NCBI GenBank assembly: GCA_002269645.1
Contig: NIVC01001916.1
Span: 1-64,000 of the forward strand
Reading direction: 5' to 3'
From: Macrostomum lignano
Lineage: Eukaryota
Length of the DNA stretch: 64,000 bases
Position numbers and translations under genes: made by a program. The first letter of the stretch is position 1. Each line of letters starts with the position of its first letter. Positions 1-64,000 of this stretch are shown in pieces. The notes below the pieces were generated by a model that did not search any database, had not been told where the DNA came from, and saw nothing but the letters and a program-made list of their open reading frames with translations.

Positions 1-732
1 GCATCTCCTTAGTAAAGTAGGCATCTCTATTAGCCTGCAGCGCCATCACCCAGAGATCATCATTGACTCGTGATTCTCGGCTTGCAGCACGAACTCCTTG
101 CCCTCGGAGCTGCAATCAAATTGTTAAAACACAAAACACGTGATCTTCTAGTTTGTCTTGACAGTAAATTAAAAACCGAATACAAAAACGTTCCCTCATA
201 TCATTGTGAGCTATACTTAGATTGCAAGTGCGCAGTTAAACAAAAAGCTTACACAAAAATATAGCTAAGAGAGTTCCGATGTCACACTACAAGTGTGTGA
301 GACAGCAGATACTGTATAGCCGCCCATTGACACTGTCCAGGCTGAGTATGTATAATCTATGTAATTAGATTGAGTGCACCCGAACTTCCTCAACGTACTT
401 GGACAAGTAATCTAGTATTGACACATACCAACTGAACAACCGTGTATACTGTGTGCACAAGACTGACTTGATTTAGCATTTGCAAAATAGGGAACTTATT
501 GTGCAAAATAAATCACTTAGGCATTGCTACATACGGGCTACATATTGAGGTCAACTCAAGGTCACATACGCAATGCAGGTACTGTAGGCTTGCCCACCTG
601 ATCAATAGCTGCATATTGTACTCAATTTTCATCTCCCTCTACTCTTTCCTTTCCTCCTCTCTCTCTCTTCCACCTTATTCCTCAACCTGGAATTGCTTGT
701 GCATTCAGGTTGGAAAGAAAGGCGAGAAGTAA

Positions 733-972
733 AGAGAGAAGGAGAGGGGGGAGAAGGAGAGGGAGAGAAGGAGAGGGGGAGAAGGAGAGGGGAGAGAAGG
801 AGAGGGAGAGAAGTAGAAGGGAGAGAAGTAGAGGGGAGGGAAGTAGAGGGGAGAGAAGGAGAGGGGTGAGAAGGAGAGGGGAGAGAAGGAGAGGGGAGAG
901 AAGGAGAGGGGAGAGAAGGAGAGGGAGAGAAGGAGAGGGGAGGAAGGAGAGGGGAGAGAAGGAGAGGGTGAG
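733..972. repeat. Purine-rich (GAGAAGGAGAGGGGA-like ~15 bp) tandem repeat, intronic
   Basis: Directly visible degenerate GA-only array. Confidence 0.9.
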
Positions 973-1397
973 AAGTTCGATCAGTCAAAATCCGAATCCC
1001 GAATAAGGCAGCCAAGAGCAATAAAGATTAAGCTCTCAGTTTATCGCAAAAATCATTAATGAATTCTCATTGCTCAAAGCAACCGGTTACTCACAGAATG
1101 CCAAAGCTATTTGGCTCATCGACTCTTAGCGTTATGGCGGCTCCTTTGATGTTGATGCAGCCAAGAGGCTGGCTATCCCGCTGCAGGGCTCCCGCTGGTC
1201 CCTATAGAACTGAAGCCGGCAGCTCGACTCCTCGAATACATAGTAGTGAGCGCGCTTGGATTTGAACCGGCTGAAGGCTGAGAAACAGTTGAGTGACACT
1301 GTTATGCCGATATGCCGATATGTATCGAAGGACAGTTTTTTACTACTCTTATATGCTATTGTAACCTGACTATTGTAGCTTGTTTACTTAGCTTTTC

Positions 1398-1735
1398 TGC
1401 TCTACTCTACGCTACTCTATCCTACTTCACATTCCACTCTACTCTATTCTACTATACTCTATCCTGCTCTAATATATTCTAGTCTACTCTACCCTACTCT
1501 ACTCTACTCCACTCCACTCTACTCTACTCTACCCTACTCTATCCTACTCTACTCTACTTTACTCTACTCCATTCTACTCTATATCTATATCATGCTCTAA
1601 TCTATTCTAGTCTACTATACTCTATCCTACTCCACTCTATTCTACTCTAACCTACTCTACCCTACCCTACTCTACTCTATCTACTCTACTCTATCCTACT
1701 CCACTCTACTCTACTTTACTCTACCCTACTCTCAA
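1398..1735. repeat. (CTACT)n degenerate pentanucleotide microsatellite, intronic
   Basis: Directly visible. Confidence 0.9.
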
Positions 1736-2295
1736 TGCACAGTCAAATTAACAGATTTAGCAAAGCTGCACTCACGCCCAGTCGGCTTGCTGTACAACAA
1801 CCCGGACAGGCTGTGCCAGGGTCCCATGCTGTGATTTTGTGACGCCTAGTCTAAACTTTGATGTCAAGCAAAAAAAATTCGCAGAATCTCAAGCAATACT
1901 CCTCATACTAGTTATTAGCTTCTGTTATATGGCCAGTGGGGAGAAAGTGTGTCCATGACCGTTGTATTGTTCAGTCAAATTCACTTCAGTCTCATGCTTT
2001 TGTTGTGGGGGAGTTGCTGGGATCGCGGCTGCATGCAATTCTGGGGGTTGCGGGACAGGGAGGCAAAGGAAATGCGAGAGCGGCGAGGGAAGAGAGGGTG
2101 AGATCGGTAGGCCAGTGGTTGGTTGCTGGGCGCAGGGGGACAGACAGACAGAATGGAGAATGGAGATCTCGGTCGTACCTGCGGCCAGGGACTTCTAGGG
2201 TATGCAGCATCTGGATTGGAAATCGGCTGGCCGGACAAAAGGAACGAAATCAGAGACATTGAGCTGTGATAAGTTTAAGTTAACACTAAATATTC

Positions 2296-2641
2296 CCCTA
2301 GTGTTAAAGCCCCTACAGTTAAAGCCCCTGGTGTTAAAGCCCCTGATGCTAAAGCCCCTGGTGCTAAAGCCCCTGATGCTAAAGCCCCTGATGCTAAAGC
2401 CCCTAGTGCTAAAGCCCCAGGTGCTAAAGCCCCAGGTGCTAAAGCCCCTGATGCTAAAGCCCCAGATGCTAAAGCCCCTAGTGCTAAAGCCCCAGGTGCT
2501 AAAGCCCCTGATGCTAAAGCCCCTGATGCTAAAGCCCCTAGTGCTAAAGCCCCAGGTGCTAAAGCCCCTGATGCTAAAGCCCCTGATGCTAAAGCCCTAG
2601 TGCTAAAGCCCCAGGTGCTAAAGCCCCTGGTGCTAAAGCCT
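2296..2641. repeat. 15-bp minisatellite (RTGCTAAAGCCCCTG), ~22 copies
   Basis: Direct; explains the VLKPL/MLKPL ORF 2202-2600. Confidence 0.95.
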
Positions 2642-3124
2642 GACGATTAGAAAGTCAAAGGGCCACTATACTCCTTTTGTGAGCGTGTGTATGAGTGCGT
2701 ACCTGCTTGCAGCATTGCACTCCAGATATCCTAGTTCTAGAACTCCATGGGCGCATATTAGTTGGGTAAAGGCGAGACTCAGAAACCTGGGGAAGTGGGA
2801 GTAGAAGAGGAGAGAAATCCTGGCTTATTTGGTTATAGCCCGTACAATGCAGTGTGCGTCAGCTTGCATTATGCAAGTGTCTGACATGCATCAGGTCTTC
2901 CATTGTGTTTTAGTGCTGGCTTCAATGCTCTGCTGTGAATCTTTTCCTCTACCTGGTTCATATATGCAATATGCTTATATTTTTTGTTGTGTTGTGCAAT
3001 CAACAAGCTCACAGTGTTGTACGAGCGTAGGATTATTATTTTGCACTTTTAGGACCACTTAACGGACACTTTGGATTGAAAACTAAGAGGTTGGGTAAAG
3101 GAAGACAGAGATTACTTAACAGTT

Positions 3125-3447
3125 AGAGTAGGAGAGGGAGAGGGAGATAGAGAGGGGGATGGGAGAGGAAGAGAGAGAGGGAGAGGCAGAGAGAGAGGGA
3201 GAGAGAGAGGGAGAGGGAGAGGGAGAGGGAGAGGGAGAGGAAGAGGGAGAGGGAGAGGAAGAGGGAGAGGGAGAGGGAGAGGGTGAAGGAGAGGGTGAGG
3301 GAGAGAGAGGGAGAGGGAGAGGAAGAGGAAGAGGGAGAGGGAGAGGGAGAGGGTGAGGGTGAGGGAGAGGGTGAGGGAGAGAGAGGGAGAGGGAGAGGGA
3401 GAGGGAGAGGGAGAGGGAGAGGGAGACGGTGAGGGAGAGGGAGAGGA
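3125..3447. repeat. (GAGGGA)n purine-rich low-complexity tract
   Basis: Direct. Confidence 0.9.
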
Positions 3448-4004
3448 AAAGACGTACAGCAAATGGCAGGGTAAACTGTAAAAAAATACTATGATCCAGT
3501 AATAAAAGCTATTTGAGTTCAAGGTGAAGTGCTCAGCCAGTTTCAGCCGACCCGCCGTGTCCTGAGCAGACAAACACGCTCTGGCGTCCCTCCACATGCA
3601 GTCGAAAATCCTGTCAATTTAATCAGCGCCTCGTTTGCAAGTCCAAAAATAGCAATTAGGCAATCAAAAATGAGAAAGCTTCGACACCCACTCAAGCGCT
3701 GAGACAAATGACTCAGCGAGTGACGCGCCTAATCTCTTATCGTCTCTCTGGTCTCTAATTAGAAAAAGGCTGTTTTACTTGACAGCAAATTTTAAGGCCA
3801 TGACAGACTAACAGACTTACTGGCGCTGTTTTAGAATTTTGTCTTAACAGTATATAATGAGGGTTGTAACACCTGCAGTTTACCTGTGGTTTACTTCTTT
3901 TGCATCGAGAAGTCTTTGTTATTAAGGTGAGTCTTACTGTTAATCCATGAGATTAAATATTGAAGCAAACTCACATTTAGTCATCGAATCATTTATATAG
4001 CTTA

Positions 4005-4680
4005 TAGCGCCATTCTACGCGTAGCTTGTGGCGCCATTCTTTACGCGTAGCTTGTGGCGCCATTCTTTACGCGTAGCTTGTGGCGCCATTCTTTACGCGT
4101 AGCTTGTGGCGCCATTCTACACGTAGCTTTTGGCACCATTCTACACGTAGCTTTTGGCACCATTCTACACCGAAGCTTGTGGCGCCATTCTACACGTAGC
4201 TTGTGGCGCCATTCTACGCGTAGCTTGTGGCGCCATTCTACACGTAGCTTTTGGCACCATTCTACACCGAAGCTTGTGGCGCCATTCTACACGTAGCTTT
4301 TGGCGCCATTCTACACCGAAGCTTGTGGCGCCATTCTACACCGAAGCTTGTGGCGCCAATTTACACCGAAGCTTGTGGCGCCAATTTACGCGTAGCTTGT
4401 GGTTAATTTCTACACGTAACTTTTGGCGCCATTCTACGTGTAGCTTGTGGCGCCATTCTACACCGAAGCTTTTGGCGCTATTCTACGCGTAGTTTGTGGC
4501 GCCATTCTACGCGTAGCTTGTGGCGTCATTCTACACCGAAGCTTGTGGCGCCATTCTACGCGTAGCTTGTGGCGCAATTCTACGTGTAGCTTGTGGCGCC
4601 TTTCTACACGTAGTTTGTGTCAAAATTCTACTCGTAGCTTGTGGCGCCAATGTGCCACCAACTTTGGCGCCAACTCTACC
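4005..4680. repeat. ~24-bp minisatellite (CGTAGCTTGTGGCGCCATTCTACA), ~27 copies
   Basis: Direct; variant units of 24-26 bp. Confidence 0.95.
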
Positions 4681-5620
4681 TGAAATCTTGACGCTTGTCA
4701 AGATTTTTAAGCTGGAAATCCATGGTCAGTAAATTTTATTGTAGTGCTTGTAATAAAAAGCCTCGCTACTCTACTAAGAGTAGCGGGCCAGAGAATATTT
4801 TAACTATTTTTTGTATTTTTTGGTAAAACCTTGGCCATAGAAGACAATGATTTGTACTTTTTAAATATTTACGAGTATTTTTAAAGTTAAGTAGTTTTTG
4901 TCAATAATTGGATGGGAGAATTCTCTGAGGACGCAGACACAGAGAGGGAGCGAAAGGACTTAGCTTATCAATAAAATTACGTCAAACAGTCGGAATGAAC
5001 CGATCGACCAAGTCATTGCGCACCGTCGGAGCTGCCGCATCCTTGCCTCCACTATTGGCTTCCTTAACTCTGCTTCTGCTTCTGGCTAGTTTGCCCTCGA
5101 CAATGGTTGCCATGCCAACAGCTGCTTCAAACGGCTCAAGGATCAACAGCAGCGCCAGCGGGAGGTCGCAGTACTCAGCTAGCGGAGTCGCCTCGTTCAG
5201 CTCGTCCAACCACCTTCAGGCTGAGTTCATCATGATCTACGAGAACTGACTCTATTTTTTGCTTTTTTCCAATATATCAACACCATGTGCTACTGCTGCT
5301 ACTTACAATATCATTATCAGTATTTGCTATACCGACTGACATTGTTTCCGGCTTTATCGCACATTGTTGGTAAAACAAACTATGTACAAACAACAGCCCC
5401 AATTCTGGGTGGTCTGTGTGTTTCTGAGAATTTCTTTAAAAAAACTGCTTCTTCCGCTAATTTTTTTAAATTATGATATTAAAATAAAAACTTTATACCG
5501 GTTTAACACAAGGCAATGAACTCTGTGACATCAACACAATGATACTATAGTTGACTTTGAGATTTTGGTTATTTAACTGTCTGTTTTTTGGTTTCAAACG
5601 TGCTCAACCCCAGAGGCACT

Positions 5621-6075
5621 GGACCCACCAAAATGTCAAATATACCATTGGACCCACCAAAATGTCAAATATACCATTGGACCCACCAAAATGTCAAATA
5701 TACCATTGGACCCACCAAAATGTCAAATATACCATTGGACCCACCAAAATGTCAAATATACCATTGGACCCACGAAAATGTCAAATATACCATAGACCTA
5801 CCACAGTGTCGAATATACCATAGACCTACCACAATGTCAAATATACTATAGACCTACCACAATGTCAAATATACCATAGACCTACCACAGTGTCGAATAT
5901 ACCATAGACCTACCACAGTGTCAAATATACCATAGACCTACCACAGTGTCAAATATACTATAGACCTACCACAATGTCAAATATACCATAGACCTACCAC
6001 AGTGTCAAATATACCATTGGACCTACCACAATGTCAAATATACCATTGGACCTACCACAATGTCAAATATACCAT
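5621..6075. repeat. 29-bp minisatellite (GGACCCACCAAAATGTCAAATATACCATT), ~15 copies
   Basis: Period 29 measured (5621 to 5650). Confidence 0.95.
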
Positions 6076-7764
6076 CGCTCACCTACCAAAAATGAAAATG
6101 TACCATAGAGAGATAACTGAAGCATCGACTTTAGGAACTTTAAAATGATTTTTATTTCAATGAGCCGCCTAAAAAGATTAAATTTTTTCACCAACCAATC
6201 TACAATTTCAGTTGCTCGCGGGCCAAAGAAACTCTGCAACATTTCGTTAGCTGCAAAATGGCAGTCGTTCAATCCTCGCCATTCGCAGGCCTGCTTCGTT
6301 CAGCCGTCTGGTTGGTCATTGTCTGGCCAATGCTGTCAGCTCTGCAGTTGGCGATTCGGCTCATAAAATTCGGATCATCGCGTACTGAGGAACAGAAGAC
6401 AGTCAGTTGCCAACCGAACGACTCAGCCACTCATTGCTGGGCTGATGAAGCTGAGCAGGAAGCGGTGAAGCTGAGAGTCAAGGCTGGTAGACGATGTCGC
6501 GATGTCAGCAATGCTGTCAATTCTGCTGCTGCTCATGCAGTGCTGATGTCGGAGGCTGATTAAAAAATCTGTTATGAGGTCTGTTTATTTGCTGTAAAAT
6601 GCGTTGACCAGTGCATTTGGTTCTTCACTGCTTGTCGGTGATGGTCCTTAGAAGCCAGAAGCTTCAAGCACGAGCCACGAGTTTGTTTTAAATAACAATT
6701 ACCAAGAACGCTGCATTATACATTCTGTTGTAATCGAACTTTTCCAGTTTTTTCTTGTATTTCGACTCCATTTGTTATAATTTGTTTGTTGTTGTTTAAT
6801 TACTGACAATGTCCAACAGTTTTGGAGCTGTACACCCAAATAAAACTAAACACAAAAATTCATACAGGTGAATTAAAAAATCACGCAGGCGTAAACTTAG
6901 ATATAAAAATATTTGTTTATTACCCCTCCAAAACCGGCAGCGACGTGAGAGCGTTTTTGTACTTTTAATCCAAGCTTTATTCATTTGCTTCAAGTCGCTA
7001 AAGAATGACAAAATAAAAGGTCAGACACGCTTTTTCGACAAAACTTTAGTAAGAGAATAAAAATCTTAGAGTATAAAAAGTTAAAAACTAAATAGATGAT
7101 TCAAACTGGCGCCAAAAATCTAGGATGTGTTCAAACAAAAGCATAATATTCTACGTCACTACTAGTAGTGGCCTATAAGTCGAACGAAGAAAAACTATCG
7201 TAAGATTTTGGCGCTAATTTGAAAGTGAGGAACAGGGCAACAAGTTTTTTGTAGTGCTCTGGTTGTGAAAAAAATACGGTAACAATTCAAATGCAACGGA
7301 AATGGTTTAAAATACCTGCTAAATATGGCAAACCAAATGAAAACGAGAAATATAAAACATCACGTAACAGCTCTCTTAGAAAAAAGTGAACCGACTTTCA
7401 ACTAACAGTCAATCATCATTAACGTATGAAAAGTCACTTCAGATAAACAAAATGCATAAAACTTACCAGAGAAAGAAATGAACGGAAATAATTTAAGATA
7501 GAAAAACGTCTTCGAAATACAAATATTGCATTGACAAAAGACACAGAAGATTTCTATAAAAGTAAACTTGTTAAAAAGCAGCAATTCATTGCATGCACAA
7601 TGTTCATCAGCTATGCTTAAATTGTCGACAGTTGCATTTGATTACCCAATAACAACAGGATATGTCGTAGAGAGCCTTAAAACATTTGTAGAGACGTGCG
7701 ATTGTTAGTCTTTAGCTACTGTATATGTACTTTTAGTTGCGTTTTGTAGGTTTAGGCTGACAGG

Positions 7765-10733
7765 CTACTCGTAGGCGCTGCTTCGAGTTCTTGGCGAATC
7801 CCCGACGTCTCGGTGCCGCCTGCAGCAGCGGCTGTTGCAGGTCCACACGGGCAGCTTCACCCGGCACTGCTGCTCACCAGCAGCGCCATTGAGTTCGGTG
7901 AAAATACCACCAGTAGGCGACGATTTCAGTTTTGCTCGACGTTGCTCGAACGCCTCAGCGACAGCGTTGTCTAAGCGATTGGAATTGTTTTTTGGCTGAT
8001 GATGATCTTGCTGCTGTTGTTGTTGCTTTTTCGTTTGCTGCTGCTTCTGCAAGCTCTCCACATTGGTTATCGTGGCACGCCGAGTTGACGTGTGACCTGC
8101 CGCAGACACGGCCGCGAACAGAGCGGTCGATGGCGCGGCCACTGCTGGCACTGACGGGGCTGAAGGTCGCGCATCCGCTGTAGGGGCGCTGGATATCTCT
8201 GACAATGGCCGGCACTGCTGCTTCTGTTGCTGCTGTTGCTGCTGCTGCTGCTGCTGATTGTTAGATTTAGTGTAGAAACGGTACTATGTTTCTAAGAAAT
8301 GTTAGTTTTTAAATATGCGCGGAAATTTAAATTTTTGTTTTACTGTACGAAATAGTTTTAATGCTCTATTTTTGTTTTAAATACACCCGAAAATTTTACT
8401 ATAAGTTAGAAGAGAGAAAGCAACCTGTTCCTACATAAATCTCAAGCTTAAACATTGAACTTGTTCACTAAATTCATTCTCAGATTACTAAGTGTTGGTC
8501 ATTTTACAGTAGGAGATCCTAAGAAGTGTTCAGAGAAACTCACTGAGGTGAAGGAGTTGGGAGATATCCAAAGAGATACGAAAAGTTGCGCCGTGACTCT
8601 CTGGTCCCGGTAAAGCCCGGATTGGAAAAGTACATATACCAGTAAGACCGCTCAGGCCAGAAGTACAGAGACGCTACCAGACTTATACAGAGACGCTACC
8701 AGACTTATACAGAGACGCTACCAGACTTATACAGAGACGAACCAGACTTATACAGAGACGCTACCAGACTTATACAGAGACGCTAACAGACTTATACAGA
8801 GACGCTACCAGACCAGACTTATGCCGAAGACACTACCAAAATCATACTAAGATCGGTAGGATTTCTAAAAACGAGAGAAGAATCCCCTGGCTCAACTTGG
8901 GTTGCAGTAGTGGAATAAGTTCTAGAAGACAGAAGTATCACCCCTGTTACAGTAGCAACGTGGTCCTTGGTCAATACTGAGCTGGTTGGTTGCATCGGTA
9001 CCCGGCTTGTTGCTATGACCTGATGCTGTCGCTTTTGCTGCATGTTTTTCTCTTGTCGTTGCTGTTTTGGTTGCATTTGTTGCTGCTGCTGCTGATGCAA
9101 CTGGATCTGCTGCTGCCGTTGCAGAATGTTTTGCTGCTGCAAGTTTTGATAATGCCGCTGCTGCTGCCTGCTCTGGTACTCATAGCTGAACCTACTGATC
9201 GCGGACTCGGCGCTGGCCAGACGAGTTTCAATTTCAAGAATTCGAGCAACTGCCGAGCCCGCCTGATTCTCGGCGGCCGTCTGACGGGACTTCAAGGTTT
9301 GCAGCTCCGAGATGAGCAGAGTGAGCAGGTGGGTGAGATCTCCAGTGAGGCGAGCTTCTGCGGCGGCTGTTGCCGCCGCTGCCTGATGCTGGTTCTGCGG
9401 CGGCTGAGATGTCATCGAAGGTTTCACGTGTTTCTCAGCCTTCTTCTCCCGTAGCCGAGCAGAGGAAGAATCGGAGTGGCGACTGCTGGCTCGATTGCGG
9501 CTGAGGAAGGTTGTGTTGATTAGCTGTCTGACTTATTTATATTCTATAACAATAAACAAACACTCACGGAGGGCTGATAGCACCCAGCCTTCTCAATGAG
9601 CACCATATACTCAGCAACAGTCAAAAGTTCCACCCTTCCAAGCGAGATGAAAATTTTCTCACTTATTGCGACAACTTCTCGCTCACAATTCAACCCTCCA
9701 GTTACGCAACTAAGCCACCGCGAGGAAGGGAAATTTGATTTAATCAATAATAAACGTCATTCGCACAAAATCATAACAGTTTTCTATGCAATAATCAGTT
9801 AGAATCGCCATGCTTAAAAACGCATGTGGGACCCCCCTCGCACGCAGAAGTGCGGCGTACGCATGACGCAGCTTCGCAACATTCTGTGGTGGATTCTCTT
9901 TTAGAACACAGCGTTTTAGGAAGTCCCAGACATGCTCGATGGGATCATGTCTGGGGACCGGGAAGGCCAGCGCAGAGTTCGCAGCTGTGGCTGCTCTTTC
10001 AGTTGACTAACAGCATCGGCTTGGTGTGGCGGCGCGTTGTCATCTTCGACCTTGAAGCAGACCCAAGCCACCCCCAGGTGGCAATAAGCTCTGCGCGTGC
10101 GTAGTAAGTTGCGTCTTACTTGGCGGTTGTCCCTCAAGGCTGTGAATCGGACGACAGCCTTAATTCATTCAAATTGTCGTTCAGATTCGAACCAGGGACC
10201 GTAGCGCGAGAGTCGGACGCGTTCACCGCCATCGCATCGCCTCTCTGCCTATACGTACACCAAGAAGCGCTTCAATCAACTCAAAAGCAGCTGGAATCTG
10301 CTTTTAAAAGTATGAAACTTTTCCAGGAAGCATCCCGGATGCTCAAGTCTCTCACTAACCTGCAGCTCGGTCTTTTCTCTTCCTCCCTCTGCTGCCGACG
10401 CCGCTGCCTTCGCCACCGATGCCGCCAACGTCTGTAGCTGTGCGATTCTCTTTTGTCTGCCGCATCCCGCTGCTCAAACTCTTCACTGTCGCTCATAAAC
10501 AGCCGATCGTCGGTGCAGCTGTCGCAGGTGTCGGCGTGGCTCTCGGCCGCCGCCACTGCCGCTGCTGCCTCTTGATTGTCTCTCCTCAGTCCGAGACCGT
10601 CTCCGCCAGCCCGGGCAGTCGTGATGTGCAGCATGCCGTCACTGGTGGCGCTGTCGATGCAGCACGGCAGTAGGAACCTGCGGCAACCGCGTGTTTTGCT
10701 CGGCTTGACTATACAACCGATTAACTGGCGCAT
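7765..10733 (-). CDS. Hypothetical Q-rich, coiled-coil protein, putative 3 exons
   Basis: Exons 10733-10360 (donor AG|GTTAGT, phase 2), 9500-9020 (acceptor CTAAT...CCTTCCTCAG, phase 2; weak donor GTCATA, phase 0) and 8253-7765 (acceptor CTAACAATCAG, phase 0, starts in poly-Q). Heptad-like LTHLLTLLISELQTLKSRQ...RILEIETRLASAE. No family recognised; the ends are uncertain. Confidence 0.4.
8668..8815. repeat. 22-bp minisatellite (AGAGACGCTACCAGACTTATAC), ~6.5 copies
   Basis: Direct. Confidence 0.9.
9790..10090 (-). mobile_element. Degenerate Tc1-family (DD34E) transposase 3' fragment
   Basis: Minus strand reads EDDNAPPHQADAVSQLKEQPQLRTLRWPSRSPDMIP, then after a 1-nt frameshift IEHVWDFLKRCVLKENPPQNVAKL. 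This matches the Tc1 consensus QDNAPxH...WPxxSPDLNPIEHxW, with exactly 34 residues between the second D and E. Confidence 0.75.
10150..10250 (-). mobile_element. tRNA-derived SINE head fragment
   Basis: Minus strand GCGTCCGACTCTCGCGCTACGGTCCCTGGTTCGAATC: B-box GGTTCGAATC at 10193-10184; similar to 17431-17485. Confidence 0.5.
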
Positions 10734-11027
10734 GCACGAGTAAGCACGTCATAACTCGTTTTTTAAGCATAGATTTTGTCAGCCAATGTTGATGAGGCAA
10801 GATAAGCGAGCTGTCTGTGGTCCAAGTTTCGAACTTATCAGCGCATGATCGACCTGACTGGATTAGTCATCTGCTATGTACACTGGGAGATGCAAATCTT
10901 TTTAGGATCTGTCCCGGAAGGATATTTTACATACGGGCGCATTTATTAACATCTCTGTTGGCGAAAAGATATTTGTGCGCTTGTTTAGCATACTATTTAG
11001 TATGATGGTTTGAGCTTGGAAGGTTCT

Positions 11028-12500
11028 GGGCTTGTGACATTTGAAGCTTGTGACATTTTGAGCTTGTGACATTTGGAGCTTGTGATCCATTTGGAGCTTG
11101 TGATCCATTTGGAGCTTGTGACATTTGTAGCTTGCGACATTTGTAGCTTGTGATCCATTTGGAGCTTGTGACATTTGTAGCTTGCGACATTTGTAGCTTG
11201 TGACATTTGTAGCTTGTGACATTTGGGGCTTGTGACATTTGAAGCTTGTGACATTTTGAGCTTGTGATATTTGGAGCTTGTGACATTTGGAGCTTGTGAC
11301 ATTTGTAGCTTGTGACATTTGGGGCTTGTGACATTTGGAGCCTGTGACATTTGGAGCTTGTGATCCATTTGGAGCTTGTGACATTTGGAGCTTGTGACAT
11401 TTGGAGCTTGTGATCCATTTGGAGCTTGTGACATTTGGAGCTTGTGACATTTGGAGCTTGTGACATTTGGAGCTTGTGACATTTGGAGCCTGTGACATTT
11501 GGAGCTTGTGACATTTGGAGCTTGTGACATTTGGAGCTTGTGACATTTGGAGCTTGTGACATTTGGAGCTTGTGATACTTGGAGCTTGTGACATTTGGAG
11601 TCTGTGACATTTGGAGCTTGTGACATTTGGAGCTTGTGACATTTGAAGCTTGTGACATTTGGAGCTTGTGACATTTGAAGCTTGTGACATTTGGAGCTTG
11701 TGACATTTGGAGCTTGTGACATTTGGAGCTTGTGACATTTGGAGCTTGTGACATTTGGAGCTTGTGACATTTGTAGCTTGTGACATTTGTGGCTTGTGAC
11801 ATTTGGAGCCAGTGACATTTGGAGCTTGTGACATTTGGAGCTTGTGACATTTGGAGCCAGTGACATTTGGAGCTTGTGACATTTGGAGCTTGTGACATTT
11901 GGAGCTTGTGACATTTGGAGCTTGTGACATTTGGAGCTTGTGACATTTGGAGCTTGTGACATTTGTAGCTTGTGACATTTGTGGCTTGTGACATTTGGAG
12001 CCAGTGACATTTGGAGCTTGTGACATTTGGAGCTTGTGACATTTGGAGCCAGTGACATTTGGAGCTTGTGACATTTGGAGCTTGTGACATTTGGAGCTTG
12101 TGACATTTGGAGCTTGTGACATTTGGAGCTTGTGACATTTGGAGCTTGTGACATTTGGAGCTTGTGACATTTGGAGCTTGTGACATTTGTAGCTTGTGAC
12201 ATTTGGAGCTTGTGACATTTGGAGCCTGTGACATTTGGAGCTTGTGACATTGAAGCTTGTGACATTTGGAGCTTGTGATACTTGGAGCTTGTGACATTTG
12301 GAGTCTGTGACATTTGGAGCTTGTGACATTTGGAGCTTGTGACATTTGGAGCTTGTGACATTTGGAGCTTGTGACATTTGGAGCTTGTGACATTTGGAGC
12401 TTGTGACATTTGGAGCTTGTGACATTTGGAGCTTATGATATTTGGAGCTTGTGACATTTGGAGCTTGTGACATTTTTAGCTTGCGACGTTCTGAGCCTGT
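11028..12500. repeat. 16-bp satellite (CATTTGGAGCTTGTGA), ~90 copies
   Basis: Direct; explains the three MSQAPNVTSSKCHKLQ ORFs (16 aa = 3 units). Confidence 0.97.
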
Positions 12501-12737
12501 AACGCTCTGAGATTGTGACGTTTTGACTTTACAACTTCAAAATTGGTCTGAGTATTTGGTTCTGAGCGATATTTCACCTTAATATACGAGTGATAGTAAT
12601 TTAGTGTACCCAAAGATATATGACATCGTTGACCAATTATTTAACCACAAACAGTTCCTAACCACAAATTTTTATATTTTTCGCAACATTAAAACAAAAC
12701 ATGAAAATTCATCTGCGGATTAAGCATTTGTAACTAT

Positions 12738-14292
<1,555 letters not shown>

Positions 14293-14443
14293 GACTCCGA
14301 GTTATAGCGGTTTTGTTCTTGTGTACTCAACCTCCTGTTTGTCTTGGTTTTTATATGTATTTACATGCCTTGCAGAGCTGGGAACAATTGCGATGCTAAG
14401 TAGGTTTTACCATAGACAGATTTTTGTTCGTCACCCGAGCCGA

Positions 14444-15434
<991 letters not shown>

Positions 15435-15681
15435 GTGTCTGCCAGGAATAGGCACAGGGATATGCAAATAAAATCACTGCAGTCCTTAAAAAGCTGAGAT
15501 GGCTGGTTCTGAGGCAATTTCCGAAAGATATTTGATACAAAAATTGTTTTTTATGGGTGAAAACTGTTGGCTGTCGGATGTGTTGACACAGCCCAGAGAT
15601 TGCAGGTTTGTTTGGCCAGACGCTGTTGTTAGAAATATTTTTTAGGAATAAAATTATTTTAGTATCGAGCTGAAGCAATAG

Positions 15682-15890
15682 GGAGTGACAGTGGCCCTGA
15701 AAGATCAGGGAGTGACAGCCGGACCTGAAGGATCAGGGAGTGACAGCCGGACCTGAAGGATCAGGGAGTGACAGCCGCCCCTGATGGATCAGGGAGTGAC
15801 AGCCGCCCCTGAAGGATCAGGGAGTGACAGCCGGACCTGAAGGATCAGGGAGTGACAGTCGGACCTGAAGGATCAGGGAGTGACAGCCGA
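15682..15890. repeat. 28-bp minisatellite (GATCAGGGAGTGACAGCCGGACCTGAAG), ~7 copies
   Basis: Direct. Confidence 0.9.
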
Positions 15891-16201
15891 CAGTAACTCC
15901 AGGAATTTCCCATCTGTAGGCCAAACAGATTTTCGCCAAAGTTGTTCTACCGTAAAAGTCCCTTGGCCCCTGCGATGCCATAAAAATACAGCAGAGGAAT
16001 TCCTGACACGGTGCAGATTTTTTAGTAATGAAAGCACAGGCTGAGACTGAGTACAGTCAGACACGGCTTCCTTCATGACAGCCAGCCAATAGGATTGTGT
16101 TGAAATATCTGGTTGGATAAAGTAAACCTGATTTGAGGATAAAACCGTGCATCTGTTGCTTTTAGAAGCAGCGAAACAGCAGCAGAAAGAGTAGCAACAA
16201 G

Positions 16202-19200
16202 ATGATGAACGGCACGAGTCGGATAAGCAAGAAGACGCTGAGAAAGCAGGTGCTGCTGAGCAGGCTGCAGCAGCTCATGACCAGCTCAACAGCTCACGGA
16301 ATGAACAAGCTGGTGCAGTCGGACTCCAACTGGCCCATGAAGGTGGCGTGGTTCGCCATTTTCATTTGCGCCGTGTGCGGCGTCACCGTCCACACCGCCA
16401 CGGTGATCCGCCTGTACTTCAGCTACCCGGTCAGCTCCACAGTTCGCCAGCAGGTCAACGGCTTCGAGTTCCCGGACGTCACCATCTGCGACACAATGCT
16501 GAAGAAGTTCTTCCTGTACAATGTGTCTCACTACGACCGCTGCACGCGGAACCAAGACTACAGCCGCTACTCGCAAGTTGTCCAGACCATGCTGGGCTAC
16601 CAGTTCGGCTGGGAGAGCAAGAAGTTCCTCAAGGCCATCTACATCGCGTCCGGGCACAAGTTCAACATGTCAGAGGTCAGCGCCAGAGCGGAAGACTTCG
16701 TGCTCTATTGCGAGTTCGACCAGAAACCCTGCGGATTTGAAAACTTCAGTCTCTACTACGACCGGGAGTACGGCAACTGCTTTACGTTCCAGCCGCAGTC
16801 GCGGCAGCTGGAGAAGGCCGGAGCGGATATGGGCCTCATCATGGTGCTCTACCCGCCATCGGTTGACGCAAACTTCGACGAGGATCGAATAATGAAGACC
16901 ACAACCGGGCTGGAGAGCAAAGGCTTCCAGATCACTGTGCACCAGCGGGACACCCAGCCGGATCCGCACGAGTTCGGCATCACGGCCCCCGTGGGGATGC
17001 GGGCTGACTTTGCCCTGTCCCAGACGAAGATCCAACTGGCCAACACCAACACGAGGCCTTGTTCCCCGGCCGGCAAGCAGACCTTCTGGAATCCGTTCTT
17101 GCGAACTCGTCAAGAGTACGAGAACCGCCTGTACAACTGCGTTGACAACGAGGACGCCAACCAGATCCAGAGCGTCTGCCGGTGCACTATCGAAGGCCTG
17201 ATTCCCGTCAATGAGAAGCGACTGCGATCAGCTGACTACTGCCACGACATCCTCGACATGCAGCGCTTCAACGAGACCAGATTTAGAAACCTCTCGAATC
17301 TGGTGCAGAGGATCTGGGGTCGCTACAGCGAGGTCGTGAAGCGGAAGTACGCCAGACTGATTGTAAAGGTTGCTGGTAGTCAGGTGAGTCTGTGCTGGGA
17401 TATGAAGCATTCCCTGACCAAATAAAATATCAGAGCAGTTGACTCTCGCGCCGCAACCCCTGGTTCGATTCCGTGGGCGCGGCCACATACATTTTCGGCT
17501 TGTGCACGAAAACTTGGAAACTTGGCACGAAAAGTGTTACATGCCTGACAAAATAGAAAGTTTGTCGTAACCCGGGTCGGTTTGAGTGTCCGGAATACAA
17601 TATAGGTTATATGTTATATAACAGGCGTAGTGACGCTCTGTCTCGTACTTATATGGATACAAGCAGGCGTGACGAAGCTCTGCGATAACAGGTTGCTCCG
17701 TCTGGTGATGCGACACTCAGAGTTCACGCTGCGGCTCGAGGTGCGGTGACATTCTCGAGTGCTTATACAGCGGGTATACAGTATAAGTAGAGGTACATTT
17801 TAGTTCGAGCTACATGCTCTCCCGGCGTTATGACGCTCTGGCAAGAACTCCCTGCTCCCCAGAAAAAAAGTGAACTCAAGCAGGCGGCTTACTAGTGGCC
17901 AAAGTACTGTTCGCATGTTTATTGATTTTGCTCGTTGGTCTCAAGCGCAGCTCGACTGACTTCTCAATTGGGCTAAGTGACTAAGGTGAACCGTTCCCGT
18001 ATCTCTCGCAGTTTCTTTGATTCAGGTTGCTAATGTTGCTGTTTATTACTTGGTAACTTAAGTCAAGTCTCGCTTGCAATCTCGGAGCGCAAAAAACGAC
18101 GGGCGTGGGCAAAACCCAGAGTTACGCAATAAATACCAACCAAACCCTGAGGCAGACTAAGCCCACAAAACGAGCAAACTACAAAAAAATAGACTGGCCG
18201 CGCGACCAGCCAATCAAAACCCCGCCAGGGGGGGGGGGAGGGGCCGCACCCGCGTCAAAGTCGGTCCGGCCGCAGCCAACCAGCCCTGAGCACGGGGCAG
18301 GGGGGCACGGCTGGGGAGGGGCACGTGCATAGCCCGGCCGCCAACGCCCTAGCCAGCCCCAAAGTGCATTGTGCCCTGCCAGCCGACAAGGGCGCATGCA
18401 CTACAAGTTCGGAGTTAGCCCCGAGATTTCGGTTCAGCTCGCGCCCAACAACTCCCGCAGGCAATCCGAAGCTTCCCCGAGTTGGCCGAACGCCTTCGCA
18501 ATGTCGAATGCGCCAACCATTTCTCGCCGAAGCAGGTCAGGTCCGACTGTCTGAACGAGTGCCAGTACAGCGAGTACTCGTCCGCCATCGCATTGGCCGA
18601 GTGGCCCGACCGCTCCTTCAGCAGCCGCGGCAGCCTCATCCGCACCAAGAAGCTGGGCAGCGTGCTGGCTGACTACACTCGACGAGTGGCCAACTGCAGC
18701 CCGCCGGCAGCGCTGCCCACATCGCTGGGCATCAGCAACCGCAGCATCTCCGGCTGCAAGGAGGATGACTACCCGAACTACGATCAGACGCCGCTGGAAA
18801 ACACCACCTGCGGAGACTTGCAGTCGTTTGTCAGCAACACGCTGGTGCAGGTGCGGGTCTACCCCAAAACCCTGACCATCAGAATGCTGCTCGAGGTTCG
18901 CTCCTACGAGCTGGAGAAACTGTTCAGCGACATTGGCGGCATCCTCGGCCTGTGGGTTGGCATCAGCGTGATCACCATATTTGAGCTGGCGGAGATCGCC
19001 ATCATCACGGCGGTGTACCTGTACAACCTGGTGCACGCCAAGGCAGGCATCGGGGACCCGTCCGCTTGGCGGCTCCGCTGCGGTCAGACATCAAGAAGTT
19101 CAAGCGAACCTGAGCCACATCACCTGCCCAGCTGCAATGGAGTTCCTTCGCAGCAGCAGCAGCAGCAGCATCCCCATCAGGATCCGGAACCTCCCTGGCT

Positions 19201-19285
19201 GCCTTCAATATCAGCTCACGGCTGCGGCGGCAGCGACAGCAGATCCGTGATCTGCATCAAATACGACTTTGAGACAAATCTGTGA
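16202..19285 (+). CDS. DEG/ENaC (amiloride-sensitive sodium channel superfamily) subunit, 2 exons, ~668 aa
   Basis: Exon 1 16202-17383 (CAG|GTGAGT, phase 0) and exon 2 18461-19285 (CCCGCAG|GCA, in frame with ORF 18482). Motifs: pre-TM1 STAHG, TM1 + YFSYPV, FPDVTIC, YGNCFTF, Cys-rich thumb, VQVRVY, TM2 LFSDIGGILGLWVGISVITIFE with GxS filter. Confidence 0.93.
17431..17485 (+). mobile_element. tRNA-derived SINE-like fragment in the ENaC intron
   Basis: GCAGTTGACTCTCGCGCCGCAACCCCTGGTTCGATTCC: B-box GGTTCGATTCC; similar to the 10184-10250 element. No complete cloverleaf. Confidence 0.45.
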
Positions 19286-19317
19286 GGCACCGAGACGGCT
19301 CTTCTTGATAGCAGTGG

Positions 19318-19692
19318 CGCTAAGAGACAGGGGCGCCAACTAAGAGCCCCCAAGAAGAGACAGGGGCGCCCCCCAAAAGACAGAGGCGCCCACCAAGAGA
19401 CAGGGGCGCCCACCAAGAGACAGGGGCGCCAACTAAGAGCCCCAAGAAGAGACAGGGGCGCCCCCCAAAAGACAGAGGCGCCCACCAAGAGACAGGGGCG
19501 CCCACCTACAGACAGGGGCGCCCAACAAGAGACAGGGGCACCCACCAAGACACAGAGGCGCCCACCTAGAGACAGGGGCGCCCACCAAGAGACAGGGGCG
19601 CCCACCAAGAGACAGGGGCGCCCACCTACAGACAGGGGCGCCCAACAAGAGACAGTGGCACCCACCAAGAGGCAGGGGCGCCAAGAGACAGA
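19318..19692. repeat. ~20-bp minisatellite (CCAAGAGACAGGGGCGCCCA)
   Basis: Direct; begins ~30 nt after the ENaC stop codon. Confidence 0.92.
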
Positions 19693-20179
19693 GGACCCAA
19701 TATTGGCTCCCCCAAGTGTCAATTATCTTCCCAGAAACATTTCCTGCTCTCGCCACTGATTAACACTGCACAAATTTGAGCATGACAGGCTGTGAAGGCA
19801 GGCAGTAAACTCACAATTGTTTTATTATCAATTTACTCACATTCAACAAGTATTTTGTGTCTGCCATGACTATTGCTTTATTGTAAGCGATATGTAAATC
19901 GAACGTATTAGGCGATATTTTTTAACTTGATATCCCCCATCCAGGATTGTTTACTGAAGGAAAATAACAGTTGTCTCGCCAATGTATTCCGCACAAAGAC
20001 CCCGGCCACCAGCAAAACATTCTGCTTTAACTTTCAATGGGTATTTATCTTGCGAAAAAAGAATTCGTGTTTGTTATAAATTTCGACTTTTAACTATTAT
20101 CCAAACTCTTCCTAACGAATAGTTACTCAATAAAAATCAATTATTAGAGTTAATTTGTCGCATAATTTCAGCAGATAGA

Positions 20180-20505
20180 ATTCAGTGGCGCCAAAATAGA
20201 ATGCAGTGGCGCCAAGATCGAATGCAGTGGCGCCAAGATAGAATGCAGTGGCGCCAAGATCGAATGCAGTGGCGCCAAGATCGAATACAGTGGCGCCAAG
20301 ATCGAATTCAGTGGCGCCAAGATCGAATGCAGTGGCGCCAAGATAGAATGCAGTGGCGCCAAGATAGAATGCAGTGGCGCCAAGATCGAATGCAGTGGCG
20401 CCAAGATCGAATGCAGTGGCGCCAAGATCGAATGCTGTGGCGCGAAGATAGAATGCAGTGGCGCCAAGATAGAATTCAGTGGCGCCAAGATAGAATTCAG
20501 TGGCA
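20180..20505. repeat. 21-bp minisatellite (GAATGCAGTGGCGCCAAGATC), ~15 copies
   Basis: Direct; explains the MQWRQDR ORF. Confidence 0.95.
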
Positions 20506-20984
20506 AGAATTAAAACCGTGCTAGAATTAGAGCAAGTTTAAACAAACAAAACAAAGCCGGAACTTTGAGCTGTGTGGTATGAGCAAGCGAGACTGAAGCC
20601 GGTCTCATTAGGCCGCTCGCATACTGGGCGAACTGCAGTGCTTGCTCGAAAGCAGTCATGCAGTTGCATGCATGTGCCGCGCAAGAAGATCTCCCATGCC
20701 AGCACCGACTCAATCAGCGGGCGAGAGATATACAAAGTTAAAAGGGATGTTTTTAGCCTCGGGCGAGCGTAAAGTCAAACGAATTCGGGTGGAAAAGTTA
20801 TGCAGAGAAACTGCACGGGCCAAAGTTGCCTGACTCTGGCTGCACTTTTATTGTCACGTCTGCTTGGGATGTTTGGGATGTCACCTCAGACTATGGTCAT
20901 TGAGTAATTAATGTATTAGACTTTCCAATTCAATCGTCTTATTTGTCTTCTTAACTGCCAAAGTTTCATTTAGTACACGCGCGG

Positions 20985-21752
20985 GCATTCTGTGACATTC
21001 TATGGCATTACTGACATTCTATGGCATTCTGTGACATTCTATGGCAATCTGTGACATTTCATGGCATTCTGTGACATTTTATGGAATTTGTGACATTCTA
21101 TGGCATTTTTGCATTCTATGGCATTCTGTGACATTCAATGGCATTCTGTGACATTCTGTGGCAATCTGTGACATAGTATGGCAATCTGTGACATTTTATG
21201 GCATTCTGTGACATTCTATGGCATTCTGTGACATTTTATGGCATTCTGTGACATTCTATGGCATTCTGTGACATTCTATGGCAATCTGTGACATTTTATG
21301 GCATTCTGTGACATTTTATGGCATTCTGTGACATTTTTTGGCATTTTTGACATTCTATGGCATTCTGTGACATTCTATGGCATTATGTGACATTCTATGG
21401 CATTCTGTGACATTCTATGGCATTGTGACATTTTATGGCATTCTGTGACATTTATGGCATTTTTGACATTCTATGGCATTCTGTGACATTCTATGGCAAT
21501 CTGTGACATTTTATGGCATTCTGTGACATTCTATGGCAATCTGTGACATTTTATGGCATTCTGTGACATTCTATGGCATTTGTGACATTCTATGGCATTT
21601 TTGCATTCTATGGCATTCTGTGACATTCTATGGCAATCTGTGACATTTTATGGCATTCTGTGACATTCAATGGCATTTTTGACATTCTATGGCATTCTGT
21701 GACATTCTATGGCAATGTGTGACATTCTATGGCATTCTGTGACATTCTATGG
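20985..21752. repeat. 20-bp satellite (GCATTCTGTGACATTCTATG), ~38 copies
   Basis: Direct; shares the TGTGACATT core with the 16-bp array at 11 kb. Confidence 0.95.
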
Positions 21753-22371
21753 TATTTTTTCAGAATCCTGATAATACTATGATACTAGGTATATCTTATA
21801 TTTTATACATGTAGGATCTGTGACATCTTATGAAATTTGAGACGTTGTTATGAAATTCGATGATATCCGAATCATTCCAATGCATGCACAGACGTTGCAA
21901 ATTCCCGCAGCTAACACATGTAAAAATAAGTACTTATAATTTCTATTTAATAGCAGAGTATAAGTTAGAATATTAAAACAATCAGCCTGAGCAATTGGCA
22001 TTCTAATCAACGCCGGACCTCATTCAACTGCTTATTTTTGCCAGGCTGGCCAGAGAAAATCAATCTGTCTTAACCCTTTCGGCCCTGGCCCGGCCTGCAA
22101 AGCAAATCCCCTCTTATCCCCATTTTTGTTCCGACGAAATTCCCTGTCATCACTTAGGAAGGGGATTAAAGAATATTTTAAATGAATTCTCCATAGGATA
22201 TATGAAATCTGCTCTATTGTGGGAAATTGCTGTTGAAATATTTTCCCATGACGAATAAGCAAGTTGAACTACAAAGGGGATTCGTATAGCTGAGGACTTT
22301 AAAAAACAATTTTTCTGTATTGCAAACCTTTCCTGTAAGTACAGATACATTGGGTTTCTATTGATCTAATT

Positions 22372-23130
22372 CCTTGATTCCTAGAAATCTCATCATACAC
22401 TGATTCCTAGAAATCTCATTAACCATATATTCTTAGAAATCTCGTTATACTGATTCTTAGAAATCGCATCATCTTCTAATTCTTAGAAATCTCATCATCC
22501 ACTGATTCTTAGAAATCGCATTATCCACTGATTCTAAGAAATCGCATCATCTTCTAATTCTTAGAAATCTCATCATCCACTGATTCTTAGAATCTCATCA
22601 TCCCCTGATTCTCAGAAATGTCATCATCCCCTGATTCTTAGAAATCTCATCATCCACTGATTCTTAGAAATCCCATCATCCTCTGATTCTTAGAAATCTC
22701 ATCATCCACCGATTCTTAGAATCCCATCATCCTCTGATTCTTAGAAATCTCATCATCCACTGATTCTTATAAATCTCATCATCCACTGATTCTTAGAAAT
22801 CCCATCATCCTCTGATTCTTAGAAATCTCATCATCCACTGATTCTTAGAAATATCATCATCCCCTGATTCTTAGAAATCTCATCATCCCCTGATTCTTAG
22901 AAATCTCATCATCCCCTGATTCTTAGAAATCTCATCATCCCCTGATTCATAAAAAATCGCATTATTCCCTGATTCTTAAAAATCGCATCATCCCCTGATT
23001 CTTAAAAATCGCATCATCCCCTGATTCTTAAAAATCGCATCATCCACTGATTCTTAGAAATCTCATCATCCACTGATTCTTAGAAATCCAATCATCCTCT
23101 GATTCTTAGAAATATCATCCCCTGATTATT
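22372..23130. repeat. ~26-bp satellite (CTGATTCTTAGAAATCTCATCATCCA), array 1
   Basis: Direct. Confidence 0.93.
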
Positions 23131-23947
23131 AGAAGTCTTACAATACCACCCACTGAGCCTTCCTCATGCCAAATCCTCAAAATTTAAAATTGAAAAATTT
23201 CAATCCCTTACCCTGGTTTATGGAAATCTCATCTAACACACAACGGAATGCTCTATCCCTAAATCTGTGGTCTCAAATACATAGGTTTATAGGTTATACA
23301 CATAGGTTATAGGTTTGCATAACTAAAACTTATAAGTTTTCAGGACTTTAACAGTGTTAACCTATGGATGACTATTTATAATGCATTGAAAACACTGCTG
23401 ATCGATTTTAAGTCTCAACAGAACTACATGTATCCCAAGTGTGCCCTGCTTTATCCCATAGTTACAACCCTCCACACGTTAATCCTCCTTGTAATTGCTC
23501 TCATCAGAGGGTCTCCAAGCCGCGGAAGAAAATGATTGTCAACACAGCTGGATCCATTTTGCCTGAGATCAGTAAGTGCCACAAAAAGTCAATCTCTTAG
23601 ACCCTGGCAAGCTCCTTTGCCACCCTAATCCAGTTCCGTGACGAGAATAACGGTAGCAATAAAATTAATCAAACAAGGGCATAGAAACACACAATTACTG
23701 TTGCACTTGACGCACGCAGTCTCAAGCAGAAAGAAGCCATAATAGCTCAAGTAATATAGTGTCTTCTATTCAGATTATTTGACCATTTTATATTCCAAGC
23801 AACTTAACAAACAAATCGCTGTAAATTTGACAAAGAAAAAATTAACAAGCATCACAGGGCGGGGGGGGGGCGTTGGGAGAAATCCTTTTAATTGGCGACA
23901 ATACTTTGCGACACGTGTGCAGAGATGGGAGAGACTGGCACAGATGA

Positions 23948-24192
23948 GAGGGTGAGAGAGTGATATAGAGGGTGAGAGGGTGATATAGAGGGTGAGAGGA
24001 TGATAGAGAGGGTGAGGGTGATATAGAGGGTGAGGGTGATAGAGAGGGTGAGAGGGTAATATAGAGGGTGAAAAAGTGATAAAGAGGGTAGATGGTGATA
24101 GAGAGGGGGAGAGGGTGATAGAGAGGGTGAGAGGGTGATAGAGAGGGTGAGAGGGTGATAGAGAGGGTGATATAGAGGGTGAGAGGGTGATG
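23948..24192. repeat. Purine-rich GAGAGGGTGAT(A) tandem repeat
   Basis: Direct. Confidence 0.85.
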
Positions 24193-24421
24193 GTGCCAAG
24201 GCAGCACACAGAGCCAATACGAGAACCACCAGTGACAGGAGCAGCATTCGCAAGTCACGCAAACAGAAAAATGGCAGCCTTTAAAAAAGATTTTCAGCGA
24301 GAAATTCAGCCAAAATAAAAAATGCTCATAGGAAATCTAATCAGCTTTAGATTTAGGGGAGTCTCTCAAATCCTCTGAAGCATTTAATCCGATTTTTAGC
24401 AAACTTTTATAGTAATCAGCG

Positions 24422-24550
24422 GCTTCCCCAATAGAATGGGATATTTATGAAATGACCGCTTCCCCAATAGAATGGGATATTTATGAAATGACCGCTTCCC
24501 CAATAGAATGGGATATTTATGAAATGCCCGCTTCCCCAATAGAATGGGAC
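24422..24550. repeat. 36-bp unit x3.5 (GCTTCCCCAATAGAATGGGATATTTATGAAATGACC)
   Basis: Direct; just downstream of the DTWD2-like stop codon. Confidence 0.9.
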
Positions 24551-24590
24551 ATTAATTTGCTAAAAACAGAACAGCCCAGCCTCTGCCCCA

Positions 24591-27500
24591 TCACAATCCG
24601 GCCCCAGTCTGATTGTCCTCCTCAGCCGCAGCTGCCAGCACCGCAGCCTCAGCTTCAAGCCGTTTCTTAGTCCGCTTGTCAGCGTGCGGCACGGCGCCCC
24701 AGGCCAGCTGGTGTCGGCACAGGGCCTCGATGGGACCCAGCACGGCGGGAAGGCAGTCTGACCGGTGCTCCAACGCATCGACAGCCAAGGCGGCAGCCTC
24801 AGCGGTGCACAGACAGCCGACATCTGGCTGTGTTCGAATCACGTAAGCTGACGGGGTGTTGGGCGCGGCAACCCGGATATGGGGCAGCTTGTGCAGGAAG
24901 TCGTTGTGAAAGTGCAGCCCGCTGGCCTGCTGCCAGGTGCCGTCGAGGACCACCAGAGTGGTCACGCTGCCGCGGGGCAGAGACTCCGCTAGCACCGAGT
25001 CGCTGCTGGGATACAGCACAGCGCAGCCGGGGGAATCGAGCTCGCGACGTCGCTTGTGGCTGGCGAAATGACGGCCGCGCCAGATTTCAACTCGACCGGG
25101 CGCCGCGGCCAGCTGCAGCATGCGGGCCGTCTGCAGCTTGCGATGCTCCTGCCAGGGGGGGGATTTGTCCTCATTTGTAGGTTTGTAGGAACAATAGAGC
25201 AAGGTACTGCTGCTTTGCATTCCGGTCCAATGTTCACTCTACTGATTCTTAGAAATCGTTTCTTTCCAGTGACTCTTAGAAACCCATGAACTGATTCTTA
25301 GAAATCACAGCATCCAGAGTTTCTAAGAAATCACATTGACTAGAAATCTAATCCACTGATTCTTTAAAATCAATTCTCTGATTCTTAAAAATCTCATTCA
25401 CTGATTCCCAGAAATTTCAACCAAACATTCTCAGAAATCTCATTTACTGATTCTCAAAAATCTCATGATCCACTTATTCTCAAAAATCTCATCATCCACT
25501 TATTCTCAAAAATCTCATCATCCACTTATTCTCAAAAATCTCATCATCCACTTATTCTCAAAAATCTTATCATCCACTGATTCTCAAAAATCTCATCATC
25601 CAAAATCTCATCCTCAAATTCTCAGAAATCTCATCCACTGATTCTTAGAAATCTTATCATCACTGATTCTTAGAAATCTCATTATCCACTTATTCTCAAA
25701 AATCTCATCATCCACTGATTCTCAAAAATCTCATCATCTACTGATTCTCAAAAATCTCACCATCTACTGATTCTCAAAAATCTTATCATCCACTGATTCT
25801 CAAAAATATCATCATTTACTGATTCTCAAAAATCTTATCATCAAATGATTCTCAGAAATCTCATTTGTTGATTCTTAGAAATCTCCTCCTTAGATTCTCA
25901 GAAATCTCATCTGCTGATTCTTAGAAATCTAATCCACTGATTCCTTGAAAGCATATCTTTTAGTGATTCCTAGAGATCATATTTTCAGTGATTCTTAGAA
26001 ACATCATTCACTGATTCTCAGAAATCTTATCATCAAATGATTCTCAGAAATCTCATTTGTTGATTCTTAGAAATCTCCTCCTTAGATTCTCAGAAATCTC
26101 ATCTGCTGATTCTTAGAAATCTAATCCACTGATTCCTTGAAAGCATATCTTTTAGTGATTCCTAGAGATCATATTTTCAGTGATTCTTAGAAACATCATT
26201 CACTGATTCTCAGAAATCTCATTATCCACTGATTCTCAGAAGTCTCATCACATACTGAATTTTAGATATCCAGAAATTTCTTAGATTTCCCTTATTTTAG
26301 TCGGTAAAACTTGTTGGTACATGTGCGAGAACCCTTTCTCCCTACAGAACAGGCCCCAGCCTTAGTTTTCATCTTAGGCTTTCCGTGCATTTTTTAGAAC
26401 ATTCTATTTTTTCCGCACACACCTCAGACAGCTCAAAATGCAAATATGAACGTGATTAAAAAATGCAGCCCTTCAAACTCTACCAAAAATGAAGAAATTC
26501 AAGCCAACACATTAAATAGCAGCTAACTAGCATGCTCCAAGTCTGCAAACTTCGCGTACGTGTAGGGAGCTCTGTGAACCAACACGTTAGTAAAATACGA
26601 ACCAATGTCTGCATAGCTAACACCAAAGCAGGTGAAAAAAAGTTTGCATGACTGCACGTGTGACGGTTAACTTTTTATTAGAGATCCAACATCATTTTAT
26701 GCGGTATTTACTCGGGGGAGGGGGTAGATGGCTGCTGAGGCACTGATGGACTGAGGTGATTAAGGAAGGGGGATAGCCGGTCCTCAGGGTGACTGAGGTG
26801 CTTCAGGAATGGGGATAGCCGGTCCTCAGGGTGACTAGAGGTGCCTCAGGAAGGGGGATAGCCGGTCCTCAGGGTGACTAGAGGTGCCTCAGGAAGGGGG
26901 ATAGCCGGTCCTCAGGGTGACTAGAGGTGCTTCAGGAAGGGGGATAGCCGGTCCTCAGGGTGACTAGAGGTGCCTCAGGAAGGGGGATAGCCGGTCCTCA
27001 GGGTGACTAGAGGTGCTTCAGGAAGGGGGATAGCCGGTCCTCAGGGTGACTAGAGGTGCTTCAGGAAGGGGGATAGCCGGTCCTCAGGGTGACTGAGATG
27101 CTTCAGGAAGGGGGATGGCAGTTTAAAGTAGCAGCAAAATATCGAACTAAAGCTTCAGAATTGCATAAAACTATCTGAATTTGCCTTTTAGTTTCCCAAA
27201 AATTTCAGCAAACAGAAAAGGTCGAATGGCATATAAAACCAAAAGCAGACTGGGCAGGAAACTCTTGCCGATTCCAAATCAAGTCGGGTCTGCAACCCCG
27301 GCTATTCCCTAGGGAAATCTGTTCTAGGGCAGATAACGACACACGACGCAGGCAAAGGCGCACAATACGAGTATCTGTGGGACACCTAGAGGCGTGAAAA
27401 CTGTTATTCCCGCAGTAACAACCGAGCCCACAGCGGATATCCTAGAGTTCTCTGGTTCGAAAACTACAGAGCGTAGTATAATGAAAACTCGGGATCCGTG

Positions 27501-28488
27501 AAAAGGAGAACAATTTTCGTTTCACAGTGAAGTCCTACAGCAGACAGGATTTTAGCGCCACACTTGAGATTTTAGCGCCACATTGGAGACTTTAGCGCCA
27601 CATTGGAGATTTTAGCGCCACTTTAGCGCCACACTTGAGATTTTAAGCTCTGCAGTCAAAATTTAAGCGCCATATTATAGATTTCAGCACCACATTCTAT
27701 ATTTTAGCGCATTATTATAGATTTCAGCGCCACATTCTATATTTTAGCGCCATATTATAGACTTCAGCACCACATTCTATATTTTAGCGCATTATTATAG
27801 ATTTCAGCGCCACATTCTATATTTTAGCGCCATATTATAGACTTCAGCGCCACATTCTATATTTTAGCGCATTATTATAGATTTCAGCGCCACATTCTAT
27901 ATTTTAGCGCATTATTATAGACTTCAGCGCCACATTCTATATTTTAGCGCCATATTATAGACTTCAGCGCCACATTCTATATTTTAGCGCCATATTATAG
28001 ATTTCAGCGCCACAGTCAAGATTTTAGCGCATTATTATACATTTTTAAGCCACATTCTAGATTTCAGCGCCACATTTAGACTTTAGCGCTACGGTTAAGA
28101 TTTTAGCGCTGCAGTCTAGATTTAAGCGCCATATTGAAAGTTTTTGCGCCAATTTAGCGCCGCAGTTGAGCACGCAGGGGAGGCAGCTGACCTCCCCTGG
28201 GATGTGGATGGCAGCCACAGTTAAGCAACAGTCAGGGGGGAGTTTATCTTCATCTCAATGCCATCATAAAGCAACACATTCAATATAAAGAGTGTATAGA
28301 AGACTGACATTCACCTCAAACGGATGCTGCAGTATGATCACTTTGGTGGCAATGTCAACTGGCACTCGGGGCAGCGAGGGGCACCAGCAGGTGGGGCTGG
28401 GTCGGCCGCACCTGCCGCAGGTGGCCCGTTTGATGTGTACCGCCTCCTGCATGTCGAACAGCTGACTGAGATCGTTGAAATTGTCCAT
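24591..28488 (-). CDS. DTWD2: DTW domain-containing protein 2-like (tRNA-uridine aminocarboxypropyltransferase), 2 exons, ~243 aa
   Basis: Exon 1 28488-28315 (RATCGRCGRPSPTCWCP...VIILQHPFE, donor GAG|GTGAAT, phase 0) and exon 2 25148-24591 (acceptor CCCCTGGCAG|GAG, phase 0) with VLYPS, LVVLDGTW, YVIRTQP and LCTAEAAA motifs typical of DTWD2/TapT. Confidence 0.88.
25240..26270. repeat. ~26-bp satellite, array 2 (same family as 22372-23130), in the DTWD2 intron
   Basis: Same CTGATTCT(T/C)A(G/A)AAATCTCATCATCCA unit; includes a ~143-bp internal duplication (~25830-26170). Confidence 0.9.
26768..27115. repeat. 43-bp minisatellite (GGGGGATAGCCGGTCCTCAGGGTGACTAGAGGTGCYTCAGGAA), ~8 copies
   Basis: Period 43 measured (26821 to 26864). 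Confidence 0.93.
27548..28160. repeat. 40-bp dimeric minisatellite built of two 20-bp AGCGCCA-containing subunits
   Basis: Period 40 (CACATTCTAT at 27731, 27771, 27811). Confidence 0.9.
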
Positions 28489-29029
28489 TTAATAGCAATA
28501 TTTGTAATCTAATGATTCTGGAATGTTGAATACAGATTAGGCTAACTTCTATCTCTAAGATAAACATTGATTCTTAAGATGGAAACTTTAATAACTAATA
28601 TTGATCGTTTAATCAATCATCAATATTACTATTTTTAAGAGATACTGCTAAAATTAGCCATTATCAATCAAGATACACTACTTATTAGTGGTGTTATATA
28701 AAGTAGCTATATATGAGTATAAATATGAAAAGTCTGCTTATAATAAAACGACTCTGAAAGCCCCATACAGTACAAATAAGTAGGCTATTTGGCATTTGCC
28801 TTTTTTGGCATAACTGATAAATTTAATAAGTCCAAATAATATTGATTGTCCCAGAAGTCTCAAATCTTAAAAATTAAATATTAGAATTCTAGCCTTTAAC
28901 TCCATTTTTGTGGTTCATTCTCATATAGTTTTCATTGATAATAAAAACTAGATCAAAGTCTTGGCAAATAAATGCTTGATCTAGCTTGATCTAACTTGAG
29001 GGGCAGATATAGAATCTAGCACTTGACGA

Positions 29030-29310
29030 ACAATCAGAGGGAAGATAAGGAAAAGAGATGAGAAAGAAAATAAAAGGTAAAACAAGAAAGGAAAGGATAA
29101 CAAGAGGGGAAAAAGGGAGAGGAGATGATAAGGAGAGGAGATATGAGAGATAAGAGAAAAGAAATAAGAAAAGGAAAAAGAAGTTAAAATGTAAAAGGAA
29201 AAGGAGAAAAGAGAGAAAATAAGAAAAGAAAGTGAAGACAAAGAAGATGGAGAAAATAAAATCAATAATGAAGAGAGGTAAAAAAATAAAAAATAACTAA
29301 GAAAACACAA
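29030..29310. repeat. A/G-rich low-complexity tract
   Basis: Direct. Confidence 0.8.
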
Positions 29311-30469
29311 ATGTTGAGCAAGCTAAATTATTATTAGGCCCTATGATATGAAGTTTCAAAGGACCCAAAGGCCTAATAGAAAGGCTATATAAGCTGCATA
29401 TAGGCCTAGCCTTGTATTAGTTTTACAATCTAGTTTTTTATTAGGGCCAATTGCCATCTAAGTTTTAAAGCCAAATAAGATAGAGTAAAGCTTAGAATTT
29501 TTTATTTCTAGATCTTTATGTTATATTATATTAGGCCTATGCTTTATACTTTTAGATCTTTACATTAATAATCCTAATAAAATAGAAGCACTTTTATTTT
29601 TAATGAATCTTGTTTTTTATATAATGGAAAATCATTCATAGGCCTATAAAGTCTAAAGACTAGGCAATAGGCATTGCCGCATTAGGCCCTATTTAAAAAA
29701 ATTAGTTGAAGTCTATTATGTTCAAGGCCAAAGGGTAAGGGTAATATTAGATATTTTTAATAAATGTATTATAAACTAAGTTGCAAAAATGTATTAGCAA
29801 ACAAAGCTAGCCTTTTTTTCTTTATTAAGGTAAATATATTTGATGATTTCAATTAATTGAACTTAACATATAAAAGTTTTTTTTAATTCTGTTTATAGTA
29901 TAAGTTATACTATATTCTATAATTATATACCAAGTATTGATACTAAATACTTTTATCTTGACTTTATCAAGTAGGCCTATTTTAGCTAAAGCAAGCTAAC
30001 TTTTGTTAAGAAAGTTAGTTAACATACATGCACAACAGTTGGCTAAGTCAGCCAATCTGGCGGACCGATTCGGTGGCCAACCAAGGAAGTCGCAAAAATG
30101 CCCACCTGAAAAATACCAAAGTAGTAGTACTAAGTAGCTGACGAGGCATTTTGACTTAATAAGACAGTCATAGTTACTCCTGCCGTTTACCCAAAGTTGC
30201 GTTAATTTTGCGTTAGGTTTTTTTACATGTAAGTCACATTTTTGGCCAAAAACTACGTCGCATTTTTGTTAAAACTAAGTCGCATGGCCGACCCAATTTT
30301 GGAGGTTGCGCATGTACGTTAGTTAAGTTAGTGAAGTTAGAATTTTAGCTAACTTTTTTTTAACCTTGGGCTTGGGCTTGTTGAAAGCCTTTTATAAATT
30401 TGATTAAAACAATACACAATTTAGAAACAAAGGGCATATACAAGGCAGGCTTAGTAGTAGGGTTGTTTT

Positions 30470-30850
30470 CATAAACCCTAAATTTCACAATGTTGCAAGA
30501 CACAAACTTTCATAAGATTAGGCCTAAGCTCTAAATTTCATAAACCCTAATTTTCACAATGTTGAAAGCAAAACTTGTATCAGATTGCATAAACTATAAA
30601 TTTCACAAGCCTTAAATTTCACAATGCCTAAAAACACTATGGAGATACAGAAGAATTGTAGAAGAAAGATTGTATCTCCGGTGCCGTATCTGTATCTCCA
30701 TAGTGTTTTTAGCCATTGTGAAATTTAGGTGTTGTGAAATCTGCTGCATTGCTTATTTTCACCATTGTAAAAATTAGGCCTAGGGTTTATGAAATATAGG
30801 TCTTATGAAAGGTTCTGGTTTTGACATGAAAATTAGGGTTTGTGAAACGA
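30470..30850. mobile_element. Foldback/MITE-like element with long inverted arms carrying 16-bp GTGAAATTTAGG-type repeats
   Basis: 38-bp inverted repeat with 1 mismatch (30613-30650 vs 30690-30727); the outer arms carry CATAAACCCTAAATTTCAC on the left and its reverse complement on the right. Termini and TSD not resolved. Confidence 0.65.
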
Positions 30851-33800
30851 CCCTCTAGCAGTAGGTAGGGCCTAGCCCAGTATAAAAGTGGCAAAGGCTA
30901 CAAATTTTATCAGTGATACTAGGCCTACCTAGTTTTGATCAAAATTATAATTTATAAATGCAAACAAATTAGGCCTACTTCAGTATTTATTTTCCATTGG
31001 CCTACTATGGCATAAATTAGGATTGATAAAATTGCTTTGTATTTTTATAGCCCAAGTATATGAATTATGATTTATGAACCATTAGGCTAAGTCCAAGTGT
31101 TAATGACAATGAAAATGCAATGACGATGTACAGTTAAACTAAAGCTGTTTAATTTTAAGCAAGTGAAAAACTTTAAATAAACTATGGCTATGCCTAGATG
31201 AAACAGTCCAACAAATTTATTTAGAAATACGTAGGTGTATAAGTACAATAGACAATTGTTGGATATTTAGAATAGGTTAGCAGATAATCTACATAACAGT
31301 AATATATAGTGGGTGGGGGTTCTTGGAACTGTTGCTTTTGAAAATTTGCAGACACCAGTTGAGGTGGGGCGGGTTCCTCGTTTGAATAGCAGCTGGCGTT
31401 GAGTTCGCACGAATAAAGCCGGAAAAATCGCGCAGGTGAATCTCAACGAATTTCTTCTCCTTTTACTCCGACAGCCGGGGTCCTCAAATTCCGGGGGAGG
31501 GTAGTTGCAATCGTAGCGGAGCGGTCGTAAGCGGCGCGGTCGTTCAAATGGTAGACGTCGAAGATTTCGTCACGTAGGCTGGTTGGTCGATTTGTTGCAC
31601 AGATTACTTTTAGTAGGGTAGAGCTGCCACCACCGTAATTCTCGTATTACGGAACGATTATGTCTCAGAGCTTTCTTCGAGTTGAGACCTTTGGTAATTT
31701 TACGCCCCACGGGCAAATAACTCAAGATGGGCTATGGGCTTAACGAAGTAGTTACGAAACAGTGTTATCGATTATTATTATTATTTATTATTTATTAACT
31801 GAATGATTATAGTTTAGCAGGCAGGTAAAAGTTATTTAGGTACGACGGAAATAATTTCTCGAGCAGAGCCGCGGTGCACTAAGAGATTAAAATGCGGCTT
31901 GTACGCCTTATAAGGTTACTTACTTGAGACTTAATATACTAAGGGGTAGGAGAGGGGAGGTCTAGAGAGGAAAAAGGAGGGGGGGTGGTTAACAGCAGCG
32001 CTTGAAATTACAGGCAAATAAATAGATAGCAAAAAGAATCAACAACAGGGGCGAAACTTGGACGGACAGCTGGGCAGCAGGTTGGGCAAAGGAGTGCATG
32101 GGCACAAGGTTGGGCAGAGGCGGACAACGCAGAAATAAACCAGAAAAATAACAAGACAAGAGTGGGGAAACATCGCTTCAAAGGTGGGACAAATGGGAGG
32201 AACAAAAATTGGAACGAGAGGACAACCTATGAACAAAATGACGAAATAACAACCATTGACAAAATTACGCAAAAAATTCCGGGAGTTGGGGCACATAATT
32301 AATTTTCAAAACTTAGTAAATTAAAAAAAGAATATTGAACGAACTCATATACTAAAGTGGCAACCCGACTGCCACAATAGTTACACAGATACATAATACC
32401 CAGACCCGCGACGACGCGCGCGCCGCGCGCGCCGCGCGGCCCGAGTATACATCGGGATCAGTATTGCGTTGTAACTTAGTGTATTTAAAGAAAACAGTAA
32501 GTACTGCAGCAAAAAATAATGTTACATTGCACTTTTTTTACTTTAGAAGGGGCTAGTATCTTCGCTGGGTTAGAGCTAGGGTTTGTTATATTCAAGTAAC
32601 TTTAATTCTAAACATTTTGAATTAAATTACACTGCATAATCTGATCTCGATTGGCGACGATTAGTTAAAATATATGGTTTGTTTAACGCTGAGTTGCAAG
32701 TAGCCTTGGATGAGGTACGTTTATAAGAGTTAGAAATCTGAAGTTAATTTACCCTAAGTTAGAAGATAGGTAGAAACGTATTTAAGAAGATAGGCGCAGT
32801 GAAGGGCGAATAGAAGAGCAAAGGAACCCCTAGATAGCTACGCCTACATGTATTAGAAGGGCAAACAAAAGCAGCAACAAAAGTCAATTCGATATGAATG
32901 ACCGAATCTAATAAAGCCTCTTTTCATTCCAGTGAGTAGCAACACCAACCCAACACCCCGCCGCAGGCACAATGGCGCCGGCTGGAGAAGCAAACCGAGG
33001 ATCGAGAGGTCCGATCTCAGGCAGCAATGACGTCAAAAAGAGCAATCGGTCCGTGGGCACGCGTCAGAACCTGGCGAACTTTGGGGGAGAATCGCACGGC
33101 CGGCCCGCCCACGGACTTCTATCCAACCCGAAGCTACCCAAGAAGGCGAGATCAACCCCAAGTTTGACAACCGAGAGAGAGAGAGGACTGTGTAATCATC
33201 TATGGCAGAGTTAAGAGAAGGAAAACTATAAGCTCTTTTTCTGTAATCTTTCTATCCCAAAATTTCCAACTCAACGCATAGATTTGCAAAACCCCGAATA
33301 ATCTCTAACCCACACACTTAGCAACAAGGGGACTGAGTCCCAGATTTTTATTGCTTAAGCCCCCCGCCGTTGCTAACCACGCGAAGACACCCCACCGGCG
33401 GCGGGGGAGGTAAAAAATGCAGGCCCTATCTGTATAAAATGGACGCCCATCTCAAACTGGTTTTTCTGCTTTTTCCGGTTTGCGCGATCTCAGATCCTAA
33501 CCGCTCTCTATTTGTATTGGTCCCTGGACTATCCAGTTGGCTCAAATCTAAGTCTTAAAATCAATTATTTGTCTTAAAAGTTACGCAGAGCGAAATATTC
33601 GGGTAATTCAAATTCAGCCTATACTAGGATATCCCGTCAGTTTACGGTTTTCTCTGGCGGCCTGACAGAATATATAAAGAGATGTAAGAACCTTAGAGCG
33701 CTAGACCATATTATAGAAAGTGAGAATATTTAGCCATAAAACCCCCAGAGAAAGCGCGTAGAACGTTACAATACACACACACACACACACGCACACACAC

Positions 33801-34747
33801 AAACAAAACGTCAGATTTAGTATTTTGACTGCCACACGAATTCTGCAATAAAATGCAATTGACGGTTGAATGAATTAGTCAATCAAGGTTATGCAAGGAC
33901 TACTTAAAGTAGACTACTTGACAACTACTTGGGTAGTCCTTGGGTTTATGTATGCAGCTTAAACCGTTCCTCTGTTGTAATGTGTAATGTAAAATTGTAA
34001 TTCATACATACGTCATAATATAATATGTACACTATTTACATGTGCAAATATAAATGGGTCGACGTGTAATGTAAATATATTATGTACAGTTGTCCTCATT
34101 ATAGATTCTAATAGATTCTTGTCTAATTCACTAATTCTACACTGCTAGAGTAATTGCACTTTATTCCACGTGGTCCGATTCAGGCCATTAAATTCCTATT
34201 CCGAATACTGAATACTGACGTCCGCAAAGTTTTTATTCATCTTGCAAATCATTAACTTTACCATGAGCATCGCTTCTATAGAGAGACAACCAGTTAGCAA
34301 GCGAGTCTGGGTTTGCATTGAGAATTTGTATCTGCACCGATCGCTTTTTAAAGCCTCTATTCCTCTTTTTGTCCTCCTTTTTTCAGCTGCCGATTGCATG
34401 CGAATGCTTTGAAAAAACCACACGTTTAGAAATTGCAACAATTGAAACAGTTTTTGTCTCTGCATTTGTTGATTTGCTAATAGGATGAAAAGCTTTTTGT
34501 GTGCATGGTCTTCTAATGGAGGTTTAAAGCTATGGATGCAGTTAAAAGTACATAGCTACAGCTTTATGTCAGCGTATGGCGGGCCAGTCCAAACCAGATC
34601 GCGTCAGTAAAGTAGCCATCACAAAAATACTTATTTACTTCTGAATCAGCCGTACGTGTAATTAGATAGATTGCAAAACAGTGCGTAAATAGCCATAAAA
34701 GAGTCCTATACGAATTTCTGTAGTAATTAAATTAATTAAATTAATGC

Positions 34748-35245
34748 TTAGACAGCCACACGAGCATGAGTAGACTCATTCAGATGCTCATCAACCGCAT
34801 TAATCTCGTCCAGATCGACCTGCGGATTCTGCCCGCAGTCATTGCCAGACTGCTCAGCAATCTCCTTTATCATGGCTTGCATTGACCGCTGACGGTGCTG
34901 CTGGCTTCTCTGCCGCCGGTCTCGAGTTCGCTTGAGTCTGCGCACGTTGCCAGCCGCCAGGCTGTAGCCCTTGTGCAGGGTGAGCAGCACGCCGCACAGA
35001 GAGGCGCCGACGCTCCAAACAGATTGAGTTCGAACGACATGCGACTCAGCCAGAATGCCGCTCTTCCATTCGAAGAAGAGAAAGAACTGCTTCTTCAGTC
35101 TCGTGTCCGCAGTTGGTCGCATCGGCCCTGCCTGAGTTCGCTTCATGCGCCGCCGTCTCCGCCGCCTCCGCCCGTCTGTTGCGTTGTCCGACTTGCTCGG
35201 CGCTTCTGGCGTGTTTTCTATGAAATACGAAGCCGCCAAGCTGCT
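34748..35245 (-). CDS. PACC1: PAC homologue exon 6 (last ECD strands, TM2, C-terminus)
   Basis: Acceptor TTCTTCAACAACGCGCAG|AGC, phase 0; FFEWK, W...LCG...K TM2, basic juxtamembrane tail, TAA. Confidence 0.9.
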   Translation of the reverse strand, partial: SSLAASYFIENTPEAPSKSDNATDGRRRRRRRRMKRTQAGPMRPTADTRLKKQFFLFFEWKSGILAESHVVRTQSVWSVGASLCGVLLTLHKGYSLAAGNVRRLKRTRDRRQRSQQHRQRSMQAMIKEIAEQSGNDCGQNPQVDLDEINAVDEHLNESTHARVAV

Positions 35246-37884
35246 CTGCGCGTTGTTGAAGAATGATTTGAACAAACTTTTATTATAAAAATTCAAGCAA
35301 TATGCTGAAGAAGAAGAAATTGTAGAAGAAATATTGTATCTCCAAATAGTGTCTTTAAGCGTTGTGAAATTAAGGTCTCGTGAAATTTAGGGCTTGTGAA
35401 ATTTAGGTCTTGTGAAATTTAGGTCTTGTGAAATTTAGGTCTTGTAAAATTTAGGGCTTGTGAAATTTAGGTCTTGTGAAATTTAGGGCTTGTGAAATTT
35501 AGGTCTTGTGAAATTTAGGTCTTGTGAAATTTAGGGCTTGTAAAATTTAGGGCTTGTGAAATTTAGGTCTTGTGAAATTTAGGGCTTGTGAAATTTAGGT
35601 CTTGTGAAATTTAGGTCTTGTGAAATTTAGGGCTTGTGAAATTTAGGGCTTGTGAAATTTAGGTCTTGTGAAATTTAGGGCTTTTGAAATTTAGGTCTTG
35701 TGAAATTTAGGGCTTTTGAAATTTAGGTCTTGTGAAATTTAGGGCTTTTGAAATTTAGGTCTTGTGAAATTTAGGGCTTGTGAAATTAAGGGCTTGTGAA
35801 ATTTAGGTCTTGTGAAATTTAGGGCTTTTGAAATTTAGGTCTTGTGAAATTTAGGTCTTGTGAAATTTAGGTCTTGTGAAATTTAGGTCTTGTGAAATTT
35901 AGGGCTTTTGAAATTTAGGTCTTGTAAAATTTAGGGCTTTTGAAATTTAGGTCTTGTGAAATTTAGGGCTTTTGAAATTTAGGTCTTGTGAAATTTAGGT
36001 CTTGTGAAATTTAGGGCTTGTGAAATTAAGGGCTTGTGAAATTTAGGGCTTGTGAAATTTAGGTCTTGTGAAATTTAGGTCTTGTGAAATTTAGGTCTCG
36101 TGAAATTTAGGTCTTGTGAAATTTAGGGCTTGTGAAATTTAGGGCTTGTGAAATTTAGGGCTTGTGAAATTTATAGTTTATGCAGTCTGATGCAAGTTTT
36201 GTTTCCGACGTTGTGAAATTTAGGGTTTGGGAAAGCTCTGCCCCCTGACACTCTGAAAATATATTAGGCAACCAATATTTGGATCCGAGAAAGCCCCGCT
36301 GACCTCCATATCTAGAATGGTCCTAGCTGGTCCTTCTCCATCTTCCAGGTGCAGCTGGGTCATGCTGATCTTGCCCCACAGGCGCAGGCCTGCCGACGCA
36401 GCGTGCAAGGACTCCTGGGCGTGAGCTCGGGCTATGCGGTCTAATCTGAGTTGGTCCGGTCTGAAAACATGATCAGTACGGTTTTTGGAGTGCTTTTTGA
36501 TTGAATTATTAATTGAAACATAATGATCATATTACGGAAGTCAACACATCAATAGCTCACTCAGGTGACAATCATATTACAGAAATCAGCACATCAATAG
36601 CTCACTCAGGTGACAATCATATTACAGAAATGAGCACATCAATAGCTCAATCAGGTGACAATCATGTTACAGATACCAGCACATCAATAGCTCACTCAGG
36701 TGACAATCATATTACAGAAATCAGCACATCAATAGCTCACTCAGGTGACAATCATATTACAGAAATCAGCACATCAATAGCTCACTCAGGTGACAATCAT
36801 ATTACAGAAATGAGCACATCAATAGCTCACTCAGGTGACAATCATATTACAGAAATCAGCACATCAATAGCTCACTCAGGTGACAATCATATTACAGAAA
36901 TGAGCACATCAATAGCTCACTCAGGTGACAATCATATTACAGAAATCAGCACATCAATAGCTCACTCAGGTGACAATCATATTACAGAAATGAGCACATC
37001 AATAGCTCACTCAGGTGACAATCATATTACAGAAATGAGCACATCAATAGCTCACTCAGGTGACAATCATATTACAGAAATGAGCACATCAATAGCTCAC
37101 TCAGGTGACAATCATATTACAGAAATCAGCACATCAATAGCTCACTCAGGTGACAATCATATTACAGAAATGAGCACATCAATAGCTCACTCAGGTGACA
37201 ATCATATTACAGAAATCAGCACATCAATAGCTCACTCAGGTGACAATCATATTACAGAAATGAGCACATCAATAGCTCACTCAGGTGACAATCATATTAC
37301 AGAAATCAGCACATCAATAGCTCACTCAGGTGACAATCATATTACAGAAATGAGCACATCAATAGCTCACTCAGGTGACAATCATATTACAGAAATGAGC
37401 ACATCAATAGCTCACTCAGGTGACAAATCAGCATCGAATTCCAAACTCACAGCGCACTGAACTCGGAGAAGTTGTGCATCAGCAGAAAGGACATGGTGTA
37501 AAAGTCCTGACTGTGACTGTGGGTGACAAAGTGCAGAAACACGGTCTCCTTCTCCTTGACCCTTCTCGGTCCCCGAAAAACTATTACGGGATGGGAGTCG
37601 TTTAACCGGAGTGAGTAAGGGTCATTGTACTCCACTGAGATGAAGGTGCAGTTTATTGTTTGCAGATTCCAGTCCGAGGCATTGTCTGCAATGAAGACGG
37701 TCAATCATGAATTACTTTAATAGGTAAATATCTATTTAATCCCAGCACACAAGACAGAAGTATCAAAGGTAAATACCAATAGCAACAACAACAACATAAA
37801 CAATAAAAAAACATTAGCAACAACAACAATAGCAACAACAACAAAATTAACAATAACAACAACATTAACAAAAATAACAATAGC

Positions 37885-37923
<39 letters not shown>

Positions 37924-38250
37924 AGTAACAACAACAACATTAACAATAACAAAAACATTAACAATAACAACAATAGCAACAACAACAACAACAACTATAA
38001 CAATAGCAACAACAACAAAATTAACAATAACAATAGATAGCATTAACAACAACAACAATAGCAACAACAACAACAAAAACAATAACAACAACAAGAAACA
38101 ACAAAAACAACAACAATATCAATAAAAACAACAAAAACAACAAAAACAAAACAAAAACAGTAGCAACAGCAGCAACAACAACAATAACAACAACAACAAG
38201 ATCAACAATAACAACAACAATAAAAATAACAGCAACAATAAAAATATATC

Positions 38251-38289
<39 letters not shown>

Positions 38290-41200
38290 AACATCAACAA
38301 TAAAAATATATCAACAACAACAACAACAACAACAACAACAGCATCAACAATAACTGCAACAATAAAAATATATCAACAACAACAAAAACAACAACAACAA
38401 TAACAGTAGCAACAGCAATAACAACAACAACAACAACAAAAACAACATCAACAATAACAGCAACAATAAAAATAATATCAACAACAACCGAACAGCAAGA
38501 TCAAATAAACAAATCACAAACATGGATTTCACTAGCAAACATGTGCAACTCTAAATCAGCATCGTTGAATCAGTCGCTATTTCGGTTAGAAACCCACTGT
38601 ACGAGCGTACAGTAAAAAAGTACAACTTTTGATCATGAAGAAATGATAAAAGTAAAACTCACTCCAGAATTCCATCTGCAGCTCATTGAAATGATTGCAG
38701 GACTCGAGGTGCGCCTTCTCCGGGAAAATCACGATGGCTGATTGGAAACATATTCAAGTGCGAAAAAATATTGATTGATTTTTCTTGCTTCATAAACTTT
38801 AGCCTATCGGGTAATTAGATTAAGCTGTCAGTTGATTAATTGAACAGAAATCAGTCTTTTCGAGTCAACCAACAACAATCGTACAAGCCATTGTCTGGGG
38901 TTGTCAAACAATGGAGCTTAGATCGCATGGGATATCAGTTCCAGGCAATTGTTTTTCCCATAGATCTACTCCATTCTCTCAGTGTTTCTCTGTATGATAA
39001 AAATGGGTGCATGGGCGCTCAGAGATTTTTTCTGCTTACATCATGGCACGGAGTATTTTATATCAGATGTTTGGTTTGATTGGTGTGTGCCTCTGATATT
39101 TTGCTTATTTTTGACAGGCTGACAACACAGTTGACAATCAAGGGCGCCGCTAACTACTGAAGGATCTGAGAGAGACAGCGGCGCCACTACTGAAGGATCT
39201 GAGAGAGACAGCGGCGCCACTACTGAAGGATCTGAGAGAGACAGCGGCGCCACTACTGAAGGATCTGAGAGAGATAGTGGCGCCACTACTGAAGGATCTG
39301 AGGGAGACAGTGGCGCCACTACTGAAGGATCTGAGGGAGACAGTGGCGCCACTACTGAAGGACCTGAAGGGTCTGAGAGGGATAGTGGCGCCACTACTGA
39401 AGAATCTGAAGGAGACAGTAGCACCACTACTGAAGGATCTGAAAGAGATAGTGGCGCCACTACTGAAGAATCTGAGGGGGACGGTAGCGCCACTACTGAA
39501 GAATCTGAGGGAGACGGTAGCGCCACTACTGAAGGATCTGAGGAGACGGTGGTGCCGCTACTGAAGGATCAGAAGGAGACGGTGGCGCCACTACTGAAGG
39601 ATCTGAGAAAGACAGCGGCGCCACTCCTGAAGGATCTGAGGGAGACAGCAGCGCCCCTGCTGAAGGACCTGAAAGGTCTGAGAGAGACAGCGGCGCCACT
39701 ACTGAAAGGGGATCTGAAGAGAGATAATGGCGCCACTCCTGAAGGATCTGGGGGAGACAGTGGCGCCACTACTGAAGAATCTGAGGAAGACAGTAGCGCC
39801 ACTACTGAAGGATCTGAGGGAGACAGTAGAGCCACTACTGAAGGATCTGAGGAAGACAGTAGAGCCACTACTGAAGGATCTGAGGGAGACAGTAGCGCCA
39901 CTACTGAAGGATCTGAGGGAGACAGCAGCGCCCCTGCTGAAGGACCTGAAAGGTCTGAGAGAGACAGCGGCGCCACTACTGAAAGGGGATCTGAAGAGAG
40001 ATAATGGCGCCACTCCTGAAGGATCTGGGGGAGACAGTGGCGCCACTACTGAAGAATCTGAGGAAGACAGTAGCGCCACTACTGAAGGATCTGAGGGAGA
40101 CAGTAGAGCCACTACTGAAGGATCTGAGGAAGACAGTAGAGCCACTACTGAAGGATCTGAGGGAGACAGTAGCGCCACTACTGAAGGATCTGAGGGAGAC
40201 AGTAGCGCCACTACTGAAGGATCTGAGGGAGACAGTAGCGCCACTACTGAAGGATCTGAGGGAGACAGTAGCGCCACTACTGAAGGATCTGAGAGAGACA
40301 GTAGCGCCACTACTGAAGGATCTGAGGGAGACAGTAGAGCCACTACTGAAGGATCTGAGAGAGATAGTGGCGCCACTACTGAAGGATCTGATGGAGATAG
40401 TGGCGCCACTACTGAAGGATCTGAGGGAGATAGTGGCGACACTACTGAAGGATCTGAGGGAGACAGTGGCGCCACTACTGAAGGATCTGAGGGAGATAGT
40501 GGCGCCACTACTGAAGGATCTGAGAGAGATAGTGGCGCCACTACTGAAGGATCTGAGAGAGATAGTGGCGCCACTACTGAAGGATATGAGGGAGATAGTG
40601 GCGCCACTACTGAAGGATCTGAGAGAGATAGTGGCGCCACTACTGAAGGATCTGAGAGAGATAGTGGCGCCACTACTGAAGGATATGAGGGAGATAGTGG
40701 CGCCACTACTGAAGGATCTGAGGGAGATAGTGGCGCCACTACTGAAGGATCTGAGGGAGATAGTGGCGCCACTACTGAAGGATCTGAGGGAGATAGTGGC
40801 GCCACTACTGAAGGATCTGGGGGAGACAGTAGCGCCACTACTGAAGGACCTGAAGTGACAATCAGCTGAGTAAGGATCTGGGGGAGACAGTGGCGCCACT
40901 ACTGAGGGACCTGAAGTGACAATCAGCTGAGTAAGCATCTGGTGGACAGTTTTTGAGGCAGAAAAAATTGACAACATGACTGACAAGCTGTTAGATAGGC
41001 TTCGAAGCAATCTTTTTCAAAGCCTGCCTTTCATCCAAGCCACTGGAGTGCACCAGTGCATCCCTAAGCCTGAAATCCCGGAAGTGCAGTCAGTGTGCCG
41101 CGCTGTCTGTTATTAATTATAAACTGCAGTAGCAACGGAGGCCCTGATGGGACGGGAGGGCTCAGACAGACTCCCTGTGTATCAATATTTATATAGAATT

Positions 41201-43806
41201 CATTTATGACGAGGCCACATCAGCAATAAAGGATGCCTGTGAGATCTCAGCCTCTAGGAAAGATATTGTTGTCATGCTCATTGAGAAGGGATAGGTGGGG
41301 ATGGGATCGATTGGGATGGGATAGATTGGGATGGGAGAGATAGGGATGGGATGAATATAAAGCAAAAAGCATCAGTCAGAAGCTGCTCATAAAGCATCGG
41401 TCAGAAGCTGCTCATAAAGCATCGGTCAGAAGCTGCTCATAAAGCATCGGTCAGAAGCTGCTCATACAGCATCGGTCAGAAGCTGCTCATACAGCATCGG
41501 TCAGAAGCTGCTCATACAGCATCGGTCAGAAGCTGCTCATAAAGCATCAGTCAGAAGCTGCTCATACAGCATCGGTCAGAAGCTGTTCATAAAGCATTGG
41601 TCAGAAGCTGTTCATAAAGCATTGGTCAGAAGCTGCTCATAAAGCATCGGTCAGAAGCTGTTCATAAAGCATTGGTCAGAAGCTGCTCATAAAGCATCGG
41701 TCAGAAGCTGCTCATAAAGCATCAGTCAGAAGCTGCTCATACAGCATCGGTCAGAAGCTGTTCATACAGCATCGGTCAGAAGCTGCTCATAAAGCATCGG
41801 TCAGAAGCTGTTCATAAAGCGTCGGTCAGAAGCTGCTCATACAGCATCGGTCAGAAGCTGCTCATAAAGCATTGGTCAGAAGCTGCTCATAAAGCATCGG
41901 TCAGAAGCTGCTCATAAAGCATCGGTCAGAAGCTGCTCATAAAGCATCGGTCAGAAGCTGCTCATAAAGCATCGGTCAGAAGCTGCTCATAAAGCATCGG
42001 TCAGATGCTGCTCATAAAGAATCGGTCAGAAGCTGCTCATACAGCATCGGTCAGAAGCTGCTCATAAAGCATCAGTCAGAAGAAGCTCATACAGCATCGG
42101 TCAGAAGCTGTTCATAAAGCATTGGTCAGAAGCTGCTCATAAAGCATCGGTCAGAAGCTGTTCATAAAGCGTCGGTCAGAAGCTGCTCAGAAAGCATCGG
42201 TCAGAAGCTGCTCATAAAGCATCGGTCAGAAGCTGCTCATACAGCATCGGTCAGAAGCTGCTCATAAAGCATCGGTCAGAAGCTGCTCATAAAGAATCGG
42301 TCAGAAGCTGCTCATACAGCATCGGTCAGAAGCTGCTCATAAAGCATCAGTCAGAAGAAGCTCATACAGCATCGGTCAGAAGCTGTTCATAAAGCATTGG
42401 TCAGAAGCTGCTCATAAAGCATTGGTCAGAAGCTGCTCATAAAGCATCGGTCAGAAGCTGTTCATAAAGCATTGGTCAGAAGCTGCTCATAAAGCATCGG
42501 TCAGAAGCTGCTCATAAAGCATTGGTCAGAAGCTGCTCATACAGCATCGGTCAGAAGCTGTTCATAAAGCATTGGTCAGAAGCTGCTCATAAAGCATCGG
42601 TCAGAAGCTGTTCATAAAGCGTCGGTCAGAAGCTGCTCATACAGCATCGGTCAGAAGCTGCTCATAAAGCATTGGTCAGAAGCTGCTCATAAAGCATCGG
42701 TCAGAAGCTGCTCATACTCACCAGGGGCCTCAAATTCTTCCACCGGTCGGTGCTTGAGCGACCGAACCGGGAACCGCAGCGCCAGCAGCAGCTCCTCGAG
42801 CAGCTGCACGGCGAACAGACAGGCAGCTAAGCCGAAGGCGGTGAGCACTGCAGTGCAGACCAGTCTGCACACGTACTCGCTGCGGGTCATGTGCCGCTCC
42901 GCAGTCGGCGCTGCTGTCACCGAAGCCGCATCCGACGACGTTGATCGACGCTTTTTTCTTTGTCTTGTCCGGCCGTTTATCGGCGCGAATTGGATCAGTG
43001 CGCGACGCTTTTGTAGCCAAGTTCGCTGGCGGAGTGACGGCTGGGCGGCTGGGCTGCAATGCGATGGCGTGGGAGCGTAGATATCTAATCTAATCTAATC
43101 TAATCTAGTCTAATATAATCTAGTCTAGTCTAGTCTAGTCTAATCTAATCTAGTCTAGTCTAGTCTAGTCTAGTCTAGTCTAGTCTAGTCTAATCTAATC
43201 TAGTCTAGTCTAGTCTAGTCTAGTCTAGTCTAATCTAGTCTAGTCTAGTCTAGTCTAATCTAGTCTAATCTAATCTAATATAGTCTAGTCTAATCTAGTT
43301 AAATCTAATCTAGTCTAGTCTAATATAATCTAGTCTAGTCTAGTCTAATCTAGTCTAATCTAATCTAATATAGTCTAGTCTAATCTAGTTAAATCTAATC
43401 TAGTCTAGTCTAATATAATCTAGTCTAGTCTAGTCTAATCTAATCTAGTCTAATCTAATCTAATCTAATCTAGTCTAGCCTAGTCTAGTCTAATATAATC
43501 CAGTCTAATATAATCCAGTCTAATATAATTTAATCCAGTCTAATCTAGTCTGACCTAATCTAGTTTAATATAATCTAGTCTAGTTTTATCTAATCTAATA
43601 TCCGTCTTTTTCACACTAGTTTTTCATAATAAATTTCCTCCCAAGTTTCTGCATTAACAATGTATCTCGATAGATTTTGCATACTTCGCTGGAACAACCG
43701 AAATCCGAGCCTGCTGCTGCTGCTGTTGCTGCTGTTGCTGCTGTTGCTCCAGCCTCTCACCGACATCGCCGGAGTTCTGCAGTCGATCATCTGCATCCAA
43801 CTCCAT
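34748..43806 (-). CDS. PACC1: Proton-activated chloride channel (PAC/ASOR/TMEM206) homologue, 6 exons, 472 aa
   Basis: Exons 43806-43685, 43053-42722, 38737-38663, 37685-37451, 36460-36304 and 35245-34748; all GT-AG, phases 2,1,1,2,0 match, total 1419 nt with no stop. Collinear similarity to human PAC as recalled: FPVRSLKHRPVEEFEAPAIVIFPEKAHLESCNH ~ HPVMSVSYKEVDRYDAPGIALYPGQAQLLSCKH; NCTFISVEYNDPYS...VFRGPRRVKEKETVFLHF ~ NCTTQRINYTDPFS...VQGPREVKKRELVFLQF; SAGLRLWGKISM...EDG ~ SGGFRTWVKMSL...EDG; FFEWK...VWSVGASLCGVLLTLHK ~ VFEWK...PWNTIALLCGAFLALFK. Confidence 0.9.
35310..36232. mobile_element. Relative of the 30.5-kb foldback element with its 16-bp arm repeat (GTGAAATTTAGG(T/G)CTT) expanded to ~50 copies (35378-36172); PAC intron 5
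   Basis: Left flank GAAATTGTAGAAGAAATATTGTATCTCC matches the 30650-30680 spacer. Right flank TTTATAGTTTATGCAGTCTGATGCAAGTTTTG matches the reverse complement of 30565-30605. Confidence 0.8.
36304..36460 (-). CDS. PACC1: PAC homologue exon 5
   Basis: Acceptor ATGTTTTCAG|A, donor GAG|GTCAGC; SAGLRLWGKISMTQLHLEDG. Confidence 0.88.
36525..37425. repeat. 45-bp minisatellite, ~20 near-identical copies; PAC intron 4
   Basis: Unit CATATTACAGAAAT(G/C)AGCACATCAATAGCTCACTCAGGTGACAAT. Confidence 0.97.
37451..37685 (-). CDS. PACC1: PAC homologue exon 4
   Basis: Acceptor TTCATTGCAG|AC, donor CT|GTGAGT; NCT, DPY and GPRRVK..E.VFL.F motifs. Confidence 0.92.
37780..38515. repeat. (AAC)n degenerate microsatellite; PAC intron 3
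   Basis: Direct. Confidence 0.95.
38663..38737 (-). CDS. PACC1: PAC homologue exon 3 (75 nt; IVIFPEKAHLESCNHFNELQMEFW)
   Basis: Acceptor TTTCCAATCAG|CC, donor GGA|GTGAGT; absent from the ORF track. Confidence 0.85.
39150..40915. repeat. 33-bp GC-rich minisatellite (AGTGGCGCCACTACTGAAGGATCTGAGGGAGAT), ~50 copies with a 277-bp higher-order duplication; PAC intron 2
   Basis: Direct; the diagnostic GCGCCCCTGC variant recurs at 39651 and 39928. Confidence 0.95.
41365..42716. repeat. 25-bp satellite (GAAGCTGCTCATAAAGCATCGGTCA), ~54 copies; PAC intron 2
   Basis: Direct; abuts the exon 2 donor. Confidence 0.97.
42722..43053 (-). CDS. PACC1: PAC homologue exon 2 (cytoplasmic N-terminus, TM1, first ECD strand)
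   Basis: Acceptor CATTGCAG|C, donor CCTG|GTGAGT; TM1 VCRLVCTAVLTAFGLAACLFAVQLL followed by FPVRS...EAP. Confidence 0.88.
43083..43600. repeat. (TCTAG/TCTAA)n pentanucleotide microsatellite; PAC intron 1
   Basis: Direct. Confidence 0.95.
43685..43806 (-). CDS. PACC1: PAC homologue exon 1 (MELDADD...Q12...VVPA)
   Basis: ATG at 43806, donor AA|GTATGC, phase 2. No sequence homology anchors this exon; inferred from phase and position. Confidence 0.65.
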
Positions 43807-44482
43807 CTTGTTGGCAATTCGATATTTTGTTCAATATTTTACCTATTTAGACAAACATATAGGTGCTCTGAAGCTCAGATAAAATGATTAAAAATATGAG
43901 AAGCCAAATCAAAAACCATCGTAGGTCTTGCAGGCAAACTAAATTATTTAATCCCCTCGCATCCTCATCCTGCACGTGATGAAACTGGGAGGCAAAATCG
44001 CTGATTGGCTGGACTCGCGCACCCCTCCATCAGAGCGCCCCGCTAACCGAATGGGCATCTGGAAGTCCACGCAAAGGGGGAAGAGGAGCAAAACTTGGGG
44101 GCGTACAAGGACTACTTGAGATTTCTATCTGGAATAGAAACTTCAATTTTTGAATTTTCAAAAATTCTGTCATTGCTCAGAGAATTTTTATTTCCAGGCC
44201 GAGGAGGCTGTGTTTACCAGCTGGCGCACTCTAAGCGACATTGTCACACAACCGGCGAGAGGCATTACTGCCCATTCTGCCGACTCCCCTGAGCAGGCAC
44301 ACAAGCGCGCGGATACGTACGCAGTCATAGGCACAGGCACTCACACAGGAGAGTACAGTGGCCCTAACTTTATTTATCGTTAGGCATGTACACTTCACTG
44401 TGCCTTGGGGTTGGCCCTCAATAGCGTTAATTGCACGAGCAGAGCCGAGCCGAGATTCCAATTTAGCACCAAAAAATTAATG

Positions 44483-44553
44483 TGACTGCACCTGGAATCG
44501 AGCCTGGGCCGCTGGCTTATCAGAGCGCTTCACTGGACCACTGGGCTACGGTT
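44483..44553 (-). other. Degenerate tRNA-like sequence (tRNA pseudogene or SINE head)
   Basis: Minus strand CCGTAGCCCAGTGGTCCAGTGAAGCGCTCTGATAAGCCAGCGGCCCAGGCTCGATTCCAGGTG: A-box and B-box-like motifs, but the anticodon and acceptor stems do not pair. Confidence 0.45.
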
Positions 44554-44875
44554 CTTGCATAGAATTTGAATATATTTCAGTGAAATATGACTCAGAAATC
44601 TAGGACTTCAAGGAAGTAGAATTAATCGTCCAAGTTCTGAATACTGGAGTCCTTGAGCCTGACTAGCCGACCAACCACGCCGGTGTCCCAGCTGTCAGGG
44701 AGTGGCTATGGTTATTGCTAAAAAAGGGATATGGCAATAGAGGCCGAAAAGTACACAGCCGCATGCCATTTCCGACTAGTAAATTTGGTCGCAGCATCCA
44801 GGCGGATTCTTGGGGGCGTCTTTCTTCAGTTGAAAATTTCATCACACCAGGAATTTAATTAAATTAGCTCTAGCA

Positions 44876-45453
44876 CTAGGTTAGCTGACAAAGTAGAATT
44901 CTAGTAATGCGCAGGAAGTTCAAAGTTGAAAAATGTTTAAAAATCAAGACCATGAAACGAAGTACAAGGCTAATAAATAAGCATGAAAAACTTTTTAACG
45001 GTTTGCCCATTGCGTTAGCTGGGTAGTTCTTGTAGAAAATGTTCCAGAACACACCGAAAAGAAACATACAAGCCAGCACAACCCAGCACACGATCGATAC
45101 CTTGCTCTCCCACGGTTTCTTGTCGATGTTTCGTAGAATGGGAACTCCAGCAAAGAACCCAGCCAGCAGGCCTCCGACGTGAGCAGCAACGCTCACAGGG
45201 AGGGTTTGAGTTCCGGAGTAGCGTCCATAGAAACTGATGCCAAAGTCCAGGATGAGCAAGAGGGTCAGATAGACAAGGCGCATGATCCCACTCAGAAGGA
45301 ATTTCAACGGATTTGCTCTGATATCCAGCCAGTCATCCTGCAGCTCCTCCCAGTTCATGAGCACTGTGGCATAGTGGGCTCCGAACAAAGCGTACACCCC
45401 ACCGGAGGCTCCGATCAGCATGGTGTTGTGGTCTGCGATGCTGCTAGCCATGG
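44876..45453 (-). pseudogene. 5'-truncated rhomboid copy (TM4-TM7 only), fused to unrelated 3' sequence
   Basis: 45453-~45018 is near-identical to the C-terminal third of the intact copies (MASSIADH...GASGG...AAHVGG...KNYPA); the frame continues ~45 codons into AT-rich non-homologous DNA. Confidence 0.85.
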
Positions 45454-46524
45454 ATTTTTCCGCTATTATTGTCAATAGAAATTCAAAGCTTCACAATATC
45501 AGAACAACCCTTAGACTGCACCGTGTATAGTATCCATGCACAGTTGTCCATCGCTGTATGCGTTTATCAGGAGCTGACATACTCAATTAATATTATACTC
45601 AATCTCCAAGTAGGCTTGGAGATCAAAATATCTATATTTCTTTATGGGCGAGAAATCTTCGAAAGAGTCAGCCGCCATCTTCGTCCATTTGGCCGACACT
45701 TAACTGCCTTGATCTCCATATTTTGCCTGAAGTTTTTAAATGCTAGAGGGCTTCTGGGGTTGCTCAGATCCTTGGAGACAAAGCTCTGAGAGGAGGATCT
45801 GATATCTAAGATTCGATAGCTGGCTTTCGGTCTAATGCTGTTTTGCTTTAAACACCATCTTCCTTAGTAAATTTACTTCACAATAGTGTGACTCCACAAA
45901 GTCAAAACCTACATGTAGTCGATTCAAAAATCTTTATTCCTTTCTTTTTTTGCCTCCCCAGAGGGGGGCGCAGATCGCTAGTCCATACACTATTTATCCA
46001 GGCGTAGCCTTTAAAGTTGGATATGCAACTAGCTTAACCACTGCACCGTCTGTCCAAGTTGTTTATTATTGTGAGACATTTTCAGGCTGCGAAAGCCCAA
46101 CATCATGAGCATGAAGATAGAATGTGAGATAGAGAGAGCTGGGGGCGCTCTATCGCTTCGTTTGCTGTCCGTCTATTCAGTTTTTTTCTATATAGAAGTA
46201 ACTGAGAAAGTAAGAAGCTTCTAACTAAAATATAGACGGAAAGTAAGGGTTCTAACGGACAAGAGCAGTTTGTTTTCAAAATTTTGACAAAAGAGACTTA
46301 ATTAATATTGTCCTTTTTTCGTAAAACAAGATGACAAATTTTTTTTTGTTTTTCGATCGAATTAACTTCTTATGCCAGGATTGCGATGACCAAGTTGCTG
46401 CAGAAACTCAATTTCATTCATTTCAGAGAATATCGAGCGCTCGATATTCTCTGATTCATTTCTAAACCGTTAATTTCTTCCTCTAGTATTGATCGATCAA
46501 GATGCCACAAACATCTAGCTACAT

Positions 46525-47025
46525 GCTTTCAACCATAGACAGTCTCTGCTGAGCCCTAAATTGCCACAAAGCATACAAGCGTATAGCTAAACGTTTTTCA
46601 ACCATAGACAGTCTCTGCTGAGCCCTAAATCGCCACAAAGCATACAAGCGCATAGCTAAACGTTTTTCAACCATAGACAGTCTCTGCTGAGCCCTAAATC
46701 GCCACAAAGCATACAAGCGCATAGCTAAACGTTTTTCAACCATAGACAGTCTCTGCTGAGCCCTAAATCGCCACAAAGCATACAAGCGCATAGCTAAACG
46801 TTTTTCAACCATAGACAGTCTCTGCTGAGCCCTAAATCGCCACAAAGCATACAAGCGTATAGCTAAACGTTTTTCAACCATAGACAGTCTCTGCTGAGCC
46901 CTAAATCGCCACAAAGCATACAAGCGCATAGCTAAACGTTTTTCAACCATAGACAGTCTCTGCTGAGCCCTAAATCGCCACAAAGCATACAAGCGCATAG
47001 CTAAACGTTTTTCAACTATAGACAG
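46525..47025. repeat. 69-bp minisatellite, ~7 copies
   Basis: Period 69 (46591 to 46660); explains the 23-aa periodic ORF. Confidence 0.95.
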
Positions 47026-48182
47026 TCTCGGCGCAGAAATGAAACCACGTTTGAAATTTTTCAATTAACGACAAGACAAGACATTTCAATTTAGCCTGGA
47101 CCGAGGGGGAGGGTGTCTGGGGCAGAGGGTCCGATGGGTAACTTTAGACTCTCGTTCGGGAAATCGTCCATGAATTTCATTTCGCCCCACTGGTGGGGGT
47201 TTGCTTAACCATACTTCTATTATTCGCTGTCGTCTCTCTCAATTGTCAAACAGAGAGGTGGGGGCTGCTGCGTTTCTGCTAACTTTGCCATATACTTGGT
47301 TTGTATTATAATTGAATTATGTATCGTATGCTGAATGCTATATTTACCAACTAGAACTGGCACACACCTATAAGGGCGAGCCACCACACTTCGGACAAAC
47401 ACAGGGAGATATCTAAATATAGCACAATACGTATTGCTTTCAGCTAGCACAGAGATGACCTCAAAATCTTAGTACGGTCCTAACCCTCTGCAAGACACTA
47501 GTGTGTTGTAGAGATTTCTACTCAAAAAAACTGAGTAACGTTCAGACTGGTTGCTCAGAGGGATTTTTTAAAAAAAATTGGACAGATTTTTACAGCCTAA
47601 CGATTTCTTGGTCTCAAGCGATTAATTATAGGGTTTTTATCGAAATAATATAAGCATGAGCTGATCCGGGGCAGATTGCAGTAAGCAATGCTGCTTGCTT
47701 CTATAAGCAGAGAGCAGGAAAAATATCGCTTATTCGTGACAACACTGCTCGAGAACGCTGACGATTGGGTGACACGCACTAAAACCGCAGATTAGAGTGG
47801 GCAATGATTTATTGAATTTCACGAGCCATGCACAAACTATTGGCATATATGGCAGAGGACCATATTAATTAAAGCGTACTAATAATTGAGAATTTAATGA
47901 GCTTGCCCCAGCAGACCAGGTGGCCAATTAAAGAAACTAATTTAATTATAGTTGCAGGTGACAGCTGCGCAGGAAAGCAAGTCATTATTTCAGTAGCTAT
48001 AGGAAATGATTCACCTATTATCATTCACATACTGCAACCATTATGAATCGTAATTCAATTAATTCTCTGCCATATTCGAGCTACACTTTTCTACGTTTGC
48101 ACATGAACCAGTGCGGGACATTCCATCATATTTCGTATAGGTAGTTAGTCAGTTTTAGGCACTTTTAAAAAGTTCAGGGGGC

Positions 48183-48785
48183 ACCAAGGGGCTTTAGCAC
48201 CAAGGGGCTTTAGCACCAAGGGGCTTTAGCACCAAGGGGCTTTAGCACCAAGGGGCTTTAGCACCAAGGGGCTTTAGCACCAAGGGGCTTTAGCACCAAG
48301 GGGCTTTAGCACCAAGGGGCTTTAGCACCAAGGGGCTTTAGCACCAAGGGGCTTTAGCACCAAGGGGCTTTAGCACCAAGGGGCTTTAGCACCAAGGGGC
48401 TTTAGCACCAAGGGGCTTTAGCACCAAGGGGCTTTAGCACCAAGGGGCTTTAGCACCAAGGGGCTTTAGCACCAAGGGGCTTTAGCACCAAGGGGCTTTA
48501 GCACCAAGGGGCTTTAGCACCAAGGGGCTTTAGCACCAAGGGGCTTTAGCACCAAGGGGCTTTAGCACCAAGGGGCTTTAGCACCAAGGGGCTTTAGCAC
48601 CAAGGGGCTTTAGCACCAAGGGGCTTTAGCACCAAGGGGCTTTAGCACCAAGGGGCTTTAGCACCAAGGGGCTTTAGCACCAAGGGGCTTTAGCACCAAG
48701 GGGCTTTAGCACCAAGGGGCTTTAGCACCAAGGGGCTTTAGCACCAAGGGGCTTTAGCACCAAGGGGCTTTAGCACCAAGGGGCG
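48183..48785. repeat. 16-bp satellite (GCACCAAGGGGCTTTA), ~37 identical copies
   Basis: Direct; its reverse complement resembles the 15-bp unit at 2.3 kb. Confidence 0.97.
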
Positions 48786-49394
48786 CCACCCAGCATTAAC
48801 TGAAGCTCCATAAGATATTCCATAATCTGTAAATTTTTGAATCGGATAGCTATAGAGCAGAATCTACCAAGTAAAAATAAACTGATTGAAGTATGAACTT
48901 TTTTATTCGATGTTAATAACAAGACAGGCCTGCCTGGTTACAGTGACGCAACAAGATCATGAGGAAAAGTAGTTAGGAATTATAAGTAAGACACAATTTT
49001 TAAGCTTGTACGGCTTTTCAGACAACTTCCCCAAATTTTTACTGAAAAAATTGAACTGGAAAGTTGCTAAAAGCGATATAGCTAAGGCTTCCTAGTAATG
49101 CGCTCGTAGGGAAATGAGAAAATTTTGGCAGAAATTATACGAAAATTTACACCAGGTAAAAGCAGTTTACGTCAGCCGAGATGATTCTGACGAGGAAATA
49201 TTTGCTTAGATTACAATCTATAATATGGTACACGAGGTACCTCGATCATTAGATAGCTACTTACAGCAAAAGTGTACATGTTATTGATATCTACTTAGAA
49301 AACTGATGAAAACTGACAAAAAACACTTTTTTGGAAGCAAAAAGTAAAAAAAAAACAGATTTGGCAAATTGACTGTCAGTTTCACCTCAAACTC

Positions 49395-51020
49395 TTATCC
49401 TATCGAGTCGGCCAGCGCTGTGTTGGAGCAGATGATGCTGTCAGCTGCTGGGTAGTTCTTGTAGAAAATGTTCCAGAACACACCGAAAAGAAACATGCAA
49501 GCCAGCACAACCCAGCACACGATCGACACCTTGCTCTCCCACGGTTTCTTGTCGATGTTTCGTAAAATGGGAACTCCAGCAAAGAACCCAGCCAGCAGGC
49601 CTCCGACGTGAGCAGCAACGCTCACAGGGAGGGTTTGAGTTCCGGAGTAGCGTCCATAGAAACTGATGCCAAAGTCCAGGATGAGCAAGAGGGTCAGATA
49701 GACAAGGCGCATGATCCCACTCAGAAGGAATTTCAACGGATTTGCTCTGATATCCAGCCAGTCATCCTGCAGCTCCTCCCAGTTCATGAGCACTGTGGCA
49801 TAGTGGGCTCCGAACAAAGCGTACACCCCACCGGAGGCTCCGATCAGCATGGTGTTGTGGTCTGCGATGCTGCTGGCCATGGCACCAATAATGACGCCGA
49901 TGAAGAAGACTGGTGCAACACGCCAAGCCTTGTGTACAGTCTCAAGAGGCACACCTAGAAGGAACGACAGGATCGTGTTGAAGACGACGTGGTGGTAGCC
50001 ATTGTGCAGGAACATGTAGGACACGAAGCGCCAAGCTTCTTGTCGGAGACTCGGACAGAAGACCAGCGGACTGTAGTACGGGAATCCTTTTTCCCATCCC
50101 ACCTTGTTCCACTCGGGTCCCTTGGACAGCTCAACCGTGTAGATGATGAAGAAGATCCAAACGGCTACATAGAACAGCGGAATGAAGAGCGGTGGCGGCC
50201 TGCAGTTGTACGCCTCAAGGTAGCTCTCTTCCGGGATCGGCTCTCCGGCTTGAGCTGCCTGGATCTTCTCTTTGCGAAGCTTCTTCTGCGCTGCAGGCGT
50301 CATGCTCTCGATGAACGAGTTGATGACTCTCTTCGATCGAGACACCTCCGACTTTTTCGTGTACTTCATTCCGGTAAAGAACTCGTCCCAAGACACTCGT
50401 TGATTTCCGTCTTTGTCCAGCCTCTTAAACAGTCCCTGAAGGTTTCGAGACCGGTTAAAGTTGACAGACTCTGCCATTTCCTTAAACTCCTTGAGCGGCA
50501 TGCCTCCAGCAGTCTCGTACGGATCGAAGCGGTACTTGAAGTTCTTGGTGAGCCACTCTCTGTACTGGTCTTCGTTCATGTGCTCAGAGTTGTCGCAGTT
50601 CGACGAAGCGCACACGCTGACTGCGAGACTTCCGCCTCCAGGACCTCCGTCAGGCTTGTCGTGTCCGGAGACGCTGAGGAAGTTTCTGTTTGTGTTTGAC
50701 GCAGTGACAGTCGGATGCTGCATCTCGAACTGCTGGTTCGCGAACTGGGTCTTGAGCGACTGGCTCGTTCCGTTTCCGTTGGCTGCGGTCCCGCCGCCGA
50801 TACTTTGCGAGTATTCGTATCGTCCGGTAGCTGAGGCAGGATACTGCTGTCTGGTGTCCAGCTCCACCCGAACTTCCGGGACAGAGTAGCCATACTGGAG
50901 CTGCCGCTGACCGGACGATGTGGTTGTGGCGACTCTCTGCTGCGTCTGGGACTGGTAACTTTGGGACTGGTTGGACTGCTGAGCCTGGGGCTGCATCGTG
51001 TAGTAGCCGCGATTGTCCAT
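49395..51020 (-). CDS. EF-hand rhomboid intramembrane serine protease (RHBDL/Rhomboid-4-like), copy A, intronless, 541 aa
   Basis: EF-hand loop DKDGNQRVSWDE, CRPPPLFI, L1 loop EAWRFVSYMFLH, HxxxN (HVVFN), catalytic GASGG and AAHVGG. Confidence 0.95.
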   Translation of the reverse strand: MDNRGYYTMQPQAQQSNQSQSYQSQTQQRVATTTSSGQRQLQYGYSVPEVRVELDTRQQYPASATGRYEYSQSIGGGTAANGNGTSQSLKTQFANQQFEMQHPTVTASNTNRNFLSVSGHDKPDGGPGGGSLAVSVCASSNCDNSEHMNEDQYREWLTKNFKYRFDPYETAGGMPLKEFKEMAESVNFNRSRNLQGLFKRLDKDGNQRVSWDEFFTGMKYTKKSEVSRSKRVINSFIESMTPAAQKKLRKEKIQAAQAGEPIPEESYLEAYNCRPPPLFIPLFYVAVWIFFIIYTVELSKGPEWNKVGWEKGFPYYSPLVFCPSLRQEAWRFVSYMFLHNGYHHVVFNTILSFLLGVPLETVHKAWRVAPVFFIGVIIGAMASSIADHNTMLIGASGGVYALFGAHYATVLMNWEELQDDWLDIRANPLKFLLSGIMRLVYLTLLLILDFGISFYGRYSGTQTLPVSVAAHVGGLLAGFFAGVPILRNIDKKPWESKVSIVCWVVLACMFLFGVFWNIFYKNYPAADSIICSNTALADSIG

Positions 51021-51889
51021 CTCTGTTCGGTCAGTTTTTCAATTTTCTGTTAGACTTCCTTTGCTAAAGTGTTCAGTGAGCTGACTCAGTTCGTTCCTGC
51101 CCAACATTTGTATACCATTGAGTGCAACAAAGCAAGTCACGAAGCCCTCCCCCATTCCCTGGCAGCCAATTCGCTCATGCTAGAAGCATGCTTTGCTTCA
51201 CGCCCTCTACTTCTGCCGAATGAGCGTTTTGCATTTGCAGCCCGTAGTAAATGTAGCTCTTTACCAACGCCTTTCGTAATTGAATGCTGTAACACGCTTG
51301 GCTAGCTGTGTGCTAAGAATATCATTCTATTTACCTGAAATATTTTGTGAAGCGGCAAAATAAGATATTTATTATAAGCCTGCGCTTCAACTCAATACTT
51401 TATCGGCATATTCACTTGGAGCAATGGGTTTACTAAAGGGTGTTTACGCGTCTTCGGCTTTGCTTTAATTTTTTGCAGTGGCACGTATAAAACACTTTGT
51501 AGCTGCTGGAAACTTCTGAGGAGGTTGCGATGCATTTCATTAGTTTATATCGTCTTTTATCATGTTATGCATTGTTCTTCTATCTACTGATCACTAGCGA
51601 TATGGTCGCTACATTCGCTCGTGAAGTGTATAATGTATGTAAAGATTAGCTCCATCGTTTTATTGAATTTTGCTTCTGAAGCCTTTTATTTCAACCTCGT
51701 GAAGACGAATTGCATGCTTAGCCATGGTTCAATAGATTGACCAGGTAAATCTCTACAATTACCGCTCCTACAATAAATGCAAACGTACCTGCTTAAACGG
51801 AACTGATTAATATAGGAAGTCAAATGCGACTATAACCCAAATAACGTCAAATAATGTACAATCATACAATCATATAATTTCGCGTACAT

Positions 51890-52530
51890 TTCTAGTCGGG
51901 GTTGCTGCATACTTTGCGTCTTGCATGACATTTTTGTTAAGTCGCGGGCGTAGTGGGTCGATGAGAGTGCTCTAGCAATGGCTGGGTGGCGCGGTACACA
52001 GAGTTGTGTCCGAGGGTCGCATTGCTAAACTAGCAGCGGTTTTACGAACAATCCAGTTGGCTCGTTCTAGAAGAGTGGGCAGACTTTCGGGCATTTGCCT
52101 CAAGTTGTAAAACCCTTCCGCATACTGCATGAGTCTACTCCCGAGCCCAGGGCTACCCACTTGTGGAGAAATATGTATTAGTCACAATACACAGCAACAG
52201 GTCTGCCCTGTAAGCACATTTTGGCCTGGGGTCTGTGCACACTCGCCATTCTCTTAGCTTCTTAGCTGGCTATAGCTCTTAGCCTCTTGGCTATGAATGT
52301 ATTGCTTAAATGAAAATAATGAAAATAAGAAATGAGTGCGCTTGGAGAGCCTTTTGTCGGTAGAAACTTTGAGAATAAATCAAATTTAATGGGAAGAGCT
52401 AGTAGGTACGAGAGCACACAGGATTCGAGTTTGATGCAGTGCACTTTTTTAATTGCTAAATAGCAACCTTAAGCTTCTACAGGCTAAGATCTGTCACGAT
52501 TTGTTTTTTCATTAGGTGCTGGCGCGTGTG
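51890..52530. repeat. Local duplicated segment, homologous to 53570-53892 + 59272-59458 (second copy split by the retrotransposon)
   Basis: Shared blocks TTTTGTTAAGTCGCGGG...GTGGGTCGATGAG, AGACTTTCGGGCA, GGCTACCCACTTG, AGAGCTAGTAGGT...GAGTTTGATGCAGTG and ACAGGCTAAGAT...AGGTGCTGGCGC. Confidence 0.8.
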
Positions 52531-52700
52531 GGGCTGCATGGTGTAGTAGCCACGGTTGTCCGTCGTTTGCAAAGACTTCAAGGAAATTCTGCGAACTATA
52601 AATCTGGGTTTGCTAATGCTACAGTTTTTGCTTTAAAGAGTGTTTTTTTCGCTGTTTTAGACTCCTAAGATTGATCAGAAACATCGTCTTTTATAGCGGT
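52530..52700 (-). pseudogene. Rhomboid 5' relic: upstream region plus first ~11 codons, ATG mutated to ACG
   Basis: GGGGCTGCATGGTGTAGTAGCCACGGTTGTCCGTCG matches 61939-61975 of copy B, and 52565-52700 aligns with 61975-62105 (B upstream). Confidence 0.75.
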
Positions 52701-53981
52701 AGAGGGTTTGTCGACCATTCTCCATACGTAGCTAGTCTGAACATTCTTGCACGATGGAAAGAAGATTATGCTTGTAGTCTATGGCTGTTATGCTAAATAT
52801 AGAAACATTGCGCATTACATTCTTGCACGATTGACATTCCTGCACGGAGTGCACATGTATATTCAAGGTGCTTTTACCATAGACACTTGAATTTCTGCAC
52901 GCATATGGCGACTTCCAAAGCATTCTTGCACGCTGGATCAAATAAGAATTCAAATTGTTAATAAAGGTTGGAATTTGTCATTTTCGGTGTGAAAATCGTC
53001 ATTATTGCATTTGAGTTTGTCAAAATAGGTTGAACATTTCTCAAGCGATACCACAGACTGTCAAAATTGAATGCAAAGATGTCAATATTGAGTGCAGATT
53101 TTTCAAAATAGAAAGTAAAAAGGTGTAGCAGGATGAGACAGAGCTCTGCACGCCTTCCGGTATTCGAGGGCACCATGCAGACGCATCTGGGGCAATCTTT
53201 TCGCTGTTTTCGTCATTCTCATATACCCCTTGTGCGCCGTCGTAGCATTTTTGCTCTCGAATACTGAGGAATTACCAAGCGATCAAGTTGCATTAAAGTT
53301 TCATTTATTCCTGACAGATTGTTTATTCGCACAGCAACCTTTTTAACTGGAAGCAGCAGGGCTCTTTGGCTAGTGCCAAAGATTGTGATGTCAGATAAAA
53401 TCAACAAGATCATTTGTAGACCTACTGTTAGGCTTTCAAAATAATTGTGCAAGAGAAATGAGCGTTAGATGACAAAAAATATTTTTTGCAACGTTTAGAC
53501 GTCAAGTTGTTTCAAGATTGTTCGTTTATTAATTCTCGAAGCTGTGCATATAGTCTTTGCATTTGGCGGTACATTTTGTTAAGTCGCGGGGCGTCGTGGG
53601 TCGATGAGTGGCAAGGGCTTGAGTGGCGCGGTATGCAGTTTTGTCTGAGAGAGTAGGCTATGTTATCCAGCAGGTTTTACGAACAATGGAGTTGTCTCGC
53701 TCTGAGACTCCTGCTGTCTCCAGAAGAGTGAGAAGACTTTCGGGCACTGCCTCAAGCAGTAAAACCCTTCCACATACTGAGTCCGCTCGAGAGCACACGG
53801 CTACCCACTTGCGGACAAATACAAATTGGTCATAATATGCACAGCATTAGTATGCCCTGCAAGCATATTTTATTAGCTATAGCTCTGGGCTACTTACTTA
53901 CTTACTACTGACGGGGGGCGCAGGCGCCGCGAATAGGCCGCGAGGCCCCTATCGCAACCCCAAGGTAAAAGAGCACAAGGA

Positions 53982-56900
53982 TTAGCCTTGGGGGTGCGCC
54001 CAGTCCCCGCCAGTAGTCGGCAGGTCCGCAGTGGAGGCATCGGCGACCCTCATCCGGCCGGAGTCCCGGACGAAGGCGCGGAGGTCTCGGATATTGTCCG
54101 CGGTGGTCAGCTCGTCCATCCGCTGGGGGTGGCCGAGGTATTTGTGCCGCGCCTTGTTGAAGTAAGGGCAGAAGGTGACGTGATGCTCCGCGGTCTCCTC
54201 TCCTATGCCACAGAAGGGACAGGTGGGAGGGCAACCGGTTTGCAACGATATATGTCTCTGGAAGAATCCGTGGCCGGTTAGGACCATGCACATCTCCCTG
54301 AGGTCGGTTCTGTTAAGCGAAATCAGATAATCAGAGACTTTCCTGTTCAGGTTAGGCATGGCAGAGCGGCTCTGCCTGTACTCGGTGCAGCTGTTCCAGT
54401 GGAGCTGGTGCTGCTGATGGAGCCACCTGTTGATATGGCGGGTGACTTGCGACCTGGGGGTGGGTAGCCTCATCAGACGGTGGTTGCCGTCTGGGTTGCT
54501 GCCCTCCTTGGCGAGAGAGTCCGCGAGCTCGTTGCCCAGGATGTTGCTGTGACCAGGTGTCCAGATAATTCTAATCCTGTTAAGGACTGAGAGAGATTGC
54601 ACACTGCGGTGGCATTGAGATACTGTAGCAGCGGAGATATTCTCAGTGGTTAAGGCCTTAATAGCAGCTTGGCTATCAGTGTAGAAATTAATGTCAAAAT
54701 TATTAATGTTCGCCTGAAACAGTTGCTGGGCACACTGCTCAATGGCGCAAATTTCAGCTTGGAAAACTGAGGTGTTCTCACCGAGGTGCAGACTTTCCTG
54801 GAGAAGCATCTTACCCTCGTGGAAAATGGCAATACCCGCTCCAGCGCGGCCGTTGAACAGCGAGCCGTCGGTGAAGCAGTGAATGCCCTGGCTGCGCCGG
54901 TTCACACCGACATCCAGCGGAATGTTGTCTCGGCCAGGGATGGCGGTCTTGAAGCCCCTCCTGATGTTGAGGGCGGGAGGTCGACTATCCACATTGCCCA
55001 GGTCCATGTGGATGTTGTTAAGGTCGCGGCGGACAAAGTCCATATGCGGGATTAATGTTTTCATTGGCATAAAGCCAGAGGGCGCGTTATTTAACGTTTT
55101 ATCTCTGATAAGCCGGGAGGCAGACTTCATAGCCTCCGCCCTAATAAATAGGTGAAGCGGAGGTAGGTTAAGGATAGTGTTCAGCCCCTCGTAAGGGGTG
55201 GACGGGTACGCACCTGTGATGGCACGGCAAATGCTGCCCTGAAGCTGGTACAGCCGCTGACGGGCGGCCTTCTGCTCCAGCACGCTAGTCCAGATGAGAC
55301 TCGCGTATGTGATACTGGGCCGGATGATGCCGGTATAAATCCAACGGACCGTTCTAGGCGAGAGGCCCCAAGTCGGCCCGATGGCTCTGCGCAGCTGGGC
55401 AAAGCAGCGTTTTGCCCGACCGATGACGTTATCAAGGTGCTTCGTCCAGCGCAGGTCATGCGTTAGCGTCACACCGAGGTATTTGACCTCCTTCTTGAAG
55501 GGGATGTTTCTGCCATAGACAGTGAGGTTTTTCATCTCCCATTTACGGCGCTTGGTGAAAACGACAGCGACAGTCTTAGTGACGCTGATTTTTAGGCCAT
55601 GCTGTGTAGCCCAGTCGGCCGCCTTGTCGGCGAATTGCTGCATCAGGTTGCGCAGAGTGGCGGGGTCGGGTCCGCTGACGACCGCGGCAACGTCATCGGC
55701 GTAGCCCGCCCTGGTGATACTGCTGGGAATGTCAGCGGTTAGAAGTTCGTCCATGACGAGATTCCAGAGAAGTGGAGTTAGCACGCCACCTTGCGGGCCG
55801 CCTTTCATCACCGCCCGGGTGAGGGTAACGCCCATAAGTGTGGATGTCACAAACCTTTTGCGGATCATAAAATAAATCCAGCGAACAATGCTGTGTCTTA
55901 CATTCCTGCGGGAAAGAGAATTTCTGAAGGAGCGGAAGAGGACATTGTCAAATGCTCCTTCGAAGTCAACGAACAACCCGCAAGCGAGTTGTTTGCTAAG
56001 GATGGCACTCTCAATTTTGGAGGTAATGGCGTGGAGAGCATGCTCAGTCGTCCTCCCAGGCTGGAAGGCGTACTGGTACTTACTGACAGGGTCGGAGCGC
56101 AGGTCGCACTCTCGAAGCCTCCACAGGATGAGCCTCTCCATCAGCTTAACACAAAAGGAAGTGAGGCTGATGGGCCGGAAGGATTTCACGTTGGTGTAGT
56201 CACCCTTAGCAGGTTTCGGGATGAACACGACTCTGGACATTCTCCAGATTGTGGGAATGTAACCTGTGGTATAACAGTCAACAAGCAATTTAGAGAAAGA
56301 ATCAGCAAAGTTTTGCAGCTTTAGCGCCTCCTGCAGGATACAGGGGGCGATATTGTCAGGGCCAGACGATTTATACGGTTTAAAAGAATTTGCTGCCAGC
56401 TGGAGTAGCTGGGGGTGGCGCACTGCTGGAAAAGCTTGTGATCACAAGGCCTGTGGTCATCGACCACGTACTCCGGTTCGTCAACCTGCGGAAAGCAGGT
56501 GGAGAAAAGAAGATTTAGCGAACCTTCGGCACTGGTAGTGTAGTTACCATCCAGGTGCAGAAGGGAGTTACACTGAGCTAGCGTGTCGTGCCTGAGAGTC
56601 CTGACCAGCCGGGCTGTGGGGTGTTGCCCTTCCAGGCCGGCGCAGTAGGCTTTCCAGGTGGTCTTCTTAGCCCTTCGGATAGCACTTTTGTACATCCTCA
56701 GAGCAGAGTGGTAGTTCTCCCAATCCTCTGGGGTATTCGAGCCGTTTGCGAGGCGTTGCAGTCGGCGGGTGTTTTTCTTCATGCGAGTGAGCTCTTGACT
56801 CCACCAAGGAGAGTATTTCTTCCTGCAAAACAGCTTAGGGGCGTTAGCGCGTATGGCGGTGTTTAGGATCTCAACGAGGGAGTTGCACCGATGCTCAATG

Positions 56901-57798
56901 CCAGGGAGATCCTCGCTGGAGTCCGGTAAGTTGGCTTCGGTCAGGAGTTTTAGCAGGTCTCTTCGAAAACCTGTCCAGTCGGCCTTTTTCAAATTAAGGC
57001 GGTCCCGGTTCTCATGACGGGCTCCGACGGAGCTGATGCTGTACTGAATGTACGAGTGGTCGGAAAGCGATGGGAGGTCATCCCTAACCAGCCAGCTGTG
57101 GACCTGATTGAGGGCGTTGTTGGAGACGAGAGTGAGGTCGATAACCTCACGCCGATTAGAGACAATAAATGTGGGTTTGCTGCCTCTGTTGCAAATGTGT
57201 AACGAGGAGGAGTTAATGAAATCAATTAGTAAGTCACCGCGCCTGTTAGTATCGCTACTAGACCAGGCAGTGTTGTGGGCGTTAGCATCGCAGCTAACGA
57301 TAAGCTTCCGATCCTGGAGATTACAGAAGTCCGCCAGCTCCTGCAGGAGGGGGGGAGGGACGTCCTCCTGAATGTCCAGGTAAGCGGAAACGAAGGTCAA
57401 GTCAAAGACTGAGAAAGTACACATGTCTTTAGAGCAAAACATTGGCATAATAGTGGCCGGGAGGTCGTTTTTGACGAGGGCGATAGCTCTGGGGGTGTCG
57501 TTCGCGCAGAGGTACAGAACCTGATAGCCTGGCGGCAGGCAGGTCGGCTTCCCCTTGCGGGTATACGGTTCCTGAATAAGGTAGATGTCAACTTCCTTGT
57601 TGGCAAAGGTGCCTGAAAGGTTGCTAGATGCTGCAAGGGCGTGGTGCAGGTTGATCTGAATAATGTGCAGGTTAACAGGTTGGTTCGCCGGCGGCGGATT
57701 ATTTATTTGGTTGCTGGTGGCAGTGTCATCATTGGGCTGGCCGTTAAGGTTCGCCCTCAGCGCCCCGCTCCTAGTTTGGCACGGGGTTGGGAACGGCA

Positions 57799-57799
<1 letters not shown>
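53982..57799 (-). CDS. Retrotransposon ORF2 (APE endonuclease, reverse transcriptase, RNase H, C-terminal zinc finger) with one frameshift at ~56411-56415
   Basis: APE: QINLHH, IQEPY, CDANAH, IDLT, SDH. RT: [53 protein letters not shown]. RNase H: [36 protein letters not shown]. Zinc finger: CPFC...EHHVTFC. Confidence 0.93.
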
Positions 57800-59067
<1,268 letters not shown>

Positions 59068-59832
59068 TTAGCCAGCAGCCAACTACTTAGCAGCCACCTG
59101 CCCCGCAAAAAAGCAGCAGGGGGGATCCGTCCCCCACCAGCAGACCAAGACGAGGAAGCTAGCCGCTTCCACGCCAGGCCAGAACGAAAAGGAGGGGGAA
59201 GAGCCTCCTCGAAAAACGAAAAGCTGGCGGATGTCACAGAGTCCCTCGGTTTAAGTTGCCGTTTGCCCCCCTAGCTCTGGGCTATGAAGTTTTGTTTAAA
59301 TCAAATGCAATGAGCAGAGCTAGTAGGTGCAAGCGTACACACGGTTTGAGTTTGATGCAGTGTACTTTATAGTTGCTAAACAGCAACCGTGAGCTTCCAC
59401 AGGCTAAGATTTGTCTCGATTTATTTTTTCATTACATTTCAGCAGGTGCTGGCGCATAGCTCATAAGCAGAATTCTTTATCGTTACAAAGCGTCGAAATC
59501 GCTAGAAGTAGGCTCAAATATTTATTCAACAAAGCGCTTTAACATTTCTTAATTTTGCTTATGATAAACGACGTGAGGACATAAATTCACATGGTTTGCG
59601 TGATAAACAAGAATCAATATAAAATCGTTCATAATATAGACACGTCAAACGACCACAGGCTATGGAGATGGAGAAAAACCTTCGAATTGAATTCCGCTTT
59701 AAGAATATATAGTCGAAAATACAAATTCAAGTGTATGGAGGATTTATGCGATGACAAATATGTAAGTTAAAATGGATTTTTAGTTCAATATTGACTTCTG
59801 TATGAACAGCGGGATAATATAATGGTAATATT

Positions 59833-60129
59833 GGGGGTTGTAGCCTAGTGATTGGAGCGTCGGACTTACGACTTGAAGGTCATGGGTTCGATTCCCGATC
59901 CTACTGGAACAATTTGTGTCCTTGAGTAAGACACCTAACTCTGTATTTCTGCAGTTCACCCAGCTATAAAAATGCCAGCATTATCTGGGGTATTTGAGGA
60001 TGTGTGGCGACTCCCCAGTCATTGGACTGAACAGCCGTACGCAGCCTTCAGATGCGCCACGCAATAGCTGCGGCTGAGCTGCCGGTTGTCCATCTGCCCG
60101 TTAGGACAGGTGTAAACAATTATTATTAT
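59833..60129 (+). mobile_element. tRNA-derived SINE with a conserved-core-like central domain and (TTA)n tail
   Basis: A-box TAGCCTAGTGATTGG, B-box GGTTCGATTCCC, then GTGTCCTTGAGTAAGACAC (59916-59934; resembles V-SINE/MetaSINE-type cores as recalled), TTCACCCAGCTATAAAAATG and an ATTATTATTAT tail. Confidence 0.75.
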
Positions 60130-60349
60130 GATATTACACGATCGTATTATAAAGCTTTTGACACTATCAACTGACGCAGAGATACAACTTATTTAACGTC
60201 TGAATGTTTGAAATCGTTTAGTTCGTATAAATTTACGCAATCTAGTGATTTCATAAAATTTCATCATTTCTCTTATTAATAAAGAGGCAAGCTTAAATAT
60301 AAAACGTTATACTCAGAAGCGTTCGTCTCACTTCGCGATTCCAAGGCGT

Positions 60350-61972
60350 TCATCCCAACGAGTCGGCCAGCGCTGTATTGGAGCAGACGATGCTGTCAGC
60401 TGCTGGGTAGTTCTTGTAGAAAATGTTCCAGAACACACCGAAAAGAAACATACAAGCCAGCACAACCCAGCACACGATCGATACCTTGCTCTCCCACGGT
60501 TTCTTGTCGATGTTTCGTAAAATGGGAACTCCAGCAAAGAAGCCAGCCAGCAGGCCTCCGACGTGAGCAGCAACGCTCACAGGGAGGGTTTGAGTTCCGG
60601 AGTAGCGTCCATAGAAACTGATGCCAAAGTCCAGGATGAGCAAGAGGGTCAGATAGACAAGGCGCATGATCCCACTCAGAAGGAATTTCAACGGATTTGC
60701 TCTGATATCCAGCCAGTCATCCTGCAGCTCCTCCCAGTTCATGAGCACTGTGGCATAGTGGGCTCCGAACAAAGCGTACACCCCACCGGAGGCTCCGATC
60801 AGCATGGTGTTGTGGTCTGCGATGCTGCTGGCCATGGCACCAATGGTTACACCAATTAGAAACACTGGACCTACTCGCCAAGCTTTGTGGACACATTCCA
60901 GCGGGATTCCTAGAAGGAACGACAGGATCGTGTTGAAGACGACGTGGTGGTAGCCATTGTGCAGGAACATGTAGGACACGAAGCGCCAAGCTTCTTGTCG
61001 GAGACTCGGACAGAAGACCAGCGGACTGTAGTACGGGAATCCTTTTTCCCATCCCACCTTGTTCCACTCGGGTCCATTGGACAGCTCAACCGTGTAGATG
61101 ATGAAGAAGATCCAAACGGCTACATAGAACAGCGGAATGAAGAGCGGCGGCGGCCTGCAGTTGTACGCCTCAAGGTAGCTCTCTTCCGGGATCGGCTCTC
61201 CGGCTTGAGCTGCCTGGATCTTCTCTTTGCGAAGCTTCTTCTGCGCTGCAGGCGTCATGCTCTCGATGAACGAGTTGATGACTCTCTTCGATCGAGACAC
61301 CTCCGACTTTTTCGTGTACTTCATTCCGGTAAAGAACTCGTCCCAAGACACTCGTTGATTTCCGTCTTTGTCCAGCCTCTTAAACAGTCCCTGTAGGTTT
61401 CGAGACCGGTTAAAGTTGACAGACTCTGCCATCTCCATGAACTCCTTGAGCGGCATGCCCCCAGCAGTCTCGTACGGATCAAAGCGGTACTTGAAGTTCT
61501 TGGTGAGCCACTCTCTGTACTGGTCTTCGTTCATGTGCTCAGAGTTGTCGCAGTTCGACGAAGCGCACACGCTGACTGCGAGACTTCCGCCTCCAGGACC
61601 TCCGTCAGGCTTGTCGTGTCCGGAGACGCTGAGGAAGTTTCTGTTTGTGTTTGACGCAGTGACAGTCGGATGCTGCATCTCGAACTGCTGGTTCGCGAAC
61701 TGGGTCTTGAGCGACTGGCTCGTTCCGTTTCCGTTGGCTGCGGTCCCGCCGCCGATACTTTGCGAGTATTCGTATCGTCCGGTAGAGGCAGGATACTGCT
61801 GGCGGGTGTCCAGCTCCACCCGAACTTCCGGGACAGAGTAGCCATACTGGAGCTGCCGCTGGCCGGACGATGTGGTTGTGGCGACTCTCTGCTGCGTCTG
61901 GGACTGGTAACTTTGGGACTGGTTGGACTGCTGAGCCTGGGGCTGCATGGTGTAGTAGCCGCGGTTGTCCAT
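60350..61972 (-). CDS. EF-hand rhomboid intramembrane serine protease, copy B, intronless, 540 aa
   Basis: Same motifs as copy A; ~98% identical protein. Confidence 0.95.
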   Translation of the reverse strand: MDNRGYYTMQPQAQQSNQSQSYQSQTQQRVATTTSSGQRQLQYGYSVPEVRVELDTRQQYPASTGRYEYSQSIGGGTAANGNGTSQSLKTQFANQQFEMQHPTVTASNTNRNFLSVSGHDKPDGGPGGGSLAVSVCASSNCDNSEHMNEDQYREWLTKNFKYRFDPYETAGGMPLKEFMEMAESVNFNRSRNLQGLFKRLDKDGNQRVSWDEFFTGMKYTKKSEVSRSKRVINSFIESMTPAAQKKLRKEKIQAAQAGEPIPEESYLEAYNCRPPPLFIPLFYVAVWIFFIIYTVELSNGPEWNKVGWEKGFPYYSPLVFCPSLRQEAWRFVSYMFLHNGYHHVVFNTILSFLLGIPLECVHKAWRVGPVFLIGVTIGAMASSIADHNTMLIGASGGVYALFGAHYATVLMNWEELQDDWLDIRANPLKFLLSGIMRLVYLTLLLILDFGISFYGRYSGTQTLPVSVAAHVGGLLAGFFAGVPILRNIDKKPWESKVSIVCWVVLACMFLFGVFWNIFYKNYPAADSIVCSNTALADSLG

Positions 61973-63137
61973 CGTTTTCGAAGACTTACAAGGAAATCCT
62001 ATAAACTAATTAGGGTTAAGCTAATGCTACAGTTTTTTGCTTTAAAGAGTATTTTTTGCGTTGTTTTGAATTCCTATGCTTGATCAGAAGCATCGCCTTT
62101 TATACCCAGGGAGCGTTCGTTTACCACTATCCGTTCGTTCTTTAAAGTGCCCCACCCCAAACCTGTCTGGCTGACCGCTCCGTAGACGCTTGTATCCAGC
62201 GAACGCAAAGCACGCCGCTTCGTTCCCTTACCTACCTCTAGCCTTTCAAAAGATTGTTTACTGCTCAATTGTTATCAATCTTAAATGGTTGCTCTATAAG
62301 TTTCAAGCATTTCCCAAACTATTTTGCTAAGCAATTTTAGCTGGCAAATTTATTAGCCTTGCTACCTTGCGTCTACTGCTGCACTGGCCCAACAGACACT
62401 TTAGGGCACGCGCTGTCTCTCGCGGTGCTTTCTGCGTTCGCCCTGAGGCACTAAAGTCTGTCCTTCTTGGCAGAACCCCTCGTAGAGCTCAAAGTGAGAT
62501 TTCTATCGAAGCGACGCACAATAGCTTTCTTTTTATTAGTATGGTCAAACAATATGAAAACCCCTGGAGAGGGCTTTCGAATCAGGGCTGATATTGCAAC
62601 TGCTTCTGTTGGGAGGTAAAAGCAGAGCGGGCTCCATTGCTATTGTGCTTCTCGGCGTGTGACTAGGTGAGATGAAAGTAAATAAGAGCTAGCTACTGAA
62701 TTAAAATGGGTGGACGATTGCTTTAACTAAACTGTGTTAGTCTTACCACAGGCTCTGCTTTAGAGGCTTGAGAATTGCTTATTTGTGCATGCGAGCTATG
62801 CTTTTGTGCAGGAAAAAACTACGTTTTCTATGCCCCGCATTAGTTCAACATATTATTTTAGAGAGCTTCTAGCCAAGTAATAAAAGTTGGAACTGCCTGT
62901 AGGCAGAATTTTTTCATACTCATTCTCGAGTCTTTAATGTTGGTTATGAGCCTGCATATGCATGTCACCCACGTATGCGACAGATACAGGTCACCAATAC
63001 ATCTACCCGATGCATGTTACTGGTGCATGTTCAAGGACCACTAGAAACTAGAAACTTAGGAAACCTAGAAAATTGCACTTCTGCATGCCTAAGACGCAGA
63101 GGGAGTGGAATGACACGTGGTAATTGAGCTACACATC

Positions 63138-63800
63138 AGGGAGTGGAGTGACGCATAGGGGAGTGGAGTGACGCATAGGGGAGTGGAGTGACGCATAGGG
63201 GAGTGGAGTGACGCATAGGGGAGTGGAGTGACGCATAGGGGAGTGGAGTGACGTATAAGGGAGTGGAGTGACTGATAAAGGAGTGGAGTGACGCATAGGG
63301 GAGTGGAGTGACGCATAGGGGAGTGGAGTGACGCATAGGGGAGTGGAGTGACGTATAAGGGAGTGGAGCGACGCATAAGGGAGTTGAGTGACGCATAGGG
63401 GAGTTGAGTGACGCATAGGGGAGTGGAGTGACGCATAAGGGAGTTGAGTGACGCATAAGGGAGTGGAGTGACGCATAAGGGAGTTAAGTGACGCATAAGG
63501 GAGTTGAGTGACGCATAAGGGAGTTGAGTGACGCATAGGGGAGTGGAGTGACGCATAAGGGAGTTGAGTGACGCATAGGGGAGTTGAGTGACGCATAAGG
63601 GAGTGGAGTGACGCATTGGGGAGTTGAGTGACGCATAGGGGAGTGGAGTGACGTATAAGAGAGTGGAGTGACGCATAGGGGAGTGGAGTGACGCATAAGG
63701 GAGTTGAGTGACGCATAGGGGAGTGGAGTGACGCATAGGGGAGTGGAGTGACGCATAAGGGAGTTGAGTGACGCATAGGGGAGTGGAGCAACGCATACGC
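63138..63800. repeat. 20-bp satellite (GAGTGGAGTGACGCATAGGG), ~33 copies
   Basis: Direct. Confidence 0.95.
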
Positions 63801-64000
63801 ATAGGGAAACGGAGTGACACAGGAGGGAGTGGAGTGACGATAATGCAGTGGAGTAATACAGGAGAAAGTGGAGAGACTACAGACAGTTACTTCGTCTTGG
63901 TTTGCTTGGTTACTGCTCCAGAGATCAGTATTTTTACTGATCTCAAAATACAAACTACATGTTATAGTACGAGCTATAACCAGATGAAACATGCAGCCAG

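What the first reader, a model, noticed from the sequence alone, without database searches (positions are those of the whole stretch)
34748..43806. Hidden six-exon invertebrate homologue of the proton-activated chloride channel PAC/TMEM206
Seen: exon fragments scattered between satellites (three visible only as unrelated-looking small ORFs, others partly visible or invisible in the track) splice through five canonical, phase-matched introns into an uninterrupted 472-aa 2-TM protein. Knowledge: PAC (PACC1/ASOR) is a trimeric 2-TM acid-gated Cl- channel characterised mainly in vertebrates. Against the human sequence as I recall it, the order of blocks, both disulfide cysteines (C128, C149), GPR-VK--E-VFL-F, EDG, FEWK, W304 and the selectivity lysine K319 are all present. 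Inference: a true PAC orthologue in what looks like a flatworm-type genome would widen the family's known range and give a distant comparison point for gating studies. Automated annotation would probably fragment or miss it.
Basis: partly seen in the sequence, partly recalled or inferred. Interest (0 to 1): 0.9.

Follow-up and report, generated by a model that had tools for sequence, protein, structure and literature searches.

The report
Flatworm proton-activated chloride channel gene
The six exon fragments do splice into a complete 472-residue relative of the acid-gated chloride channel PAC/TMEM206 in the flatworm Macrostomum lignano, but public databases already hold this gene in two broken pieces and list relatives in annelids and ribbon worms, so it is a useful annotation repair, not a major surprise.

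Summary
Six minus-strand exons between 43806 and 34748 join through five GT..AG introns (phases 2,1,1,2,0) into an open 472-aa protein. It scores 123.8 bits (E 1e-35) on Pfam TMEM206 and E 3e-31 against solved PAC structures.

The organism is Macrostomum lignano. UniProt A0A1I8GFN0 (249 aa) is an exact substring of the model. A0A1I8GKN4 (169 aa) covers exons 1-2 and then reads into intron 2. Public annotation therefore already holds the gene, split in two and without the 75-nt exon 3.

Four introns share position and phase with the annelid Owenia orthologue, including an identical 75-nt mini-exon.

Conserved residues include the selectivity lysine (K399), W304, both cysteines, the H130-E181 pair, E250, E261 and K288. 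The proton-sensor residues H98, E107 and H131 are replaced (F, P, F), so acid gating is plausible but not shown.

Homologues exist in annelids, nemerteans and hemichordates, and M. lignano has a 46%-identical paralogue. This contradicts a 2019 statement that "simpler animals" have no homologues and the gene has no paralogues.

Identity is solid. Novelty is modest: a new, poorly annotated member of a known family.

The parts
43685..43806 (-). Coding exon 1 (122 nt; Met1 to first two bases of codon 41; includes a 12-Gln run)
   Evidence: ATG at 43806 follows an in-frame stop. The donor AA|GTATGC is phase 2. The E1/E2 junction VVPA-N-PAAQ is reproduced in UniProt A0A1I8GKN4 (P0004).
42722..43053 (-). 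Coding exon 2 (332 nt): cytoplasmic N-terminus, TM1 (about 42798-42866) and the start of the ectodomain (FPVRSLKHRPVEEFEAP)
   Evidence: Acceptor TTGCAG|C and donor CCTG|GTGAGT, phase 1. Kyte-Doolittle peak of 2.4 at residue 114. Aligns to human 78-113.
38663..38737 (-). Coding exon 3, a 75-nt mini-exon (AIVIFPEKAHLESCNHFNELQMEFW); carries C165 (=C128) and H167 (=H130)
   Evidence: This is the only candidate from the phase-constrained scan that lies outside the tandem repeats and also aligns to the PAC sequence. It has a CAG acceptor and a GTGAGT donor. It aligns to human GIALYPGQAQLLSCKHHYEV. Owenia has a 75-nt exon at the same place with the same phases.
37451..37685 (-). Coding exon 4 (235 nt): NCT sequon/C189, GPRRVKEKETVFLHF with E223 (=E181), thumb region
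   Evidence: Pfam TMEM206 E 2.4e-11 on its own and PDB PAC 1.4e-10. UniProt A0A1I8GFN0 starts exactly here.
36304..36460 (-). Coding exon 5 (157 nt): ...SAGLRLWGKISMTQLHLEDGEGPARTILDME
   Evidence: Acceptor TTTTCAG|A (phase 2) and donor GAG|GTCAGC (phase 0). Both junctions are identical in A0A1I8GFN0 and fall at the same position and phase as in Owenia.
34748..35245 (-). Coding exon 6 (495 nt plus stop): Arg-rich insertion (about 35099-35191), FFLFFEWK, TM2 (about 34952-35017), K399 codon 34970-34972, about 70-aa cytoplasmic tail
   Evidence: Pfam TMEM206 E 9.8e-8 on its own. Aligns to human 270-338. K319->K399 and W304->W384.
43054..43684 (-). Intron 1 (631 nt), 79% of it a 5-bp tandem array (43084-43584)
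38738..42721 (-). Intron 2 (3984 nt): 25-bp satellite 41366-42716 (54 copies, starting 5 nt after the donor), 15-bp array 41280-41352, 33-bp satellite 39153-40914 (52 copies)
   Evidence: The public fragment P0004 reads through into this intron (APG-AYEQLLTDAL).
37686..38662 (-). Intron 3 (977 nt), 72% of it a CAA-type 3-bp array (37783-38488)
36461..37450 (-). Intron 4 (990 nt), 91% of it a 45-bp satellite (36526-37426, 20 copies). This satellite is the source of the 315-aa plus-strand pseudo-ORF.
35246..36303 (-). Intron 5 (1058 nt), 77% of it a 16-bp satellite (35362-36173, 51 copies)

Best explanation
The locus is a complete, intact protein-coding gene of the flatworm Macrostomum lignano. 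It encodes a 472-aa member of the TMEM206/PAC (proton-activated chloride channel) family. Shown: six exons splice in frame, the product matches the family model and the solved PAC structures along the whole core, and four intron positions and phases are shared with an annelid orthologue. Inferred by homology: the protein has a cytoplasmic N-terminus, TM1, a beta-rich glycosylated ectodomain (five N-x-S/T sequons), a pore-lining TM2 and a cytoplasmic tail. It assembles as a trimer and conducts anions, with K399 (=K319) as the selectivity filter and G392/L395 (=G312/L315) in the gate. Activation by luminal or extracellular acid is the most likely trigger, because the H130-E181 pair, E250/D251, E261, K288 and an acidic residue at D109 are kept. 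However, the TM1-ectodomain sensor H98, its partner E107, and H131 are replaced (F135, P144, F168). I therefore expect pH dependence that is shifted from, or organised differently to, the vertebrate channel. The introns are 72-91% tandem repeats. That is why public gene prediction broke the gene in two and lost the 75-nt exon 3.
For: Gene model and splice sites. Pfam PF15122 E 1e-35, 123.8 bits. PDB PAC chains E 2.8e-31 to 8e-25, with continuous alignment across exons 2-5 and a second stretch over TM2. UniProt A0A1I8GFN0 is an exact substring, residues 178-426, which confirms the E4/E5 and E5/E6 junctions. A0A1I8GKN4 confirms E1/E2. In Owenia the gene has introns at the same four positions with phases 1,1,2,0 and a 75-nt mini-exon. 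Residue mapping. In a neighbour-joining tree the two Macrostomum proteins are sister to annelids plus nemerteans, with deuterostomes forming a separate clade. TM1 hydropathy and sequons. Exons are 49-63% GC. Introns 1, 3, 4 and 5 are 29-38% GC, and intron 2 is 49%. The functional roles of the residues come from PMC9351481 and PMC7904269.
Against: No transcript data were available here, so exon 3, the start codon and the Arg-rich segment of exon 6 rest on homology and on public gene predictions. H98, E107, H131, probably E257, and gate residue L309 (->S389) are not conserved, so proton gating cannot be assumed. No invertebrate PAC has ever been recorded electrophysiologically. The structure prediction for the exon 4-6 fragment was poor (pLDDT 48). 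The KD hydropathy of TM2 stays below 1.6, although this is expected for a pore-lining helix.
Confidence: 0.85

Rival explanations
1. The gene is real but the true mRNA differs from the 472-aa model. One option is a 502-aa form that uses the downstream E5 donor (36272) and the upstream E6 acceptor (35304). Another is a 441-aa form in which the 93-nt Arg-rich segment (about 35099-35191) is spliced out. A third is further 5' exons.
For: Both alternatives stay in frame. Removing the 93 nt would bring the loop back to the length seen in all other orthologues. The N-terminus is not conserved, so the start cannot be checked by homology.
Against: The 502-aa form inserts 30 residues exactly where Owenia, human and the paralogue are contiguous. 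The Owenia intron sits at the ...E|YS position used in the 472-aa model. The 93-nt segment has a GTCGGA donor, a GAG acceptor, no pyrimidine tract and exon-like GC, and it is retained in A0A1I8GFN0. In human PAC a FLAG tag is tolerated at position 277 in this same loop (PMC9351481), so an insertion here is structurally plausible.
Confidence: 0.12
2. It belongs to the PAC family by descent but is no longer a proton-activated chloride channel. It could be gated by another stimulus, constitutively open or silent, or act as a regulatory subunit with the paralogue.
For: H98->F, E107->P, H131->F, E257->R(?) and L309->S. In human PAC, changes at H98 alter pH50, E257 mutants are dead, and L309C is dead (PMC9351481, PMC7904269). 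H98 is also absent from Owenia, Lineus, Capitella and Lamellibrachia. M. lignano has a second, 46%-identical paralogue.
Against: Human H98A/Q/R mutants remain pH-gated. The H130-E181 pair, E261, K288 and the basic filter residue are kept across all spiralians, which suggests selection for the same core machinery.
Confidence: 0.3
3. It is a decaying or unexpressed duplicate (pseudogene) in a recently duplicated, repeat-rich genome.
For: The M. lignano genome carries many recent duplicates (my own knowledge). The introns are swamped by satellites. No expression data were seen here.
Against: All six exons are open, all ten splice sites are canonical, and the invariant family residues are intact. 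A second public copy differs by only one substitution and a poly-Q length change over 151 residues.
Confidence: 0.05

Closest known systems
Human PAC / PACC1 / TMEM206 (PDB 7JNA, 7JNC, 7SQF-H)
   Same: Same family (E about 1e-29 to 1e-31). Same order of TM1, ectodomain and TM2. Conserved: C128, H130, C149 with its NCT sequon, E181, E250, D251, E261, K288, FEWK, W304, G312, L315, K319.
   Different: About 25% identity. The N-terminus (about 100 aa, with poly-Q) and the C-terminal tail are longer. There is a 31-aa Arg-rich insertion in the 269-280 loop. H98->F, E107->P, H131->F, E257->R(?), L309->S and F318->H. No N-terminal YxxL-type endocytic motif is evident (from reading the sequence).
Spiralian PAC-like proteins: Owenia fusiformis (466 aa), Tubulanus polymorphus, Lineus longissimus, Capitella teleta, Lamellibrachia satsuma, Ridgeia piscesae
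   Same: 26-32% identity. The spiralian-specific TLH[KR]G motif at the filter and a small residue at L309 are shared. Four intron positions and phases and the 75-nt mini-exon are shared with Owenia.
   Different: The Macrostomum proteins are long-branch, with a two-residue insertion before E261. Only this gene has the Arg-rich loop and an extra intron in the N-terminal region.
M. lignano paralogue A0A1I8HTS3 (743-aa prediction fused to a DDE transposase)
   Same: 46% identity (159 of 342 aligned positions). Near-identical TM2 and FFLFFEWKSGI block.
   Different: H130->Y. It has a 22-aa insertion after exon 3 and lacks the Arg-rich loop. It is a separate locus, not in this window.
ASIC / ENaC / DEG channels
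   Same: Trimeric 2-TM architecture with a hand-like ectodomain, as reported for PAC (PMC9351481, PMC7904269). An ASC-family gene lies about 15 kb away in this window.
   Different: [quoted passage not shown] This gene is not a member of that family.

Membership tests
TMEM206 / PAC (Pfam PF15122) | Whole-protein score above the Pfam gathering threshold | tested here: met
   123.8 bits against a cut-off of 27, E 1e-35, profile positions 26-291 in two stretches.
TMEM206 / PAC | Significant sequence similarity to experimentally solved PAC channels, and to nothing else | tested here: met
   All seven PDB hits at E<=0.001 are PAC chains, E 2.8e-31 to 8e-25.
TMEM206 / PAC | Two transmembrane helices flanking a large ectodomain | tested here: met
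   TM1 hydropathy peak of 2.4 at residue 114. TM2 is defined by alignment to human 304-330. Five N-x-S/T sequons lie between them.
TMEM206 / PAC | Basic selectivity-filter residue in TM2 (human K319) | tested here: met
   K399. It is K or R in every homologue examined.
TMEM206 / PAC | H130-E181 pair needed for folding and assembly | tested here: met
   H167 and E223. Their role is described in PMC9351481.
TMEM206 / PAC | Proton sensor H98 and acidic pocket E107/D109/E250 | tested here: not met
   F135, P144, E146, E294: the histidine and E107 are lost, while D109 and E250 stay acidic. This is a feature of vertebrate PAC gating, not of the Pfam family. Most spiralian members also lack H98.
TMEM206 / PAC | Joint-region residues E257, E261 and K288 | tested here: inconclusive
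   E261->E307 and K288->K368 are kept. E257 aligns to R301, but a two-residue indel makes this column uncertain.
TMEM206 / PAC | Conserved ectodomain cysteine pair (C128, C149) | tested here: met
   C165 and C189 are invariant in all aligned sequences. Whether they form a disulfide was not testable.
TMEM206 / PAC | PAC fold of the ectodomain | tested here: inconclusive
   Only the exon 4-6 fragment could be folded (tool restriction), giving pLDDT 48. The top 10 Foldseek hits are all PAC/ASOR, but TM-scores are 0.24-0.35.
TMEM206 / PAC | Orthology: gene structure and phylogenetic position | tested here: met
   Four introns have the same position and phase as in Owenia, plus the 75-nt mini-exon. 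The tree follows the species phylogeny. M. lignano has at least two paralogues, so this is a co-orthologue.
TMEM206 / PAC | Homotrimer; acid-evoked outwardly rectifying Cl- current | not testable with these tools
   Needs multimer modelling, biochemistry and patch clamp.

The most novel reading that the evidence does not exclude
PAC was already present in the last common ancestor of protostomes and deuterostomes and survives in several spiralian phyla. The spiralian channels lack the vertebrate H98/E107 sensor, and this one carries a polybasic RRRRRRRRMKR tract in an exposed ectodomain loop. They may therefore use a different gating logic: a shifted pH range, or proteolytic priming at a furin-like site as in ENaC. 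That would make them natural 'mutants' for working out how PAC senses protons.
Probability: 0.25. Interest if true: 0.6.

Novelty: new member of a known kind. Interest (0 to 1): 0.35.

Why it matters
The founding paper states that TMEM206 has no homologues below hemichordates and no paralogues (PMC6663466), and later papers describe it as conserved in vertebrates. This locus, its Macrostomum paralogue, and the annelid and nemertean relatives show that the family is bilaterian-wide but patchy, and that it can duplicate. A correct full-length flatworm sequence from a transgenic-capable model (M. lignano) gives a distant comparison point. It separates the invariant core (K319, the H130-E181 pair, E261, K288, FEWK, W304) from vertebrate-specific sensor residues (H98, E107, H131). 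It is also a clean example of how satellite-filled introns and a 75-nt exon defeat automated annotation.

Tried and rejected
(1) A first candidate for exon 3 at 41219-41067 (GLVINEFY...GVCLSPP) was rejected. It has no AG acceptor, and an in-frame TGA sits just upstream. A phase-constrained scan then found 38737-38663.

(2) The 502-aa model B was rejected on the alignment and the Owenia intron position.

(3) A cryptic 93-nt intron in exon 6 is considered unlikely.

(4) The first homology search with the full protein was swamped by low-complexity words and gave one hit. It was repeated with the masked core and then with a profile.

(5) The spliced protein could not be submitted to the exhaustive search or to AlphaFold because of a tool restriction. 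A profile of database homologues was used instead, and only the exon 4-6 fragment was folded, poorly.

(6) The look-up of contigs encoding A0A1I8GFN0 found nothing on record.

(7) The best unnamed hits of the exhaustive search could not be assigned to taxa.

(8) Literature searches combining PAC/TMEM206/PACC1 with invertebrate, Macrostomum, annelid, nemertean or protostome terms found no description of a protostome PAC.
Full report
**1. What is there**

Three-frame translation of the minus strand between 44000 and 34500 shows stop-free blocks that resemble PAC, separated by long tandem arrays. I read the flanks and located the boundaries. A phase-constrained scan for the missing piece between exons 2 and 4 then gave a six-exon model:

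| Exon | Coordinates | Note |
|---|---|---|
| E1 | 43806-43685 | starts at the ATG |
| E2 | 43053-42722 | |
| E3 | 38737-38663 | 75 nt |
| E4 | 37685-37451 | |
| E5 | 36460-36304 | |
| E6 | 35245-34748 | includes the stop |

- All five introns are GT..AG with CAG acceptors, and their phases are 2,1,1,2,0.
- Exons are 49-63% GC. Introns 1, 3, 4 and 5 are 29-38% GC. Intron 2, which holds the GC-richer 33-bp and 25-bp satellites, is 49%.
- tblastn finds only this one copy in the window.

**2. Is it PAC?**

- Single exons already match Pfam TMEM206: E4 at 2.4e-11 and E6 at 9.8e-8.
- The joined protein scores 123.8 bits against a gathering cut-off of 27, E 1e-35.
- Against all PDB sequences, the only hits are the seven distinct PAC/TMEM206 chains, E 2.8e-31 to 8e-25. 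One continuous alignment runs from TM1 through exons 2-5, and a second covers FFEWK and TM2.
- The human sequence I used for numbering is 350/350 identical to 7JNA.

**3. Whose gene is it, and is it already known?**

- Homology searches return Macrostomum lignano entries.
- UniProt A0A1I8GFN0 ('Proton-activated chloride channel', 249 aa) is an exact substring of my model, residues 178-426. It starts at the first residue of exon 4 and contains the E4/E5 and E5/E6 junctions.
- A0A1I8GKN4 (169 aa, misnamed 'TNFR-Cys domain-containing') matches residues 1-151 with one substitution and a five-Gln length difference. It contains the E1/E2 junction and then reads straight into intron 2 (APG-AYEQLLTDAL).
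- The window is therefore M. lignano. Public annotation holds this gene, or its allele or homeologue, as two unconnected fragments, and the 75-nt exon 3 is missing from both.
- A third entry, A0A1I8HTS3, is a 46%-identical paralogue fused by prediction to a transposase.

**4. Independent support for the junctions and for orthology**

I fetched the Owenia fusiformis locus and mapped its annotated protein onto the DNA.

- Its four introns fall after AP-G (phase 1), after a 75-nt mini-exon (phase 1), at ...FNV|S (phase 2) and at ...VE|YS (phase 0).
- These are the same positions and phases as window introns 2-5, and the mini-exon has the same length.
- This supports exon 3 and the 472-aa choice at E5/E6. 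It argues against an alternative 502-aa model that is also open.
- Capitella and Lamellibrachia predictions show the tell-tale 'APGEY' read-through at the same site.
- A neighbour-joining tree puts the two Macrostomum proteins as sister to annelids plus nemerteans, with human, fish and Ptychodera in a separate clade. This is what descent from a bilaterian ancestor would give.

**5. Anatomy and likely mechanism**

- The N-terminus of about 100 aa is polar and includes Q12 and a KKRR stretch.
- TM1 has a hydropathy peak of 2.4.
- The ectodomain carries five N-x-S/T sequons, including the conserved NCT.
- TM2 reads VWSVGASLCGVLLTLHKGYSL, and a cytoplasmic tail of about 70 aa follows.

Residue mapping was read against the published mutagenesis (PMC9351481; PMC7904269):

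| Status | Residues (human -> window) |
|---|---|
| Kept | K319->K399 (selectivity filter), G312, L315, W304, H130-E181 pair (H167/E223), C128, C149, E250, D251, E261, K288; D109->E |
| Not kept | H98->F135, E107->P144, H131->F168, E257->R301 (alignment uncertain), L309->S389, D289->S, D297->V |

- H98 is also absent from most other spiralian homologues.
- A 31-aa insertion, SDNATDG-R8-MKRTQAGPMRPTADTR, sits in the loop equivalent to human 269-280. Human PAC tolerates a FLAG tag at position 277 in that loop.
- My reading is that the trimeric anion-channel core is inferred with good confidence. Acid activation is plausible but unproven, and its set-point and sensor layout probably differ from the vertebrate channel.

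**6. Structure prediction**

The model is poor (pLDDT 48). Foldseek still ranks ten PAC/ASOR entries first (E 1.6e-4 to 4.7e-3), but TM-scores are 0.24-0.35. I count this as consistent, not as evidence.

**7. How rare is the family outside vertebrates?**

- A word-indexed profile search names annelids (Owenia, Capitella, Lamellibrachia, Ridgeia), nemerteans (Tubulanus, Lineus; RefSeq 'proton-activated chloride channel-like') and M. lignano.
- An exhaustive HMMER scan of 1.84 billion representatives finds only 198 proteins at E<=1e-3, many of them exon fragments.
- The named ones are vertebrates and the hemichordate Ptychodera.
- Several divergent full-length environmental sequences have no taxon.
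- No arthropod, nematode, mollusc or cnidarian name appeared, but absence was not tested rigorously.

**8. Comparison with the literature**

- Ullrich et al. [quoted passage not shown]
- Deng et al. 2021 call it conserved in vertebrates.
- My searches found no paper describing a protostome PAC.
- The finding therefore corrects the literature, but the databases have silently contained it.

**9. Verdict**

The observation and the identity are confirmed, and the model is well supported. This is a new, badly annotated member of a known family and a modest phylogenetic range extension. The altered proton-sensor set makes it a reasonable target for comparative electrophysiology. An interest of 0.9 is too high; I score it 0.35.

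Noticed in passing
window 34748-43806 (introns: 43084-43584, 41366-42716, 41280-41352, 39153-40914, 37783-38488, 36526-37426, 35362-36173): Each of the five introns is filled by its own unrelated tandem array (periods 5, 25+15+33, 3, 45 and 16 bp). About 80% of all intron sequence is tandem repeat. The 25-bp satellite starts 5 nt after the exon 2 donor. The long ORFs on both strands here are repeat artefacts.
   Followed up: partly
window 16202-17425 and 18482-19285 (+): Two ORFs match Pfam ASC, the amiloride-sensitive Na+ channel (DEG/ENaC/ASIC) family: E 4e-41 for profile positions 3-336 and E 6e-17 for positions 359-454. They are probably two exons of one gene. A member of the family whose fold PAC resembles therefore lies about 15 kb from the PAC gene. 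This is most likely coincidence.
   Followed up: partly
window 49395-51020, 60350-61972 and 44876-45475 (-): There are two nearly identical 540/541-aa ORFs with a rhomboid domain and an EF-hand, plus a third partial copy. This looks like a recent segmental or tandem duplication, with a retrotransposon lying between the two full copies.
   Followed up: partly
window 53982-58917 (-): An apparently intact non-LTR retrotransposon. Its ORFs carry an endonuclease (Exo_endo_phos_2), a reverse transcriptase plus RNase H, and an upstream ORF1-like protein of 372 aa with no Pfam hit.
   Followed up: partly
window 24591-25220 (-): A 209-aa ORF with a DTW domain (E 8.5e-23), presumably a DTWD-type tRNA-modifying enzyme gene.
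   Followed up: no
window 35099-35191 (-), residues 326-356: A lineage-specific Arg-rich insertion (R8 followed by MKR) in an exposed ectodomain loop. The tract fits a furin-type R-x-K/R-R motif and recalls proteolytic activation of ENaC. It is absent from the paralogue and from all other homologues.
   Followed up: partly
window 43711-43746 (-), residues 21-32: The poly-Gln run is 12 residues here but 7 in the public fragment A0A1I8GKN4, which also has E93Q. This is allelic or homeologous variation.
   Followed up: partly
proteins P0024, P0027, P0028, P0032, P0033, P0037, P0042, P0106 (not in window): These are divergent full-length TMEM206-like proteins from metagenome or unannotated assemblies. 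Some sit on 2-5 kb contigs where the gene must be almost intron-less. They form clades outside both the spiralian and the deuterostome groups, keep the basic filter residue, and have no known taxon. The family may be wider than animals with annotated genomes.
   Followed up: partly
whole window: At least 25 separate tandem-repeat arrays score 300 or more across the 64 kb. They include perfect (CTAT)248 at 14444-15434 and a 16-bp array of 91 copies at 11030-12487. Repeat load is high throughout the window, not only in this gene.
   Followed up: no
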